Shown here: positions 1-64,000 of the stretch, in pieces
Layout: each line of letters opens with the position of its first letter
Numbering within the stretch: position 1 is the stretch's first letter
Origin: a virus
Length of the DNA: 64,000 nt
Virus record (IMG/VR): IMGVR_UViG_3300034524_000084
Coordinates: 33,781 to 97,780 of that record
Reading direction: 5' to 3' (one strand)
The notes under the pieces: model-generated
Database searches by the model: none
The model's input: only the letters and a program-made list of their open reading frames with translations
What the model was told of the DNA's origin: nothing
Position numbers and translations under genes: made by a program

Positions 1-111
1 TCAAATTGTCATAGAACTTTTGTGTTATCTAATCCACAATTGGAGGGTTATAATTATTGCCCTGTTTGTGGTGCACGGTTTGTAGAATATGCCTACTTGG
101 AGGATGAGTAA
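1..111 (+). CDS. 3' end of small zinc-ribbon protein (partial)
   Basis: Frame 1 reads SNCHRTF...NYCPVCGARFVEYAYLEDE*; its TAA overlaps the next ATG. Confidence 0.6.
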   Translation, partial: SNCHRTFVLSNPQLEGYNYCPVCGARFVEYAYLEDE

Positions 112-602
112 TGATGCGTGAAATAAAATTCCGTGTACGGGATAAAAAAAATAAAAAGATGTATTGTGGGTTTGAACTGGACGACAAATATGAATTCGAC
201 AGACCCAATTTGATAGACTTTAATGGAGAACTATATGCATCAGGTAATATTGGAGATGGTTTTGGAAGTCAATATATAAATTATTGCAATCAGGAAGATT
301 TTGTGCTGATGCAATACACAGGATTAAAAGACAAAAACGGAAAAGAAATTTATGAAGGTGATATTGTACGAGTTATTACAGATAAGAAGGGTGTAATTGG
401 GGAAGTTGTTTATATCCCAGAAGAAACCGCTTTTTGTGTGAAAGCCAAAGGGTTTGAAACATTCCCTTTAGGATTGTTAAGTAATTTTTTTGAGATTGAG
501 GTATTAGGTAATATTTATGAAAATCCAGAGTTATTGGAGGAGGGAGGAGGTATTCTATGCAAAACAAATTGCCATATGATACATCAGCCGAAGCAGGTAT
601 AA
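111..602 (+). CDS. YopX family phage protein
   Basis: MREIKFR...MQYTGLKDKNGKEIYEGDIV...EVLGNIYENPELLE signature. Confidence 0.92.
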   Translation: MMREIKFRVRDKKNKKMYCGFELDDKYEFDRPNLIDFNGELYASGNIGDGFGSQYINYCNQEDFVLMQYTGLKDKNGKEIYEGDIVRVITDKKGVIGEVVYIPEETAFCVKAKGFETFPLGLLSNFFEIEVLGNIYENPELLEEGGGILCKTNCHMIHQPKQV

Positions 603-1897
603 TAGCAACACTTTTGCAACATCCTGATTTTATTTTACATAGTGATTATTTGTCTGCATCGCATTTTTACCATAAAGACAATGGGGCCTTTTATTGGGCT
701 ATTCAGGAATTATACAAAAGTGGTGTAACTAAGATAGACTCGTTTAATTTACTTACACAGATTAATAGTCATAATGGAATTAAAAATTTAATAAGCAGGT
801 ATAATATTGAGTCAATAGATGACTATATAGAAAAATCAAAAAATATTGCGAGACATACAGTAGAAGAATATAAAAAATTAGTAGAAATAGTTGTAGCATT
901 AGCTTTTAAAAGAGAACTCCATAAAAAGTTAATGGAAATTGATGATGTGTGTTTAGATGAAAATAATAATGATATTGCAAAATTAAGTAATTTTGCATAC
1001 AATTCTTTAGATGAAGTTATTACTCAATTTATTACTGCGGAAACAATTGTGCTTTTTGGTGATATAGTAGATGAATTATGGAAAGAAATTGTAGAAAGGA
1101 GAAATCCTAACGGTATGTATGGAATACCATCGAAATATTCATCAATAAATAAGTATTTTACTTATGAGCCTGGTGAATTAGCTTTATTCCAAGCAAGAAT
1201 GAAGCGTGGCAAGTCTGCGTTTATGATGAATGAAGCTATACATAAATTACAAAATGGAATACCAGTTGCTTATTTTGATACTGAAATGCAGTCGAGATTA
1301 TTTTTTGAGAGAATGTTAGCTTATCTTACTAAAATCCCAGTGCAAAAAATTAAATCAGGCAATTATACTACAAGTGAGGAGCAACAAATAGAAGAAGCTA
1401 AAAAATGGTTAAAGAAACAAAAATTTGTACATATATATAACCCTGAATGGACAAATGATAAAATTCTTATTACTGCAAAAATTCTTAAACATAAAATCAA
1501 TTTAGGATTTTTGGTATTTGATTATATAAAAAGCAACACTAAATCTTCAAGTGAACAATATAATGAATTAGGGGCAAAAGCTGATTTTTTAAAAAATAAT
1601 GTAGCAGGCGCTCTTAATATTCCTGTGTTAGCGGGAGCACAACTAAACAGACAAGGACAAACAGCAGATAGTGATAAATTAGAAAGATATTGTAGTGTAA
1701 GTATAATTTGGCGAGAAAAAACAAAAGATGAAATACTTACAGATGGAGAAAATTGTGGCAACTATGCCTTAAACGTAAAATTAAATAGATTAGGTGAACA
1801 AATGCAAGAAGATGACTACATAGATTTCAGGTTTGATGGTAGTATAATGACTATCGAGGAGGCAGAGCAACATTCTAAAGAATTGCCTTTCAACTGA
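557..1897 (+). CDS. dnaB: DnaB-like replicative helicase
   Basis: N-terminal AEAGIIATLL domain, Walker A ARMKRGKS, DTEM, FDYI and AQLNR motifs. Confidence 0.92.
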   Translation: MQNKLPYDTSAEAGIIATLLQHPDFILHSDYLSASHFYHKDNGAFYWAIQELYKSGVTKIDSFNLLTQINSHNGIKNLISRYNIESIDDYIEKSKNIARHTVEEYKKLVEIVVALAFKRELHKKLMEIDDVCLDENNNDIAKLSNFAYNSLDEVITQFITAETIVLFGDIVDELWKEIVERRNPNGMYGIPSKYSSINKYFTYEPGELALFQARMKRGKSAFMMNEAIHKLQNGIPVAYFDTEMQSRLFFERMLAYLTKIPVQKIKSGNYTTSEEQQIEEAKKWLKKQKFVHIYNPEWTNDKILITAKILKHKINLGFLVFDYIKSNTKSSSEQYNELGAKADFLKNNVAGALNIPVLAGAQLNRQGQTADSDKLERYCSVSIIWREKTKDEILTDGENCGNYALNVKLNRLGEQMQEDDYIDFRFDGSIMTIEEAEQHSKELPFN

Positions 1898-1902
1898 TTG
1901 GG

Positions 1903-2925
1903 GTGAGGCATTTGCAAGAGATTGTGAGGCTAATCAAAGAAAGGTTGTTTAATAATCCTATTTTGATTAAAGGTATTTTAGAAAAATTAGGTTTTCATAA
2001 AATAAGAGAATTAAATAACGAAATAAGAGCAGCTTTACCTGATGGTAATAATTGGACAAGTACAGTAGTGAAACTTAATGAAAATCTTTCAACATATATA
2101 TATTCAAGAAATGACTATGATGGGGCAGATATTATATCATTAGTGCAATACATAAAAAAAATGAATTTTTGTCAAGCTATTGAATGGTTATGTTTAGAAT
2201 TAGGTATAGATTATAATAATAATGATATTGAAATAAAGCTTGAAAGTAGTTCATACAAGATTTTTAAAATGTTTGAAAAGAGGGGAGGTGAAAATATTAT
2301 CCATGAAATATTAGACGAAGAAATATTAAAACAATATGAAGATAGGGTTATACAAGAATGGCTTGATGAAGGTATTTCTGAAGAAACACAGCGTAAATTT
2401 GAGGTTAAATTTGACTCTAAAACTAATAGAATAGTGTTCCCTATTAGGGATGAAAATGGTAATCTAATTAATATTAAAGGAAGAACTTGTTTCAGTAATT
2501 ATAAGGAATTAGGTATACCTAAGTATATTTATTATTATAAGTTGGGTACTAATGATATATTGTATGGGTTGTATCAAAACAGAAATAGTATTCAAGATAC
2601 ATTAATAATTGTAGAAGGCGAAAAATCCGTTATGAAATTTGATAGTTTAGGAATCAACAATGTAGTAGCAGTTGGTACGCATACTATTAACAAATACCAA
2701 TTAGATAAAATTTTAGCTTTAAAATGCAGAGAAGTAGTTATTGCGTTTGATAAGGATGTACAATATAAAGAATTAATTGAAGAAGCTAAAAAGCTTAATA
2801 GGTACGTTAACGTAAGTATTATATATGATACTAATAATTATTTAAATGAAAAAGATGCGCCAATCGATCAAGGAATTTTAGTATGGGAAGAATTGTTTGA
2901 GAGGAGAGTTAGAATTGGAAATTAA
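1903..2925 (+). CDS. DNA primase (TOPRIM)
   Basis: RIVFPIRD, KGR, PKY, IIVEGEKS, AFDKD and KDAP motifs; adjacent to helicase. Confidence 0.9.
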   Translation: MRHLQEIVRLIKERLFNNPILIKGILEKLGFHKIRELNNEIRAALPDGNNWTSTVVKLNENLSTYIYSRNDYDGADIISLVQYIKKMNFCQAIEWLCLELGIDYNNNDIEIKLESSSYKIFKMFEKRGGENIIHEILDEEILKQYEDRVIQEWLDEGISEETQRKFEVKFDSKTNRIVFPIRDENGNLINIKGRTCFSNYKELGIPKYIYYYKLGTNDILYGLYQNRNSIQDTLIIVEGEKSVMKFDSLGINNVVAVGTHTINKYQLDKILALKCREVVIAFDKDVQYKELIEEAKKLNRYVNVSIIYDTNNYLNEKDAPIDQGILVWEELFERRVRIGN

Positions 2926-3682
2926 AGAAAAAATAGAACAAATGTGTTGGAGTTATTCTAGGTTAAATGCATATCATACTTGTCCTTATATGTTTTATCT
3001 TCAATACATAAAAGAATATCAAGGAATCCCATCGGCATTTGGCTTATTTGGAAGTTTTGTGCATTCAATTTTAGAAAAATATTTTAAAGGTGAATTACTT
3101 GTTTTTGAATTAAGTGAATATTACAAAGAAAACTTTGATAAAGAAGTATATGTAGACTTTCCTCCTAATGCTTATGTAGATTTACGCCAGCGATATTTTG
3201 AAACTGGGTTGGATTTCTTTAATAATTTTAATGGATATGAGAACTTAAAAATTCTTGAGGTAGAACCTGAAGTCAACTTTAAAATAGCTAAATATTGTAT
3301 GCGTGGGTTTATTGATTTATTAGCACGAGACCAAGATAATAACTTGATAATTATCGATCATAAAACGAGGTCAGAATTTAAATCAAGGAAGGAATTAGAT
3401 GAATATTTAAGACAATTGTATTTGTATAGCATACCAATTGTTGAAAAATATAAAGAATACCCTAAAGAACTAATTCTTAACATGATAAAAGAAAAAAGAG
3501 ATATAAAAGTAGAATATAATACTAAAAAATTAGAAGAGGCTAAAATGTGGGTAATTCATACAATTGATACGATAAAAAATGATAATGAATTTAAAGCCAA
3601 ACCATCTCAGTTTTTCTGTGATTACATATGTAGTGTTAGAGAGTATTGCCCTAATAGCAATAAGTATTTGGGGATAGCTTAG
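2897..3682 (+). CDS. PD-(D/E)XK Cas4/RecB-like exonuclease
   Basis: SYSRL..Y.TCP, GSFVHSILE, GFIDL, IIDHKT, QLYLY; one N-terminal plus three C-terminal Cys (CDYIC...C). Confidence 0.85.
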   Translation: MRGELELEIKEKIEQMCWSYSRLNAYHTCPYMFYLQYIKEYQGIPSAFGLFGSFVHSILEKYFKGELLVFELSEYYKENFDKEVYVDFPPNAYVDLRQRYFETGLDFFNNFNGYENLKILEVEPEVNFKIAKYCMRGFIDLLARDQDNNLIIIDHKTRSEFKSRKELDEYLRQLYLYSIPIVEKYKEYPKELILNMIKEKRDIKVEYNTKKLEEAKMWVIHTIDTIKNDNEFKAKPSQFFCDYICSVREYCPNSNKYLGIA

Positions 3683-3694
3683 GGGGTATTTGAA

Positions 3695-6600
3695 ATGTTC
3701 GTGAGTTTGCATAATCACTCTATGTATTCTTTATTAGATGCTATTTCAAAACCAGACGAAATAATAGAAAAAGTTAAACAATTAGGGCAAAATGCATTTG
3801 CTATTACAGATCATGGAGTGGTTTATGGTGCAGTAGAATTTTATAAGTTAGCTAAAGAAAATGGACTCAAGTTTATTTATGGTGCTGAAATGTATATTTG
3901 TGATGATATTAATATAAGAGATAAAAATAATAAATATTATCATCTTGTTGTGTTAGCAAAAAATGAAACGGGAAGGATAAACTTAAATAAGCTAATAAGC
4001 GCAAGCAATTTAAAGGGGAAGTACTACAAACCACGTATTGATTTTAATATTCTCAAACAACATAAAGAAGGATTAATAGTTTTAAGTGCTTGTATGGCGG
4101 GGGAAATACAAAGAGCAATACAAGATAGTGATATAGTTTTAGCTAAAAAGATAGCATTAAAATATAAAAATGAATTCGGGAACGATTATTACTTAGAAAT
4201 TCAAAGTCATCGAGACCCCGAACAACAAAGACTCAATAGAATTGTAGTTGATATAGCTAAAGAATTAGGTATACCTTATGTAGTTACTACTGATAGTCAT
4301 TATGTTAATAAAGAAGACCAAGAATACCATAGTATATTTGTGTCAATAGGACGAGAAAGAGAACCAGGAGAAACATACAATGATTGTTATTGGCAGTCAG
4401 AGGAAGAAATATATAAAATTAATTTAGGAACACTCACAGAAGAAGAAATAGAAGTAGCAATAGAAAATACAGTTAAAATAGCTGAACAGTGTAATGTAGA
4501 TATGCCTTTATCACCTCCAATTATACCGCATGTGCAAATACCAAAAGAATTCAACTCTGAAATGGAATATTTAAAATATTTGTGTAAAAAAGGATGGGAA
4601 AAACGTGGTATAAGCAAACTACCAAATGTGAAAGAGTATAAAGAAAGGTTGCTTTACGAATTAGATGCTGTCGAAAAAATGGATTTTGCAGGATATTTCT
4701 TACTTGTGAGAAGTTATACAAATCAACTCAAGAGAAAAGGAATAGCAAGAGGCAGCAGTGGTGGTTCACTAATAGCATATTTGTTGGGTATCGTTGATAT
4801 TGACCCTATAAAATATGGTTTATATTTTGAAAGATTTATTGATACTTCTATATTACAAAAGATAGAAGAAGGTACTCTTAAACCAGAAGAATTAAAAGTA
4901 CCTGATATAGATGTTGATATGAGCCCAGCAGAAAGAGAAGAAGTTTTACGATTTATTATAAATACATACGGGCAAGAAAATGTGGTAAATATAGGAACAT
5001 TCCAATATTTGAGGGCTAAAAACGCCATTAAAGATATTGGTAGAGTTTTAGGAATACCTTTTGAAATTACGAATAAAATTACTAAAAACCTTGATAAAGA
5101 GACTATAGAAGAAGCTCTTGAGATGGGGTTATTAGACGAATACAAAGAGCAATATGGTGAACTATTTAAATATGCGCAAAAATTAGCGGGGCTACCAAAA
5201 GCTTTATCTGTACATGCAAGTGGGAAAATTATTACTACCAAACCAGTAAACCATTATTTCCCTGTAACAACAAATGATGATGGTGAGGTAATAATACAAT
5301 GTGATATGCATTCAGCAGAGGCATTAGGGTTAGTTAAAATTGATTTATTAGGGTTGCGTACTTTAGATGTAATATATGATGTTTTAGAGATGATAGGTAA
5401 AGATTATTCCTATATTGACCCACACAAGATTAATTTAGAAGATGATAATGTATTTAAGTTATTTAGAGATGGTAGAACTAATGGAGTGTTTCAGTTTGAA
5501 TCCAACGGAATGAAAGATGTATTAAAGAGAATGCAGGTATCAAGCTTAGATGATTTAGGTGTTGCTAATGCACTTTTTAGACCAGGAGCAAAGAAATATA
5601 TTGACAACTATATCAACAGAAAATTTGGAGTAGAAAAATTTGAGTACTTACACCCTGACTTAGAACCAATTTTAAAAAATACGTATGGTATTATAGTATT
5701 CCAAGAACAATTAATTGAAATAGGCAGATTAGCAGGATTGAGAAACCCAGACCTTTTAAGGAAGGCAACTGCTAAAAAAATACCAGAACTAATGGAGGTA
5801 ATTGAACCCGAACTTAAAGAAGGGCTCAAGAAAAGAGGATGGACTCAAGAACAAGTTGACAAATTGTGGGATGATATAATTGACTTTGCACACTATTCAT
5901 TTAATAAAGCTCATTCTTTTGCTTATGCTTTAACTGCTTACATTACAGCTTTCTTAAAGGTATATCACCCTAAAGAATTTATGTGTGCTCTATTGAATTC
6001 CTATGAAGGCAAAATAGATAAAATTGCTGAATCTTTAGAAGAATTAAGAAGGATGGAAATTCAAGTAGAAAAGTTTGATTATAAAAACTGTTATTCTTTA
6101 TGTGAAATTAAAAATGGTAAATTTTATTATGGAGTTGGGTTAATTAAACATTGTAATAGAGATATAGCTACTGAATTAAGAAAACTTAATAAACATTATG
6201 ATAGTTTTATAGATTTGTTAGTTGATATAGTTAATGAAACATCAATTAATTCAAAACAAATGGAAACATTAATAGTATTAAATTTCTTTAGTGAGTTTGG
6301 TAACAATAAAAAGTTACTAACGTTATGGAAAGAGTTTAAAGAAGGCAAAAACAAGTATAGTAAAAACTATGCTGAAAAAACCAAGGTTAAACGTGTGGAA
6401 GCATTAAAGAAAATAGAAAAAGAAATACTAAATGAGAAAATTTCCCTACATGAACAAATAATGTATGAGTACGAGTTTTTAGGTTATCCTATTTCAACTT
6501 ATGATGTGCCCAAACAATACTCTATAGTGCTTGAATTAGACAAAAAATATACTCCTAAAGTATTATTATACAATTTAAACACAGGTAAAACTGCTACAGT

Positions 6601-6769
6601 AAAAGTATCTCAAAAGTTATTCAATCGCAATAAATTTAAGGTAGGTGATGTATTATATATTACAAAATTTATTAAAAAACCTCAGGTCAAATATGAAGAT
6701 GGGCAATACATAGAAGTAAGGGGGGAATTTGATTGGTGGATTGAAAAATATGAGATAAAATCATTTTAA
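3695..6769 (+). CDS. dnaE: DNA polymerase III alpha subunit
   Basis: PHP motifs HNHSMYSLLD/TDHG, RGSSGGSL, PDIDVD, KIDLLGL, YSFNKAH. Confidence 0.97.
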   Translation: MFVSLHNHSMYSLLDAISKPDEIIEKVKQLGQNAFAITDHGVVYGAVEFYKLAKENGLKFIYGAEMYICDDINIRDKNNKYYHLVVLAKNETGRINLNKLISASNLKGKYYKPRIDFNILKQHKEGLIVLSACMAGEIQRAIQDSDIVLAKKIALKYKNEFGNDYYLEIQSHRDPEQQRLNRIVVDIAKELGIPYVVTTDSHYVNKEDQEYHSIFVSIGREREPGETYNDCYWQSEEEIYKINLGTLTEEEIEVAIENTVKIAEQCNVDMPLSPPIIPHVQIPKEFNSEMEYLKYLCKKGWEKRGISKLPNVKEYKERLLYELDAVEKMDFAGYFLLVRSYTNQLKRKGIARGSSGGSLIAYLLGIVDIDPIKYGLYFERFIDTSILQKIEEGTLKPEELKVPDIDVDMSPAEREEVLRFIINTYGQENVVNIGTFQYLRAKNAIKDIGRVLGIPFEITNKITKNLDKETIEEALEMGLLDEYKEQYGELFKYAQKLAGLPKALSVHASGKIITTKPVNHYFPVTTNDDGEVIIQCDMHSAEALGLVKIDLLGLRTLDVIYDVLEMIGKDYSYIDPHKINLEDDNVFKLFRDGRTNGVFQFESNGMKDVLKRMQVSSLDDLGVANALFRPGAKKYIDNYINRKFGVEKFEYLHPDLEPILKNTYGIIVFQEQLIEIGRLAGLRNPDLLRKATAKKIPELMEVIEPELKEGLKKRGWTQEQVDKLWDDIIDFAHYSFNKAHSFAYALTAYITAFLKVYHPKEFMCALLNSYEGKIDKIAESLEELRRMEIQVEKFDYKNCYSLCEIKNGKFYYGVGLIKHCNRDIATELRKLNKHYDSFIDLLVDIVNETSINSKQMETLIVLNFFSEFGNNKKLLTLWKEFKEGKNKYSKNYAEKTKVKRVEALKKIEKEILNEKISLHEQIMYEYEFLGYPISTYDVPKQYSIVLELDKKYTPKVLLYNLNTGKTATVKVSQKLFNRNKFKVGDVLYITKFIKKPQVKYEDGQYIEVRGEFDWWIEKYEIKSF

Positions 6770-6781
6770 GGGGGTAAAAGT

Positions 6782-6958
6782 GTGAGTAAGAAGTTGTGGA
6801 AATTATTATGGGGTATTTTAGTTGTATTAACTTTATATAATATGGTTGGTGTTGTTTTAGATATTGTATCAATCAGTAAGTTTGCTTATGAATTGGCATT
6901 AGCTTTATTGTTTATTTTTGAGGTGTTAATGTTTAATGCTGAAATTAAAATAAAATAA
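6782..6958 (+). CDS. small membrane protein (58 aa)
   Basis: GTG after GGGGG RBS; two hydrophobic segments. Confidence 0.55.
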   Translation: MSKKLWKLLWGILVVLTLYNMVGVVLDIVSISKFAYELALALLFIFEVLMFNAEIKIK

Positions 6959-6977
6959 ATTTGGGAGGATGATTTGT

Positions 6978-7145
6978 ATGAAAAAATTCCAGACTATTGA
7001 AGAACTAAATGAATACATCAAAAAAGAGTATGCTTGTGAGAATATTGAAGATCTACTGAAAGACTATGAGAGAGTATTGGATATTTTAAGTAAAATAGCA
7101 TATTTGGCTAACCAGTTGATAAAACAAATTATATTGTTAAATTAA
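6978..7145 (+). CDS. small hypothetical protein (possibly altered at its 3' end)
   Basis: GGAGG RBS; MKKFQTIEELNEY...; overlaps start of Mom-like remnant in another frame. Confidence 0.45.
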   Translation: MKKFQTIEELNEYIKKEYACENIEDLLKDYERVLDILSKIAYLANQLIKQIILLN

Positions 7146-7774
7146 TAGATAAAAAACTTGCAAAACAAATAATAATAGAAAATCATTATTCTCACAAGTG
7201 GACATCATGTAAATATGCACTTGGCTTATATGATAATAATATTTTGTTGGGAGTTGCAATTTATGGATTCCCAGTAGGACGACAAGTAGTTAAATCAATA
7301 TCGCCAATCTTAGAAAACAAAAATGTTTTAGAGTTAACAAGATTTTGGGTAAGTGATTTAGCGGAATACAATACTGAAAGTTACTTTTTGAGTTAAACTT
7401 TTAAATGGTTAAGAAATAATGATAAAGATGTTTGGGTGTTAATTGCATATTCTGATCCTATGTACGGTCATGTTGGTTATATTTATCAAGCTACTAATTG
7501 GTTGTATCAAGGGAATAGTACAATGTTGGTAAAGGGTTATTTGCATTATGTTAATGGAGAGTGGTTACATCCAAGAACTTGTGTGGCAAGATATGGGACT
7601 ATTAAATCCCATGAATTATTAAAAATAGATCCTAATTATAAAAGACGAGAAATGCCAAAAAAACATAGATATATTTATATTCTGAATAAAAAGTATAAGA
7701 AATTAATTTTAAATACTTTAAAACATCCAATATTGCCCTATCCTAAAAATAATAATGATAATGGAGGTATATAA
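7112..7774 (+). pseudogene. Mom-like (GNAT) adenine-modification gene, disrupted
   Basis: One frame reads ...IIENHYSHK...LGVAIYG...LELTRFW...NTESYFLS*TFKWL...LIAYSDP..GHVGYIYQATNW; in-frame TAA at 7394-7396; no clear start (TAA at 7109-7111). Confidence 0.8.
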
Positions 7775-8363
7775 TTTGAGTAGTACTAATAGAAGTCAAG
7801 CAAGAGATTTTCACATTTCCGATTATTATGTTACTCCCACATCAGAGATAGTAAAATTTTTGTATGAATTTTTGCAAATAGAGAGTATAGAGATAGAATA
7901 TAGAAAAAATATAAAAGTATTAGATCCAGCAGCAGGGGGAGATAAAATACATAAAATGAGCTATCCAGAAGCTTTAAAAAAGTTTGGGTTTGAAAACATA
8001 GACACTATAGATATTAGACAAGATTCGCTTGCACAATATAAACAGGATTACTTGATGACTAATTGTAAAAACAAATATGATATGATAATAACTAATCCTC
8101 CTTTCAGTCTTGCTCTAAATTTTATACAAAAAGCATTAGATGATGTAAAAGATGATGGATGGGTAATAATGTTACTACGTTTGAACTTTTTCGGTGGTAA
8201 ACAACGCTTTGGGTTCTGGCAACATAATATGCCTAAGTATTGTTTTGTACATCATAAACGTATGAGTTTCACAGATGATGGCAAGACAGATTCTATTGAA
8301 TATTGTCATATGGTGTGGCAAAAAGGATATAAATCTGAGTTCACGAAGTTGATGGTAATATAA
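7755..8363 (+). CDS. SAM-dependent DNA methyltransferase (N6-adenine type)
   Basis: DYYVTP, VLDPAAG SAM-binding motif, ITNPPF catalytic motif. Confidence 0.85.
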   Translation: MIMEVYNLSSTNRSQARDFHISDYYVTPTSEIVKFLYEFLQIESIEIEYRKNIKVLDPAAGGDKIHKMSYPEALKKFGFENIDTIDIRQDSLAQYKQDYLMTNCKNKYDMIITNPPFSLALNFIQKALDDVKDDGWVIMLLRLNFFGGKQRFGFWQHNMPKYCFVHHKRMSFTDDGKTDSIEYCHMVWQKGYKSEFTKLMVI

Positions 8364-8430
8364 TAATGATTTAAATAAAATTGGTCTTTTATTAAAATCA
8401 TACATTATAATAATAAGGAGACGTGATTAT

Positions 8431-9150
8431 ATGTTAGAATTGAATAAGATTTACAATATGGATTGTTTAGAAGGTCTTGATTTATTAGATAATGAGTCAG
8501 TTGACCTCATAGTAACAAGTCCTCCTTATTACAATGCCAACAAAAAATACCAGCGTGGTAGTGGAATTCATTACACAATGGATATTGGTGAACCGCTTTA
8601 TGTTGTTGAAGATATATTTCAAAAAAGTTATCGAATTTTAAAAAATGATGGTTTTTTGTGTATTAATTTAGGATTTTCATATGGTGAAACAGGTGTATTA
8701 AGACCATTTTATATTTTACAGCGAGCCATAAAATTAAAGTGGTTTGTTATTGATACAATTATTTGGGTTAAAACAAATCTAATTCCTATTAAAAATAGAT
8801 TAACTAATGCATTTGAGTATATTTTTGTTTTAGCCAAACATCCACATACTGAGTATCCTTCTAAACCTACTTATGTAAAAAATGTTATCGAGACTTCTAT
8901 ATCTAAACCAAAAGATGCTTATTTTCACAATGCAGTTTTTCCTTTAGAAATCCCTAAATTTTGTATTGAAATTTTTACTAAAAAAGGTGATATTGTTTTA
9001 GATCCTTTTATGGGTAGTGGAACAACAGCAATAGCAGCTTTAGAGTTAGGGAGAAAATTTATAGGATTCGAGATAAATCCTGAATATGTCGAGTTGGCTA
9101 ATCAAAGAATTAAGAATTATTTTAATGAAACAGGGAGCAAATCAAAATGA
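8431..9150 (+). CDS. N4-cytosine/N6-adenine DNA methyltransferase, beta class
   Basis: VTSPPY before HNAVFP and LDPFMGSGTT. Confidence 0.92.
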   Translation: MLELNKIYNMDCLEGLDLLDNESVDLIVTSPPYYNANKKYQRGSGIHYTMDIGEPLYVVEDIFQKSYRILKNDGFLCINLGFSYGETGVLRPFYILQRAIKLKWFVIDTIIWVKTNLIPIKNRLTNAFEYIFVLAKHPHTEYPSKPTYVKNVIETSISKPKDAYFHNAVFPLEIPKFCIEIFTKKGDIVLDPFMGSGTTAIAALELGRKFIGFEINPEYVELANQRIKNYFNETGSKSK

Positions 9151-9188
9151 TAATTGAAAGAAAATGGGCTATGCCTAATAAAATCTAA
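9147..9188 (+). pseudogene. 13-codon stub resembling the N-terminus of a phage adenine methylase
   Basis: ATGA-coupled start; MIIERKWAMPNK resembles, from memory, a common phage MTase N-terminus; stops immediately. Confidence 0.5.
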
Positions 9189-9697
9189 CTTTTATTAGGT
9201 GGGATTATGGGCCTTATGCCCAAGCGATTAAGAGTGAATTAAATGACCTTATATTTTACGGTTTAGTAAAGAGGGAAACAGTTTGCTACCATGATGGAAG
9301 AAAAGTATATTTACATAAACCTAGTGATACAAATATAGCAATCAAATTTCCATTGGATGCCAATAAAAGGTATATAGCAGATAGAATTATTTTAGAGTTG
9401 AGTTATAAATCGTATGAAGATATGATAAAGATAGTATATTCCACTCCTCCAATGGAAAAAATCCTTAAAGAAGAAGAAAGTACTGGATCAAAATTATATG
9501 GGAGGAGGTTGAATATGAAAGAGGCTGAGAAAATCTACAGTCCAACTAAAGAAAGATTAATAGCTGCTAGAAAAAGAAGACTGGAGAGAAAAAGCAAAGG
9601 TTCTGATAAAGAATATCTAGAATGTATTATTAAGGAATATACAGCATTAGAGCCCTTACGAAGGGAGGCATCAAAGGTTGGCATCTACAAATTATAG
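9182..9697 (+). pseudogene. 5'-truncated Panacea/DUF4065 (SocA-like) antitoxin-like gene
   Basis: Frame open upstream of the 9353 TTG: NLTFIRWDYGPYAQAI (W.YGP motif) ...VYSTPPM; no start codon. Confidence 0.55.
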
Positions 9698-9902
9698 TTC
9701 CCCACAGTTTCTCAGTAAAGATGATTTAATAGATGAGCGAACATTTAATTTTGGGGAGATATGGAAAATTAGAGATTGTCTTATTTCTATTCCAGATGCA
9801 GATAGAATAAATAGTAGAAATGAACATTATTATGTGATAAAATTTAAAGGTGGGCATTCAGAAAAAATACCCACCCCAACTATTGACAAAGAGCCTATTT
9901 AA
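9678..9902 (+). pseudogene. short/truncated PemK/MazF-like toxin fragment
   Basis: FNFGEIWKIRD N-terminal motif, follows Panacea-like gene, only 74 aa. Confidence 0.4.
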
Positions 9903-10006
9903 TAATGGCTTTGCTTATATCGGCTTTTATATGGTTTATTATTAAAAAACAAGATTAAAATAAAACTGGAGTTTTAGTGATATATAAATAATTCACAGGG
10001 GGAATA

Positions 10007-11098
10007 TTGATGTATAAGTATCCGCTTGGATTAACACAACAGTTTAGGTTTTGTGGAAATCCATTTAGAATAGATACATACAAAGGTTGTGATTTTGGAT
10101 GTTTGTATTGTTATGCAAATACCAGAAAGGGTAATTATAAAAATACATTTGATATAGCGGATTTTAATGTGATAGAAAGTATGTTTAAAAAAGCGTTTGA
10201 ATCTGATAGAGAATATTCTAATATTAATATTGAATTATTGAGGCATAAAGTTCCCCTACATTTAGGGGGAATGTCTGACCCTTTTCAAAGAAGAGAATGG
10301 AAATACGGACTTACTTATAAATTATTAGAGTTAAGTAATAAATATAAATATCCTATAATTATTTCTACTAAAATTGCTAATTTACCTCAAAAATATTGGG
10401 ATATATTAAATCCAGAAATTCATGCTTTTCAAATTAGCTTAATGGGATACAATGAGAATTTTGTTAGAAAATATGAAATAAATACCCCAACACCCCAAGA
10501 AAGAATTGAATTCATAAAATTGTTAAAATCAAAAGGATTTTGGGTAGGACTAAGAATACAACCTTTAATTGATATTGATGAAGCTATATTATTAATCAAA
10601 AATGTTGAGCAATACAATATTAACTATATCACTATTGAACATCTGAAAATTCCAGTTGATAATAAATCAACAAGGAAACTATTTGATGATGTTTTTAAAA
10701 AATATAATTTTTATAAACCTAAACAAGGTAGAGCATATGAAATACCAAGAAATATAAAGATAGAAAATATAAATAAAATTAAATCAATTACAAATATACC
10801 AATAGGTGTTGGCGATAATGATTTACATGAGCTTACTGATACAAGAAACTGTTGTGGAATTGACACAATTAATAAAAACTTTAATAATTGGCTTAAATAT
10901 AATTATACTTATTTTGCTACAGCTAAAGGGACAGAAAATAAAAAAAATATATGGTATCCACAAAACAATTGTAGGTTTGTTTTGAATAGTGCTGACAGAG
11001 GAAGTAAAGATTTTAAAACAGTAAAGGATTATGTAGATTATTATTGTGAAACTTTTCAATATAGTGTTTTTAAAAGCAACCAAAATAATTCTCAATAA
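10007..11098 (+). CDS. radical SAM protein (spore photoproduct lyase-like)
   Basis: DTYKGCDFGCLYCYA CxxxCxxC; GGMSDPFQ, ISTK, LRIQP. Confidence 0.85.
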   Translation: MMYKYPLGLTQQFRFCGNPFRIDTYKGCDFGCLYCYANTRKGNYKNTFDIADFNVIESMFKKAFESDREYSNINIELLRHKVPLHLGGMSDPFQRREWKYGLTYKLLELSNKYKYPIIISTKIANLPQKYWDILNPEIHAFQISLMGYNENFVRKYEINTPTPQERIEFIKLLKSKGFWVGLRIQPLIDIDEAILLIKNVEQYNINYITIEHLKIPVDNKSTRKLFDDVFKKYNFYKPKQGRAYEIPRNIKIENINKIKSITNIPIGVGDNDLHELTDTRNCCGIDTINKNFNNWLKYNYTYFATAKGTENKKNIWYPQNNCRFVLNSADRGSKDFKTVKDYVDYYCETFQYSVFKSNQNNSQ

Positions 11099-11147
11099 TT
11101 ACACATAAAAATAATAATGATTTACAAAAAATAAGGAGGTAATTTGC

Positions 11148-11456
11148 ATGACAGCAAATGAATATATGGAGAAATTATATTATGCTTTGCTTAAATACTT
11201 CGATAATGCAAATAAACCAGTTATATCTCCACGTGGGGGATTACTAGAAACAAAGAATGTATACGAGGGCAAAGAAGGATGTTTGAGATTAGCAAGAGAA
11301 TTTGGATATGGATTAAAAGATTACCCCGAAAAGGAAAGATTGGATGCAGCACAATCAAGTTATAGTTATTTATGTGTGCGAATATATAATTTTAAACCTC
11401 CTGTTTCTGCTAAAGAATGGATTCAAGAAATAATGAAAACATGGGAAGATAAATAA
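11148..11456 (+). CDS. hypothetical protein
   Basis: AGGAGG RBS, 102 aa ORF. Confidence 0.7.
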   Translation: MTANEYMEKLYYALLKYFDNANKPVISPRGGLLETKNVYEGKEGCLRLAREFGYGLKDYPEKERLDAAQSSYSYLCVRIYNFKPPVSAKEWIQEIMKTWEDK

Positions 11457-11491
11457 CACATAAAAATAATAAAAATTTTTAAAAAAAACTC

Positions 11492-11519
11492 TTGACAAAG
11501 AAAAAATGTGTGGTATAAT
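11492..11519 (+). promoter_or_regulatory. sigma-A promoter for cas12f
   Basis: TTGACA-16 nt-TATAAT with extended TG and A-rich UP element. Confidence 0.8.
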
Positions 11520-11609
11520 ATAAAATGTAAGCGTGAGGTGAATACAATGGATACGAGTTAAAAAATTTATTTTAAACGTACATAATAATAATAATAAGGG
11601 GTATGGTAA

Positions 11610-12983
11610 ATGGCAAAAAGAAAAAAAGAAAAAAGAACTATTATTAAAACACTAAAACTTGAATTGGTAGATGTTCTAAATTATCAACCACCTATTTCAA
11701 CAGATGAAAAAGAATATACAAAAAAAGAAAAAGAAAGAATGCTTAAAAAAGAACTTAGAGATTTACAAAAAAGAATAGCGCAAACTAGCAATTATATTAT
11801 GCGTGAATATTTTTTATGGGAATTGCGAAAAAATGCAGCTTCTAAAAATGGCATTGTGCTTAATGAAAAAGAAGAATTGGGTACCACACTTCAAAACAAA
11901 GGGTATAGAATCGCAGCTGAAACTTTGAAAGGATTGAATACAAGTAATATATCTGCTTTAACATCGTGGTTATGGGAAAATTGGAAGAAAGCCCGAAAAA
12001 GAGTATTGAATGGTAGTATAAGCTTGCCATCTTATGGTAATAAACAACCAATACATATTAATGGTAAAAATTATAAAATAATAGCATATAAAAATAATAA
12101 TGAGTATATAATAGAAATAACATTTTTAAGTCCTTCTGAAAAAAGAAATCGCACATTAAAATTTGTTACTGCAAAACAAGACAAATATCATCAAGATATT
12201 ATGAACAAAATATTAAATGGCGAATACAGACAAGGCTCAGCACAACTTATTTTAGAAGATAATCCTAATAAAAATTTAAGTGCACAAAAAATATTTTTTC
12301 ATTTTAATTATGAATTTATACCAAAACAAAAAGAAGAAATATCTGACAGAATTTTAGGAATTGATTTAGGGCTGAAAAATGTGATAGCGATGCAAGTTTA
12401 TGATCCACAACATCAACAATTTATAAGTCTTGATAATAATGAGTGCGTGATAGATGGTTTAGAACTAGTTATTTACAGAAATAAAATAGAAGCTTTAAGA
12501 AATAAGATAAGTAAAGCAACAAAATGGAAGGGGAAAGGTAATGTAGGTCATGGTTACAAAAAAAGAAATAAAAATGTATTAAATATACGCAAGAAAATTT
12601 CTAACTTTAGAAAAACTTATAACTATAAATTAGCTAAATATATAATTGATTTTGCATTAAAGTATCAATGTAAATATATTAAAATGGAAAAATTAACAAG
12701 ACATGGGTTTAGTGATACATTACTTCAAAATTGGACATTTAATGATTTGCAAAACAAGATAAAAAATAAAGCTAAAGAAAATGGAATTGAGGTTTTATTT
12801 GTTGAACCGCAGTATACTTCTCAACAATGCAGCAAATGTGGATATATAGATAAGGAAAACAGGGAAACAAGGGATAATTTTAAATGTAAGAAGTGCGGTT
12901 TTGAAATAGATGCTGATATAAATGCAGCACGAAATATAGCACTTTCGGAAAAAATTATTAAAGAAGATGATGATGATGAATAA
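11610..12983 (+). CDS. cas12f: Cas12f (type V-F, AsCas12f1-like) RNA-guided nuclease
   Basis: RuvC D/E/D intact (GIDLG, KMEKL, DADINAA), CxxC..CxxC zinc finger, AsCas12f1-like blocks (LNGSISLPSY, KILNGEY, GHGYKKR, LQNWTFNDLQ); adjacent CRISPR array. Confidence 0.88.
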   Translation: MAKRKKEKRTIIKTLKLELVDVLNYQPPISTDEKEYTKKEKERMLKKELRDLQKRIAQTSNYIMREYFLWELRKNAASKNGIVLNEKEELGTTLQNKGYRIAAETLKGLNTSNISALTSWLWENWKKARKRVLNGSISLPSYGNKQPIHINGKNYKIIAYKNNNEYIIEITFLSPSEKRNRTLKFVTAKQDKYHQDIMNKILNGEYRQGSAQLILEDNPNKNLSAQKIFFHFNYEFIPKQKEEISDRILGIDLGLKNVIAMQVYDPQHQQFISLDNNECVIDGLELVIYRNKIEALRNKISKATKWKGKGNVGHGYKKRNKNVLNIRKKISNFRKTYNYKLAKYIIDFALKYQCKYIKMEKLTRHGFSDTLLQNWTFNDLQNKIKNKAKENGIEVLFVEPQYTSQQCSKCGYIDKENRETRDNFKCKKCGFEIDADINAARNIALSEKIIKEDDDDE

Positions 12984-13000
12984 ATAGTACCTTGAAAATA

Positions 13001-13076
13001 AAATACGAGGTGTTTCCACACCTCAAGCCGAGTTCGCCATTCTCGGCAATCCCTCATAGTAATAAAACAAAATGGC
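13001..13076 (+). ncRNA. putative tracrRNA
   Basis: Anti-repeat TCCCTCATA (13050-13058) and TAAAAC (13063-13068); hairpins 13007-13024 and 13027-13047; TTCCA (13014-13018) complements the repeat 3' TGGAA; ends approximate. Confidence 0.75.
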
Positions 13077-13176
13077 TGTCGTCGATCCCTAAAGGGTTTT
13101 GCATTATTGTACATCGACGACAAAAAAGAGGATACATAACCTCGGAAATACAAGAAATATCGGTGTTTCAAAACGG
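13077..13176 (+). promoter_or_regulatory. CRISPR leader
   Basis: TGTCGTCGAT/ATCGACGACA inverted repeat (13077-13086/13113-13122) and AT-rich stretch directly before repeat 1. Confidence 0.65.
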
Positions 13177-13407
13177 GTTTTAATATAACATATGAGGGAA
13201 TGGAATATAAAGGATATACTAATATATCTAATTCATTTATTTGTTTTAATATAACATATGAGGGAATGGAATCTGCTTTTCTGACTCTACCTATCATGTT
13301 TTCAATCCCTCGTTTTAATATAACATATGAGGGAATGGAATGATGGTAGCAGGGTAAAATATAGAAACCTTGAAAGAGTTTTAATATAACATATGAGGGA
13401 ATGGAAT
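13177..13407 (+). CRISPR. CRISPR array, 4 identical 30-bp repeats, 3 spacers (36, 39, 36 bp)
   Basis: GTTTTAATATAACATATGAGGGAATGGAAT at 13177, 13243, 13312, 13378. Confidence 0.97.
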
Positions 13408-13421
13408 AGGGAGGTGTTCTC

Positions 13422-14114
13422 TTGATAAAAATAGATAATATCACTATTACCAACCTTGAAAATGCTGTACGTGGAATGAGAAACCCACTTGAAAGCTGGC
13501 ATAAATCTGACAGCTACTATTGTGATGGCAACTGCGAACAATGCAGATTGTATGAACAACTTTGCTGGGCATTAGGTGATAAACCTTACATTTTAGGTAA
13601 TAACGACCACAAGTTAGCTATGACTCTTATAAGAGCAGGCACAGACCACGCAAAGTTTTTAAGACAAATATTTGTGAGTATGGACATTACAGCCCCATTG
13701 TACTGGTGGAAAGAAATGGATACATATAAAATTGGGACAACAACAAATTCCACTTCAACAATGCATAAACTGGGAACAAGATTACTTAAAGAAGAAGACT
13801 TTAGTTGGGACAATGAAGAAGGCGAATTTGAGGATTCTACTTTCAGGCAAAATTATTTACTTGAGCTTAATAGAATGATTTATAAATATCAAGAATATAA
13901 AGCAAAAGGTGAACATGAAAAAGCAAAAAATTTATGGAGAAAAATTGTGCAAGACTTACCCTCGTCATACAATCAAATGCGCACATGGACAGGCAATTAT
14001 GCAGTGTTGAGAAATATATATCATGCACGCAAAAATCATAAACTCAAAGAATGGAGAGATTTTTGTAAGTTTTTAGAAGAATTACCTTATGCAGAATTTA
14101 TAATAGGAAAGTGA
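13422..14114 (+). CDS. ThyX-like (flavin-dependent thymidylate synthase fold) phage protein
   Basis: AVRGMRNP, HAKFLRQI, APLYWWKEMDTY, NSTSTMH, RKNHKLKEW. Confidence 0.7.
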   Translation: MIKIDNITITNLENAVRGMRNPLESWHKSDSYYCDGNCEQCRLYEQLCWALGDKPYILGNNDHKLAMTLIRAGTDHAKFLRQIFVSMDITAPLYWWKEMDTYKIGTTTNSTSTMHKLGTRLLKEEDFSWDNEEGEFEDSTFRQNYLLELNRMIYKYQEYKAKGEHEKAKNLWRKIVQDLPSSYNQMRTWTGNYAVLRNIYHARKNHKLKEWRDFCKFLEELPYAEFIIGK

Positions 14115-14125
14115 GGGTAATATAA

Positions 14126-14368
14126 ATGTATGATGTGTTTAATTTATATAGTCTATATAAAGGATTGAAGGATTATTTAGAAGAAGAAATTCTAAAGTAT
14201 GAAAGTTATATTAAGTACTACAGAGAAAAAATAAAAGAAACACCGTCTGATTCTCCAGAATATGATGAAACAATAGTCAATTTTTGGGAAATGAAGGGAA
14301 TATACAAAGGATTTAAAAATATACTGGGTTTCTTAGAAGAGCTTGAAAAAGAATATTTAAAAAATTAG
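14126..14368 (+). CDS. hypothetical protein
   Basis: 80 aa ORF with RBS. Confidence 0.65.
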   Translation: MYDVFNLYSLYKGLKDYLEEEILKYESYIKYYREKIKETPSDSPEYDETIVNFWEMKGIYKGFKNILGFLEELEKEYLKN

Positions 14369-14378
14369 GTGATTAATT

Positions 14379-14639
14379 ATGTCAAATAAAATTTTAGTTG
14401 AATATAATAATAATAATGATGTTGTTATTGAAATTGGCAGAAAAATAAAACTCAATCTTACTTTACAAGAAGCATATCAACTTTGTAATGAATTAGAAAA
14501 ACTGTTATATGACGAAAAATCTTACTCCGAATTAGAGGATGAGGTATTAGGATTGGAATTGCGAATTAGAGAACTTGAAGACCAATTAAGCAACTATGAA
14601 GAATTGTTAGACACATACAACTATTATCACAACTGGTAA
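14379..14639 (+). CDS. hypothetical coiled-coil protein
   Basis: 86 aa ORF with RBS. Confidence 0.65.
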   Translation: MSNKILVEYNNNNDVVIEIGRKIKLNLTLQEAYQLCNELEKLLYDEKSYSELEDEVLGLELRIRELEDQLSNYEELLDTYNYYHNW

Positions 14640-14730
14640 TTATATGTGCTTTTTAAGGGGGGTGAGATATGGAGTAGCAATTGGGTTTATACACAAAAAC
14701 TAATATAGCAATTATAGGAGGTAGGTTTTA

Positions 14731-17700
14731 GTGCAAATCAAAAAAAGAAATGGTAAATTAGTAGAATTTGATGAGTTAAAAATAATTAGGGCAATTGAAA
14801 AAGCAATGGCAGAAACAAAAGATGGAGTGGATAGATACGTGAGTATGTCTATCGCTAAAAAAATTAAAGAAGAATTAGAAAAACAAGATGAAATTAAAAG
14901 CGTAGAAGATATACAAGATATGGTAGAAGTAGAATTAATGAAAGTAAGACCAGATGTGGCTAAGAAATACATACTCTACAGAGAAAAAAGAGCACAAATT
15001 AGGCAAAATGGTTGGGAGATGACTGATTTACAAAGGGATATATTCAAAAATAAATACGAATACAACAATGAAGGGTTTTTCAATTTTGCAAATAGGGTAG
15101 CAGGTGGCAACGATTATATAGCAAAGTTAATTGTAAACAAAAAATTCTTACCTGCTGGTAGAGTTTTAGCAGGTAGAGGATTGCAAAATAAAGGAATAAA
15201 GGTAACTTATAGTAATTGCTTTATCGCAGGAACAAAGATTATTACTAAACGTGGTTTAATTAATATTGAAGACGTAAAAGTAGGAGATTATGTTTTAACT
15301 TCTGACAATACATGGCAACCAGTTAATTATGTGATGAATAGAGAATATAATGAAGATTTATACAAGATAGAATTTGAGTATGGATTAGAACCCGTTATTT
15401 GTACTGCTAACCATGAATTCTTAGCTACAGATGGATGGGTAAGGGCTGATAGATTAGTAGGTTATCAAATGGATAGAAAATATTATTCTAATGCACACTT
15501 TGTTAAATTGCCCAAACCATCTTTTAAAATACCAGAATTTAAAATAAAATTATCTAATTATATTACCTTAAAAGAAAATCAAAAGATTGAAAAAATGGAT
15601 GATGGTTATATAAGACTAGTCACCGTTAGTAATGGTGGTAATGGTGCAAAAAATGTACCACATTATAGTAACAAAATTAAAGACGAAATAGTTATCAATA
15701 GAGATGTTAGATATTTGTTAGGAAGATGGATAGGAGATGGAAGTACCACAAGGCGAAAAGGGCAAAAAAATCATAGTATTTTTCAAATTGTATTTAATTC
15801 GCAAAAAGAACAAGAGGCTTTGTTAAAGTGCGCTAAAATTATAGAAGATAATTTTGGGATCAAACCATCAATACGAATTAATGAAAAACAGCATACCGCA
15901 ATACTAAGAGTTGAAAATCCATTATTAGCTGAATTCGTGGCAAAGTATATCGGTTTTAATGCCCAAACAAAACGTATTCCTAAAGATTTAATAGGGGATA
16001 TGGATGTAATTATAGGAATTATTGATTCAGATGGCACTCTGACAAAAATGGGGAATATTTCTTTAGTATTCAATAATAAAGAATTATTAGAAGATATTAG
16101 ATTATCTTTGGCTTTAAATGGTATATATACAAAAGAACCCCAAAAAATTAAACAATCCATGTCTAACACTTATAGAACTTACTCGGCTTACAAGATACTA
16201 ATCCCGACACCTTTTGTGAAACACTATCTTATAGATAAAATTAATAAAAAATACGAAGATGACAGAGTGGAACATATAAAAAATGAGACACTAAAAAGAG
16301 GTACGTTTTATAAAATTGTTGATGGTAATATCTATACTATTGTAAAAAATATCACAATATTAAAAAATAATAAAATCACTGTGTATAATCTCTCAGTGGA
16401 AAATAATCATACGTATACAGCGAATGGGGTGGTAGTCCATAATTGTTATGTCATTCCCGCTCCTGAGGATAACCTTGAATCAATATTTGATACTGCAAAA
16501 TATTTAGCGAGAACATATAGCTATGGTGGTGGCTGTGGAATTGATATATCAAAGTTAAGACCTAAAGGTGCAAAAGTAAATAATGCAGCTAAAGAAAGCA
16601 CTGGAGCAGTTTCATTTATGGAGTTATTTTCTACTACAACTGGATTGATAAGTCAAAAAGGCAGACGTAGGCAATAAATATTGCCTCCGAAAATGCATTG
16701 CATAGAGTAGGAGGATGTTAATGATACAAAAAGAGATTTTAGAGGAATATCTCAAACAAGGAATAAGTTTAAGAGGAATTGGGCGAATTACAGGGTATAA
16801 TCATAGGACTTTAGGATATTGGGCAAAAAAATACCAACTTACTCATCTAATAAAGCCTAACCATATAAAATATAAGGATGAGCATTATTTCCAAAAAATA
16901 AACACTAAAGAAAAGGCATATATTTTAGGTTTTATATTGGGCGATGGATATATAAGCGATGAAGCCATACAAATAAGTATAAAACTAAGTGACAGAGAAA
17001 TACTTGACCTTATAGCCGATGAACTTGGCGCAAGGCTAATAATTGACGAGCGAACCAATAAAAAACAAAAAAAATACCCTTCAGCGGAAATTAATATAGG
17101 AAACAAATATATAGTGAAAGATATACTTAGATTAAGTGGAGGCAAACTCAAACAAGATAGGCATATACCAATTATTTCACCAAAATTGGAAAATTATTTG
17201 GTACAAGGATTTTTTGATGCTGAAGGAACTATAACTTGGGGACACCGAAAAGATAGGGATAGAATTTGGCACAAAGTAGCATTTATTTCACAACTCAAAA
17301 TGTTGGAAGGTATCCAAAATATACTTATTAAAAATGGTATTCCTACTAAAATTAGACCAAAATCAGACGGTAATTGTTATGTGATGGAAATTGCTAATAA
17401 AGAGATGGTTTTAAAACTGATGGAGTATATTTACCAAGACAAAGAATTTATTATCTTAAAACGAAAATACCAAAATTATCAAGCCCTGCGTCTTGAATTG
17501 GGTGAAGTCGGTGGAGCCTAAACATACCTTATGGTATGCATGGTAACACCGAGCCAAGCCTACCGAATGGCTCTTAGGGTAGGTAGGAAGGTGTAGAGAC
17601 TATGGGGTGAGGAAGCCTACCAATAATCCTCAATAAGCGCCCAAGCCCTTATACATTTTGTATAGGGGTAAGATATAGTCCAACCCACGTGGAAACACGT

Positions 17701-19101
17701 GGATTATTGGGGGCATTAATGATAAGTATAGATTGCCACCACCCAGACATTATAGATTTTATTAACATAAAAAATGATTTGACTAAAGTTACTAAAGCAA
17801 ACATCTCAATAAGAGCAACAGATGATTTTATGCAAGCAATAAAAAATAATGAAGATTTTGAGTTATTTTTTGAAATTCCTGAAACTGGCGAAAAAATATC
17901 TAAAAAGGTCAGAGCAAGAGATTTATTATATGAAATAGCTAAATCAAACTGGAATATGGGAGAGCCAGGATTTTTGTACTGGGATAGAATTGAGAAATGG
18001 AATTTATTATATGGCAATAAAGAATTTAAATTTGGGGGAGTAAATCCGTGTGGTGAAGAGCCTCTCCCAGACTTCGGCTCATGTAATCTTGGTAGTATGA
18101 ATTTATCTGAATATGTAGTTAAACCATTCACAAAAGAAGCTTATTTCGATTTTGATAGCTTTGCAAGAGATGTAAAAGAAGCAGTTGTCTATCTCAATGA
18201 AATACTTGATGAGGGAATGTATTTACACCCACTGAAAGAACAACAAGAAGTAGTAAGAGATTGGAGACAAATTGGGTTGGGCATCATGGGGCTCGCAGAT
18301 ATGTTTATAAAATTAGGTATACGCTATGGTTCACCAGAATCATTAGAATTGGCAGATAAAATAGGTTATGTAATGATTAATGCAGCTATGCAACAATCGG
18401 CACTACTTGCAAAGGAATATGGCACATATCCTAAATATGACAAAGAAGCAACTTTATCATCACCTTTTTTCCAATACAATGCTGATGAAGTCACAAAAAC
18501 ATTGGTTGAGAAATATGGATTAAGAAACAGCCAGCTCCTTACAATTGCTCCTACAGGCAGTATTTCCACTATGCTTGGTGTATCAGGAGGTATTGAACCC
18601 ATTTTTGAGATATCTTATACGAGAAAAACTGAAACACTGAATGGTACTGAAAGCTATTATAAAGTATATACACCAATTGTTGCAGAATATATGAAATTGT
18701 ACAATTTAAAATCAGGAGAAGAATTACCTGACTATTTTGTTACAGCAATGACAATTCCATATCAAGAAAGAATAAAAATGCAGGCAGTATGGCAGAAACA
18801 TATTGATGCAAGTATATCATCAACTGTAAATCTTCCCGAAGAAACTGCAATAGAAGACATCATGAATATTTACATGATGGCTTGGGAAGAAGGATTAAAA
18901 GGAATTACAGTATTTAGAAATAATTGTTTTAGAACAGGAATATTACTTACAGAACCACCTAAAACACAACAAACACAACAAGAAACAAAAAATACAAATT
19001 TAGAAGAAGAAGATAAATGTCCAATCTGTGGTGGCAAATTAAAACATATAGGTGGATGTACTGAATGTGAAGATTGTGGTTGGAGTGCTTGCTCAGTTTG
19101 A
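14731..19101 (+). CDS. nrdJ: class II (B12-dependent) ribonucleotide reductase; exons 14731-16668 and 17710-19101; contains an intein
   Basis: ATP cone, FLPAGR, SN|CY, spliced SQKGRR-GALM, NPCGEEPL, TIAPTGS, LKGITVFR; about 700 aa after intron and intein removal. Confidence 0.92.
15217..16443 (+). mobile_element. intein (409 aa) with LAGLIDADG endonuclease in NrdJ
   Basis: Starts CFIAGTKI, has CTANHEF block B, LGRWIGDG/GIIDSDG, ends VVHN followed by Cys+1. Confidence 0.93.
16669..17709 (+). mobile_element. group I intron in nrdJ
   Basis: Core elements GGTAACACCGAGCCAAG, GAAGGTGTAGAGACT, AAGATATAGTCC; terminal G at 17709; removal restores GRRGALM. Confidence 0.88.
16715..17521 (+). CDS. intron-encoded LAGLIDADG homing endonuclease
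   Basis: KAYILGFILGDG and LVQGFFDAEG motifs; N-terminal HTH-like segment. Confidence 0.88.
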   Translation: MLMIQKEILEEYLKQGISLRGIGRITGYNHRTLGYWAKKYQLTHLIKPNHIKYKDEHYFQKINTKEKAYILGFILGDGYISDEAIQISIKLSDREILDLIADELGARLIIDERTNKKQKKYPSAEINIGNKYIVKDILRLSGGKLKQDRHIPIISPKLENYLVQGFFDAEGTITWGHRKDRDRIWHKVAFISQLKMLEGIQNILIKNGIPTKIRPKSDGNCYVMEIANKEMVLKLMEYIYQDKEFIILKRKYQNYQALRLELGEVGGA

Positions 19102-19158
19102 GCAAGTGCTACCCCACCCAATTAAATAAAATTAGTATTTTAAAAGGAGGAATTTGTT

Positions 19159-19590
19159 ATGCTAAAAATTAAAATTAAATACTTTGATGATAAACTTGAA
19201 AGAATTAAAAAAATAGAAATTGGTAACTGGATTGATTTAAGAGCTGCTAAAGATGTAAAACTTAAAGCAGGAGAGTTTGCATTAATCCCACTAGGGATTG
19301 CTATGGAATTACCTGAAGGATATGAAGCTCATGTAGTACCACGTTCAAGCACCTTTAAAAATTTTGGTATTATCCAAACAAATAGTATTGGGATAATTGA
19401 TAATTCCTATTCAGGAGATAACGACCAATGGTTTTTTCCTGCTTATGCTTTAAAGGACACAGAAATACATTTTAACGATAGAATTTGTCAATTCAGAATA
19501 GTACCAGTTATGCCAGAAGTAGAATTTATCGAGGTAGAACACTTAGACAATGAAGATAGAGGTGGGCATGGCAGTACAGGAATTAAATAG
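19159..19590 (+). CDS. dut: dUTPase (trimeric)
   Basis: [28 protein letters not shown]. Confidence 0.95.
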
Positions 19591-19636
19591 TGGGAGGTAT
19601 TTCCTCCCTTTATTATAAATACAAGGAGGTATCTTT

Positions 19637-19792
19637 ATGATTTTAGTGAAAACTTGTGCTTGGTATATTATCATTATAACGATATTTGGAATATTGATTG
19701 GTATTAAAAACAAGAAAGCTACCGAGTTATTAGGTGAAATTCTTTTAAATTTACCTATGTGGTATTTAGCATATTTCGTCATTAAATTATAA
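19637..19792 (+). CDS. small membrane protein (51 aa)
   Basis: AGGAGG RBS; hydrophobic ORF. Confidence 0.55.
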   Translation: MILVKTCAWYIIIITIFGILIGIKNKKATELLGEILLNLPMWYLAYFVIKL

Positions 19793-19804
19793 GGAGGTAC
19801 TTCA

Positions 19805-20044
19805 ATGGCAAAAGAAGAATACTGGGTATGTGATAGATGTGGGAAAAAAGAACGTAAATCAATGGATGAGTTTGATTTTATAGATAATACATGGTGGGAA
19901 ATTAATTTAGGAAGGGCTGGATATGGAAGTAAATTAGATGGATGTGAGGTCAAATTCACACTGTGTGATGACTGTCTATTTGAAATCTTTAATTCACTTG
20001 CAAAACAAGCTCAAAAAAGAATTTTGGATACTTCTATTTTTTAA
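19805..20044 (+). CDS. small zinc-binding hypothetical protein
   Basis: CDRC...LCDDC; GYGSKLDG motif; RBS. Confidence 0.7.
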   Translation: MAKEEYWVCDRCGKKERKSMDEFDFIDNTWWEINLGRAGYGSKLDGCEVKFTLCDDCLFEIFNSLAKQAQKRILDTSIF

Positions 20045-20057
20045 GGGGGAAATACTG

Positions 20058-21248
20058 ATGTTGAGAGTAAAAGGAGAATACAATGAAGCAATAATTTATA
20101 CTGACCACGTAGAAGAAGAAGCCTTAAAACAAATTGCAGAATTATGTAATCAAGAAGCGTTTAAAGATTCAAAAATTCGCATTATGCCTGACGTACACTC
20201 GGGAGTAGGTTGTACTATAGGGACGACAATGACGATTAAAGATAAAGTTATTCCTAATCTTGTTGGTGTAGATATTGGCTGTGGAATGGAAGTAGCTGTT
20301 ATACAAGAAAAAGATATAAATTTAGAAAAGCTTGATAGAATTATACATGATTTTATTCCAGCAGGTCAAAACATAAGAGAGAAAGAACATCATTACATTG
20401 AAATGGTTAATTTAGATGAGTTACGATGCAAAAACAATATAAATATCGATAGGGCAAGATTAAGTATAGGTACGCTTGGGGGAGGAAATCACTTTATTGA
20501 GGTTGACAAAGATCCTGAGGATAATATTTATATTGTAGTTCATTCAGGCAGTCGTTATTTAGGAAAACAAGTTGCTGAATATTATCAAGAAACTGCTTAT
20601 AAAGAACTAACATCATTAAGAGAAGAAAAACAAAAAATTATAGAAAAATTAAAAGCTGAAGGAAGACAAAGAGAAATTCAAAGTAAATTAGAAAAATTAA
20701 AAACTCCTAAAATTAAAAAAGACCTTGCGTACTTAAAAGGAAAATCCTTTGACGACTATATCCATGACATGAAAATTGTCCAACTATATGCTGTCTACAA
20801 TAGAAAGGCTATTATAGATGAAATAATAAATAAAATGAACCTGACTGTAGTAGACCAATTCACAACAATACATAACTATATAGATTTAGAAAATATGATA
20901 CTAAGAAAAGGTGCTATTTCTGCACAAAAAGGCGAAAGAGTAATAATACCAATAAACATGCGTGATGGAAGTATTATCGCTATCGGAAAAGGTAATCCTG
21001 ATTGGAATTATTCTGCCCCTCATGGAGCAGGGAGAATTATGAGTAGAAACAAAGCTAAAGAATTATTAAAACTTAATGATTTTGTAGAATCAATGAAAGG
21101 GGTATATTCAACCACAATAAATGAATACACAATTGATGAAGCTCCAATGGCTTACAAACCTATAGAAGAAATAATAAATAATATTCAAGAAACAGTATAT
21201 ATCGACAAAATTATAAAACCTATTTACAATTTTAAAGCAATAGAATAG
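20058..21248 (+). CDS. rtcB: RtcB RNA ligase
   Basis: MPDVH, VGVDIGCG, GTLGGGNHFIE, HSGSR, HNY, PHGAGR, DEAPMAYK; start taken at the ATG after GGGGG. Confidence 0.95.
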   Translation: MLRVKGEYNEAIIYTDHVEEEALKQIAELCNQEAFKDSKIRIMPDVHSGVGCTIGTTMTIKDKVIPNLVGVDIGCGMEVAVIQEKDINLEKLDRIIHDFIPAGQNIREKEHHYIEMVNLDELRCKNNINIDRARLSIGTLGGGNHFIEVDKDPEDNIYIVVHSGSRYLGKQVAEYYQETAYKELTSLREEKQKIIEKLKAEGRQREIQSKLEKLKTPKIKKDLAYLKGKSFDDYIHDMKIVQLYAVYNRKAIIDEIINKMNLTVVDQFTTIHNYIDLENMILRKGAISAQKGERVIIPINMRDGSIIAIGKGNPDWNYSAPHGAGRIMSRNKAKELLKLNDFVESMKGVYSTTINEYTIDEAPMAYKPIEEIINNIQETVYIDKIIKPIYNFKAIE

Positions 21249-21249
21249 G

Positions 21250-21723
21250 GTGATACAGTTGAGAATCCTTTCATTCGATCAATCTACAAAATTAACTGGA
21301 TGGGCATTTTTTAACAGTAAAGAACTAGAAGGATATGGCATAATTGATGGAAGTAAAATAAAAAATCTCGACGAAAAATTGTTATACCAAAAAAATGAAA
21401 TCATTAAGCTTTATAATAACTTTTCTCCAGATTTTGTAATTATTGAGGATATACAATATCAAAAAAATATTTTCACTTACAAAGAATTAGCAGAATTGTT
21501 GGGTATTATAAGCAATTATTTTTACGAACACAAAATTAATTATTTAATTATACCTCCTTCACAATGGAAAAGCTATTGTGATATAAAAGGACGAAAGCGT
21601 GCTGAACAAAAAGAAAACACAATACAGTTTGTTAAAAATAAATTCAACATTGATGTGTCTGATGATATTGCTGATGCTATATGTATTGGATGGTATGGGA
21701 CAAACATAATTAAAGAGAGGTGA
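21250..21723 (+). CDS. ruvC: RuvC-like Holliday junction resolvase
   Basis: ILSFDQST, IIED, QWK, DDIADAICIG. Confidence 0.85.
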   Translation: MIQLRILSFDQSTKLTGWAFFNSKELEGYGIIDGSKIKNLDEKLLYQKNEIIKLYNNFSPDFVIIEDIQYQKNIFTYKELAELLGIISNYFYEHKINYLIIPPSQWKSYCDIKGRKRAEQKENTIQFVKNKFNIDVSDDIADAICIGWYGTNIIKER

Positions 21724-21727
21724 TGCT

Positions 21728-21946
21728 ATGGAAAATTTTGACAGCTTACAAGTAAAAGAGGGAGATTCTTTATTGATGGATGTAAAAGAAGTACAAGAGT
21801 TATTAAAAATAGGGGAAACAAAAACGTATGAAATTATAAGAAAAGAAAATATTCCACATATTAGAGTAGGAAGACAAATCAAAGTTTTAAGGCAAGGATT
21901 ATATGATTGGATTAAGGAAAAAATGAAAAATAATACTTATACATAA
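21728..21946 (+). CDS. xis: excisionase (HTH_17)
   Basis: VKEVQELLKIG...IPHIRVGRQIKV; next to attP and int. Confidence 0.85.
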   Translation: MENFDSLQVKEGDSLLMDVKEVQELLKIGETKTYEIIRKENIPHIRVGRQIKVLRQGLYDWIKEKMKNNTYT

Positions 21947-21969
21947 GAAGGTGTTGCTCACACCTTCTT
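21945..21969 (+). terminator. intrinsic terminator after xis
   Basis: AAGAAGGTGT/ACACCTTCTT hairpin. Confidence 0.7.
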
Positions 21970-22136
21970 ATTGTTATACAATTTCAAAAAAGATAAAACA
22001 AAATAAAAAATAGGGCATTATGATAAAAAATCTGATGCCTTTTTGACTACATTTGACGACAAAATAGATAAAAATACATAAAAAAATTAAAAATAGATAA
22101 AAAATTACAATTTTAAAAATCCGCAAAAATAAAGGC

Positions 22137-22165
22137 TTGACAAAAAAGATAAAACTATTTATAAT
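22137..22165 (+). promoter_or_regulatory. consensus sigma-A promoter reading across att core
   Basis: TTGACA-17 nt-TATAAT. Confidence 0.8.
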
Positions 22166-22185
22166 TAGATATTGTTGAGAGGTCA

Positions 22186-22233
22186 AGACTTTGACTCTGG
22201 CATTCGTAGGTTCGAATCCTACCATCCCAGCCA
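22186..22233 (+). other. attP core = 3' half of tRNA-Gln(TTG)
   Basis: AGACTTTGACTCTGG anticodon arm, GTAGGTTCGAATCCTAC T-arm, ends CCAGCCA; 5' half absent; lies between xis and int. Confidence 0.9.
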
Positions 22234-22399
22234 TATTTGAAGGATTCGATGTAGTCAAATTGACTACATTTTGACGACATAAATTGTCTGACAATTTCAT
22301 AGTCAAGGTCTTGACTACATTTTATGTAGTCAATTTTTTATATTTTTGTTCTTGACTTTTCACAAGTGATATTATAAAATAAACAAAGGAGAGATAAGT

Positions 22400-23527
22400 A
22401 TGGCAGGTTCAATCAGAAAAAGGGGGAATAAATATCAGGTTGTAATTGAATTAGGAACAGATGTGAATGGCAAGAGATTAAGAAGATATTTTACTGCCAA
22501 TTCTGAGGCTGAAGCTAAGAAAATTTTAATAGAGCAAGAATATCTATTACAACAGAATAGTTTCTTAATTCCGTCTGACATGACTTTTGGGGAATTCCTT
22601 AATTATTGGTTTGATAATTATGTAAAAATTAAAAATGAAAAAACCACACAAACTGAATACCGACGAGTATTAGATAAATATATTATCCCTAAATTAGGAA
22701 ACATAAAATTACAGAAATTAATGCCACATCATATACAGAGTTATTATAAATATCTAATGGAAGAAGTTGGATTGTCTCCTAATACTGTCTACAAACATCA
22801 TGCTAATATACGTAAGGCATTAGATTACGCTCTAAAACAAAAATTTGTAAGTGCCAATGTGGCTGATGCTGTAGAATTACCTAAGAAAATTGAATTTGAA
22901 GGCAACTCATATACAATTGAACAATTGCAAAAATTATTAGAAAAATCAAAAGATACTTATTTGGAAGCACCTATAGCTTTAGCTGTTTACTTGGGATTAC
23001 GAAGAGAAGAAATTGCTGGATTAAGATGGGAACATGTCAATTTTGAAGAAAGAACTATATCAATAAAAGAAGTAAAAGTTAGAGCTGATAGGGAAGTTAT
23101 AGTTAAAAAACCAAAAAATAAAAGTAGCGAAAGGATACTTCATATTCCTGATGGGTTATATAATATTTTAAAGAAATGGAAAGATAAACAAGAATATCAT
23201 AAAAATCTTTTTGGTAAAAAATACGTAGAATCAGATTATGTGTGTACTTATTTTGATGGTAGACCTATAAAACCAGATAAACTAAGCAGGAGATTTAAGG
23301 AATTTCTATTAAGAAATAATTTACCTCCTATTAGACTACATGATTTACGACATACATTTGCTACAGTATTATACCAAAATGGTGTGCCTGTTAAAAATAT
23401 CTCAGAAGCATTGGGGCATTCTGATATTACTACCACACTTAAAATTTATGCCCATGTTATCGACAAAACCAACAAAGAAGCTGTGAATAAAATGGATGAT
23501 CTACTAAAAATCCATAAGGAGACATGA
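22400..23527 (+). CDS. int: tyrosine integrase
   Basis: Arm-binding N-terminus, GLRREE, HDLRHT, LGHS, IY. Confidence 0.96.
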   Translation: MAGSIRKRGNKYQVVIELGTDVNGKRLRRYFTANSEAEAKKILIEQEYLLQQNSFLIPSDMTFGEFLNYWFDNYVKIKNEKTTQTEYRRVLDKYIIPKLGNIKLQKLMPHHIQSYYKYLMEEVGLSPNTVYKHHANIRKALDYALKQKFVSANVADAVELPKKIEFEGNSYTIEQLQKLLEKSKDTYLEAPIALAVYLGLRREEIAGLRWEHVNFEERTISIKEVKVRADREVIVKKPKNKSSERILHIPDGLYNILKKWKDKQEYHKNLFGKKYVESDYVCTYFDGRPIKPDKLSRRFKEFLLRNNLPPIRLHDLRHTFATVLYQNGVPVKNISEALGHSDITTTLKIYAHVIDKTNKEAVNKMDDLLKIHKET

Positions 23528-23688
23528 GTATGTTTTTTAGAGAAATATGGTTAGATAAGGGAAATCCAGCTTATATTTTTGCAAAAGGTAATAATGTGTG
23601 GATAATGTCAATTGAAGATAATATTAACAACAATAAAGAAATATTAGATGTAATTGATGAATACGGTAAAGATAGGGATTTTTCGTTT

Positions 23689-25030
23689 CTGACATACTCT
23701 CTCCACTGAAGTGGAGAGGTTCTTTAAGCGAAGTTTGGTAGTCTATGCTACCCTTATTCGCTTGGGGCTGCCAAACCCTCTACTCCTATCCAGTACTGGA
23801 TTTGGAGCTACTCTCTTTAATATATTTATTGCACCATTTATATCTGCATTCATTACTGCACCGCATTTGCTACAGACGTATAATCCTCTGTATATGCGAT
23901 TATTTTTCTTCACTACACCGCATACACTGCAAGTCTGTGATGTGTACGCTTCATCTACCTTTTCTACTTCTATTCCATATTCTTTAGCTTTGTATTTTAT
24001 CATATCAAATAATCTACCAAACGGTATTTTGTGTAGTTTCTCGTTATTTTTATGTCCTATATCCATATTTGTTATTCCATCGCTCATTCCACCTATCACT
24101 ATCTTGCTTACTCCTTTTTCTTTCGCTAATTCTACTATATGTCTTGAAACTTTATGTATATAGTCTTTTACAAAATTATTCTCTTTGATTATTAAATTGT
24201 GAAACTTTTGCGATGTTTTGTATCCTTGTTTTGAAATTACAGATTGAATCTTCGCTTTTTCTTTGGCTAATAATCTTAATCTTGAGATAAGGTGACTGCC
24301 ATCGATGATAAATGTTTCTGGATTTTCTTCTATAACAATTGAAGCGAGATTCTTTACTCCAAAATCTATTCCCATTAATTTATCTCTTTTAGGCTTGATT
24401 TCTGGTATTTCTTTTTTGTAGATGATATGGACAAAGTAGGTGGTATATCCATAAGAAGTTTTTGGAACAATTTCAATTTCCTGTACAGTATTGAGCGATA
24501 GATTTTTCGGTAAATCTATCCATAGATATTTGGACTCAATACCGTACTTTTCTTTTAAATATTGCTTTGTTTGTGTGGACAATGATAGTCTGATTTTGCT
24601 ATTAATTATTTTTATGCCATTTTTCTTCCATCTTACAGGGATATGCCCGTTTTTGGGTTGATACTTCGGCTTTTTAGTATATCCATCAAAAAAATTCTTC
24701 CAAGCTATCTGTAGTTTTTGCAGTATTGCTTGTGCAGATTGTGAATGCAAGTTTTTATACCAGAAATTATCCTTTAAGCACTTTTCTAACTGATTTACTA
24801 ATACTTCTCTGTTTTGAACAGCATAGTTTGCAACGTTCCACAATTTTGATGCTGAGTATGTTAAATGTCCCAATATTATTCTGTGTTCGCTGTTGCAGTT
24901 AGAGAGTTGAAATACTATAACTCTTGTTACTATCACTTTTCTCACCTTCTTTCTGTTTTAGATCTGCTTTATTTTATCACATTTTTACCGCCTTTCATCT
25001 CTCCAATAAATTGGAGAGCGTTCTCGGCGG
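23689..25030 (-). mobile_element. non-autonomous IS200/IS605-family (tnpB-only) element
   Basis: Subterminal CTCTCCA/TGGAGAG hairpins at both ends (23699-23718, 24999-25018); right end ...GAGTATGTCAG; no TSD; no tnpA. Confidence 0.85.
23743..24945 (-). CDS. tnpB: TnpB RNA-guided endonuclease
   Basis: LWNVAN, MGIDFG, YIHKVSR, EAYTSQTCSVCG, NADING. Confidence 0.93.
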   Translation of the reverse strand: MRKVIVTRVIVFQLSNCNSEHRIILGHLTYSASKLWNVANYAVQNREVLVNQLEKCLKDNFWYKNLHSQSAQAILQKLQIAWKNFFDGYTKKPKYQPKNGHIPVRWKKNGIKIINSKIRLSLSTQTKQYLKEKYGIESKYLWIDLPKNLSLNTVQEIEIVPKTSYGYTTYFVHIIYKKEIPEIKPKRDKLMGIDFGVKNLASIVIEENPETFIIDGSHLISRLRLLAKEKAKIQSVISKQGYKTSQKFHNLIIKENNFVKDYIHKVSRHIVELAKEKGVSKIVIGGMSDGITNMDIGHKNNEKLHKIPFGRLFDMIKYKAKEYGIEVEKVDEAYTSQTCSVCGVVKKNNRIYRGLYVCSKCGAVMNADINGAINILKRVAPNPVLDRSRGFGSPKRIRVA

Positions 25031-25127
25031 ATGATCGTAAATATTATGTATAGCACTGATTTTGATGTAGAACAATATATTTTAGATGAAGAAAAATACA
25101 AAGAAGAAGTAGAAGATGAGGACTAAA

Positions 25128-25180
25128 TAAAAAAAAGACCCCTATAAGCCCTAATTAAAGAGCTTATGGGGGATAAATTT
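25128..25180. terminator. bidirectional terminator at convergence of the two arms
   Basis: CCCCTATAAGC/GCTTATGGGGG hairpin with flanking A/T runs. Confidence 0.7.
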
Positions 25181-25498
25181 TTATTTTAATCCTTTTTCTT
25201 TTAATACCATATTCATTTCTTTTACTGCTGCTTCAATTAGTATATTAATTTCATCATCAGATAATTTGTTGCCAATCATCTTTTTAATTATTGCAACAGC
25301 TTCCGCTTTTTTGTCTGCGCCGTTACCAGAACCTAAAGTTTGTTCTATTGCCAATACCACATTTTTAACTAAATTATATGCTTTCTTAAATTTTTCATTG
25401 CTAAGTTTTGTTTGTAAAAATTGTATTACATAACCTAATACTACTAAAACAACTAATTGTATGGCATAAAACAAAATTTGTATTATTAGTTCTCTCAC
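25181..25498 (-). CDS. holin (LL-H family)
   Basis: N-terminal TM, AIEQ, G.DKK, IEAAV. Confidence 0.85.
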   Translation of the reverse strand: MRELIIQILFYAIQLVVLVVLGYVIQFLQTKLSNEKFKKAYNLVKNVVLAIEQTLGSGNGADKKAEAVAIIKKMIGNKLSDDEINILIEAAVKEMNMVLKEKGLK

Positions 25499-25510
25499 AA
25501 TGATTCCTCC

Positions 25511-26239
25511 TCAAGTAATAATATTTTTAATTTGATTTATTTGATTTGCTAATTTGTCTCTTTCTGCTCTTACTTGGTTATAATTGTTTATTAAATCATT
25601 ATAATCTTTTCTTAGTTGTTCGTAGTTAGCTTTAAGTTGATTATATTCAGTTAAAGATATTACCTGTGGTTGTTGAGGTTGTGGAGAGGGTTGAGATACT
25701 GTTTGTAAACCCAATGCCTTTTTCAGAGCATCCGCAATAGCTTTAGCTAATTCATCTAAAAAATTTTCATCTGCCAAAAATTTAGCATCACCAGGATTGT
25801 TTATAAATAAATTTTCTATAACAATAGCAGGCATTTTCGTTTTATTAAGCACATAAAAATTAGCTTGCTTAAATCCTCTATCAATTAACCCTTTGGAAAC
25901 ATAAAATTTCGCTAAACTATCATGGATTTTTTTACCTAAATCAATAGACTTTTGAGAAGCTTTTGTAGAAATATAACTTTCGAAGCCTGTTGCTAATACA
26001 TTTGCACTGTTTATATGAATACTAATAAAATAATCTGCATTTGCTTTGTTTGCTATATCGCACCTTTCTTGAAGAGACACTGTTTTATCTGTGTCTCTTG
26101 TGAGAATCACATCGCATGAGCCTTTTAATAAGTCTCTTATTTTTAAGGCAAGTTTAAGAGTTATATCTTTTTCCTTGAGCCCATTTCCTGTTGCGCCAGG
26201 GTCATAACCGCCATGTCCTGGATCTAATATTAATTTCAT
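25511..26239 (-). CDS. endolysin, N-acetylmuramoyl-L-alanine amidase (Amidase_3)
   Basis: LDPGHGG, EKD, ISIHINS, IENLFI. Confidence 0.95.
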   Translation of the reverse strand: MKLILDPGHGGYDPGATGNGLKEKDITLKLALKIRDLLKGSCDVILTRDTDKTVSLQERCDIANKANADYFISIHINSANVLATGFESYISTKASQKSIDLGKKIHDSLAKFYVSKGLIDRGFKQANFYVLNKTKMPAIVIENLFINNPGDAKFLADENFLDELAKAIADALKKALGLQTVSQPSPQPQQPQVISLTEYNQLKANYEQLRKDYNDLINNYNQVRAERDKLANQINQIKNIIT

Positions 26240-26244
26240 ACATA

Positions 26245-26460
26245 TTACCTCCCAATCATTAAATTAACTACAAGTATAACTAAAGAAGTAATAACGCCTC
26301 CCATTAAAGCTATGAGCCATGTGTATATGCCGTCCACTTTTTGTTCAAGGTTTTGTAAGCTACCGTTTTGTTTTGACTGCCATTCCTCCAATTTTTTTAA
26401 TCTTTCATCATGTTTACCTAATAGTACCTCCATGTCATTCACCTTCTCCTCTAAATTCAT
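26245..26460 (-). CDS. XhlA-like holin/hemolysin
   Basis: Coiled coil plus C-terminal TM; start MNLEEK after GGGG RBS. Confidence 0.7.
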   Translation of the reverse strand: MNLEEKVNDMEVLLGKHDERLKKLEEWQSKQNGSLQNLEQKVDGIYTWLIALMGGVITSLVILVVNLMIGR

Positions 26461-26500
26461 AGTACATACCCCTTTCTGCCAAAAAGAATACAATAAGAAA

Positions 26501-26523
26501 AGAGTAGGTGATAACCCTACTCT
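26501..26523 (-). terminator. late-operon terminator hairpin
   Basis: AGAGTAGG/CCTACTCT stem followed by T-run on - strand. Confidence 0.7.
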
Positions 26524-26538
26524 TTTTGACAATAATAT

Positions 26539-26772
26539 TTATTCGTTCTCTGCTTCTTCGTTAGGTACTGTCTTTTGTTCTACTTCTTCCTTCTCCTGTT
26601 TTGAATATTGCACCAACTCTTGTCGATATACTCTTTCGTATTCCTGGTCCAGTAATCGCTTCAGTTCATCTACAACGGGCTTGACAAGTGCTATATGCAA
26701 GGATGCCTCGTTAATTTTATTTATCAAGTCTTGCTTTAACTGCTCTACGGCAACCGTTAATGGCTTATTCAT
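26539..26772 (-). CDS. hypothetical protein (tail-associated)
   Basis: 77 aa ORF, position. Confidence 0.6.
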   Translation of the reverse strand: MNKPLTVAVEQLKQDLINKINEASLHIALVKPVVDELKRLLDQEYERVYRQELVQYSKQEKEEVEQKTVPNEEAENE

Positions 26773-27056
26773 TTTTTAGCCCCCTTTTGCTTAATTTTAA
26801 TAGAAGTAACCTTAAGGTTAGCTTTTTTAACCTTATTGGGTGTTACAACACTCTCTACCAAATTGTTGTAATTATTGAACTCTTCACCTAAATCTATGTT
26901 CAGCGCTGTTGCTAGTCTAACTACTGCTTGTCGCAAAAGCTTTAGTTCGTCCTCTAGTTCATATTTACGCCTAATTGACTCTTTTGTTTCGTTGTCTATT
27001 ACTTTTGTACGTTCTTCCGCTGAATATCCTTGTTCTATCACTCTAACTTTTCCCAC
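26769..27056 (-). CDS. hypothetical protein (possible tail fibre chaperone)
   Basis: IRRKYELEDE motif; position. Confidence 0.55.
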   Translation of the reverse strand: MGKVRVIEQGYSAEERTKVIDNETKESIRRKYELEDELKLLRQAVVRLATALNIDLGEEFNNYNNLVESVVTPNKVKKANLKVTSIKIKQKGAKK

Positions 27057-27433
27057 TGCACTTCACCGTCCTCTCCAAACGGAGTCGAATACTCTCCATC
27101 AAACCGTCTGGTGTATATTGGCAGTTCACGTAAATCGGCACAGTTAGGCGGTATATAAAAGTTACATAGTGTTAAAACAACATTTTCCACTTCGGGAGGG
27201 TGTGTATAATTCCGACCACGTACAACTACAACAGGTTCCTTTGGGTCGTCTTTTAGGTAAATTCGTACATTTTGTTCTACATCCTCTATAGGAAACTCTA
27301 TTTTGGTTTCTGGGAATATTGTTCCTTTCCAGACTCCTTTGCCAATCACTAAAGCCATAGGGTTATCGAGGGAATGAGAAATGTGGAATCCAATATCTCC
27401 ACAGTCCCTTTTAATGTAACGCACATAAATCAA
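27038..27433 (-). CDS. hypothetical protein
   Basis: Probable TTG start after GGAGG at end of fibre gene. Confidence 0.55.
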   Translation of the reverse strand: MIYVRYIKRDCGDIGFHISHSLDNPMALVIGKGVWKGTIFPETKIEFPIEDVEQNVRIYLKDDPKEPVVVVRGRNYTHPPEVENVVLTLCNFYIPPNCADLRELPIYTRRFDGEYSTPFGEDGEVQWEKLE

Positions 27434-27435
27434 AA

Positions 27436-30096
27436 TTATACACCTCCAACCGCAATTGCTCTTACATATCCCGTTGCTGTGCCTGCCATACACACCTCAC
27501 AGGACGATGCAGTTACATTGCGTACTTTAGTTCCTAAATTATTATCATCTCTGTGAATGACAATTGGCGTAGATGCAAAATCTGGATAGTCCCATGTTAC
27601 CCATGCTCCAGAAGCAGAGTATTTGGATGTCGAGGCTATGGCAGGGTTTGTATACGAGTCTGTTGATTTTACTGCCTTGCCAGACGACGTCCCAGCCCTT
27701 AATGTAATCTGCCCCGATACTGTACCACCCGATGTTAGCAAAAAACTAGAAGCGTGATATCCATCTAATAAATCAGCATCTAAACCGCTACCTGCACCAT
27801 CGTTGCCTGCATGCCAGACGGTGTTGTTGTTAATCTTTACTCCATTATTGCTTGGCGTTTTGATATGAACAATATCGCTTGCGTCATTAGTCACCTGAAT
27901 AATAAGTTCCTGATTTTCACCACCACTAGGGTTTTGTAACGTAATACTGGCAGTATCTCCAGAACCTCCAAAAGCATCATTTGGAAATGCAATACCTCCA
28001 CTAGGTCCAGCGGGTACTATAAGTCTTCCCGTCATCGTATCCCCTGCTTTGTTGACAAAACTACTTGCATGTAACCCATCTAACAAATCAGCATCTAAAC
28101 CAGACCCATGACCGTCATTATTTTCACTCCAAACTTTTCGCCATGGGCCAAACACATCGGTTCCTACATCTCTTGCTGAACGTATATATAAATATGCTTC
28201 GCCACCATCACTACCTGGCCACGCTTGTAAAATCTGTACACATGAGTTACCAGTTGTACCTTTATAAGAAAAAATTGTTCCGTAAGATACTGGATAACCA
28301 TTGTTATATACAATCCCAGCAACAAAACCTACAGGCCATGCTGATGGTGGTGCGGATGATGGTATATTAATTTTGGCGATTAAACTAGGAACAGTCAAAG
28401 TGCCCGCTATATATACATCTCCCCCTACATCCAAAACACCTTGCTCCCATATCTTTCCTATACCTACACCTTGTTTTCCCCACGACATTGTCACAACGCC
28501 TGTAGAAACCTCTTTTGTCGATGTAACCGAATAAAATTTATCTACTAGCCTTAGTCTTACGTCATAGCTAGAAGTAATATCATATCCACTATATACCTTT
28601 GTTCCGCTAAATGAAGAACCAACGCTAAATGATTCTTTTGTTGTCCAAGTACCAGAGGTTTTAGGTTTAGTTTCAATATATAAAGTTGCAGTGTTTTTGC
28701 TATTAAGGGTAGAAAAACTTCCTCCATAAGTTACTTTTATATAAGTTCCCATATTATTGTCGGTTCCATCAGAATTGCACCTTTTTACAGTAAAACTTGT
28801 AATTGTAGGAGAACTATATGCCAGTACAGTAACGTTTACAGTTTTGGTTTTAGTCCTTCCTCGGCTATCAGTGACTGTAGCACTAATAGTTCTTGTGCCA
28901 GAATTGGTTATAGTATTGGTAGTGGCACTTTGAGCATTATAATTTATACCATCGTATGTGATTTTGTATGAGGTAATTGTGCTTCCATACGCTCCTGTTG
29001 CTCCTACAATGGAAATATTTATTTTGGATAGATTTTGTGCATATACTCCACTACCTAATCCTAAAGCAGCTACAGCACTATTGGCTTCGGAATGAGAAAT
29101 ATTTGTAAAATCTGGTACTACACTATCAGGTACTATAGTTGTTAAACTTGCACTCTTGGTACCTACTAGAGCCGTACCATTGTAAGTGTCGATATAAATA
29201 GTGCCTGTGGTTGAAGTACTGTTAGGGATATAATTCATAAAATTATTTGGAACTGTCCACTGATAGCTCGTTGAGGTGGTTTGAGAAACAATTGTACCAG
29301 TATTGTTGTTCCAATTGTACCTGATGGTATGAGTGAGCTTTGAGTGTGCTCTGCTGATATTGATAGTCACTGAGCTACCATAGTTTACTGAACCAGCACT
29401 CAAGCTCACCGAACTGACAGGAATCGCCAAAGTAAGGGTGGTAGACTTCGTACCTACTAAAGTACTTCCTGAATACGTATCACAATAAATCGTGCATGTG
29501 GCACTGGCTGCATTGGATAACCCAGCAATTAAACTTGTGGGAACTGTCCATGTGTAACTAGTACCAACATCAGTTGCTATAGTACCGCTTTGTCCAGCTA
29601 CGCTGTACCGTAGTGTATGCGTGAAACTCGACGAATACCGACTTATATTTATCGTTACACTCTTACCAAATTCTACGTTGCTAGAACTCACGGATACGGA
29701 GCTTGTGCGTGGTATAGTGTCCAATGTGGTGCTCCACGATTGACTGGACGAACTAAACCTGTCGTGTCTTATATATGCTGATATATTTAAAGTTTTATTA
29801 CCATCTGCGTTATGTGTTATATCCAAAGTCCGACTAAATACTACAGTATAACTATTATATGTGAACTTATGGTCAGGAGTTATTGAAGATGTATATTGAG
29901 TTCCATCAATTGTCACGTAACACGTTCCACTACCGTACGTGGTATATCCAGTATTTGTTCTCCATACTTGTATTTCAACCGTTACATTAGACGTATTGTT
30001 AGTAACATTCTGAGAATTAAGTGTTAATTTTACACGATATTTTACATATTGATTGCTGGTATCCATAGTTTGAGAATACCGGGTCCATATGGCCAT
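27436..30096 (-). CDS. tail fibre / DUF859-like minor structural protein
   Basis: S/T-rich beta domains, LDTIPR, VTDSRGR, WEQGVLDV, duplicated GSGLDADLLDG fibre motif. Confidence 0.8.
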   Translation of the reverse strand: MAIWTRYSQTMDTSNQYVKYRVKLTLNSQNVTNNTSNVTVEIQVWRTNTGYTTYGSGTCYVTIDGTQYTSSITPDHKFTYNSYTVVFSRTLDITHNADGNKTLNISAYIRHDRFSSSSQSWSTTLDTIPRTSSVSVSSSNVEFGKSVTINISRYSSSFTHTLRYSVAGQSGTIATDVGTSYTWTVPTSLIAGLSNAASATCTIYCDTYSGSTLVGTKSTTLTLAIPVSSVSLSAGSVNYGSSVTINISRAHSKLTHTIRYNWNNNTGTIVSQTTSTSYQWTVPNNFMNYIPNSTSTTGTIYIDTYNGTALVGTKSASLTTIVPDSVVPDFTNISHSEANSAVAALGLGSGVYAQNLSKINISIVGATGAYGSTITSYKITYDGINYNAQSATTNTITNSGTRTISATVTDSRGRTKTKTVNVTVLAYSSPTITSFTVKRCNSDGTDNNMGTYIKVTYGGSFSTLNSKNTATLYIETKPKTSGTWTTKESFSVGSSFSGTKVYSGYDITSSYDVRLRLVDKFYSVTSTKEVSTGVVTMSWGKQGVGIGKIWEQGVLDVGGDVYIAGTLTVPSLIAKINIPSSAPPSAWPVGFVAGIVYNNGYPVSYGTIFSYKGTTGNSCVQILQAWPGSDGGEAYLYIRSARDVGTDVFGPWRKVWSENNDGHGSGLDADLLDGLHASSFVNKAGDTMTGRLIVPAGPSGGIAFPNDAFGGSGDTASITLQNPSGGENQELIIQVTNDASDIVHIKTPSNNGVKINNNTVWHAGNDGAGSGLDADLLDGYHASSFLLTSGGTVSGQITLRAGTSSGKAVKSTDSYTNPAIASTSKYSASGAWVTWDYPDFASTPIVIHRDDNNLGTKVRNVTASSCEVCMAGTATGYVRAIAVGGV

Positions 30097-30113
30097 AATT
30101 CATCCCTCCACTT

Positions 30114-33100
30114 TTAACCTACCCAGCGAACTAATGTTATGGTGTCATCATACTTCTCAATTAAATGGTTACCAACTTTAATGCTATTCAAAATTTCAGC
30201 CTCAGTGATATACATCTTTTGGGTGGAGAAATATGCTATTTCCACTCCACTATCCATAAATGACATCTTATCGTTAGTCAATTTAAGCTTGAATAGACTT
30301 TCTGCCCTTCCAATTTCCATGCCCTCAGCTGAGAATTGAAAGGTTGTCTTAAAAGCTGCCATATCTTCGCTTAATTCATCTAATGAGGTCCAAACTCCTG
30401 AGAAGGTTAATGTTAGGTCTTGAGCAGTAGTCTGTAGGTCTGCCTGGTAGCGTTGTATGAGACTGTTCTCTAGGTCAAGCAGGTCTTGAGATATAGTTGC
30501 CATAATGTTAGTGGATGTCTGTTGTACCAGGGTTTCAGCATATTCACGTATTTGTCCCATTTCGGTTGTAACGAGAGATACTTGATTGGTTATACCGTCC
30601 AGCGTTGTGGTAATTTGGCTTATTCGTCCCTCAATTCTGGTTGTGGCATCATCAATAGCAGTAGTAGTATCTTCAGGAGCAGGTGTCCAATCAGTTGCTT
30701 TGTTACCTTTCTCTAGCTTAACTTTAGCTTCTGTATTATCTACACCGCTATACAGTTCTACTGTATATTCTCCCGTGTTTTCAGGAACAAACTTTATAGC
30801 GGTTGTACCATTATCCGCATATATATAATCGCTTTTATCATCTTCACTATATATCCTCGCAGAAACCTTGCCTGAACTGGTAAGTGAAAACATATACTCC
30901 TGTCCTTCGACAAGAGACATAGACAAATCTCTCTGTAGCGGTTTTGATGGTCGTAAACTATTTTCAAAGTCCATCTTCCATGTTGTGTATTCATCCACAG
31001 GCAACGGTTGCCCGCTCTGGTACGCCGCCGCTATCTCCTCATCCGTCCTGGCGCGGGAGGAGATGCGGAGGTCGTCGATGAGGCCGTTAAGTGATTGAGT
31101 ACCATATATATTACTTCCTAAAAGTATCTTGGTGACTTCAGCGTTGAATGGAGTTGTATTAGTATTAGAAACGTGTATCAGTTGTGAACCTGCAACACCA
31201 ACCCAAAGGTGCATTCCATCACTCTTTTGAGAGATAGCAACAAAAATCCAATCATTGGCATTCCAATTAGCATTAGCAGACACTTTGGAGGCATTATTCT
31301 TTACAAATGCTATCCCATCACTATTAGATGGGTTATTCAACCATACTCCACTAAAACCACTCGTTCCGTAAAACTCTATGACACGCTCGTAGTTTAAATA
31401 TGCGCTTCTTGCTCTACTTGGGCGAATCCACATTTCAACAGTATACTCCTGCGGGTTCAGCACCCCCGCCGTGGGGATGGTCAGGGTCTCGGGGGAGCGG
31501 GTGCCGTCGATGAAGCTGGTGGCGTAGGGTTTGGCTTCGAGTTGTGGTGCACACCAATATACTGTTTGACCTGCTAAGTCGTTATCCACTCGTGCCCAAG
31601 CTCTTACCGCATCAGAAGCAGTTTGAACCGTTACCACGCACCTTTGCCATGTATTGGTAATGGTAAAGGTTTGATTTCTTCTTACCCTCAAACTTCCAGT
31701 ATCACTTGCATAATCGAAAATAAAGATTTCGATTTGTTCCCCGCCATTTTGTCCTTTAGCCCATATCGAAAAGGTCACGTAGGAACCGCCTGTTACGGCC
31801 AACTTAGCTGTCGAAGCAGTGATATAATCAACTCCGTTTGCGTCTTTAGCCATAATGTAAGAGTCATTAACTGCCGCATAGTGCTTTAAGACCTTTTGTC
31901 CACTCACGGGAGGAGTTTGAGCGGTGTCTATTGTCACACTACTTCCAGAATGCGTGTCAGTAAAATACTGCAAGAGGTTCGTATCGGATGTAAAAGCATA
32001 AGATATGGCGTTCGTCGTCCCTTCCTCCACCATAATCGCCTTGCCGAATTTGCCTGATTCGTAGCGGGGGACGTTGGCAGCAACTTCCGTTCCATTGGAA
32101 AGATAAGCAACCGATGAACGACTAAATGTAGCAGTTCTTTCTTCATCCTCTGCATGAGCATTTTCTATGTTAGAATTCAGTATTAAGTTTCTACCACCTA
32201 TATTAATTCCATTTATTGCTTCATTTAATTGACTTTGAGTAACACGCATCTTAATAGCTTGGTTAGAAGATATATCAAGTAGGCTCCCTACATTTGAAGC
32301 CAGCTTATCCACAGTTATACTACCTGCTTGTATTCGTGCCGCATTTATATAACCACTAGTAATTTTTGAAGCATCTAAATTAGCAATCATAGCGTTAGTT
32401 ATAGCGCCATTTGCTATCACACCACTATCAGCTGTTATGGTATTAACCGCAATATTGTTAGCAGTAATTGTTCTTGCTGCTATTTTGTCTCCAGTTATAG
32501 CGCCAGCCACAATGTGGTCTGCTAGCACCGAATTAGCCGCAATAACACGACTATCAACTGCACCGTTAGATATTTTGGGGTTAGTAATTGCTCCATCTGT
32601 GATACCCTCTGTATATACTCCGTTATGGTCGTATAATACTGTCTGACCATCTGCACCTCTTACACGTATCCCATATACAGTACCATCATTGTTTACGTCA
32701 CCGATAGATACTCTTTCAACAGGCGTCGGCTGGTTATCAAATACCTGCAACCGATTATTCGATATTTTGAGCTTGCCATTTGCGCCTTGAATAGTTACTT
32801 GTCCAGTATTGATTGTTCCTGCGTTTATCTTGCTTGCGTTTAAACTCACAATTTTTGCATCTGTGATACTGCCATCTGCTATTTGAGCGGTTCCAACAGC
32901 GCCTTGCGCTATCAAAGCGGTTGTAATAGCGCCTGCTTTGATGTGAGCTGTATCAATAGCAGCATGAGATATTTTTGCGCTGTCTATCGCGCCTACTGCT
33001 ATTTTTGCGTTGGTAATAGCTCCATCCTGAATCTTGGCAGTATCAATGGCTGCAGCTGCAATCTTTGCATTGTCTATTGCAGCATTCGCAATTTTAGCAG

Positions 33101-35621
33101 TAGTAATAGCCGCATCAGCAATCTTAGCAGTAGTAATGGCAGCGTTCGCGATTTTAGCAGTAGTAATGGCAGCATCCTGTATTTTTGCAGTAGTAACAGC
33201 CAAATCAGCTATTTTTGCTCCATCAATTGCAGCATTAGCTATTTTAGCATTAGTTATAGCACCATCTACAATTTTAACACTAGTAATTATTCCATCTGCT
33301 ATTTGATTGGAATTTTCCACAAAATCCACTGCTACCCATGTTCCTGTAGACGCGCTATAACGATATGCTCTATCAACATCCGTACGATAAAAAACCTCAC
33401 CATCAACAGGCGAGGTTGGAAAGGATGTCCCTGATTTGCCAAGTATCCATTTTTCAATTTTAGCATTTGTTATAGAAGCATCCGCAATTTTAGCTGTAGT
33501 TATAGAAGCATCCGCTATTTTGGTGTTAGTTACAGCCCCATCCGATATTTTTGAAGTTGTAACTGCATTATCAACAATGCCTGCGGTATGAACGCCTTGT
33601 TCATCCAACAATATTGTAGTACCATCAGCCCCAAGAACTCTTAAACCATATACAGTACCATCTTTACTAACATCACCAAGTAATACTCTCTCATTATTGT
33701 TTTTATCTTTAACAGTCAACAAACTACCACTAATAGTAAAATTGCCTGTGTTATCAGAAATAGTCAATTGATTGCCAAGCAATATTCTACCAATTAATCT
33801 TTCAGCATATACTCCGCTTGCATCTAATACAGTTTTAAATGTATTGCCCCCATCGTTTGTGAAGCCAATTACACCATTTGTCATTCTAATAAACCTATTA
33901 GGATCTGAAGGATCTTGTATTGTAATACCTCGTCTACTTATTGTTACGCTGTTATTTACGCCACCCTCAATAGCTCTTTTTGCAGTATCCCATACATTAT
34001 TTAAGATTTGCTCTACATCATCTACTGTTGCTACAGTATTATTCCATTTGTATTTATTCATATCTACAACATTAGAAGAACTTACGCTTTTATAAAGCAT
34101 ATCTAAATATTGATTTAAATTATCTTTGATATTTTTTGTATTAGAAATAGTTATTTGAATATTGCCATCCTCATATTCAAAATTCATCTCTATTATTTGT
34201 GCTTGCACATTAATATTTAATCTTTCATATTTAATATTAATTATATCTCCAAGCACAAGTTTATCCCAATTCCTTTGTTCTTCTATTATATCAAGCAAAT
34301 TAACTATATCAACCTTAATTGTTAAAGGAGGAATTTTCATTTTTTCAAAAATTTTTATAGCATCATTATATAATTGTTGGTCGTCTATATAATTCTGGTC
34401 TTCCCATTCACGTTCAATCACGAATTGATTTAGTTCTTTAATTTGTTCAGGAGTAAAGTTGTTTTCTATTTTTAAAGTATTCTTCAAGTCATCAATCTGA
34501 GATTGCACACTCTGTATATTAGCATTATCTTGGTCAATTTCTGCTTGTTTAGCATTTAACTGACTTATTAGGTCATCTCTCTGCGCTATTAAATCTGTTG
34601 TGGGTTGCCCTGTAGTCTGTGCAATATCTAATTTATCTAAAACAATATCAAGTTGTAACTGAATTTGATAATATTCTTCTTGATGTTGTGCTAATGTTTT
34701 TTGGTAGGTTTCTAATTGACTTAATAAATCAGCAAAAACACCACGTTTAGATTCTACTAATTCTTGATAATCTAATAAAGCATTACATAGACTATCACTC
34801 ATGTAGTCAGAATGTTGTAATACATTTTTATTGGCATCACGTTGAAAAGGATACATAAAATAAGAAAAATCTTCAATATAGTTAGTTCCAGTTGGATTAA
34901 CTCTTTGTATACTTAAACCATCTTTACCAAATACTTTTAACCTCGTGACAACATTTTCATAATCTTCTTCTTTATTAATAGATTTCAAATACTTCCTATA
35001 AGAAACTGTTAAACCTCGATTAACCCCAATATTTTCTGGTTTATAAAAATTAATAGTTCTGTTTTCTGTATTCCAAATAATTAAAGCCCCAAATGTTTCA
35101 GCTACTTGAAATACAAAATCCAATACAGTTGTTTTGGAAACGTCAAAACTTCTATATTTTAAATCAAAATCAGCATCAATATAGCCAGTCGTCCAAGTTG
35201 TATTAGATAATATATCTGTAAGAACCTGAGTAGCATTATAACTTGTAACACTATATGTACGCATATTCTTGTCTTTTAACTCATAAGGCAAACTAAAACA
35301 CTCTATTGTTTTTGAATCACCATTATCATCGGCAGTATCAGTAATTTTAGTGATAATATACCATTCTACAAAATTCCCGTTGATTAATTTAATCAAATAT
35401 CTACCTTTTATCATTTCTATATGTGGGTTATCAACAAGTTCTCCCGCCATATCAATCTGAATAGGTAAACTAAACGATAATTCATTAATATTACCAAGTT
35501 TTAGCGTATGATTAATATTATAGGCTTCCTTTAATTTAGCAATAATTGTTCTATCTGGTTTACACAAAAATAATTGGGGTCTTTGTGGTTTTTTGTTATA
35601 ATCTATAGCTCCAAGCTCCAT
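30114..35621 (-). CDS. tail spike/host-specificity protein with 10-aa repeats, CBM-like and LamG domains
   Basis: VVTRLKVFGKDGL, AITTAKIA repeats, GGRNLI...KLEKGNKATDWTPAPED, LNGLIDDLRIS. Confidence 0.85.
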   Translation of the reverse strand: MELGAIDYNKKPQRPQLFLCKPDRTIIAKLKEAYNINHTLKLGNINELSFSLPIQIDMAGELVDNPHIEMIKGRYLIKLINGNFVEWYIITKITDTADDNGDSKTIECFSLPYELKDKNMRTYSVTSYNATQVLTDILSNTTWTTGYIDADFDLKYRSFDVSKTTVLDFVFQVAETFGALIIWNTENRTINFYKPENIGVNRGLTVSYRKYLKSINKEEDYENVVTRLKVFGKDGLSIQRVNPTGTNYIEDFSYFMYPFQRDANKNVLQHSDYMSDSLCNALLDYQELVESKRGVFADLLSQLETYQKTLAQHQEEYYQIQLQLDIVLDKLDIAQTTGQPTTDLIAQRDDLISQLNAKQAEIDQDNANIQSVQSQIDDLKNTLKIENNFTPEQIKELNQFVIEREWEDQNYIDDQQLYNDAIKIFEKMKIPPLTIKVDIVNLLDIIEEQRNWDKLVLGDIINIKYERLNINVQAQIIEMNFEYEDGNIQITISNTKNIKDNLNQYLDMLYKSVSSSNVVDMNKYKWNNTVATVDDVEQILNNVWDTAKRAIEGGVNNSVTISRRGITIQDPSDPNRFIRMTNGVIGFTNDGGNTFKTVLDASGVYAERLIGRILLGNQLTISDNTGNFTISGSLLTVKDKNNNERVLLGDVSKDGTVYGLRVLGADGTTILLDEQGVHTAGIVDNAVTTSKISDGAVTNTKIADASITTAKIADASITNAKIEKWILGKSGTSFPTSPVDGEVFYRTDVDRAYRYSASTGTWVAVDFVENSNQIADGIITSVKIVDGAITNAKIANAAIDGAKIADLAVTTAKIQDAAITTAKIANAAITTAKIADAAITTAKIANAAIDNAKIAAAAIDTAKIQDGAITNAKIAVGAIDSAKISHAAIDTAHIKAGAITTALIAQGAVGTAQIADGSITDAKIVSLNASKINAGTINTGQVTIQGANGKLKISNNRLQVFDNQPTPVERVSIGDVNNDGTVYGIRVRGADGQTVLYDHNGVYTEGITDGAITNPKISNGAVDSRVIAANSVLADHIVAGAITGDKIAARTITANNIAVNTITADSGVIANGAITNAMIANLDASKITSGYINAARIQAGSITVDKLASNVGSLLDISSNQAIKMRVTQSQLNEAINGINIGGRNLILNSNIENAHAEDEERTATFSRSSVAYLSNGTEVAANVPRYESGKFGKAIMVEEGTTNAISYAFTSDTNLLQYFTDTHSGSSVTIDTAQTPPVSGQKVLKHYAAVNDSYIMAKDANGVDYITASTAKLAVTGGSYVTFSIWAKGQNGGEQIEIFIFDYASDTGSLRVRRNQTFTITNTWQRCVVTVQTASDAVRAWARVDNDLAGQTVYWCAPQLEAKPYATSFIDGTRSPETLTIPTAGVLNPQEYTVEMWIRPSRARSAYLNYERVIEFYGTSGFSGVWLNNPSNSDGIAFVKNNASKVSANANWNANDWIFVAISQKSDGMHLWVGVAGSQLIHVSNTNTTPFNAEVTKILLGSNIYGTQSLNGLIDDLRISSRARTDEEIAAAYQSGQPLPVDEYTTWKMDFENSLRPSKPLQRDLSMSLVEGQEYMFSLTSSGKVSARIYSEDDKSDYIYADNGTTAIKFVPENTGEYTVELYSGVDNTEAKVKLEKGNKATDWTPAPEDTTTAIDDATTRIEGRISQITTTLDGITNQVSLVTTEMGQIREYAETLVQQTSTNIMATISQDLLDLENSLIQRYQADLQTTAQDLTLTFSGVWTSLDELSEDMAAFKTTFQFSAEGMEIGRAESLFKLKLTNDKMSFMDSGVEIAYFSTQKMYITEAEILNSIKVGNHLIEKYDDTITLVRWVG
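32880..33580 (-). repeat. coding 30-bp tandem repeats (AAITTAKIAD-like)
   Basis: Periodic GCAGTAGTAAT...GCATC units; in frame in tail spike. Confidence 0.85.
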
Positions 35622-35632
35622 TATGATCCCCC

Positions 35633-36400
35633 CTATAATAACTTAAACCTGTATCTAAACTGTAGTTTGCAATTTCCAACAATAAGTAAATTATTAGCTC
35701 CAAGAACTAACTCTAAATAATTATCATTAAAATTACTATACCTATAAACTCCAGATAGGGAAGAAGTGATATATTCATTTTCATTATCAACATATACAAC
35801 TTCTCCATCTACTAACCCAACAAACTTAAATTCTGTATTATTATTACTTTGATTAATTATACTTATATCACCATCACCAACTTTAGTAATCCAAACTTCA
35901 GGACGTAGCGGTAAATCACCATCATTACTAAGAGATAATACTATTCCATCTGTATTTGTGCTATAATCATACACTTCTGTTGTATAAAATGGGCTATAAG
36001 CCCAAGGAGCATCACACCTAAATGTTAAAGTAAGATAACCTTGTTTTAAACCATTATGAATAATATCAATAGAATTAATTGGCATACAATAATAAATCTT
36101 GTTTGGTGTTTCCTCAAAATATAAAGGTTGATAATAATCAGGGGACAACCATCTTGCTACTTCACGTATTTTGTTGTCATTCCATGTATCTAAAAAAGCA
36201 AAACTCAAATCAAAAATTAGAGGTTCATAAATTATATTTTGAAAATAAGGCTTGGGATTAAACCTTGTAACAACTTCCTTAATATTACGTGTCGCAATAA
36301 AAGGTTCTTGGAATAATTTACCATCAATATTAATATTGTAAATTCCATAATCGCTTGCACTTTTGCCAGCATAATAAAAATTCACACTTGATTTTATCAC
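35633..36400 (-). CDS. distal tail protein
   Basis: REVARWL, F.CDAPWAYS; follows tape measure. Confidence 0.8.
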   Translation of the reverse strand: MIKSSVNFYYAGKSASDYGIYNINIDGKLFQEPFIATRNIKEVVTRFNPKPYFQNIIYEPLIFDLSFAFLDTWNDNKIREVARWLSPDYYQPLYFEETPNKIYYCMPINSIDIIHNGLKQGYLTLTFRCDAPWAYSPFYTTEVYDYSTNTDGIVLSLSNDGDLPLRPEVWITKVGDGDISIINQSNNNTEFKFVGLVDGEVVYVDNENEYITSSLSGVYRYSNFNDNYLELVLGANNLLIVGNCKLQFRYRFKLL

Positions 36401-36437
36401 CTATATCACCACCTTTTTACAAAAGAAGAAGAGGGGA

Positions 36438-39400
36438 TTAAGCCAATGTAATCCCCTTCTTCTTTAAACCATTTACGAAAGTATCTAACAATACTTGTGC
36501 ACCTTTTTCATTGCCTTCAACTTTATTAATATACATATTAATATTAAACACATTTTCTTTTGGTATGGTGATCTGTGGAATTTTTAAATTCTCTAATGGT
36601 CTAATCATACTTCTTGTTATTTCAAGCATTTTTAACATATTAGCAGTATCGTATTTATTTAAAACTAATTCTTTTTCGTGTAATATAGCTAATTTTTCGC
36701 CTGGGAAATTACCTGTATAACCACCTGTATCAAATAAAACAATGCCTTTGGCTTTTAATAAATTCAGAATGGCTGTTTTGGTAAGATTTCCTACTATACC
36801 ATCTGCTGTTAATTTATTAGCTTTTTGGAAAGCTATTACTGCATTTAAAGTTTTTTTCCCAAATATACCATCTACCTTACCACTATTAAATCCTAATGCA
36901 TTCAATACTGTTTGAAGCACTTTTACATCTTCGCCCCTCATACCATATTTTAATACTCTATTTAAGGTATTATTTACTTTTGCTAATGTTGTTTCAATAG
37001 TTTTTGTAGAACTACTACTACTACTACCACTACTACTTGAATTAGAGGAAGTAGTAGGTGAATTAGTAGTATATGGGAATCCAGTAGGTGTTGGTGGTGG
37101 GGAAGGAGGTACGCCCAATGAACTTAATCCTGTTTGAGCAGTCTGTATTTGTTGTATTAACCCCAATAATCTCAGTAAATCTTCACCATTTTGTTTTATA
37201 CTGTCTTTCATTAATCGATTAAATGTGTTTAAATATTTTTCAAGTATTTTTGAAATTGTTTGAATTTTCCCCTCAATAATTTGTTGTCTAAGTTCCTCAA
37301 ATTTTTGTGTGTCATCAAGTAATGTATTATAGTGTGCTTCAAGTAATTCTTTTTCTTTTTGTATTCTCACTTGTGTTTCATTGTATAAATCATTTTCTGC
37401 TTGTTTCTTACTATCAATTTGTTGCCTAATATTATCTAATTCATCACGCAATTCTTGTTTTCTTAAATCTTTACTATGCCTATATCTTAAATCATCAATT
37501 CTTTTTTCAATATCAGCTTGTTGTTTCTTTAAGTCAGCTAATTTACTTTGAGCTTCTATTGAATCATCTAACGATAAAACGTTAATTTTATTAATTATAT
37601 CAGCACGTTCTTGTTCTAACTCGGATAATCGTTGATTGTAGTCTCTTTCATTATCTTCCATATCCAAAAGCTTTAATTTTGCATTGATTATGTCTTCATA
37701 CATCTTTAATTCATCATCTAAAGATTTAAGCACAGCATCATGTCGTTCTTTGAGTGCCTTTAATTCATCATCTTTTTGCTTTAATAATAATTCCTTTTCT
37801 TTATTTAAAGCATTTCTATAAGCTTCGACAACCTTATTTGCGACTTCTTCACTTTTTGTTAACCAAGAATCCATAATCTCTTGGTAATTACTTTGTATTG
37901 TTTTGCTTATATCGATTACCTCAGATGTCAATTGATTGATAGCTTTCCTATTATCATCATACTGTTTTAATAATTCATTTAATTTTTCTTGTTGTTCAGC
38001 AGTCAATTTTTTATATTTTCGATAAGAATCAATTTGCTTTTTCAAAGAAACATTTGCTTTCTCTAAATTACTAATTTCTGAGATTATTAAATTTTTCTTT
38101 TTTTCTAATAAATCAATTTGCAATTTTAATTCATTACGATATTCTTTCGAAGTTCTATCGTACAAAGCCATCCTTGCTTCAGATTGTTTAATCCGTAAAT
38201 CCAATTCTGTAAGCTTATGAGAAAACTCATCAATAATGTAAGGGTCAACATTTTGTACACTTTTTGCAGCATTTTGCGCACTCTTTACTGCACTTGGTGT
38301 TACAGCCTGAAAGGTTGCATTAGCTAATTTTTGTAATTTTCGTATATTTTCTAAAGCACGTCCTATAGCACCAATTGTATTATCTAAATATTTATATATA
38401 CCCGCACTACTACTAAGGTTCATACTATTACTCTTTATTGCTGCATCTACGATAATATCATTTATTACTCGATGAGCATCCGCAACATTTTTAATAGCCA
38501 TAATTTCTTTTTCATATAAAGGAAGCGATGCTGCTAAAGCCCTTTTTTGATTTTCCACTTTAGCTTTTTCTGCTTCTAAAGCAGTATTAAACTCTGCAAT
38601 TCTGGCTTCACGCAAATTTTTAAGTGCATCTATATTAATTTTAATTTGCCCATTCTCTATTGTTATTGCATTAATCAACTCTGGATATTTTTTTAATAAT
38701 TGATTGACTTCTTGCACAGTTAATTCATACCCATGAGATAATTTATATATTAAATCAGTTAATTCCTGTATATCATTTTGTGTGGCGCGCATACTACCTA
38801 ACAATTCTTCGATATTTATGTTTAAACCAACAACAGAATCAGAAGCATTATCAACATTGTTAGCAAACCACTCGATAATTTGATTTACTACATTTTGGTC
38901 TGATATAAATCTACTTAATATTTGCCTAGCTCCCTCAACCGCTATGCCATATTCTCGCATTTTTTTATCTTCTGGTAAATTTGAACCTTTAATCTCAGGA
39001 AGCTTCACTAAAACATCTTTAGCTTGTGTTATAGCATCAATATAATCAAATATTTTTGTTTTAGCTTTATCTACAGCATCAGCATTAGTTAAAGTATTTT
39101 TTTCTTGTTCAATTAAATTAGAAATATATTCCTTGGTTGTCTGCGCTAATTCACCCTCTATACCTTTAAGTGCAATTTGTTTTTCAGCAACACTTTGCAA
39201 AGCATCAACGTTTTCCCTTAATCTTTCTTCCTTTTGCCGTTCTAACTCAATTAATTCACGTTCCAATCTTAGTGTATCTTCATCAGAAAGTGGAACAGTT
39301 ATGTTTCCTGTTAAAACCCTATAACCTCTTGATAATTCATTACGAATATTCTGTATTTGCCTTTCAATAACTCCTATATCTTTAAATCTATTTTCTGTTG

Positions 39401-42400
39401 TTTGTTTAAAACCCTTAACTTCTATTTCGTCGTACACTTTCTTTAGTTTTTCTGCATACTCTAATTCTTTCTTAATGTCCTCTATATTTCTTAAATGAGC
39501 TTGCCCTTTTTCGTCAATTCTTTCGGTTAATACTGGCATCAAATCATTTAATTGATTTTGGATATCGAGTAATTCTTGTTGTTGTTCGTTAGTTAATTTT
39601 CCTTCTTTTTGCAAATTAAGTAAATTCTCATATTGAGCAACTAACTTATTTATTTCATCATAATGTTGCGAATATACTTGAACAATTTCTTTATTTTGCT
39701 GTTCAAACTTAGCCTGTTCTTCTCTTGTTTCTCTATATCTATTTACTATAAATTGTATTGCTTCTCCTATAGCAAACGCAAAAGCGGTTATTGCAGCAAC
39801 TTGGGCTCCACCTGCAAGAAATGAAGCTAATGTAATTCCTTTAGTAGCAGTTTTTGCAGTTTCTACAGCAACTGTTGCTGATTTAACAGCAGTTTCAACT
39901 CCTCTAATAGAATTAATTAAATTTTTCAAGAAATTAATAATACTTATACCAAGAGTTTCTCTTAATTTTGAATTAAACAATGAAAATGCCAAAGTAGTTA
40001 TTGTTAACGCTGTTGGTAATGCCCCAAATACTTCAACTGTTTCTCTTAAAATATTAACTAAAGATGTCATAAAAGCAATAGCAGAATTTATATCATCACT
40101 ATTAAAAACAGTCATCCATAAGCGCTGTCCTGCATTAGCTAAATCATTAAGACGAGCTTCGGTTGATTGAGCATACATTTCATATCTACTCATAGCATAT
40201 CCTGCTGAATTAGCCATTACGGCTTGTAGCCTCAACGCTTCATTATAATGATTCATTAATGTTAAGAAATTTTCACGCTGTCTTGTGCCAGCTATAGCTG
40301 CTGCTATTTCTGATTTTTGTAAATCATTCAATGTGTCCCATTTCTGCGCCAACTCATCCAAAACTTCACTCATATTGCGGAATTGTGTTGGTGTTTCTCT
40401 TAAAGCAATTCCAACTTTATTTAAGGATGATTCTACATTAGATATAGATTCCCCTAATGGATCAAAAGCTTTCCCTTCTTTTAATGCCTGCATACGAGCA
40501 AAAATGGTTTTAAAAGATTCACCAATAGTTTCAGCACTTTTTCGGGTTACAGAAGACACGGTACCAATATAAGAAACTAATTCATCAAAAGATACTCCAG
40601 CCATTTGAGCACTTGAAGCAGTACGCCTCACCGCTTCACCTAATTCTTTTGTTGAAGTAGCTGCACTATTATCTACTGCTACCATTTTATCTACAACTCT
40701 TATCATTTCTTCGCTACTCACATTATAGGCATTCTGTATAGCAATTAATTGCTTTACAGAATCTTCTTGAGATTGGGCAGCTATTTTACTCATAATCGTA
40801 CTCGCTTCAAGTAATTTTCTTGTTTCTTCAATATTGTGACCTGCTCTCAAAAATTCTTCCGAACCTTGCAACACATTAAGTGTTGTATCATGTAATTGTG
40901 TAGCCAAATTACTTAAAGAATGTGTCCATTCACGTATTTGTTCTGTTGTCGCCCCAGTTATCATTCGCATATTTGTTTGTGCTTTATTTAGCTCGTTAAC
41001 TGTCTTAATACCATTTTGCATTGCATGTACACTTTCCATTATTGTTGTAGAAGCTACAAGCCAAACAGGAAACCTTTCAAAAGCAACTTTTAAAGCACCT
41101 ATTAAACCTACATCTTTACCAGCAAGATTACCTATTTGTTCTATACCTGTATATACAGACCTAGTAGCTTCATCAACAGCAACTTTTACCTCTCTAAATG
41201 TTCCATTGGCTTCCTTTATACGAGCAATAAAAGTTCTAATACGAGAATCTCCATCTGCTGTAACTTTTGAAAGATTACGTATTTCAACACCTGCACCATA
41301 TATTGCTTGCGCATATCTTTTTATTGACTCATCATCAAAACCAGTAAATTTAATATCTGTCTTTGTACCTAAAGACATAATACGAGCCCGTTCTTTTTCA
41401 GTTCGAACTAATTGCTCATATTCTTGTTTAAGCGTTGCAATTCTATTTTGAATATTTTTCAACACTTCATTTGTTAATATATTTTCATTATTTCTATACA
41501 AATTAATTTGCTGATTAATTTCATTAATTACACCAACTATCCTTTGATACTCAGTTGAAGTTTTATCAATAGGAGCAGTTAATACAGTAGAACTAAATTT
41601 TGACATTTGGCTTTCTAAAGAAGCAACTTGCTTTTCTTGCCAAGCAATACGTTTCTCTTCTTCGGTTTCTAATTGTTTTTCTAGTTTAATAATCTCATTA
41701 AATTGTTCTTTATAATATTTCACATAATTAGAAAGACGTTGTTTATCTTCTTCAGTTAATATTTGTTTTTTTTCATAAAATTGCGATAATTCATCAGTAA
41801 TTTTTTTGTATTCATGTTGCATATCAACTAAAAATGCTTGTGCTTCGGGATTTTTAATATTATCAAATAGATCAGCTGATCGATTATGTAATTGCTCGAG
41901 TTCTTGTTGAAGTCTGCGTATAAAATCTATTTGTTTTTGATAATCTACTTCACTTGTTACTGTACTAATATTACCTGTCGGTGTAGTAGTAACAGTTAAT
42001 TTACCAATATCGGTATCAATGGTTTTGGTTAAAGATTCTAAAGTTGCTCCACCACTATCAACTTTGTATTTTTCTTTAATTTTCATTACATTATCCAAAG
42101 CTTGCTCTTGTCTAATTAATGCTTCAATATTTTTATTTATCGCTCCAGTCTGTTTGTCAATTTGAGTAGTAGTTCTTTCAATAATTTCCCCACTTTTTAA
42201 ATAGTCTTTTTGTATTGTTTGAATGGTACCATCTTGTTGTTTTCTAATTTCAATTTCAGTTTTAGTAACTTTGTTTAGTTCTTCAATCATTGCTTTAACA
42301 TTTCCCATTTGCTTTGTAAAATCACGAAAAACATTTATAACCTCTTTATCTATCCCTAAGTTCAACTTTAAACTATCCAATTTACTCGACAAAGACTTGA

Positions 42401-42482
42401 GTTGTGCGTTAATATTATCTGTTGTTTTATCTATGTCTAAACTACCTAATATCTGCAAAATCAAATCTTCCATTTTATTCAC
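36438..42482 (-). CDS. tail tape measure protein with C-terminal peptidoglycan-binding domain
   Basis: 2014 aa, TP901-type core (IGESFKTIFAR), coiled coils, GEDVKVLQ...DGIFGKKT...DGIVG. Confidence 0.93.
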   Translation of the reverse strand: MNKMEDLILQILGSLDIDKTTDNINAQLKSLSSKLDSLKLNLGIDKEVINVFRDFTKQMGNVKAMIEELNKVTKTEIEIRKQQDGTIQTIQKDYLKSGEIIERTTTQIDKQTGAINKNIEALIRQEQALDNVMKIKEKYKVDSGGATLESLTKTIDTDIGKLTVTTTPTGNISTVTSEVDYQKQIDFIRRLQQELEQLHNRSADLFDNIKNPEAQAFLVDMQHEYKKITDELSQFYEKKQILTEEDKQRLSNYVKYYKEQFNEIIKLEKQLETEEEKRIAWQEKQVASLESQMSKFSSTVLTAPIDKTSTEYQRIVGVINEINQQINLYRNNENILTNEVLKNIQNRIATLKQEYEQLVRTEKERARIMSLGTKTDIKFTGFDDESIKRYAQAIYGAGVEIRNLSKVTADGDSRIRTFIARIKEANGTFREVKVAVDEATRSVYTGIEQIGNLAGKDVGLIGALKVAFERFPVWLVASTTIMESVHAMQNGIKTVNELNKAQTNMRMITGATTEQIREWTHSLSNLATQLHDTTLNVLQGSEEFLRAGHNIEETRKLLEASTIMSKIAAQSQEDSVKQLIAIQNAYNVSSEEMIRVVDKMVAVDNSAATSTKELGEAVRRTASSAQMAGVSFDELVSYIGTVSSVTRKSAETIGESFKTIFARMQALKEGKAFDPLGESISNVESSLNKVGIALRETPTQFRNMSEVLDELAQKWDTLNDLQKSEIAAAIAGTRQRENFLTLMNHYNEALRLQAVMANSAGYAMSRYEMYAQSTEARLNDLANAGQRLWMTVFNSDDINSAIAFMTSLVNILRETVEVFGALPTALTITTLAFSLFNSKLRETLGISIINFLKNLINSIRGVETAVKSATVAVETAKTATKGITLASFLAGGAQVAAITAFAFAIGEAIQFIVNRYRETREEQAKFEQQNKEIVQVYSQHYDEINKLVAQYENLLNLQKEGKLTNEQQQELLDIQNQLNDLMPVLTERIDEKGQAHLRNIEDIKKELEYAEKLKKVYDEIEVKGFKQTTENRFKDIGVIERQIQNIRNELSRGYRVLTGNITVPLSDEDTLRLERELIELERQKEERLRENVDALQSVAEKQIALKGIEGELAQTTKEYISNLIEQEKNTLTNADAVDKAKTKIFDYIDAITQAKDVLVKLPEIKGSNLPEDKKMREYGIAVEGARQILSRFISDQNVVNQIIEWFANNVDNASDSVVGLNINIEELLGSMRATQNDIQELTDLIYKLSHGYELTVQEVNQLLKKYPELINAITIENGQIKINIDALKNLREARIAEFNTALEAEKAKVENQKRALAASLPLYEKEIMAIKNVADAHRVINDIIVDAAIKSNSMNLSSSAGIYKYLDNTIGAIGRALENIRKLQKLANATFQAVTPSAVKSAQNAAKSVQNVDPYIIDEFSHKLTELDLRIKQSEARMALYDRTSKEYRNELKLQIDLLEKKKNLIISEISNLEKANVSLKKQIDSYRKYKKLTAEQQEKLNELLKQYDDNRKAINQLTSEVIDISKTIQSNYQEIMDSWLTKSEEVANKVVEAYRNALNKEKELLLKQKDDELKALKERHDAVLKSLDDELKMYEDIINAKLKLLDMEDNERDYNQRLSELEQERADIINKINVLSLDDSIEAQSKLADLKKQQADIEKRIDDLRYRHSKDLRKQELRDELDNIRQQIDSKKQAENDLYNETQVRIQKEKELLEAHYNTLLDDTQKFEELRQQIIEGKIQTISKILEKYLNTFNRLMKDSIKQNGEDLLRLLGLIQQIQTAQTGLSSLGVPPSPPPTPTGFPYTTNSPTTSSNSSSSGSSSSSSTKTIETTLAKVNNTLNRVLKYGMRGEDVKVLQTVLNALGFNSGKVDGIFGKKTLNAVIAFQKANKLTADGIVGNLTKTAILNLLKAKGIVLFDTGGYTGNFPGEKLAILHEKELVLNKYDTANMLKMLEITRSMIRPLENLKIPQITIPKENVFNINMYINKVEGNEKGAQVLLDTFVNGLKKKGITLA

Positions 42483-42505
42483 CTGCCTTTTTCAAGCAAT
42501 AACAC

Positions 42506-42943
42506 CTACCCCTCTGCCTCTAACAACCCCTGCAAAAAATCAGAATTATTCACTAATTGTTTATAATTATCTGCAAAATTACGTACATGCTCCACCGTTT
42601 TCTTTATTTCTTCTTTGGGAAAGCTCTTTATTATTTCTTCAAAAAAGCCATTATCAATAAGATATTCATACACTACAATTTGTTTTTCTAATTCATCAGG
42701 AATAGGAATATTAGTAAAATACTTCATTAAAAGAAGGGGATAGTAATCAAGTAAGTTTAAATTTATATTATTTTCACGTGCATACTCCATCTTTTCTAAA
42801 AATTCCAATATCATCCTATGTATTTTTGTTGGTCTGAATTTTTCATCTATTAATATTTCGTACCCATTTACTTCAATCTTCTTTTGGGTATAATTTTTCC
42901 CGTCAACTTTTTTAATTTCGTTGTAGGTTAACTTTTTCCCCAT
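42506..42943 (-). CDS. hypothetical protein (possible tail assembly chaperone)
   Basis: Directly upstream of tape measure. Confidence 0.55.
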   Translation of the reverse strand: MGKKLTYNEIKKVDGKNYTQKKIEVNGYEILIDEKFRPTKIHRMILEFLEKMEYARENNINLNLLDYYPLLLMKYFTNIPIPDELEKQIVVYEYLIDNGFFEEIIKSFPKEEIKKTVEHVRNFADNYKQLVNNSDFLQGLLEAEG

Positions 42944-42954
42944 AATTTTACCTC

Positions 42955-43908
42955 CTACAAAATTTTATATTTACTTTTTTCACGCTGAATTTGTTGTTTG
43001 TCTTGTCTTAAATAATGTTTTTTAGTAACATCTAAACCTTTGTGGTTTAATAATTCGGAAATCATTTCGATAGGCATACCAGCTAATTTGAGTAATTGGC
43101 TACCAGAATGTCTGAAATCATGAGGATGTAAGGTAGGGACTCCAATCATTTCACCAATCTTTTTAGCCCAACTATATAATGTACTTACAGTTGCTTTTGT
43201 ATATTTGCCACCATTTTTAACTAAAAACACATACTCACTATCAATCCCTAAAGCTTCACGACTTTCTTTGAGTTTTAACAATAAGTCTCTTACTTCTTCA
43301 TCAAAATATAATGTAACTAATTTTCCTTCTTTTTCTAACACATTGTCTATAGTCATATTTTCAAAATCTATTTGCTCCCATTTAATATTTGATATGGCAT
43401 TTACACGAGCCATTGTAGATAAACTCAATAGTGCATAAGTTTCTAACTGCAAATTTCCATATTCTTTAAGCTTTTGTTTCATCAATTTCACTTGTTCTTT
43501 TGTTAAAAATGTCTGCACAACTATATCTATATCCTTACGAGGTCTTTCGATAAATTCCATTGGGTTTTCTTTAATTAATCTTTTCCTTCTTAAAAATTTA
43601 TAAAATGCCGAAAGAGATGAAATTCTACGCTTCAATCTGCGTGTATTATTGCCTTTTTGTTTACAATAATATATAAATTCCGCTATATCATCTTCGGTTA
43701 AGTCAAGTACAGATTGATTACCTTGATTCTCGTATATATATATAAACCATGAAAATAAATCAGTTTTGTAATTATAAATAGTAGCAGGGGAGAGCTCACG
43801 AATAGTCATATCCATTTCATATTTTTTGTATAGTTTCATATTTTCTGGATTAACTTTTTTAAGTTTTTCTTCATCATACAACTCTATTCGTTTACTTCTT
43901 TCTGCCAT
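42955..43908 (-). CDS. XerC/D-like tyrosine recombinase within tail module
   Basis: STMAR, HPHDFRH, LNH, HY catalytic residues; no arm-binding domain. Confidence 0.9.
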   Translation of the reverse strand: MAERSKRIELYDEEKLKKVNPENMKLYKKYEMDMTIRELSPATIYNYKTDLFSWFIYIYENQGNQSVLDLTEDDIAEFIYYCKQKGNNTRRLKRRISSLSAFYKFLRRKRLIKENPMEFIERPRKDIDIVVQTFLTKEQVKLMKQKLKEYGNLQLETYALLSLSTMARVNAISNIKWEQIDFENMTIDNVLEKEGKLVTLYFDEEVRDLLLKLKESREALGIDSEYVFLVKNGGKYTKATVSTLYSWAKKIGEMIGVPTLHPHDFRHSGSQLLKLAGMPIEMISELLNHKGLDVTKKHYLRQDKQQIQREKSKYKIL

Positions 43909-43962
43909 TTTCGCACCTCTTTTCTTGCAAAAAAATATCTATGTTAACCTTACGGTTATTTT

Positions 43963-44463
43963 CTACTTCACATTTAAACCATTACGACGCAATCCCTTTT
44001 TAAAAGCTTTAACAATTTCGGGATTATTCTTTAATTGTTCAGCAGTACTTCTAATAAAAGGTCTACCCTTCATATAAGGCGCTCCCTTACGGGGATAATC
44101 ATAAATATATCCATTCCAACCATGCCCATATTCTATTACACCCGCAATTTTAAAAGGCTCTTTACCCTCTGGCAAATAATTAGGGTTACTCATTGTAATA
44201 TTTTCCACCATTAAAAGAACTGAACCATCTGCTTGTAATTGAGTATTAGCCACCATATTATTAGGATCATCTAACCCACCAACACTACGTCTTATATATT
44301 CTACAGGATTAGGATATTTATCAAAAACTTCTTCTTGGATAGCTTCTTGTTCTACTTTTCTAACTACGTCAGCCACTTCATTATTCATAGCATCAGCAAT
44401 TTTAGACTGAATTTTTTGTTGAATTAGTTGTAATTGAGTCTTTAAATCTGGCATTTTATTCAC
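43963..44463 (-). CDS. putative neck/tail completion protein
   Basis: IEYG...RPF motif; position. Confidence 0.5.
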   Translation of the reverse strand: MNKMPDLKTQLQLIQQKIQSKIADAMNNEVADVVRKVEQEAIQEEVFDKYPNPVEYIRRSVGGLDDPNNMVANTQLQADGSVLLMVENITMSNPNYLPEGKEPFKIAGVIEYGHGWNGYIYDYPRKGAPYMKGRPFIRSTAEQLKNNPEIVKAFKKGLRRNGLNVK

Positions 44464-44482
44464 CCCTTTTTAAAAAAAGAAA

Positions 44483-44505
44483 AGGGTAAGGGAAAGCCCT
44501 ACCCT
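44483..44505 (-). terminator. terminator after major tail gene
   Basis: AGGGTA..../TACCCT hairpin plus T-run. Confidence 0.7.
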
Positions 44506-44510
44506 AAAAA

Positions 44511-45230
44511 TTATGATCTTGGAACTACTATATATCGCCCTATACTCGTAGAATTAATAGGTGTCATAGCTGTAAATTTAATTGTATCTCCATTGTTTTG
44601 ACCTGCTTCATGTGACACAGCCAATGCACCATCAGGAACAGCCTTCTCAAAAACCCAATATATATCAGCTGCTGGAGCATTTGTTTCAGCATCAACAGCA
44701 ATAGTATGCAATTCTACATAATAATTTCTTGGGAACATAGAAGCATCAAGTGGTATTGCTTCACCAGTTACAGATGTCGAATACAAAGCGATATAATAAG
44801 CACCTTCAACTCCATCAGTAACAGTCACAGTTTTTGTAGTAGCATCATAAGTAGCTGTAACCTGTTTTCCTTGAGGATCTAACACTATAACACTACCACT
44901 CGATGGAGTACCAGTCAATGTAAATTGACCATTAACCAATTGATGTTTTTCATTAGCTTGTACGGTATACTCGCCACTGACTTGTTTTGCTCCACTTTGA
45001 ATCGCAACAATATCATCAGCATGGAGTAGTGTCGTTACTGTAAACTCTATTTGCTTATTGTATTGCATCATACCAATAATGCCATTACCTATACCGCCAC
45101 GAAGAATTTCTTGTTCTACTGATTGCGAAATATCTGCCTTGTTAGTCAAACCTAAAAAATACACTCTTGTTGGATCTAATAAATCCTTTAAATACACCTC
45201 AGCTGTATCTCTCAAAATCAAGTTATTCAT
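44511..45230 (-). CDS. major tail protein (putative)
   Basis: Strong RBS, followed by terminator, LRGGIGN motif, beta-rich. Confidence 0.7.
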   Translation of the reverse strand: MNNLILRDTAEVYLKDLLDPTRVYFLGLTNKADISQSVEQEILRGGIGNGIIGMMQYNKQIEFTVTTLLHADDIVAIQSGAKQVSGEYTVQANEKHQLVNGQFTLTGTPSSGSVIVLDPQGKQVTATYDATTKTVTVTDGVEGAYYIALYSTSVTGEAIPLDASMFPRNYYVELHTIAVDAETNAPAADIYWVFEKAVPDGALAVSHEAGQNNGDTIKFTAMTPINSTSIGRYIVVPRS

Positions 45231-45251
45231 ATATACTACCTCCTTAAATTA

Positions 45252-45962
45252 TTAATTATTAAAAATTTTTTCCATTTCTTTTATATAATCTTTTAAAAAT
45301 GTTTTATTATTTTTATTATTATAATTTACATCAATATGTTTAAACCAATTTTCAATTTGTACATCTGGAGCTACAGTAGCAAACAACACAGATGTACGAT
45401 AATTCTCGAAAGCCATAATCCTATTAAATAAAGCATTAAGTTTATAGATAGTCATATCTAAAGCATTTTGGTGTGAAATAAGTTCAACACTTGTAACCAT
45501 TGCCTCAAATGTAACAATTAATCCCCTTTTTTCTTTGTAAATTCTATCATACATATCAAATTTAGCAATTTCTGGGTCTTTGCTTGGCTTCTCATAATGC
45601 AAACAATTCATAGTTTTCATTAAATTTAAATAATAATTCAATTCATCATCGGTTTCTACTAAATCAAACACATCTTCTTTAAAGAAAAAATAAAAAATTT
45701 TCTTATATATTAAATACAAATCTGGAATATTTTTTATAATTATTAAAAATGGTATATCTTTAAGCTGTTCTTCAGCCATTTTTTTATCTTCAAACAATTC
45801 ATAAATATCTTCTTTGGTTAAAAAAATATAAGGCAAAAATGTTAAAACAGTATAATAATCTTTTACCTTTGCAAAATGAATATTGCCAATTTTTGTTTTT
45901 ATAGGTAATCCCAAAATATATAATTCTCTAATGTCTGGGATTGTTTCTTCATTAATAATCAC
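45252..45962 (-). CDS. hypothetical structural/assembly protein
   Basis: 236 aa; DMTIY motif; position. Confidence 0.55.
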   Translation of the reverse strand: MIINEETIPDIRELYILGLPIKTKIGNIHFAKVKDYYTVLTFLPYIFLTKEDIYELFEDKKMAEEQLKDIPFLIIIKNIPDLYLIYKKIFYFFFKEDVFDLVETDDELNYYLNLMKTMNCLHYEKPSKDPEIAKFDMYDRIYKEKRGLIVTFEAMVTSVELISHQNALDMTIYKLNALFNRIMAFENYRTSVLFATVAPDVQIENWFKHIDVNYNNKNNKTFLKDYIKEMEKIFNN

Positions 45963-45964
45963 AA

Positions 45965-46477
45965 TTAATCCCCCTTAACAGTGGCATTGCTTACATTAAT
46001 CCACAAAGTCAACCCCGCATAAGAATTATTCACTTTGAATAATCTATATCTTGTAATATTTACCCTGTTATTACCTGCAATATATTGGTTGTCAAGCACA
46101 TTAGCAATCTCTTTAGCAATCCTAAACACTCTTATTTCTCCTTTACCACTAATCAACCAATACTTAATTGGCACAATTATATCTAATACATAAACATCAT
46201 ATCCAATCCCAACATTTTGCAAATTTCCTTCATAAGGATTAAAAAATATTTTTACTTGCATATCATTTAAAATCTCATCACTAAAAGGTGATAAAATTAT
46301 GTTTTTATTAATTAAATTATCATTAACATCGGGTAGGGAAGGATCTAATGGATATTTATCGAGATACACAATATATCTTTTAAAATTTTGATTATTAATA
46401 AGTAACATTAACATCTTACTTAAATTCTCTTCGATGAATTTAAACTTCAAACTAACAAATGTACTCAATATAAACAC
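45965..46477 (-). CDS. putative tail terminator
   Basis: Position and size. Confidence 0.45.
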   Translation of the reverse strand: MFILSTFVSLKFKFIEENLSKMLMLLINNQNFKRYIVYLDKYPLDPSLPDVNDNLINKNIILSPFSDEILNDMQVKIFFNPYEGNLQNVGIGYDVYVLDIIVPIKYWLISGKGEIRVFRIAKEIANVLDNQYIAGNNRVNITRYRLFKVNNSYAGLTLWINVSNATVKGD

Positions 46478-47416
46478 CTACCACAAAGAACTCTGAATTG
46501 TAATTGTTTTAGTTAATACTGTTGTGTCTGAAGTTGCTGTTAATACAAATTCTCCTTCAGACACACCCCGTACTACACATGAGTAATCAGTATAACTAAT
46601 TATTTGTGCATTAGTGTTGCTCAAACTCCAAGTAAACACTTGATCCGTGACTACATTACCATTTTTATCAATTATATAATAAGATTGGTCTTGCCCTAAT
46701 ATAATTGTAGTTGAACCATTAATTACGTAAGGCAATATTTCTACAGTTTTATCGTTATAAGCAATTCCATTTACAAGATCATCTTTAGGATTAACCTGAT
46801 CAAAAGCAAGTGTTAAAAACAATAATCCATACCCATCAATACTCTTCGATAAACCATCATCAGAACCAACAACTTTCCAAACAGTATTATTAAGTACAAA
46901 ACGTATTGGCATTAATTTGACTATTTGTTTCGAAATATCATTATACTGAGTAACACATAAAATCTTGTCAGTAGTAACAGTTATTTCTTTTTCATTTAAA
47001 GTATTTTTATAATTTTCCAAAAAACATGGTAAGCTATAATCCCCAAATTTTAAAACATTAGTACATTTTCTAATAATACAAGAATTGGTAGTGGGGGAGT
47101 GTTGAGTATTAACACATAACCATTTATAATTATTGTATTCAAAAATATCACCTAGTTTAGGTATATCATTTAAATCCTTAAAATATATCTCTTTATAGTT
47201 ATCGCCTATCATAGAAGCAAATACTGTGCTTGCGCCTCGTGGTTGATAATCCTTCAATCTGACTTTCTTTTCTACACCATTATGTTTAATAATAATAAGA
47301 TTTGGAGAATCCTCAAATAATAAATCCAACAACATTTGATAATCATTCCTAATTCTTTCACTATATGTGACACCACTACTTAATACACGTTTTTTGTAAT
47401 CATCAAAATACGTCAT
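46478..47416 (-). CDS. putative head-tail adaptor with Ig-like C-terminus
   Basis: Position; FTWSL...GEFVLTA. Confidence 0.5.
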   Translation of the reverse strand: MTYFDDYKKRVLSSGVTYSERIRNDYQMLLDLLFEDSPNLIIIKHNGVEKKVRLKDYQPRGASTVFASMIGDNYKEIYFKDLNDIPKLGDIFEYNNYKWLCVNTQHSPTTNSCIIRKCTNVLKFGDYSLPCFLENYKNTLNEKEITVTTDKILCVTQYNDISKQIVKLMPIRFVLNNTVWKVVGSDDGLSKSIDGYGLLFLTLAFDQVNPKDDLVNGIAYNDKTVEILPYVINGSTTIILGQDQSYYIIDKNGNVVTDQVFTWSLSNTNAQIISYTDYSCVVRGVSEGEFVLTATSDTTVLTKTITIQSSLW

Positions 47417-47829
47417 GCAAAATCACCATACTTATAAGTATATCTTGCAATTTTATCCTCTACGTCACGCTTAGTAGCTTCTCTAAGCATTTGTAATTCA
47501 TGTAAATGCTGCGCTTGAGAAGTTAATTTGAAATCACCAGTCATTTTTTGTTTCACAACCATTAAAGAGTTAATATAAGGGGATAGCCATTCAATTACCA
47601 TTAAAGTAGCAAGTATATCTTCTTCAATACCAGACAATGTTTGATTAAATTGTTGTAGAGCATCATCTCTATCATTCAAATTAGTTTTGCACACATAAAA
47701 ATTTGAAATAGCAGCTAATAAATAATCATACATTCTTGCCTCTGCATTAGCTTGAGTCATATTTGCCAATGTCATATCATCAATTTTTGCTAAAAAACGT
47801 TTATAAATATTTGAATAAGGTGTAGCCAA
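47413..47829 (-). CDS. putative head-tail connector
   Basis: MATPYSNIY..FL.KI.D; position after capsid. Confidence 0.6.
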   Translation of the reverse strand: MATPYSNIYKRFLAKIDDMTLANMTQANAEARMYDYLLAAISNFYVCKTNLNDRDDALQQFNQTLSGIEEDILATLMVIEWLSPYINSLMVVKQKMTGDFKLTSQAQHLHELQMLREATKRDVEDKIARYTYKYGDFA

Positions 47830-47841
47830 AATTTACACCCC

Positions 47842-48480
47842 CTATTGGACGTTATATACCTTAACGTCCTCAGCCATCTTAAATAAATCCTTACCTAATA
47901 TCTGTCCAATAAAATAGATCTTGTTTTTGTCTAAATATCTTATATCACCAGCATTAATACCCTTTATGATGGTATCAATAATAGATTCCTTAATAGCATC
48001 AGTAGTATTTTCCAGTATCTCTTTAATTTTTTCTTCTGGTAAAGTTATTATATTTTCAATAACCTCTTTGCTTACTATTTTCTTATAAGCTTCAGTTAAA
48101 TAAAGTGCTTCTACGGCATCTTTATCCAAAATCATAAAATATCCTTCTTCAGCAAGCCTTTTCTGTCTATCACAAATTTCCATTAAATCACCAAAAGTAA
48201 TAGGTTTAATTGCACCAAAATGATTAAAAGTAATTACCTTACCAGAATTAGTTATTAAGTTCAAAATGCCATGAAATAAGCTAACTACTTTTATTAATTT
48301 ATTCAAAGGTATTTCGCTAACAGTAGATTCAGGTATATCAATAATATTTTCTTTTTCCTTACGCAATTCTTCTATCATTTTTTTAAGTTGCTCTATTTCT
48401 TCTTTTAATTTCTCATTTTCTTTTGCATAATCAATTCCTTCCATTGTTTCAATATCAACTTCATTCTTTTTTCTCGGCAT
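47842..48480 (-). CDS. hypothetical protein
   Basis: 212 aa with RBS. Confidence 0.65.
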   Translation of the reverse strand: MPRKKNEVDIETMEGIDYAKENEKLKEEIEQLKKMIEELRKEKENIIDIPESTVSEIPLNKLIKVVSLFHGILNLITNSGKVITFNHFGAIKPITFGDLMEICDRQKRLAEEGYFMILDKDAVEALYLTEAYKKIVSKEVIENIITLPEEKIKEILENTTDAIKESIIDTIIKGINAGDIRYLDKNKIYFIGQILGKDLFKMAEDVKVYNVQ

Positions 48481-48504
48481 AAAACCCCTCCTTAAATTTA
48501 TAGA

Positions 48505-48527
48505 AGGGTAGGGGAGAACCCTACCCT
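48505..48527 (-). terminator. terminator after major capsid gene
   Basis: AGGGTAGGG/CCCTACCCT hairpin. Confidence 0.75.
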
Positions 48528-48533
48528 ATAAAA

Positions 48534-49628
48534 TTAAGCTAATTTCATAATACCATATCTTGCAGATGTTACTACACCCACATCATAAGATTTAATAAAT
48601 GTGTAATCTACTGTCATATCGGCATTTTGGCTATTTGTAGATTCATTTATAATAGCCTCACCTTCAAATGCTATCTTAGCAATCTTGTCGCTACCCATAG
48701 AAACAACATAAATCGTATTGTTATCTATAGCAAAATCATAAGTTCCAGCAATAATTCTTTGTGGTATCTCGAACAAATCTACGCCTTGGAAGTTTGTAAG
48801 ATAACCATATTTATTGTATTCTTCTGCGAGAGTGATTTTTAAAAATTGATCTGCTGGAAGTATTTGTGATAAAGCAAGTTTTGTACCAAATGCAGCTGCT
48901 TTAGCACCAGCATTTAATGCTTCTACTCTTTGTACTAATTGTATGAAAGATTGAGCAGTAAATCCAGTAACTTTCAATTGAGTTGGGAGATTGTCATAAG
49001 AATTCAATATTGCGTTGTATATATCAGTTGTAATTTGTGTTTCGAATGATCTTGCAACTCTTGCTACCCAATCACCCCAATTAACTTTTCCAGCCAATAC
49101 TCTATAGAAGTCTTCTTGAATAGTAATTGCACGCTGTTGAGGAATTAACGTTAATATTCCATTATAAATTCTTTGTGGCTCAGCTTTTCTTATACCGGGA
49201 GCAATTTTTGATACCACAAACAAATCAGGATTTGGAATCGTAAATACAAAGCTATCGCCCCAGTTGCCGTTTTTTACTTCTGCAAATTTATAGAAGTCAT
49301 CCAATACAGTTTCTGGTATAATCACATCCAACATTTCGCCAACTAAAGCAAATAAAGCCCATTTTACGTTAGGATTTCTTAATAAAACAGTATCAGATAC
49401 CCCAGTAGCATTAACACCAGCCATTTTAAAAGATTCTTTGATTAAATTTTTGGTGAAAACTTCTTGTTTTTCTTCGTATGTTTTTCCAGTAGCACTTTCA
49501 GCATATTGTTGTTTTCCATTTAAGTATAAATAATGTTTATATAATTCAACACCAGCTCTTACTATGTCTTGTCCATCAGCAGAGAAGGACATAAATCTCT
49601 TGGTAGGTATAACATTCATATTTCCCAT
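48534..49628 (-). CDS. major capsid protein
   Basis: 364 aa, strong RBS, follows scaffold and decoration genes, followed by terminator. Confidence 0.8.
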   Translation of the reverse strand: MGNMNVIPTKRFMSFSADGQDIVRAGVELYKHYLYLNGKQQYAESATGKTYEEKQEVFTKNLIKESFKMAGVNATGVSDTVLLRNPNVKWALFALVGEMLDVIIPETVLDDFYKFAEVKNGNWGDSFVFTIPNPDLFVVSKIAPGIRKAEPQRIYNGILTLIPQQRAITIQEDFYRVLAGKVNWGDWVARVARSFETQITTDIYNAILNSYDNLPTQLKVTGFTAQSFIQLVQRVEALNAGAKAAAFGTKLALSQILPADQFLKITLAEEYNKYGYLTNFQGVDLFEIPQRIIAGTYDFAIDNNTIYVVSMGSDKIAKIAFEGEAIINESTNSQNADMTVDYTFIKSYDVGVVTSARYGIMKLA

Positions 49629-49662
49629 AAAATATTCCTCCTTCTAATAATTATTATTTTAA

Positions 49663-50196
49663 TTAGAGAGCATGAACAACTTCAAGTTCATAAGCAGTTA
49701 TTTTATTACCAGCAACGGAAATTGTGGTTTGTGCTACAACCTTAAAAGCAACTACAGAAAGTGGAGCACCAGTAGTTGAATCAGTTATACTAGCTGCTGG
49801 AGCAAGTAAATATGAACCATTCGCTGGAAGAGCATACTGTCCAACAGTTGGCGCAGCACTAAATCCATTAGCAGTAATAGTAAACCTATCTCCAACTTTC
49901 AATTTCCTTGCTCTTGCAGGTCTGTTAGCAGGATTGTAAAATAATGTAGGATCATCAATATCAAGTCTAAATCCATTAACCTCTACCAAAACTGGTGATT
50001 CAACCAACAATACCTCTTGTGTGGCTACATCTGTTGGAGCAGAACAAGCATAAATTTCGGGTTGACCTGGTATCCTATCACCAAGTACAACCATACTTCC
50101 ATTATCCATATCAACAGTATTTTGCACAGATACTACATAGCTATCTACATTCGTAGAAGCCATTTTACCAATTTTAACAACTACATGATTTCCCAT
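49663..50196 (-). CDS. capsid decoration/cement protein (putative)
   Basis: DNG..V.LG, PARAR..VGD.F; between scaffold and capsid. Confidence 0.6.
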   Translation of the reverse strand: MGNHVVVKIGKMASTNVDSYVVSVQNTVDMDNGSMVVLGDRIPGQPEIYACSAPTDVATQEVLLVESPVLVEVNGFRLDIDDPTLFYNPANRPARARKLKVGDRFTITANGFSAAPTVGQYALPANGSYLLAPAASITDSTTGAPLSVVAFKVVAQTTISVAGNKITAYELEVVHAL

Positions 50197-50224
50197 AGAA
50201 ATACTCCTCCTTATAATTATTATT

Positions 50225-52021
50225 TTAGTTTATATTTTTTTCGAGCCTTTCCCATATATTGGGAGACTCGTTATGAACATTATCATCATCATTATTTGGA
50301 TTCATTTTAATAAACGACAAACCATTTTTGTGGTATGTAATCATTTTTTCACCAACAAAAGCTTTCACATCTTTTTCAAATTCCTCAAATTTATCATAAT
50401 TATCAGCTTTAGCAATAAATAATTGTATTTCATCATTTGATAATATATCATCAAGAGAACTTAATAATGAGTCTACTTTAGCCTTATATTCTTTCTTTTC
50501 AACCTCTTTTTTGAAGGCTAATAATTCATCTAATTGAACATTTTTATCTTTCAATTCTTCTTCCAATTTTGAATATTTTTCATGTAATTCTTTATTTTGA
50601 TCAGATATTGCTTTTATTTTTTGTGTAAAATTCTTATTATTTTGTCTTGTGAATTCACTAATAATATCTTTACTCCCATCTTCCCAATCAACTGGAACAA
50701 ATTTAACTCTTGTTATATTTTCAAAATCAAGTACAGGATTGTCACCTTGCATTGTATAAGGTATCTTTACATAAAATTCATTCACACAATCCCAAGCATA
50801 TACAAACTTATCATCATAATCTACTAAATAGTAGCATGGGAATTCTTCTTTCCAAATTTCATCTAAATATTTTATGTTTTCCAATTGTCTTTCTAATTCT
50901 TCTTCTAATTGTTCTTGTGTGAGTGAAAAATCAACTTGAATATCTACCACTTTATCTTCATTTTTTTGTTCATCATCATTATCATCAGAAATATCACTTA
51001 TATCATCCATAGTAAAATTAGAAGTATCAAGCCCAAGAGTCTCATAATATTTCTTCAATTTTCTCTTTGCTTCATCATAATAAGAAGCATCAGTATTTTT
51101 CTCTAAAAATGACAATGCAGCCTGACATCCATTTGCAGATAAAACCAATTTACCACCTTTTATCATGCAAACAGGATATTTAAGATTCTCTGATGGAGCA
51201 TCTTCCCACCCATCAAGAACTACCAAATAAGCAGCTTTTACTAACTCTTTGTAATTTTTTGCTTTCAAAATATCATTACGTAATTTTGTTTTGTCAACAT
51301 CACCCCAAGGAGTATCGTAATCCGCTGCATCTTTTGATAAGTCAATTTCTATAGGGTCACCAGTACCCCATTCATCTTTCTCAATAAAATTCATTGATTT
51401 ATCCTCCTTCCTAAAAAACCTCTTAAATTCTTGAAGCATTTTAGCGACTCTTTGGCTAAATACTTCAGCATGAGCATTAATCATACCACTCTCTACATTT
51501 TGTCCTAATAAAGTAATACCAGTATAAGAATACTCTAAAATATTCTCAATGCCTGTTTTTTTATTATATTTAGATTCATATACTAAAATTTCCATAGAAA
51601 TTTTAGCGCCTTTATTTTTTGTCAATATATCCACAGCATCTTGCGCATAAACCTTCCATATATATGCATCAACAACAACATAAGTTCTACCATCGATTTT
51701 TTCATAATGATAATTATTATCTTCAGGAACAATACCTACAGGTTGCTCTAAGTATTTAACCCCATTATCATCAATTATAATTTCATGTTCTGTAAAATCT
51801 TTATTACCATCTTCGTCATATTTGATATATGCGAGAATAGGAATATTAGCTATAGTATCTTTTGCTTTTTCTATTGCATCCATATCAAACTTTGATTTAT
51901 TAAGATTTATGCCATCATGCATTACATATAACTTTAATTTTAAAAATCTATCATCCTCAAAAGTATCATCTACAAAATATTTTATTGGTAAATTTAAATA
52001 ACGATTTGGCACATAAAACAC
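50225..52021 (-). CDS. prohead protease/scaffold
   Basis: H.G.NLN.S, PIL, AYIWK, ISMEI N-terminal domain; acidic coiled-coil C-terminus. Confidence 0.7.
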   Translation of the reverse strand: MFYVPNRYLNLPIKYFVDDTFEDDRFLKLKLYVMHDGINLNKSKFDMDAIEKAKDTIANIPILAYIKYDEDGNKDFTEHEIIIDDNGVKYLEQPVGIVPEDNNYHYEKIDGRTYVVVDAYIWKVYAQDAVDILTKNKGAKISMEILVYESKYNKKTGIENILEYSYTGITLLGQNVESGMINAHAEVFSQRVAKMLQEFKRFFRKEDKSMNFIEKDEWGTGDPIEIDLSKDAADYDTPWGDVDKTKLRNDILKAKNYKELVKAAYLVVLDGWEDAPSENLKYPVCMIKGGKLVLSANGCQAALSFLEKNTDASYYDEAKRKLKKYYETLGLDTSNFTMDDISDISDDNDDEQKNEDKVVDIQVDFSLTQEQLEEELERQLENIKYLDEIWKEEFPCYYLVDYDDKFVYAWDCVNEFYVKIPYTMQGDNPVLDFENITRVKFVPVDWEDGSKDIISEFTRQNNKNFTQKIKAISDQNKELHEKYSKLEEELKDKNVQLDELLAFKKEVEKKEYKAKVDSLLSSLDDILSNDEIQLFIAKADNYDKFEEFEKDVKAFVGEKMITYHKNGLSFIKMNPNNDDDNVHNESPNIWERLEKNIN

Positions 52022-52028
52022 CTCACTT

Positions 52029-52226
52029 TCAGAAGAACATCTTGTTTGTTATTACGATTGCTGCTTTATTGAATGGCACATCCAATACAATATTTTTATC
52101 ATATTTAAATATCCAACACTTTTTACCAGATATTACTTTTTCATTTAATAAAATTAGCTTTTTATCAATTAAATAAGCCGCAACTTCAGGATCAAAACAA
52201 TATACGTATTTTGGCATATTAACCAC
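52029..52226 (-). CDS. hypothetical protein
   Basis: 65 aa ORF. Confidence 0.55.
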   Translation of the reverse strand: MVNMPKYVYCFDPEVAAYLIDKKLILLNEKVISGKKCWIFKYDKNIVLDVPFNKAAIVITNKMFF

Positions 52227-52228
52227 CT

Positions 52229-53791
52229 TTACACATTTTCATTACTACCAACATCACGGGTTTCTTCACCTTTATCACTTAATTCTGATTGTGATTTTGA
52301 AGGTCTACCGCTGTTATCATTTGGCGACTTTTGATAAGAAGACGACAATGGTTCCAACATATCAACAATACCAACAGCATTTTCAAACAACGAAAGATTA
52401 ATTAATTCTCTTTGAGTCTTACCCATAGCAGCAGCTACCCAAATTTTTGGAAAACCATATTGTGCTGCTTTAAGTGCATTATTAATTCTATCTTGTCGAT
52501 CAAATTCAGTACCCTCTAAATGTATTACAAATTTGAATTGACCTGAAATTTTCTCAATTTGATAATTTAAAAAATCTTCAAACTGAGTATATATATGCTT
52601 TACAAACATATAATCAACATCTTGATTGTTTTTCACTAAAGACACTGTAGCTCTATCTAAACCTAAATTAGTACCAGCACTATCCCAAAATCTACTATTG
52701 CCTTGCTCATAAATTGTTTTACTACTCTGCGATTTATTAAAATCCATAGCTTCAGACTGCTCAAATGGAGTAGTAATAGCTTTAACACCTTCTGGAAGTC
52801 CTGCCTGCATATACGCATTAAAATACTTAGCTGTATCTGCCGTAATAGCAAAAGCATCGATAGAATTAACACTTTTTCCTTCTTTTAATGGAATTTTATT
52901 GTTTACAATTTTATAAGTTCTTACTTTTGCATCAACTCTATCTAATTCACGGTATTCTAATAAATCAAGCGCCTCAAGAAAAAGCGGTATCAATGGGGGG
53001 ACAATACCAGCCATTTCATTATGAAATTTAAATACCCATGCTTTATCTGGAGGTAACTGTTGCCAATAAAAATATCTCCCATTATGATACCCAGCTCGTA
53101 CACCAGCTTGTTTATCATCAATAATTCTATCTTTATTGCTCATGAATGATTCATAATATACGCTAAACTCGGGCGCAAAATTTTCTAATAAAACACCTGG
53201 TTGTAGGAAATATGTCATATTAAATGAGTATTTCCAACCATGTTCGCTTTTGTAGTCTATCATACAATAATTGGACGGCATTTCTTGCAATACAATCCTA
53301 TCATCAAGTTCCCTCACATAATAAAACTTAGCATCCTCACGCATCATTTGGCGTGTAACTTCTGGAAAAGTTTGTTTAATATTAAATTTTTCTACCCAAT
53401 CTAAAACACGTCGATAAGCTTTCCAAAAAGCACTATTTTTCAAATCCTCAGGACTATTAATAATAGGTTCAACATACCAATCAAATGATAATAAACCTCC
53501 AAAATAATAAATCAACCTTTTGAATTGTAAAATATTATTCTCTATAAATTGTGCTAATTCTTTTAAAGCACGCTCATTAGCTTTGGGGTTTTGCAATAAT
53601 TCAATAATTTTTCCCCTATCAAATTTTTGAGGGTACATATTAATATTTTTCAATATTTCATTCTGCAAAATAGGGTTCATATAATAAGCCATTATACTTG
53701 CATTAATATCACGTGCAAATTCTAAAAAATAGTTGGTCGATGTTTCATTCGTAGTAGCAGTGGTATTTTTTTGATTTTTTCTTTTTGGCAC
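52229..53791 (-). CDS. portal protein
   Basis: 520 aa immediately after terL; C-terminal GRP motif. Confidence 0.75.
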   Translation of the reverse strand: MPKRKNQKNTTATTNETSTNYFLEFARDINASIMAYYMNPILQNEILKNINMYPQKFDRGKIIELLQNPKANERALKELAQFIENNILQFKRLIYYFGGLLSFDWYVEPIINSPEDLKNSAFWKAYRRVLDWVEKFNIKQTFPEVTRQMMREDAKFYYVRELDDRIVLQEMPSNYCMIDYKSEHGWKYSFNMTYFLQPGVLLENFAPEFSVYYESFMSNKDRIIDDKQAGVRAGYHNGRYFYWQQLPPDKAWVFKFHNEMAGIVPPLIPLFLEALDLLEYRELDRVDAKVRTYKIVNNKIPLKEGKSVNSIDAFAITADTAKYFNAYMQAGLPEGVKAITTPFEQSEAMDFNKSQSSKTIYEQGNSRFWDSAGTNLGLDRATVSLVKNNQDVDYMFVKHIYTQFEDFLNYQIEKISGQFKFVIHLEGTEFDRQDRINNALKAAQYGFPKIWVAAAMGKTQRELINLSLFENAVGIVDMLEPLSSSYQKSPNDNSGRPSKSQSELSDKGEETRDVGSNENV

Positions 53792-53809
53792 TTTTTCACC
53801 TTCTTTCTG

Positions 53810-56800
53810 CTAAACAATCAAATACTCCAACATACCTTTTAACATATTTTCGTAATCATCTTGATACAAATTATGTTTGTTATTTACTTCCAACTCGTTC
53901 ACATATGCTAATCCATATCCCAAGCTTGTAGCTCTATCTCTCTTCATTGTCTTTACCAATCTATCATAAATAATATTTCCAGAACCACTTATTGTCTGTG
54001 TAATATTTGCCAACTCTTCTATAAGTAAGTCAGTTTCAATAAACACAGCATATTCTTCAGGAGTAAGATTGTTTTCTTTAAACTGACTATCAACTTCTGT
54101 AGAAGGTATAAGCAATCTTACGGAACCATCTTCAAAACAAGATTTCATATAAGTATACATAGTATTATTAAAACTATTAGTAGCTGCTATTCCTCTTATC
54201 AACGGAATAGCACCTTTCAATTTTTTACCTTCTTCATCATCATCTAACACAAGGGGAGGGAACTCAATTACTTTTTTTGTTTTGGGATCTACATATTCCC
54301 ACGTCTCATAAAATAAATAAGGTAACCCTTCACCGTTGCCTCTCATATCTATTACTAATTTTTCAGTATTAGGGAATTTAATATGAACAAGCTCTCTTAA
54401 AAAATCTCTCTGCTCTTGTAAAGTAACCCCGTTATGTGTTTTTATGTACACCACTTCTTTGAAATAAGTACCGTTAGGACGAGGTTTTAACTTAATAACT
54501 GTTGTACATGCATTATCACTATCTTTTGCATTAGAAAGTGCAACGTCATGAACAACTATATATGAAGATGATGATTTCGAAGGTTGTTCTAACTCACATT
54601 TTTCAAGTTTCCTACATTTTTCAGTTAACTCATAAGGATAATATGATTCACTACTTGAACCAACAAAAACTCCTTCATCGATTTGTTACCCTATCGGCTT
54701 TTTATCCGATAGCTCTTGCACTTTACCATCGTGCAAGTCCAGCATACATCTTCACCCTCGACTTGTAAAATTTGCATCTTTAAATTTAATAGGCTTATCA
54801 ATTTTGTAAAGCATAGATGGAATTTGCTCTAAATATGGTTTGACAATGGAAATAAGTTTTTCTTTGCTTTCTATTGATGAAATTGCTAATCTTGGTTTTC
54901 CTCTGTCTCTTTGCACATTTGCTTTAATATTAAACTTATCCAATAAGTGTCTTGATAGATATTCAACTTCATCAAAAGAGAAATTATTAGTAGCAATCAT
55001 AAATGCTTCTATATATCCTGTTTCAGAAATTAAGCCCTTATCTTTTTTCTTTACTTTACAAGAACCATCATCCATAAATAGTATAGCTAATGATAGCTCA
55101 TCAAAATGGTCAACAAAAATTTTTGGCAATAATTTAACTTTATTTTTGTAAAACAGGTTGTATATACTGGTCAATTCATCTGAAACACCAGATGATGCTA
55201 CTAAAGCTGGATACGTTTTGCCTTTTTGATTGTGAATAACCTTTCTTATTTTCATTTCAAATCCGTATTCTTTTAATAAAGAGCATTTCCATTTTAAATA
55301 TTCTTCTTGCTTTAATGAATGTCCTATTTCTAATTGTGGAGTTTTTCCTGCCTTTTGAATTCTTAAATGTCCATCTCCAATTAAAATAGAGCCAATTAAA
55401 ACATCTTTCTTCGACAATGTTTTCATCGTCTACTACACCTCTTTCATTTTTTATAGATGCAAATTTTACTTTACGTTAGGGTGCTCGGCACTCGTGGGGG
55501 CATTATCGGGCGACACCGCATTCTCATTTTTTAAGTACAGTGTACTCCCCTAACCCTCAGCCCCTATGCGTTACGAGGGCAGGTGGTGTTCCTGCTTCTC
55601 ACGGTGTTACCCTATGTCTGACGTTTGCCAGTTGGAGGGCTTCACCGTTAGCTATTAACTTGCGTATTCTAATAATTTAATCATTTTTTCTTTTTTTCTG
55701 TGTAAAAAATCAGAATGAGTATATAAAATCTTTTCTACAAATTTTTTTATAGAATCCTTCCTTTCAATTGAAAGTATATAATAATTTCCCGTATGTGTAA
55801 CATATGTAATAATAGCATTATCAATCAAAACAGATTGCAAAAAATATACGAAAGATGAGCTAGCAGAAATCAATGTAATTTTTTTGGTTTTTTCGGTAAA
55901 CACGTAACTACCGTCACCATCAAAAATTCCTTTTATAAAATCAAATAAAAAATCCTCAGATATATTGGGAAATCGTAAATTATAAGTTTTCCTGCTTGTA
56001 CAACCATGCCTAATTAAATGCTTTACAAATATTTCACTTGTTATATCTAACTCCACATATGAATCTCTCTCATATATTGGATATGTAGAACGCAATTCTT
56101 TGCTAAACATTTCTAAAATTTCTTTGTCTTTTTTATGTACTCTTAATCTATACTGATTTCCTGAAATATTCCCATCCGTAAATGCCCAACCAAGATAATA
56201 AGCTTTATTTGGAGTATCAATATTTTTAAAATATTCAAAATCACAATAATATTTCCTTGTAAAATCTCTATTTTTAACCTCTTTTTTAAGCCCCAATTTA
56301 TTAGCCTTTAACATAATAGCATTCATACTTCTGTTTGGTAATAACTTTAATAAATCATATATATCAGTTTTTTCATAATATTGCTTAAGTATTAATAATT
56401 CTTCAAACTCCCATTTTTTATTTTCTGTTGTTAAACCCAACTCTTTCGCTTTTCTTGTAATAGTTCTTTCCGATTTTTGTAATTCATGTGCTAATTCTGT
56501 TAACGTCTTATAGCCATAATTATTTTTCAAATAAGCTATTTCATTATCGTTCCACAAAAAATAACACCTCTTTCAGAATACGCAAGTTAATAACCCCACC
56601 AAAGGTGGATTGCCGAGTTTGCACCACACAGTTTCCTGTGTGGGGAGCAAAAATTTACTCATACATAAATTTATCCGTCGTCATTGAAGGCTTTTCTTTT
56701 TCTTTAAGTATATCTTCCTCATAAAAAATACCAGCATCTACGCCAGCCCTATAGCTTAGTGAAGCAACAAAATAATCCTCAGAACCACTTTTCATCGTTT

Positions 56801-57999
56801 TGTAGTGATATACAAATCTCTTATATAAATCACAACTCTTTAAATAAGCAGATGAAATAAAAATAACTTTACCTTTTTCAGGAGGAAGTTTAACATCTGG
56901 ATGATCTTTTTCATAATCAAGAAGTATAGATCTTCTTGTTTTTGTCATCGGTATTAATATTTCTTCAATTACACTATCTTTAACTAATCTTGCCTCATCT
57001 ATCAAGATATAATTAAATCTCCAGCTTCTTGCACTATCACCAGACTGATTATTACCTAAGGTAATAGCCCTAATTTCAGAACCATTCCAAAAATTTACCA
57101 CGCAGTCATCTTGACTAATCTTAATAGGAAACTGTATCTCTCTCGCAATATTTTCATTTTTAGCTAATTCACCTTTTATCTTTTGAATAATTACGTTTCT
57201 CGCTTGCTGACCTTTACCACTTGCTATACCAAGCTTAATACCAGGATACAAAATTGCAGTAGCCACGAAGAAAAGGGCACTTATCCATGACTTCAATTTT
57301 GTTACCCTACAGGCTTTTTATCCTGTAGCTCTTACGGTTCATTTCCCGTAAGTTCAGCATAAATTTTCACCCTCATCGATAAGGTGCCCCTTATCATGTT
57401 AGGGTGTCCCCGCCTCGTGGAGGGATTATATTCTTTGGATATAGAGTCCAAAGGTTCACCCTCTATGCGTTGCCCCTGGCTATACTATTACATATAGCCT
57501 TCAGGTCGGGTTAGCATCTCAGCCTTCCCGCTTTTTTCGGGGATAATACTCCTAAGTATTTCTACTTAGGACGGCAGTCCTTTTGCTCTTGGTTAGGATT
57601 TCTTTACAAACACGAAATTCTTTGGCTTCTTCAAAACTTTTAAAATGTTTGCTCTTTCTCTTTCTGCCTTCTACAAACGTAACAACCCATTTTTTATTTG
57701 ATTACATTTGAGGCAAAATCAACTTGACTACCAATACCCCTGCTACATATCAGCATACTATTTTGATACCTTGCCATAGCTCTCAACATAAGACGCTGAA
57801 AAGGATAAAGTTTAACACCTAAAATATCAATTACAAACTCATCAATATAATATCTGTAATAACTCAAAAACTTAGCCCACTCATCATAATCAATAGGTTG
57901 TGGCTTTATAGGATCATAACTATACGGGCTATTAAAATTTTCATAAGCTCCTTCTTTTATCTTGCGACTTTTTTGACTAAAATTTTTATATGAAGCCAT
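53810..57999 (-). CDS. terL: terminase large subunit; exons 57999-57730, 57293-56657, 54678-53810 (591 aa spliced)
   Basis: Splicing restores Walker A SRGIG|KSW and FMYE|YEGVF; ILIDEAR Walker B; nuclease HDVA, IDMRG, KRDRATS. Confidence 0.9.
54752..55426 (-). CDS. LAGLIDADG_2 homing endonuclease
   Basis: GSILIGDG and LAILFMDDG. Confidence 0.88.
   Translation of the reverse strand: MKTLSKKDVLIGSILIGDGHLRIQKAGKTPQLEIGHSLKQEEYLKWKCSLLKEYGFEMKIRKVIHNQKGKTYPALVASSGVSDELTSIYNLFYKNKVKLLPKIFVDHFDELSLAILFMDDGSCKVKKKDKGLISETGYIEAFMIATNNFSFDEVEYLSRHLLDKFNIKANVQRDRGKPRLAISSIESKEKLISIVKPYLEQIPSMLYKIDKPIKFKDANFTSRG
55655..56557 (-). CDS. LAGLIDADG homing endonuclease with N-terminal HTH-like repeats
   Basis: Two W...E...LK..Y repeats; KAYYLGWAFTDG; FIKGIFDGDG. 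Confidence 0.88.
   Translation of the reverse strand: MWNDNEIAYLKNNYGYKTLTELAHELQKSERTITRKAKELGLTTENKKWEFEELLILKQYYEKTDIYDLLKLLPNRSMNAIMLKANKLGLKKEVKNRDFTRKYYCDFEYFKNIDTPNKAYYLGWAFTDGNISGNQYRLRVHKKDKEILEMFSKELRSTYPIYERDSYVELDITSEIFVKHLIRHGCTSRKTYNLRFPNISEDFLFDFIKGIFDGDGSYVFTEKTKKITLISASSSFVYFLQSVLIDNAIITYVTHTGNYYILSIERKDSIKKFVEKILYTHSDFLHRKKEKMIKLLEYAS
57294..57729 (-). mobile_element. group I intron 1 of terL (436 nt)
   Basis: Inserted in Walker A after GGT; core homologous to intron 2; ends in G. Confidence 0.85.
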
Positions 58000-58014
58000 T
58001 TTTATCACCACACT

Positions 58015-58770
58015 TTATAAGGAGCGCTCAATGTTAGCATAATAGTCCAATATTTTATCTATATCGTCTTTTTCAAGAGGAATATGACGTGGTATCCATT
58101 GATGTCTTTCCACCATTTCAAATATTTTACCAAAATTACCTAAACCAACATCATTTTGACTTCTCGTATTTTCTGCAAACTGCGCTGACTTTGATAAACT
58201 ATCAAATATTTCTTGTAATGCTTTATATCTTTTGTCTGCACCAGGTTTGCCATCAAGCATTTCTTGATATGCTTTATTAACTGCTAAGCTTGCCTGTGCT
58301 ATTTTTTTAGCATAATCAATATGATTTGTAGTCCTTATATTAAAATCTTTTTCTAATCCAGCTAAATAATTATCAAGATAATCAATTTCACTTTGAGTAT
58401 AATAGCCATGCCATTTTTTACTGTACATTTTCTTTTCATTATCAGGAGGAGGTGTCTCTTCTTCAAAAATGCTATCTTTCCATGTCATATCTTCATATTG
58501 TTTTAATGAATGAATTTCTCTAAGATAAGCACCTATAGGCTTAGGTTTATCTTTTTGCCTTTCCCACACAGTATATATAAAAGGCACATCCAATTGCCTT
58601 AAAATACTATATACTGACTCCATATCCGATGGGTCTACTTTATTATTTATGCAATCTTTACAAATAGGAGCATAACCATCATGTAAAGGACTTTTAGATT
58701 TATAAAAATTATTTAAAGCTAATTTCCTGCCACATAAAGAACAAATCTTAGTTCTATCCTTTTCGACCAT
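58015..58770 (-). CDS. putative terminase small subunit (zinc finger)
   Basis: CSLC...CKDC; immediately upstream of terL. Confidence 0.6.
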   Translation of the reverse strand: MVEKDRTKICSLCGRKLALNNFYKSKSPLHDGYAPICKDCINNKVDPSDMESVYSILRQLDVPFIYTVWERQKDKPKPIGAYLREIHSLKQYEDMTWKDSIFEEETPPPDNEKKMYSKKWHGYYTQSEIDYLDNYLAGLEKDFNIRTTNHIDYAKKIAQASLAVNKAYQEMLDGKPGADKRYKALQEIFDSLSKSAQFAENTRSQNDVGLGNFGKIFEMVERHQWIPRHIPLEKDDIDKILDYYANIERSL

Positions 58771-58785
58771 TTCACCACCCTCTCA

Positions 58786-58904
58786 CCTCTGTTCCCTCCT
58801 TAATTATCTTCTTTAGGAAATCGACAACCACCACTTTGTTTTTCTTTACAAGGGATTGCCGAGAGTGGTGGACTCGGCTTAGGGTGCAGAGATACCCCGT
58901 GTTT
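58786..58904 (-). ncRNA. orphan tracrRNA-repeat fusion (natural sgRNA-like scaffold)
   Basis: 43/54 identity to 13001-13054, similarity continues to 13094, then 16/25 ungapped match to the CRISPR repeat; compensatory changes in paired regions. Confidence 0.75.
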
Positions 58905-58916
58905 GGCTATAAAAAT

Positions 58917-60104
58917 CTATGATAAATTAATCTTATAAGTAATTGTCCTTCCTTTGCCTTCTTCAAGAATAAATAATTTTGCCCCTGCATTACTTGATCT
59001 TTTTAAACGCATAGAAAAATCATCTAACCCAATTATAGAAGGAGATTGAATTACCTCAACTTCACCGTTATCACCAATCGCAATAGTTTTTTCATAATTA
59101 TGATGCAAATGCCCAGCTAACAAAATATCGATTTTTTGATTGTATAAAAGCATATAATCCTTTAACGACTTTTCTAAATCTTTTTCATCTTGCCCATGTA
59201 CAGCAAGAATATTTACTCCAACTGTATTAAAATACTGCACATAAGACTCTCCAATATGTATATCAACATTAGGATTGTTTGCTAATGCAGTCTTTAAATA
59301 CCATGATATAATACGTTCAGTGTTTTCGTGAGGAAACTCTCCCCGTTGAGAACCAAGTGGACGAATTTCATTATGATTACCTAAAACATTATAATAATCA
59401 ATTCTAACGTATTTACTTAACTCGTTTAACCAATTAACCATAAAATCAGAAAAACCTATCACTGATTCTACTACACCTAATTGCAAAGATTGCAATTGAC
59501 TCATCCTTAAAATCCCATCAATACTATCCGATAAATTCACAACATTAATATGATTCAAACCTTCTTTATTGATTATTTTTATAATTTCACCTAATAAATC
59601 CCACATTCGTCGTTCAAATATTTCAACGTTGTAAATATTTAAAACCTCACCTTTAAGTCCTATAATATTAACTTCTTTACCATAATGACAATCTGCTATA
59701 GTTATAATTGCATCACATTTAGCCTGTTTATCTGGCTTAATATATTGAGGTATTTCCAAATTATATCTTTCTCTAATAGCCCTTTCTAACTTTTCATAAA
59801 ATAGCTCTATTCTTGCTTGCTCACGAAGCCATTTATTAATTTCATTTTTTTCTGTTTGTAATTTTTTTCTTTCTTTTTCAAGCTCTATTTTTTTCATCTC
59901 TATTTCTTGAAGCTTTTGCACCACATCTTCATTAACAACATCTTCTCGCTTAGGTAATAATCCATGTTTTTTGCGATAACGCTTAACAATCTGTCTTGCA
60001 TCTTCACCGCTAATACCAAACATTTTTCCAATATCAGACCATTTTAAATTATTTCTGCCTTCTATTTTGTCCAGACCTAATTTGATAAGTTCCTCCGTGT
60101 TCAT
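58917..60104 (-). CDS. calcineurin-like metallophosphoesterase
   Basis: DCHYG, D..DG, GNHNE, VHG, GHLH. Confidence 0.85.
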   Translation of the reverse strand: MNTEELIKLGLDKIEGRNNLKWSDIGKMFGISGEDARQIVKRYRKKHGLLPKREDVVNEDVVQKLQEIEMKKIELEKERKKLQTEKNEINKWLREQARIELFYEKLERAIRERYNLEIPQYIKPDKQAKCDAIITIADCHYGKEVNIIGLKGEVLNIYNVEIFERRMWDLLGEIIKIINKEGLNHINVVNLSDSIDGILRMSQLQSLQLGVVESVIGFSDFMVNWLNELSKYVRIDYYNVLGNHNEIRPLGSQRGEFPHENTERIISWYLKTALANNPNVDIHIGESYVQYFNTVGVNILAVHGQDEKDLEKSLKDYMLLYNQKIDILLAGHLHHNYEKTIAIGDNGEVEVIQSPSIIGLDDFSMRLKRSSNAGAKLFILEEGKGRTITYKINLS

Positions 60105-60246
60105 CGCTCACCTCACGAATCTTTTTCATTAAATTATCATCTAAAATTTCAGACCCACAATTATCACACCACAACACACCATCTTCATCTTGTGTCACAG
60201 TACAATAATCTTGGCAAAACACGCAGTAAGCTCTCACTACATTCAT
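60049..60246 (-). CDS. small zinc-ribbon protein
   Basis: CVFC...CDNC; ATG at 60246 after GGAGG. Confidence 0.55.
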   Translation of the reverse strand: MNVVRAYCVFCQDYCTVTQDEDGVLWCDNCGSEILDDNLMKKIREVSDEHGGTYQIRSGQNRRQK

Positions 60247-60398
60247 TCCTCCATCTTTTGGTACTCTTGGCACTTTAGAATTTCAATATCTACACCAATT
60301 CTTCTTTTAGATTCATCAGAAAAATTCTTCTCAAGAATAGCTTTCCATCTGCATACATTTTGTTTTTCGCAGGTTTCACATAAAAAATTTTTTATCAC
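60243..60398 (-). CDS. small Cys-containing protein (51 aa)
   Basis: MIKNFLCETCEKQNVC...KCQEY; ATGA-coupled to next gene. Confidence 0.6.
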   Translation of the reverse strand: MIKNFLCETCEKQNVCRWKAILEKNFSDESKRRIGVDIEILKCQEYQKMEE

Positions 60399-60431
60399 AC
60401 TTTCACCCCTCATAAATACTTTTATGCTTCA

Positions 60432-61625
60432 CTATAACTCAGCAAATAATTTAGACGCCTCAGAACGCACATCTTCCTCAAGCGTAATCACTCCAAATAA
60501 AGAATTACCTTTTGCTTTCTCTATGAGATACTTTAAACCATTATTATTTTTATACTTTGATTCCGCTTGACTATAATCACCACAAAAAACTATAGCAGAA
60601 TTTTTGTCAATTCTACTACCAATTAATTTTATTCCTTTAGCATCAATATCCTCAGCCTCATCAACAATCACAAAAGATTCTTGGATTGATAAACCTTTTA
60701 AAAAATACGGAACATCAACTATTATCTGTTCATTTTTAATATAATAATCTAAATCATCAATCCCTCTATCTAAATATTGCGCAATTGGTCTAAAATAATC
60801 TTTTATTTTGTCATATTTTGAACCTGGTAAAAAACCAATTTGTTCACCAGTACCAATAGGATTTCTTATTAAAAATAATTTTGAATAATTCCCTTTAGTA
60901 AAAACATTGTACAAACCCATTCTTACCGCAAGTAATGTCTTGCCAGACCCATAATTTCCAATTATTACTTTAATTGGTATATCATTATTATTTAACAAAT
61001 CTAAAGCACATCGTTGTAACGAATTCAGTGCTTTAATTACTTTTGAGGATGGCAACTTCAAATTAACTAATTTACCATTAGAATACCTATATTCAAACAC
61101 ATCATTTAAATCGGCATTATGCAAAATCAAATACTCATTCTCTAAAAAATTGTATTTATTAACACCTTCTTCAAGAGAAGCAAATAAATCATTAATTTCA
61201 TCTGTATTAAGAAATAATTCTTTATATCCTTTATACACTTCATCATTATCATTTTTCTCATAAAATTCAACTTCAACACCTAAAGCAATAGCTTTCAATC
61301 TCATACTAATATCGTCAGTCAATAATTTATACTTGTTTATTTTCGCACACACAATTAACTGATTATCTACTTTTTTAGCACTCCATCCCCAGGGAAGAGG
61401 AGCAGTATAATCATCATTATCAAATATAAAGTTCACGGTATTACTTAAAATTTTTTGTATTACTTTTCTCGCTTTGTAACCTGCCTCATCATTATATTCC
61501 TTCATGTTGTCTAATTCTTCCAAAACTGAACTATGTATTACAAGTGGATACTTATCAATAGCATCAACATTGTTTATAAGAAAACTCGTATCAACAACAT
61601 ACTTACCACCCATTTCAAAACCCAC
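60432..61625 (-). CDS. phoH: PhoH-family ATPase with PIN domain
   Basis: VVDTS PIN motif, GNYGSGKT, GFLPG, VDEAE, GDYSQ. Confidence 0.92.
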   Translation of the reverse strand: MGFEMGGKYVVDTSFLINNVDAIDKYPLVIHSSVLEELDNMKEYNDEAGYKARKVIQKILSNTVNFIFDNDDYTAPLPWGWSAKKVDNQLIVCAKINKYKLLTDDISMRLKAIALGVEVEFYEKNDNDEVYKGYKELFLNTDEINDLFASLEEGVNKYNFLENEYLILHNADLNDVFEYRYSNGKLVNLKLPSSKVIKALNSLQRCALDLLNNNDIPIKVIIGNYGSGKTLLAVRMGLYNVFTKGNYSKLFLIRNPIGTGEQIGFLPGSKYDKIKDYFRPIAQYLDRGIDDLDYYIKNEQIIVDVPYFLKGLSIQESFVIVDEAEDIDAKGIKLIGSRIDKNSAIVFCGDYSQAESKYKNNNGLKYLIEKAKGNSLFGVITLEEDVRSEASKLFAEL

Positions 61626-61641
61626 TTTCTATTAGTTTATT

Positions 61642-61935
61642 TTATGGTTGGCTACCTCCATTATCCTTTAACAAACTCTTGAAATTTTTAGATGGTTTAA
61701 ACCTTATCACCTTATAAGCGGGTATATCAATCCTTTCACCACTATGTGGGTTATATCCTTGTTTTGGCGGTCTTGTAGTAATTTCAAATATTCCAAAGTC
61801 AGGTATAGTAATTTTTTCACCTAATATCATTTGTTCTTTGATAGTATCAAATATAATATCTATTATTGCTTCGGCTTCCTTTTGAGTTACACTAAGTTTT
61901 CCTTTAATAAGCCTCACAAAATCTCTCTTTAACAA
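61642..61935 (-). CDS. HU-like DNA-binding protein
   Basis: FGIF...GYNPHSGE...FKPSK. Confidence 0.92.
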   Translation of the reverse strand: MLKRDFVRLIKGKLSVTQKEAEAIIDIIFDTIKEQMILGEKITIPDFGIFEITTRPPKQGYNPHSGERIDIPAYKVIRFKPSKNFKSLLKDNGGSQP

Positions 61936-61947
61936 TACAACCCCTCC

Positions 61948-62523
61948 TTAAATTATTTCATCCACAAAACCTAATTCTTTGGCAGTATCACCAAAACAAT
62001 AGAATTCCTTTCTTTTTATTTCTGCATACTGCTCCTCGCTTATTTTAGTATGTTCTTTTATAAAACTGTCAATTTTTTCTTCTAACTGTTCTAAAAATTT
62101 CATAGTATCTCTTGCTTTACCCGAACTATTAGCTACTATGTACTCACCATCATGTAATAAAAACACTGTATTACTCGATGCAAAACGCTTATGCCCTGCT
62201 AAAAATATCAATAATCCAGCCGAACACACTCTTGATAAGCCATAAATATGTATTGGTATGCGTGATTTCTTAATTATTTCAGTTAAGTACATACCAACAA
62301 AAGCATCTCCACCATCAGTGTTCAAATATAACTTAATTGGTTTTAATTGGTCTTCTGGTACATTGGCTTCCTCTAAATTCATCTTGATTATGGGTACTGC
62401 AATCATATCTATTGCACTATCGTCAATGTCGTCATTGTAATAAATTGCTCTTTCTTTTAAAAAATTTTTATATATATCTTCATAAATAGTAGTAGGTTGA
62501 ATAGCTATTGCCCCTAACTCCAC
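61948..62523 (-). CDS. ClpP-like serine protease
   Basis: IKLYLNTDGG, CSAG (Ser), LLHDG (His), AKELGFVD. Confidence 0.88.
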   Translation of the reverse strand: MELGAIAIQPTTIYEDIYKNFLKERAIYYNDDIDDSAIDMIAVPIIKMNLEEANVPEDQLKPIKLYLNTDGGDAFVGMYLTEIIKKSRIPIHIYGLSRVCSAGLLIFLAGHKRFASSNTVFLLHDGEYIVANSSGKARDTMKFLEQLEEKIDSFIKEHTKISEEQYAEIKRKEFYCFGDTAKELGFVDEII

Positions 62524-62813
62524 TAAAATTCCTCCATTCTTTTTGGTTTATATTGTTTGCATTGCACCACCACAACCCAATCCCATTGCTTACACTTTCG
62601 CTCACAACCCAAACAATATTCGTTATATTTATTTATATCAGGGAATGTATCTTCTCTTAATAACATCTCTATTTTGTGACGCACTGTTTTATCTGGAACT
62701 ATTTCTTCAGTTATGATTTTCTGAAACACATCAGAAGTAATACCAGTAAATTCAAGTATAACTTCCTCTGGGACAGAATACTTTTCCATATATTTCAGAA
62801 TCTTATTCATCAC
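62523..62813 (-). CDS. hypothetical protein (HTH-like plus Cys cluster)
   Basis: CLGCERKCKQ...C. Confidence 0.6.
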   Translation of the reverse strand: MMNKILKYMEKYSVPEEVILEFTGITSDVFQKIITEEIVPDKTVRHKIEMLLREDTFPDINKYNEYCLGCERKCKQWDWVVVVQCKQYKPKRMEEF

Positions 62814-63829
62814 GACACCTCTTTAATCAAATAATTATTAATTCTATCTCCGTACGAATTAAAGAAATATACATTACCATCTTGTTCTATCACTGTAATA
62901 TGATCCAATGGATATTCTAATCTATGGTCTCGCTCACGCACATCTCTTTTTTGATATTCTTTAACTTCATTGCTTATGTAATATTTTTTACCTTTAAATG
63001 TAAACATATTATCAGTATCAACGTAACACCACTCAAAGGTATATGGTCTTTCAGGATCAATCAGCCTCTCAATCCTGACATGATAATCGCTATAATCTAC
63101 CCATTGCCCATTAATCCAATCCCAATCTTTTATTCTATCCTTATGATTATCGTAGGTAAATAAAATTCCGAATTTATAGGTACTTGTTTGTTTCCAGCGT
63201 TTATGTTGAGCTTTATGTTTTTTAATCCATTTTCGATAGCGCTCTTTAGACATTTGTTGATATTGCCATACACGTTTCATTCTTAATATTTTATAATTAT
63301 CATAAATGTACATCTTGTTTCTTTTACTATCAAATTCATTGCCATTTTCTTCTTCACTATCAACATCGGTATAAAAAATATCATCAAATGAAGCAACTTC
63401 ATGCTTGTACACATCATCATTTACAAAATCTTCTTGAAAACCCGCACTCAAATAATACCCAAGCACATCTAATATAACTGATTCAATATTAATATTGTCA
63501 CTATTAAAACCCCAAGACTCATATTTTTTATAAATATAATTTTCTAAAGATAGTCCATCTTTATACTCTTTTTTTAATATTTTATCTATAAGTTTCCTTC
63601 TGTAATCCAACGGAATAATTTTTTCTGAATATAACTTATAATAAAACCCCTTTTTGCTATCACTAAAGTATTTTATAATTTCCTTATTTTTTCGCAATCT
63701 ATTAATATAAACTTTCGATTGATTCTGTATTTTTTTATATTCTCTTATCCTATACACCAAAAATATGTTTTTATTTCCAAATCTTAATTTTACCCCATCT
63801 CTTTTTACAATAATCTCTTTGAGTTCCAC
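62810..63829 (-). CDS. hypothetical protein
   Basis: 339 aa ORF with GAGGGGG RBS. Confidence 0.7.
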   Translation of the reverse strand: MELKEIIVKRDGVKLRFGNKNIFLVYRIREYKKIQNQSKVYINRLRKNKEIIKYFSDSKKGFYYKLYSEKIIPLDYRRKLIDKILKKEYKDGLSLENYIYKKYESWGFNSDNINIESVILDVLGYYLSAGFQEDFVNDDVYKHEVASFDDIFYTDVDSEEENGNEFDSKRNKMYIYDNYKILRMKRVWQYQQMSKERYRKWIKKHKAQHKRWKQTSTYKFGILFTYDNHKDRIKDWDWINGQWVDYSDYHVRIERLIDPERPYTFEWCYVDTDNMFTFKGKKYYISNEVKEYQKRDVRERDHRLEYPLDHITVIEQDGNVYFFNSYGDRINNYLIKEVS

Positions 63830-64000
63830 AATAGAAATTACCCCCTCATTATATTACTATGGGTCAGCTACCCCTATTTTACAGTATTTTTTTCGAATTT
63901 GTTTATTTTAGAATCAACAAAACACCTAATACATACATTTTTTAAACCATCTTTACCTTTTGGTTCTTTATAGAAAAATTCCTCAGTAGCAGGTAACCAT

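Follow-up and report, generated by a model that had tools for sequence, protein, structure and literature searches.

A tailed phage of about 98 kb very probably carries a functional, interference-only type V-F1 CRISPR-Cas12f cassette that targets other phage-like elements. The cassette combines a promoter, a gene for a miniature effector, a putative tracrRNA and a short array (Table 1). Positions refer to the window, that is, the whole stretch of 64,000 nucleotides that we analysed, which corresponds to bases 33781-97780 of the IMG/VR record IMGVR_UViG_3300034524_000084 (97,780 bp).

The cassette is embedded in a tailed-phage genome

The two ends of the record have a 126-bp repeat in common, and the genome (~30% G+C) codes for a DNA polymerase, an intein-split ribonucleotide reductase, RtcB, a portal, a 2014-aa tape measure protein and tail proteins. 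The terminal repeat together with these tailed-phage genes indicates that the record is a complete or nearly complete tailed-phage genome. The cassette is flanked on either side by phage genes (DNA polymerase, ribonucleotide reductase, portal, tape measure, tail), so that the terminal repeat and the surroundings both uphold an earlier reading of this DNA, made from the letters alone (the sequence-only reading), in which the system had been called phage-encoded. Comparison with GenBank phages returned neither a near nor a distant DNA match to the genome, and the nearest cultured phages show a portal identity of only ~28%. As part of our best explanation, we propose a low-GC Bacillota as the host. 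The public runs listed with the cassette locus are labelled subsurface, soil, wastewater, landfill and paper pulp, and no RNA run is among them.

Table 1. Features of the cassette and related elements, with positions in the window
Feature	Position	Strand	Basis or remark
Sigma-70-type promoter, TTGACA-16 nt-TG-n-TATAAT	11492..11519	+	12/12 consensus positions, extended -10
cas12f, 457 aa, type V-F1 (V-U3-like) effector	11610..12983	+	ORF, profile and structure matches
Putative tracrRNA	13000..13176	+	fold, repeat duplex, covariation
tracrRNA hairpin 1 (predicted)	13007-13012 with 13019-13024	+	
Pseudoknot 1 (predicted)	hairpin 1 loop 13014-13018 with repeat 3' end	+	
tracrRNA hairpin 2 (predicted)	13027-13032 with 13042-13047	+	
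Pseudoknot 2 (predicted)	hairpin 2 loop 13036-13041 with 13071-13076	+	
Central anti-repeat (predicted)	13050-13058 with repeat bases 15-23	+	
tracrRNA long stem (predicted)	13078-13086 with 13113-13121	+	
Candidate 3' anti-repeat	13167-13174 with repeat start	+	
CRISPR array, four repeats/three spacers	13177..13407	+	identical 30-nt repeats
Array repeats	13177-13206, 13243-13272, 13312-13341, 13378-13407	+	
Array spacers	13207-13242, 13273-13311, 13342-13377	+	36, 39, 36 nt
TnpB-only-like second homologue, 400 aa	23743-24945	-	215 bits on TnpB model, no array
Orphan second tracrRNA 5' part fused to repeat-like 3' segment, single-guide-like	58786..58905	-	

The effector is an AsCas12f-like protein

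The predicted promoter ahead of the gene, which had been read as strong, has every consensus position in place and is 100% conserved in the sister phage L009. It presumably drives cas12f and possibly also, via read-through, the tracrRNA and the array, since a separate promoter for these two was not found.

The gene product is matched by the Pfam family PF07282 (Cas12f1-like TNB domain, E 6e-24) and by the NCBIfam model guided_TnpB (147 bits). In the search against solved structures, the best matches were AsCas12f (8j12, 7wju and 8dzj) and Cas12f 9nzq, with E values of ~1e-60 over almost the full length, while ISDra2 TnpB reached only 1e-5. The three RuvC residues that the sequence-only reading had reported as present (D252, E360 and D436) are intact; they are invariant in an alignment of 12 relatives and align with the RuvC motifs of the AsCas12f structures. 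Equally invariant among the 12 relatives are the cysteines of a CCCC-type zinc finger (C407, C410, C426 and C429), inserted in RuvC as part of the TNB domain. By its sequence, the protein is thus an AsCas12f-like type V-F1 (former V-U3) effector, closer to the characterised Cas12f1 proteins than to IS-borne TnpB.

Close relatives are few (95%, 83%, 67%, 67%, 49% and 47% identity, the next at 41% or less). Homologues at a greater distance occur frequently among Bacillota genomes and IMG/VR contigs, and most of them have a CRISPR array a few hundred bases from the gene; they make up the group named V-U3 by Karvelis et al. (PMC7229846). In a FastTree phylogeny of 146 homologues, the protein forms a long branch whose neighbours occur both with and without detectable arrays, a placement that is not decisive for the classification and speaks, if anything, against our main explanation. 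Cas1 was found genome-wide in four bacterial relatives, an observation with no bearing on the adaptation donor for the phage. The suggestion that the protein is a new miniature editor is plausible, yet it is one of very many Cas12f1 homologues.

A short array in a genome without adaptation genes

The array, which begins 193 nt past the end of cas12f (intergenic 12984-13176), has the four repeats and three spacers that had been read from the sequence. Its 30-nt repeat, GTTTTAATATAACATATGAGGGAATGGAAT, occurs in four identical copies and, presumably, resembles clostridial type I-B repeats; the last copy adjoins the ribosome-binding site of the following phage gene. Searches for Cas1, Cas2 and Cas4 gave zero matches across the whole 97,780-bp genome, as did a search for the Y1 transposase (tnpA), while the same searches were positive in control genomes. 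The absence of cas1 and cas2 noted previously for the window therefore extends to the entire phage.

Compensatory changes support a putative tracrRNA between gene and array

The interval between cas12f and the array, previously described as tracr-like, folds with a z score of -4.3 (0 of 200 shuffles were as stable), and the repeat is predicted to form a duplex of -20 kcal/mol with positions 13036-13069. No Rfam family matched this region. We drew a structure by hand on four aligned copies, namely the main copy, those of the sister phages L160 and L009, and an orphan copy described below, and counted the pairs altered on both sides. In the resulting model of tracrRNA and repeat, 96% of cells are paired and nine pairs carry compensatory changes, a count that none of 500 shuffles reached and to which slid controls compare with 0-2. 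The changes are located in pseudoknot 1 (3/5 pairs), pseudoknot 2 (2/6), the central anti-repeat (2/9), the stem of hairpin 1 (one pair) and the candidate 3' anti-repeat (one pair). Some of the nine stem from the orphan copy, and in L009 the repeat and the anti-repeat are altered together.

A continuous anti-repeat that would include 13060-13069 was rejected, its pairing being unsupported in L009. Two candidates were considered for the 3' anti-repeat, only one of which (13167-13174) covaries, and at a single pair; this ambiguity counts against the main explanation, as does the origin of the RNA model in three independent lineages plus the orphan copy, the same sequences from which it was drawn. 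Given the small sample, and a structure scored on the very sequences that had served to draw it, we regard the covariation as good support and not as proof. These data point to a putative tracrRNA, situated between gene and array, that would contain an anti-repeat and form a pseudoknot with the repeat's 3' end. The covarying anti-repeat pairings, like the matches to solved structures, agree with the earlier assignment of the system to the AsCas12f1 type, dependent on a tracrRNA.

Near-identical phages carry different spacers

The same cassette was found between the same flanking genes in two independent assemblies, an IMG/VR contig (L009/L080) and a metagenome contig (L160), and the flanks are collinear in the three phages. 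In L160, the repeat is the same and the tracr region nearly identical; the array there has two spacers only, both unlike the present ones, and a point mutation in its last repeat. L009 is 100% identical across the promoter and the first ~1250 nt of cas12f and diverges in the RuvC/zinc-finger part, the anti-repeat and the repeat (GTTTCAAGGTAATATATAGGGGAGTGGAAC). Its spacers differ again and are followed by decayed repeat remnants. That near-identical phages have differing spacer sets indicates a quick change of guide content, and the mosaic pattern of L009 fits an exchange of array segments by recombination.

Every spacer has a viral protospacer, six of seven with 5'-TTA

Protospacers were sought by searching the first 22 nt of five spacers against IMG/VR and all seven spacers of the three phages against the contigs retrieved. 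All seven have a protospacer on other viral contigs, over the full length and with 0-2 mismatches, and the protospacer contigs contain no repeat. The three spacers of the present phage match IMG/VR contigs with 0, 2 and 0 mismatches and with the 5' flanks ATTA, TTTA and TTTA; over the whole set, the flanks are ATTA, TTTA, TTTA, TTTA, ATTA, CTCA and TTTA. TTA thus stands directly upstream of 6/7 protospacers, and the remaining one, with TCA, is an exception that weighs against our main explanation. Given a TTA frequency of 0.034 in the target contigs, six or more such flanks out of seven would be expected with a probability of ~1e-8, and we infer a T-rich PAM, 5'-TTA. Since this 5' T-rich motif lies on the plus strand of the spacers, the crRNAs would be built in the order repeat-then-spacer. 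The IMG/VR spacer search that the sequence-only reading had put forward hence gave both protospacers and a predicted PAM. That reading had foreseen a use against competing phages and mobile elements or against host genes; the first half is borne out by the viral matches and their T-rich 5' flank, while no spacer matched a host gene. Nor did any spacer match the phage's own genome.

The targets fall into two sets. Four spacers match a small siphovirus with its own tail genes (set 1; contigs L005/L241, L006, L242 and L243): one in a DnaD-like replication initiator gene, one where the major tail gene ends on its 3' side, and two in the tape measure gene. The other three match a small capsid-encoding element of 11-16 kb (set 2; L007, L008 and L240), where the sites are a gene resembling that of the terminase small subunit, one resembling a primase gene, and the gene for the major capsid protein. 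The protospacers are within coding regions, on either strand, and the targeted genes are essential. Spacers of different sister phages match the same target contigs at separate places. Moreover, contigs of two public runs with the phage locus also carry the exact protospacer contexts, from which we conclude that the phage and its targets co-occur. Separately, the best named relative of a protein from the set of target elements belongs to a Thermoanaerobacterium MAG (69%).

The set 2 element as a possible satellite

The 11 kb examined of the set 2 element encode an SU10_MCP capsid protein, a portal, a terminase and a primase-like gene, and tape measure or tail genes were not found in them; across 14 cluster members, contigs with the set 2 primase do not exceed ~16 kb. 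The element and the Cas12f phage have in common a noncoding block of ~250 nt (83% identity over 154 nt, E 3e-37) with palindromes and iterons, which in the phage is situated around genome position 3 kb, where genes are sparse. The element also encodes a protein homologous to one from the phage's head-tail module (31% identity, E 1e-21), and its capsid protein is unrelated to the presumed capsid protein of the phage.

These features raise the possibility, tentative and on balance rather doubtful, that the cassette is chiefly an anti-satellite weapon comparable to the CRISPR system with which ICP1 opposes PLE, and that the set 2 element exploits the tails or the replication of the phage; such a role would refine the main explanation. 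It is favoured by the share of spacers aimed at this element (3/7), by the capsid, portal, terminase and primase-like genes on short contigs devoid of tail genes in the 11 kb, and by the noncoding block and head-tail homologue held in common. Against it, the other four spacers match an ordinary siphovirus with tail genes of its own, the element is incomplete in the data (its full length, an integrase and attachment sites were not recovered), and the shared pieces would also be explained if the element were a small phage in its own right or if phages had simply recombined.

An orphan tracr-repeat fusion

A within-genome search brought up a second copy of the 5' part of the tracrRNA, 45 kb from the cassette, with 76% identity to 13001-13094 over 95 nt (E 1e-11). 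This copy is devoid of the part equivalent to 13095-13181 and passes directly into a repeat-like segment, in the manner of a single-guide RNA, and its changes are compensatory in both pseudoknots. It immediately precedes the ribosome-binding site and the start of a holin-like ORF (58015-58770); the gene upstream of it has no Cas12f likeness. For its would-be guide, only words resembling a ribosome-binding site match in the phage genome and the target contigs. A broader scenario that combines both leads, and which we consider unlikely though worth stating, is that the cassette takes part in an arms race between this phage and a capsid-forming satellite, which would have borrowed from the phage a neck-module protein and a noncoding block with a control or origin function, and that the orphan 'single-guide' RNA would enable Cas12f to regulate one of the phage's genes or would serve as a fixed guide or decoy.

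Proposed mode of action and alternative readings

Under our main explanation, an interference-only cassette aimed at other phage-like elements, the promoter would yield the cas12f transcript and the interval between gene and array a tracrRNA of ~175 nt, while the array would be transcribed in the direction of cas12f into repeat-then-spacer crRNAs. The tracrRNA is predicted to engage the repeat in two ways, by the central anti-repeat and by a pseudoknot that involves the final repeat bases. Cas12f, presumably a dimer as in AsCas12f, would then cleave double-stranded DNA that carries a 5'-TTA PAM beside the match. Its natural targets would be the genes for the replication initiator, primase, terminase small subunit, major capsid, major tail and tape measure of elements that share the host. 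As these are essential genes of other phage-like elements, the cassette would remove rivals or parasites that infect the cell together with the phage or that, in a lysogen, are already present when it enters. That the natural protospacers have a consistent PAM implies a PAM-aware acquisition; in a phage that has no adaptation genes of its own, spacers would most likely be gained through a host Cas1-Cas2(-Cas4) module acting in trans or through recombination of array segments.

It is improbable that the cassette is instead a frozen relic, inherited and disused, whose spacer matches record past events only. Such a relic would be in keeping with the shortness of the arrays (2-3 spacers), with a genome lacking adaptation genes and with public runs for the locus among which there is no RNA run, the last of these points telling against the main explanation as well. 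However, none of the catalytic residues is lost, the promoter matches the consensus perfectly, the RNA pairings are maintained by compensatory changes, and three near-identical phages hold three spacer sets with perfect matches to elements in the same samples.

Nuclease-dead Cas12f systems and long-form tracrRNAs silence by binding, and the position of the orphan tracr-repeat fusion, in the 5' leader that precedes a holin-like gene, could suggest that the present system, too, binds rather than cuts and silences host or phage genes. We consider this very improbable, given that the RuvC triad is intact, that the spacers are of full length with near-perfect matches in foreign coding regions on either strand, and that no host or self target was found among the spacer matches.

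Finally, an IS200/IS605-type TnpB whose guide RNA happens to be followed by chance repeats, or a host CRISPR locus on a chimeric contig, is effectively refuted: although the best NCBIfam model is the generic guided_TnpB and JGI annotators label relatives 'IS605 OrfB transposase', the genome has no tnpA and no IS-end hairpins or inverted-repeat ends were found around 11.4-13.5 kb (the IS ends that an IS-borne TnpB should have, according to the sequence-only reading), the repeats are identical, every spacer has a protospacer, the guides vary between sister phages, the insertion site is identical in three assemblies and the contig is closed by terminal repeats. An internal contrast to the cas12f gene is offered by the second homologue (23743-24945), which is bracketed by matching CTCTCC...GGAGAG hairpins and looks like an IS605-type TnpB-only element.

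Comparison with known systems

V-U3 loci of Clostridia and Bacilli have no adaptation genes (PMC7229846), and in AsCas12f1 and SpCas12f1 the tracrRNA is coded between gene and array and the crRNAs are arranged repeat-then-spacer (PMC8548392). With these two systems (PMC7229846, PMC8548392) the phage cassette has in common the size class of the effector (457 vs 422 aa), the RuvC triad and the zinc finger, a predicted long tracrRNA between gene and array, a repeat-then-spacer crRNA and a T-rich 5' PAM, as well as a repeat of ~30 nt that starts with GTTT and ends with GGAAT/GGAAC in a locus without cas1, cas2 and cas4. In contrast, the phage protein is only ~35-40% identical to them, with ~35 extra N-terminal residues, and resides in a virulent-looking or temperate phage genome and not on a bacterial chromosome; its TTA PAM is a prediction from natural protospacers.

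V-F/Cas14 systems without Cas1, Cas2 and Cas4 that target other phages have been described in huge phages (PMC7162821) and in phages of landfill viromes (PMC12607003). Since phage V-F systems without adaptation genes are published, the cassette is an already known kind of phage-versus-phage weapon, and the current picture of CRISPR biology is unchanged by it. It resembles the systems of huge phages (PMC7162821) in being phage-borne, in the missing Cas1/Cas2/Cas4, in the retained catalytic residues and in spacers directed at phages; it differs from them in a genome of 98 kb, in an effector of the AsCas12f-like branch and in the assignment of a target and PAM to every spacer. CRISPR systems of phages are said to be common above 200 kb and rare below (PMC11656645), and plasmid type IV systems borrow the adaptation machinery of the host (PMC11656645).

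The type I-F system that the Vibrio phage ICP1 uses against the PLE satellite (Seed 2013, as reviewed in PMC11656645) is a parallel in that spacers of a phage CRISPR may match a small parasitic element of the same host. ICP1, however, has a complete class 1 system that includes an adaptation module, as opposed to the single miniature class 2 effector without adaptation genes here, and the satellite nature of the target is, for the present phage, only a lead. With IS200/IS605 TnpB, Cas12f has in common a homologous RuvC/zinc-finger core and a guide scaffold directly 3' of the gene; in contrast to TnpB, the cassette has no transposon ends or TnpA, takes variable guides from an array instead of one fixed guide specified by the transposon end, and appears to use a separate tracrRNA.

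The cassette is an unusually complete natural miniature phage CRISPR, in which effector, scaffold, PAM and real targets can be read from the DNA. It supplies a candidate compact nuclease for which a TTA PAM is predicted, and a guide design backed by covariation, including a naturally shortened single-guide-like form. With spacer turnover among near-identical phages devoid of adaptation genes, the cassette is also a tractable system for how interference-only arrays acquire spacers, and it provides a test case for whether Cas12f serves phages of less than 100 kb against satellites besides rival phages. Altogether, what distinguishes this cassette from the known systems is that targets and PAM are fully identified, that spacer turnover is visible and that an orphan single-guide-like RNA accompanies it, the newest leads being this RNA and a possible anti-satellite role.

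Variation in the Cas12f cassette and its target

Comparison of window 12656-12900 and its surroundings with L009, a sister phage contig carrying the same cassette at the same site with other spacers, gives 100% identity over the 5' ~1250 nt of cas12f, after which the third encoding RuvC-II and the zinc finger diverges together with the anti-repeat and the repeat. This pattern resembles a recombination mosaic, the C-terminal part of the protein co-varying with the guide scaffold. On the target side, spacer 3 begins with GATGGT (window 13342-13347), and one co-occurring target contig in the public sequencing run X2 reads GACGGC, giving two mismatches at PAM-proximal bases; this contig is possibly an escape variant.

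A second tracr-like copy is flanked by a metallophosphatase-like ORF on one side and, on the other, by the ribosome-binding site of a DUF4428/holin-like ORF (58015-58770). Where it departs from the main tracrRNA, the changes are compensatory in both pseudoknots, and its would-be guide had no target in the phage genome or the target contigs.

The phage and the small element targeted by its spacers have in common a noncoding block of ~250 nt (~83% identity) that contains two iterons as well as palindromes (TAGGGTATACCCTA). Possible functions for this block are origin, packaging site or control site.

Coordinates of additional features in the phage genome and other contigs
Feature	Location	Strand	Remarks
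Second TnpB-family gene	window 23743-24945	-	400 aa; guided_TnpB, 215 bits
Second tracr-like copy	window 58786-58905	-	fused to repeat-like 3' segment
Noncoding block, phage	genome 2950-3170 (outside window; L244)		~250 nt
Noncoding block, target element	L007 5710-5960		~250 nt
Noncoding block, target element	L240 1027-1280		~250 nt
Selfish elements	window 14731-19101, 42955-43908, 55655-56557		
Cas12f-like gene	L084 5832-7284		430 aa; 33% identity; with mini-array

Selfish elements and a distant Cas12f-like gene

Selfish elements abound in the phage genome. The ribonucleotide reductase large subunit is split by an intein that carries a LAGLIDADG domain, the tail module harbours a tyrosine recombinase, and a free-standing LAGLIDADG protein is also encoded. 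The second TnpB-family gene has the appearance of a TnpB-only IS605-type element; its product reads IVIGGMSDG in the RuvC-II region, with no obvious catalytic glutamate. CTCTCC...GGAGAG hairpins occur on both sides of this gene, and a tyrosine recombinase (22400-23527) adjoins it. The tail protein and tail fibre genes (window 26000-34000) have a G+C content reaching 39-42%, compared to ~30% elsewhere, a rise which suggests that this region is a separately acquired host-range module.

Finally, L084, a distantly related 108-kb phage contig with the DNA polymerase and neighbouring genes in common with our phage, encodes a Cas12f-like protein, the gene being preceded by a two-repeat mini-array with 36-nt repeats.

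Follow-up and report, generated by a model that had tools for sequence, protein, structure and literature searches.

An orphan scaffold of 119 nt, here called element B, lies 45 kb from the cas12f locus of the same phage genome and is confirmed to be a diverged but real copy of the 5′ part of the Cas12f tracrRNA (13001-13097). All positions refer to the window, i.e., the whole stretch of 64,000 nucleotides that was analysed. B is located, with precise boundaries, between an exonuclease gene and the gene of a YonG-family protein, and it is the sole orphan copy in the 97.8-kb genome. It is built as a one-piece fusion that combines a tracr-like with a crRNA-like part, and the phage encodes it outside any array, with no leader. 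We tentatively favour the reading that B is a collapsed second guide cassette which would still load Cas12f and would not cut; that it is an inert relic of such a cassette is nearly as likely.

Table 1. Coordinates of element B, its parts and neighbours, and the canonical Cas12f locus.
Feature	Position	Strand	Basis or remark
cas12f, 457 aa, presumed protein partner	11610..12983	+	PF07282
Canonical tracrRNA (A)	13001..13176	+	Fold z-score −6.5 together with first repeat
Mini CRISPR array, 4 repeats and 3 spacers	13177..13407	+	Repeat search
YonG_N-family protein gene (phrog_3314, PF27269), 251 aa	58015..58770	-	N-terminal zinc ribbon
Guide-position flank: Shine-Dalgarno and ATG of next gene	58766..58785	-	Read directly
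Element B, orphan 119-nt scaffold	58786..58904	-	Inverted repeat, covariance model, boundaries against sister phages
Repeat 3′ end mimic, 13 nt	58786..58798	-	9/13 identical to array repeat end
Short repeat strand CAGAG	58791-58787	-	Pairs with hairpin-1 loop CTCTG
Orphaned stem 3 5′ arm, TTGTCGAT	58820..58827	-	Alignments; 3′ arm missing
Pseudoknot-2 partner of hairpin-2 loop, AGTGGTGG	58828..58835	-	8/8 Watson-Crick
Proximal anti-repeat TCCCTT	58850..58855	-	6 bp, one G-U, with GAGGGA at 58798-58793
Hairpin 2, GCCGAG/CTCGGC, loop TCCACCACT	58858..58878	-	Stem unchanged across six copies
Hairpin 1 (stem 1)	58881..58898	-	5 pairs including one G-U; sixth is A x C
Hairpin-1 loop CTCTG, short anti-repeat	58891-58887	-	Pairs with CAGAG
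Upstream gene, exonuclease (phrog_284)	58917..60104	-	Stop codon 13 nt before B

Homology to the tracrRNA and compensatory change

The longest inverted repeat of the window, found by a repeat search, joins 13001-13054 to 58851-58904 (54 nt, 80%). A script check gave 43 identical positions out of 54, with all 11 differences being transitions; these values reproduce the minus-strand match on which the original prediction was built. Beyond these 54 nt the homology continues with small indels to about 58808, ≈ 97 nt altogether, taking in the 5′ arm and the apical part of stem 3. A covariance model, a check that had been proposed, recovered exactly two copies in the 97.8-kb genome and no third, A with 116 bits and B with 97.6 bits (E about 5e-22 for B). 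No Rfam family was matched in the window or in the cassette that occupies the slot of B in sister phage L006.

The canonical locus comprises cas12f, tracrRNA A and a short array (Table 1), with a perfect match to a promoter for cas12f at 11492-11519. The nearest solved structure to the protein is AsCas12f1 (E 3.5e-60), and since the alignment preserves the RuvC D/E/D motifs, the enzyme appears to be catalytically intact. Four orthologous tracrRNA copies from other contigs display covariation between repeat and anti-repeat. A protospacer identical to spacer 3 over 36/36 positions, with TTTA as its 5′ flank, lies in L147 and L148 and shows the canonical array to target other phages. The PAM of the phage Cas12f is taken from this one protospacer and from homology, the PAM of AsCas12f1 being NTTR (PMC11246509). 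Ten spacers run against the collected loci gave no match in that search, and one scan with a spacer of a relative found nothing.

The divergence of B from A follows the fold. Where A pairs the hairpin-1 loop with the repeat end as TTCCA:TGGAA, B has CTCTG:CAGAG, with all five pairs Watson-Crick and three of them changed on both sides, i.e., three transitions in the repeat end of B are matched by three in the loop. The pairing of the hairpin-2 loop with a downstream segment (pseudoknot 2) reads GCCATT:AATGGC in A and ACCACT:AGTGGT in B, with two pairs changed on both sides; two additional C-G pairs lengthen it to 8 bp in B (duplex energy −14.1 kcal/mol), and the loop itself differs from the A-type copies at 3 positions. 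In hairpin 1 one A-T pair is replaced by G-C. These covariations had been noticed in the letters alone, and all three were borne out on the pairing check. Five base pairs of the two long-range pairings thus carry double-sided changes with pairing retained. Over the whole structure 8 pairs do so, compared with 3.2 ± 1.3 in shuffles (0/500 reach 8), and sliding the pairing partners against each other gave 0-3 double-sided changes vs 8 in the true register. Nine of the 11 core transitions are compensated or structure-preserving: two in stem 1, three in the short anti-repeat, two in the hairpin-2 loop, one in the added pair, and one changing G-C to G-U. Because the core pairings were kept by compensatory change, it is supported that the lineage of B evolved under selection for the tracr:repeat fold. 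The original prediction that the fold is under selection holds in this sense, for past selection and not for present function. Stem 1 of B is weakened (five pairs and an A x C mismatch), and the nested fold of B is about as stable as its shuffles (z −1.1 to −1.3), in a calculation that cannot score pseudoknots; this value is not weighed against the pseudoknotted model.

Lost parts and the guide position

The repeat-derived part of B is shorter than had been proposed. An ungapped hand count of 58810-58786 against nt 6-30 of the repeat does give the 16/25 on which the fusion was based, but MAFFT aligned the 12 nt preceding 58798 to the stem-4 region of the tracrRNA and not to the repeat, and only the last 13 nt (58798-58786) are convincingly repeat-derived. 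No second repeat end of this kind occurs elsewhere in the genome. B is taken to be self-contained, since no other repeat of the genome could pair with its anti-repeats; its distal anti-repeat is without a partner inside B.

B is without the 3′ arm of stem 3, without any of the sequence that leads from stem 3 to the repeat, and without the 5′ part of the repeat; all but 6 bp of the long repeat:anti-repeat (R:AR-1) duplex are gone. Stem 3, with 10 bp, is invariant in the five A-type copies (n = 5) and therefore probably matters. Even where the Cas12f proteins served are 96% identical, the canonical copies show little conservation in the segment from stem 3 to the repeat, so that the loss of this segment from B may be tolerated. 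In AsCas12f1, the closest characterised homologue, truncations of stem 3/4 abolish DNA cleavage (bioRxiv 10.1101/2023.07.03.547593), the long repeat:anti-repeat helix was reported to be indispensable for cleavage (bioRxiv 10.1101/2023.07.03.547593; PMC11246509), and targeting requires the short repeat:anti-repeat pairing (PMC11246509). The conserved protein-binding core consists of stem 1, stem 2 and R:AR-2 (bioRxiv 10.1101/2023.07.03.547593). Among the features of a type V-F1 scaffold, B has the tracrRNA homology, R:AR-2 beside the guide position, and stem 2 with its tertiary partner; the stem 3/4 and R:AR-1 helix and a guide with a PAM-flanked target are absent. The notion of a one-piece guide scaffold survives as a fusion of tracr and repeat with neither leader nor array, and fails as to completeness, the 3′ arm of stem 3 and R:AR-1 being gone.

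The guide position is taken by the start of the next gene, whose ATG (58770-58768) lies within 20 nt after B. The Shine-Dalgarno sequence and start codon had been correctly recognised in 58785-58766; the gene had been assigned to terS, which is not demonstrated, and encodes a YonG_N-family protein. Perfect matches to the flank were found only at B's own locus, where CAGAGG precedes it, and in sister alleles (TCTG or TTGA). Sites combining seed and PAM do not exceed chance level in the genome, and the best match to the cas12f promoter (11380-11640) is 10/14, without a PAM. Neither a dedicated promoter for B nor a terminator between B and the YonG-family gene was found.

Occurrence in related phages

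Four further metagenome or isolate runs, drawn from four studies, also contain contigs with an almost unaltered B, which brings the data sets with B to five; one of these runs, X4, appears to come from an isolate with the phage. No RNA data set figures among the sequencing runs listed. In the variant of run X3 the sixth stem-1 pair is G-C, and of its three changes two leave stem 1 intact or strengthen it; in runs X4 and X5 a G-to-A change at 58895 disrupts a central stem-1 pair, and this second mismatch, beside A x C, looks like relaxed constraint. A rough comparison of the polymorphism of B with that of third codon positions was not robust, as the differences cluster in one likely recombination patch.

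The sister phages L005/L149 and L006/L151 possess the same 23-30 nt flank, and homology to them begins exactly there: it breaks within a few bases of the first base of B and exactly at its last base, and the slot itself holds unrelated cassettes. L005 and L006 are B-less fragments whose span excludes the Cas12f site. Across the collections scanned, B was seen in one lineage only. A relative with a 75.8-kb contig, carrying the canonical locus and a YonG-family protein, gave no match to the core of B (an indirect result). At the DNA level the INPHARED phages were negative for A, for B and for the arrays, and the identity of Cas12f homologues in cultured phages does not exceed 39%. When viral, metagenome and genome collections were scanned for the core motif, neither a second B-type copy nor a B-type Cas12f locus was returned; the scans found A-type copies only (L003/L040, L029, L034, L036), along with chance matches in GC-rich DNA.

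Readings of element B and its known counterparts

According to the reading tentatively favoured here, a deletion would have taken away the remainder of stem 3 together with the variable stems and the long duplex of repeat and anti-repeat, so that the 5′ core of a diverged tracrRNA now stands in one piece with 13 nt from the 3′ end of the cognate repeat. Since the flanking genes all lie on the same strand and no terminator intervenes, B is probably part of the YonG-family transcript, as its intercistronic leader. The RNA would adopt the L-shaped conserved core, in which stem 1 stacks on the pseudoknot of the short repeat:anti-repeat and stem 2 forms a pseudoknot of its own; the 6 bp of proximal repeat:anti-repeat would complete it. 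The Cas12f dimer of the phage would bind this core, and the same mRNA would supply, with its Shine-Dalgarno sequence and start codon, the segment at the guide position. A non-cutting complex is expected, because the stem 3/4/R:AR-1 helix is missing and no PAM is present at B's own or the sister loci. Such a complex could occlude the ribosome-binding site in cis and tie late-gene translation to the level of Cas12f; alternatively, B may merely soak up Cas12f. This reading would account for R:AR-2 (5/5) and pseudoknot 2 (8/8) being without mismatch, and it draws on the clean boundaries, the persistence across populations, the self-containedness of B, and the motifs and strong promoter of Cas12f. 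Natural one-piece guides (PMC13472631; bioRxiv 10.64898/2026.06.01.729453) offer precedents by analogy. Counting against it are the loss of stem 3, the z value of the nested fold (as far as nested folding can score B), the stem-1 mismatches, the single lineage and the missing dedicated promoter, and there is no clear reason for a phage to link a YonG-family gene to Cas12f.

B may instead be an inert relic, nearly as likely as the favoured reading: a second cassette of tracr plus array, at one time complete, from which the array and the central part of the tracrRNA disappeared and which has no present function as RNA. Little is left of the long duplex, the invariant stem 3 is gone, mismatches accumulate in stem 1 of some variants, B is confined to one lineage and apparently missing from a Cas12f-positive relative, its flank has no PAM-flanked target, it has neither promoter nor terminator of its own, and its slot is a site of cassette exchange. 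The arrays of relatives finish in truncated repeat fragments, showing that such decay happens. The source cassette may have been private to the lineage or gained by recombination with the array of a rival phage; recombination between a spacer and the matching gene start would fuse repeat to target base for base. One relative's spacer resembles the start of a phage gene (26/36), so spacers of this type exist in the group and this origin is plausible. At most, the arrival of B would then have removed whatever preceded the start of the YonG-family gene. What a relic does not readily explain is that 13/13 long-range pairs are perfect despite 20% core divergence, since long neutral decay should have broken some. 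Likewise, the missing parts are cleanly deleted and not degraded, the unit ends being the tracr 5′ end and the repeat 3′ end, and B is maintained in five data sets. Phage DNA between cistrons is seldom junk.

It is unlikely that B serves as a weapon or homing guide in the manner of an omega-RNA, with B-loaded Cas12f cutting co-infecting relatives that lack B. The TnpB omega-RNA of IS200/IS605 is likewise a single RNA that takes its guide from the DNA next to the 3′ end of its scaffold, and there too the carrier is protected, as the scaffold replaces the TAM or PAM. The carrier of B would be spared in the same way, the repeat end standing in place of the PAM and its own flank not being one. Sister alleles with a perfect 23-30-nt match exist, one of them sharing run X3 with the B allele; the canonical array, directed at other phages, and the apparently intact catalytic site of Cas12f would also fit. 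The original prediction of cutting relatives without B is not supported: the two B-less sister alleles with a full guide match are preceded by TCTG and TTGA, vs TTTA (one protospacer) and NTTR (AsCas12f1). The B-less gene starts that were to be looked for do exist, and every such allele seen has TCTG, TTGA or GTCA in front of the match, never TTTA/NTTR, although the PAM is known from one protospacer plus homology. Furthermore, the scaffold is without the helix that AsCas12f1 needs for cleavage, and both alleles stand at similar contig depth in X3. Unlike omega-RNA, B lies behind an exonuclease gene and not over the 3′ end of a tnpB; it has no transposon ends and no apparent TAM at its left end, and excision would bring the bases before that end, not TTTA, up against the target. 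In the phage's own TnpB gene (23743-24945), 34 kb from B, the 3′ region is unrelated to B. A working protein-less type V counterpart of omega-RNA, acting as allele-level drive or exclusion against PAM-bearing sister alleles among co-infecting phages, is equally improbable; it adds that B may originate from a spacer recombining with its own target.

The original prediction knew of no described equivalent, and partial ones do exist. The closest solved homologue of the presumed protein partner of B is AsCas12f1 with its tracrRNA:crRNA or sgRNA (PDB 8J12, 7WJU, 8DZJ); compared with that guide, B is in one piece, distant from cas12f, has no array, and is without stem 3/4 and R:AR-1. Phage vsgRNAs and tracr-L, described for type II Cas9 (bioRxiv 10.64898/2026.06.01.729453), resemble B as natural one-piece fusions of tracr-like and crRNA-like parts outside a CRISPR locus that plausibly do not cleave. 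These RNAs act on host Cas9, direct a truncated guide to the cas9 promoter beside a PAM and possess their own promoter, whereas B belongs with a phage-encoded Cas12f system, has the tracr part 5′ and the guide 3′, and has no PAM-flanked target. Chimeric single guide RNAs also occur with nuclease-dead Cas12f (Hoffmann et al., Nature 2026, PMC13472631). There, a dual guide is collapsed to scaffold plus 3′ guide as in B, and some copies are standalone; these systems have a RuvC-truncated dCas12f, sigma-E and no tracr-like species, in Bacteroidota, whereas the Cas12f accompanying B keeps its D/E/D motifs and a canonical tracr and array in the same genome.

As a type V analogue of vsgRNAs and RNA anti-CRISPRs, B might be an RNA decoy that absorbs the Cas12f of rival phages or of a host and leaves it with a harmless guide, one for which no PAM-flanked target exists; this is less probable still. 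Phage sgRNA mimics that sequester Cas9 are described (bioRxiv 10.64898/2026.06.01.729453), phages of this group attack one another with Cas12f arrays, B retains the binding core and not the cleavage-linked parts, and its private internal pairings would leave the canonical tracr:crRNA pairing undisturbed. The phage's own Cas12f would, however, be sequestered too, and B has no dedicated strong promoter, no B-type Cas12f locus in any collection scanned, and no match of its guide at a cas12f promoter.

The least probable proposal is a Cas12f-independent leader, in which the pyrimidine-rich tracr loops act as anti-Shine-Dalgarno and control translation or stability of the YonG-family mRNA: the loop and 3′ arm of hairpin 2 can pair with the ribosome-binding region over 10 positions in a row (−20.7 kcal/mol, an energy reached by 75/3000 shuffles, with 1/108 gene starts tested binding hairpin 2 tighter), a pairing contained in the minimum-free-energy fold of B, but the compensated repeat-end pairing is left unexplained and A-type hairpin 2 pairs equally well with that site (−21.5 kcal/mol), so that the complementarity is not a derived feature of B. 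The idea of a local adaptation of hairpin 2 to the ribosome-binding site was dropped for this reason.

Work by Faure and by Medvedeva in 2019 and by Camara-Wilpert in 2023 reportedly dealt with viral solitary repeat units, RNA anti-CRISPRs and mini-arrays, which, like B, are orphan CRISPR RNA parts carried by a virus; where those are single repeats or mini-arrays, B consists for the most part of a tracrRNA copy and its repeat part is only 13 nt.

If B is a relic, it is a record of how phage guide cassettes decay and shift between cassette slots. Should it prove active, no earlier natural one-piece guide would be known for a Cas12f that is both nuclease-active and tracr-dependent, and B would be a minimal scaffold of ≈ 119 nt, roughly 90 nt below the canonical tracr plus repeat of the same enzyme, revealing which parts of the Cas12f scaffold nature can discard, which would be useful for compact editors. 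An active B would also carry the idea of virus-encoded sgRNAs from Cas9 to type V and document the step from dual to single guide that was proposed for dCas12f.

The phage Cas12f locus and its canonical guide RNA

The phage record, 97.8 kb long with direct terminal repeats, ends with the 64-kb window and carries portal, tail, lysis and integrase genes. The nearest relative of its Cas12f with a solved structure is AsCas12f1 (E 3.5e-60); in the alignment with that enzyme all three RuvC motifs are kept, and a perfect match to a sigma-70-type promoter lies 5' of the gene. Orthologous loci in four other contigs (L003, L029, L034, L036) always occupy the same position, 5' of the same downstream gene, with differing spacers. 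Spacer 3 of the window array finds a perfect protospacer (36/36) in two other viral contigs; its 5' flank, TTTA, agrees with the NTTR PAM of AsCas12f1 (PMC11246509), the PAM of the phage enzyme being based on this one protospacer and on homology. Spacerless repeat remnants, truncated or degenerate, close the L003 array and follow the third spacer in L034, which shows that array ends are still decaying. Spacer 3 of L034 matches in frame (26/36) the opening codons of the gene directly 3' of its own array (L034 ~1590-1640); it appears to come from a diverged homologue, suggesting that in this phage group the arrays are directed at gene starts in related phages. The phage has another RNA-guided nuclease gene; it encodes TnpB, has an omega-RNA-like 3' region of its own and is convergent with the integrase gene. 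Inverted repeats I2 and I3 show 74-86% similarity between its C-terminal coding DNA and that of cas12f.

Positions of features in the window and, where prefixed, in related contigs (L) or the whole genome (C1)
Feature	Position	Strand	Remarks
cas12f	11610-12983		457 aa
Canonical tracrRNA	13001-13176	+	~175 nt, after cas12f
CRISPR array	13177-13407		four repeats, after tracrRNA
Integrase gene	22400-23527
TnpB gene	23660-24945	-	400 aa, IS605-type (PF07282 + PF01385)
Region 3' of YonG-family gene	53810-58011	-
phrog_15503 ORFs	57694-58011; 56655-57296
LAGLIDADG endonuclease genes	55655-56557; 54752-55426		after phrog_15503 ORFs
36-nt repeat	54682-54717; 57298-57333		89% identical
Element B	58904-58786	-	119 nt
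Guide position of B	58785-58766	-
Mini-ORF	58772-58786	-	start, AGA GGG TGG, TGA
Array-end repeat fragment	L003:4725-4765
Spacer 3 of relative	L034:1489-1524
Slot cassette of second sister phage	L151:9253-9560	-
Terminator-like hairpin	C1:18947-18992		outside the window

The canonical structure was derived from the fold of the tracrRNA with the first repeat (z -6.5) and from six sequences. In the short repeat:anti-repeat pseudoknot, the TTCCA loop of hairpin 1 is paired to TGGAA of the repeat 3' end, and in pseudoknot 2 the hairpin-2 loop is paired to a segment lying 30 nt downstream. The anti-repeat pairs with repeat nt 1-25; stem 3 has 10 bp and is followed by a variable region and the repeat. 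Over 51 pairs in the six sequences pairing is kept in 95.7% of cells, and eight pairs carry double-sided changes, compared with 3.2 +/- 1.3 after shuffling (none of 500 shuffles reaching eight) and 0-3 with slid partners.

What element B keeps and lacks

The orphan scaffold, element B, shows the match to the tracrRNA that was first noted: 58904-58851 (-) and 13001-13054 are identical at 43 of 54 positions, and all 11 differences are transitions. Beyond these 54 nt the homology extends further, interrupted by small indels, across the pseudoknot partner, the stem-3 5' arm and the apical part of stem 3. Searched against the whole genome, a covariance model built on the 5' 92 positions matched two copies and no more. 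The covarying pairings claimed at the outset were confirmed: the short pseudoknot CTCTG:CAGAG is complete at 5/5 pairs, of which three are compensatory; in pseudoknot 2 all eight pairs form (two compensatory, two new); and hairpin 1 has five pairs, with one A-T changed to G-C. Hairpin 2 is identical to the canonical one, and the proximal anti-repeat forms six pairs with GAGGGA. Of the 11 core substitutions, nine are either compensated or neutral for the structure, in keeping with the all-transition pattern, since evolution through G-U intermediates yields transitions. No other repeat able to pair with the anti-repeats of B was found in the genome.

B lacks the stem-3 3' arm, everything from stem 3 to the repeat, and the first ~17 nt of the repeat; stem 3 is invariant across the five canonical copies. 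In the noted repeat match at 58810-58786, a clear repeat origin is confined to the final 13 nt (58798-58786); the preceding 12 nt align equally well to the repeat and to the tracr stem-4 region. In AsCas12f1 the conserved protein-binding core comprises stem 1, stem 2, part of stem 3 and R:AR-2, truncation of stems 3 and 4 abolishes cleavage (bioRxiv 10.1101/2023.07.03.547593), and the short repeat:anti-repeat pairing is essential (PMC11246509). With parts mapped by analogy rather than by alignment, B is thus a core-only scaffold, for which Cas12f binding is plausible and cleavage doubtful.

A cassette slot upstream of a YonG-family gene

All on the minus strand, B takes up nearly all of the 146 nt that separate an exonuclease gene from a gene for a 251-aa protein of the YonG_N family (PF27269, phrog_3314); the earlier terS label was a guess from gene order. 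Neither a terminator nor a dedicated promoter was found in this gap, the closest promoter-like site lying 130 nt upstream within the exonuclease gene. In two close sister phages without B, whose 251-aa proteins are 98% and 95% identical, homology to the window stops within a few bases of the 5' end of B and restarts with the very first base of the guide position; the cassettes that they carry in between are different and unrelated. By these sharp breaks the site is a cassette slot, with B as a cleanly bounded occupant. One cassette (L149 (-), same contig as L005), spanning ~250 nt ahead of the YonG-family gene, carries an ORF of 27 codons and, directly 5' of that gene, promoter-like TTTACA...TATAAC; in taking the place of this cassette, B removes a likely late promoter. 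The other contains a GC-rich tRNA-like segment with T-arm-like GGTTCGAGTCCCAACC, which went unrecognised by ARAGORN and Rfam and may be another small RNA gene. A four-codon mini-ORF stops one base short of the main ATG; across the three alleles its start codon is conserved as GTG, GTG or ATG, and in the window the repeat mimic places AAGGAGG eight bases 5' of it. The region 3' of the YonG-family gene, with phrog_15503 split across two ORFs, two endonuclease genes and a duplicated 36-nt repeat, looks like a late (terminase-like?) gene interrupted by introns or inteins that carry homing endonucleases; an Rfam search matched no intron there.

Four additional runs, drawn from four studies, also yielded contigs with B; they are metagenomes of hydrocarbon, subsurface and oil-facility origin and one small organism run. 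One copy is identical to the window; another has three changes (unpaired distal anti-repeat, stem-1 G-C to G-U, sixth stem-1 pair restored); the remaining two share one change, which breaks a central stem-1 pair. The run with the three-change copy also holds a B-less allele, departing from the window exactly at 58786/58785 and continuing as an L005-type cassette like that of the first sister. A 75.8-kb contig with the canonical locus and a YonG-family gene gave no match to the core motif shared by the tracrRNA and B, which indirectly suggests that B is not an obligatory part of the Cas12f system.

Possible use and origin of element B

The reading narrowly favoured, and held tentatively, is that B would act as a leader resembling a single guide, bound by Cas12f but not cutting, with the ribosome-binding site of its own mRNA as guide segment. 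It is quite possible, if somewhat doubtful, that B is instead an inert relic or recombination scar, as the absent stem 3, the emerging stem-1 mismatches, its rarity and the lack of a target and promoter would suggest. Against decay, and for present use, speak the two perfect key pairings, the clean architecture, the retention in several populations, the compactness of phage genomes and the precedents for one-piece guides. Natural one-piece guides have been reported from phages for Cas9 (bioRxiv 10.64898/2026.06.01.729453) and also for dead Cas12f (PMC13472631). For nuclease-active V-F1 systems, the literature searched yielded no truncated tracr-repeat fusion.

A homing or weapon guide is improbable. 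In IMG/VR the 19-mer of the guide position occurs in the two sister contigs and one unrelated gene only, preceded by TCTG, TTGA and GTCA, none of them TTTA or NTTR; the B-less sister sites (TCTG and TTGA) thus lack the PAM that was to be looked for there, and at the locus of B itself the 5' flank is the repeat end. PAM-plus-seed sites are at chance level genome-wide, and the guide sequence has no match to the cas12f promoter. With no PAM-flanked target, the proposed cutting of related phages lacking the element has no positive support, and neither has auto-repression. The best PAM-plus-seed site of the genome, within chance expectation, is a palindromic terminator-like hairpin with the first 9 nt of the guide sequence after TTTG. 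That B acts as a decoy is very unlikely, and a Cas12f-independent leader is less probable still.

The original inference of a one-piece scaffold with its fold under selection is weakened for the present by the absent stem 3, but stands for the past: the compensatory changes show that the B lineage long evolved as a functional tracr:repeat pair that followed pairing rules of its own.
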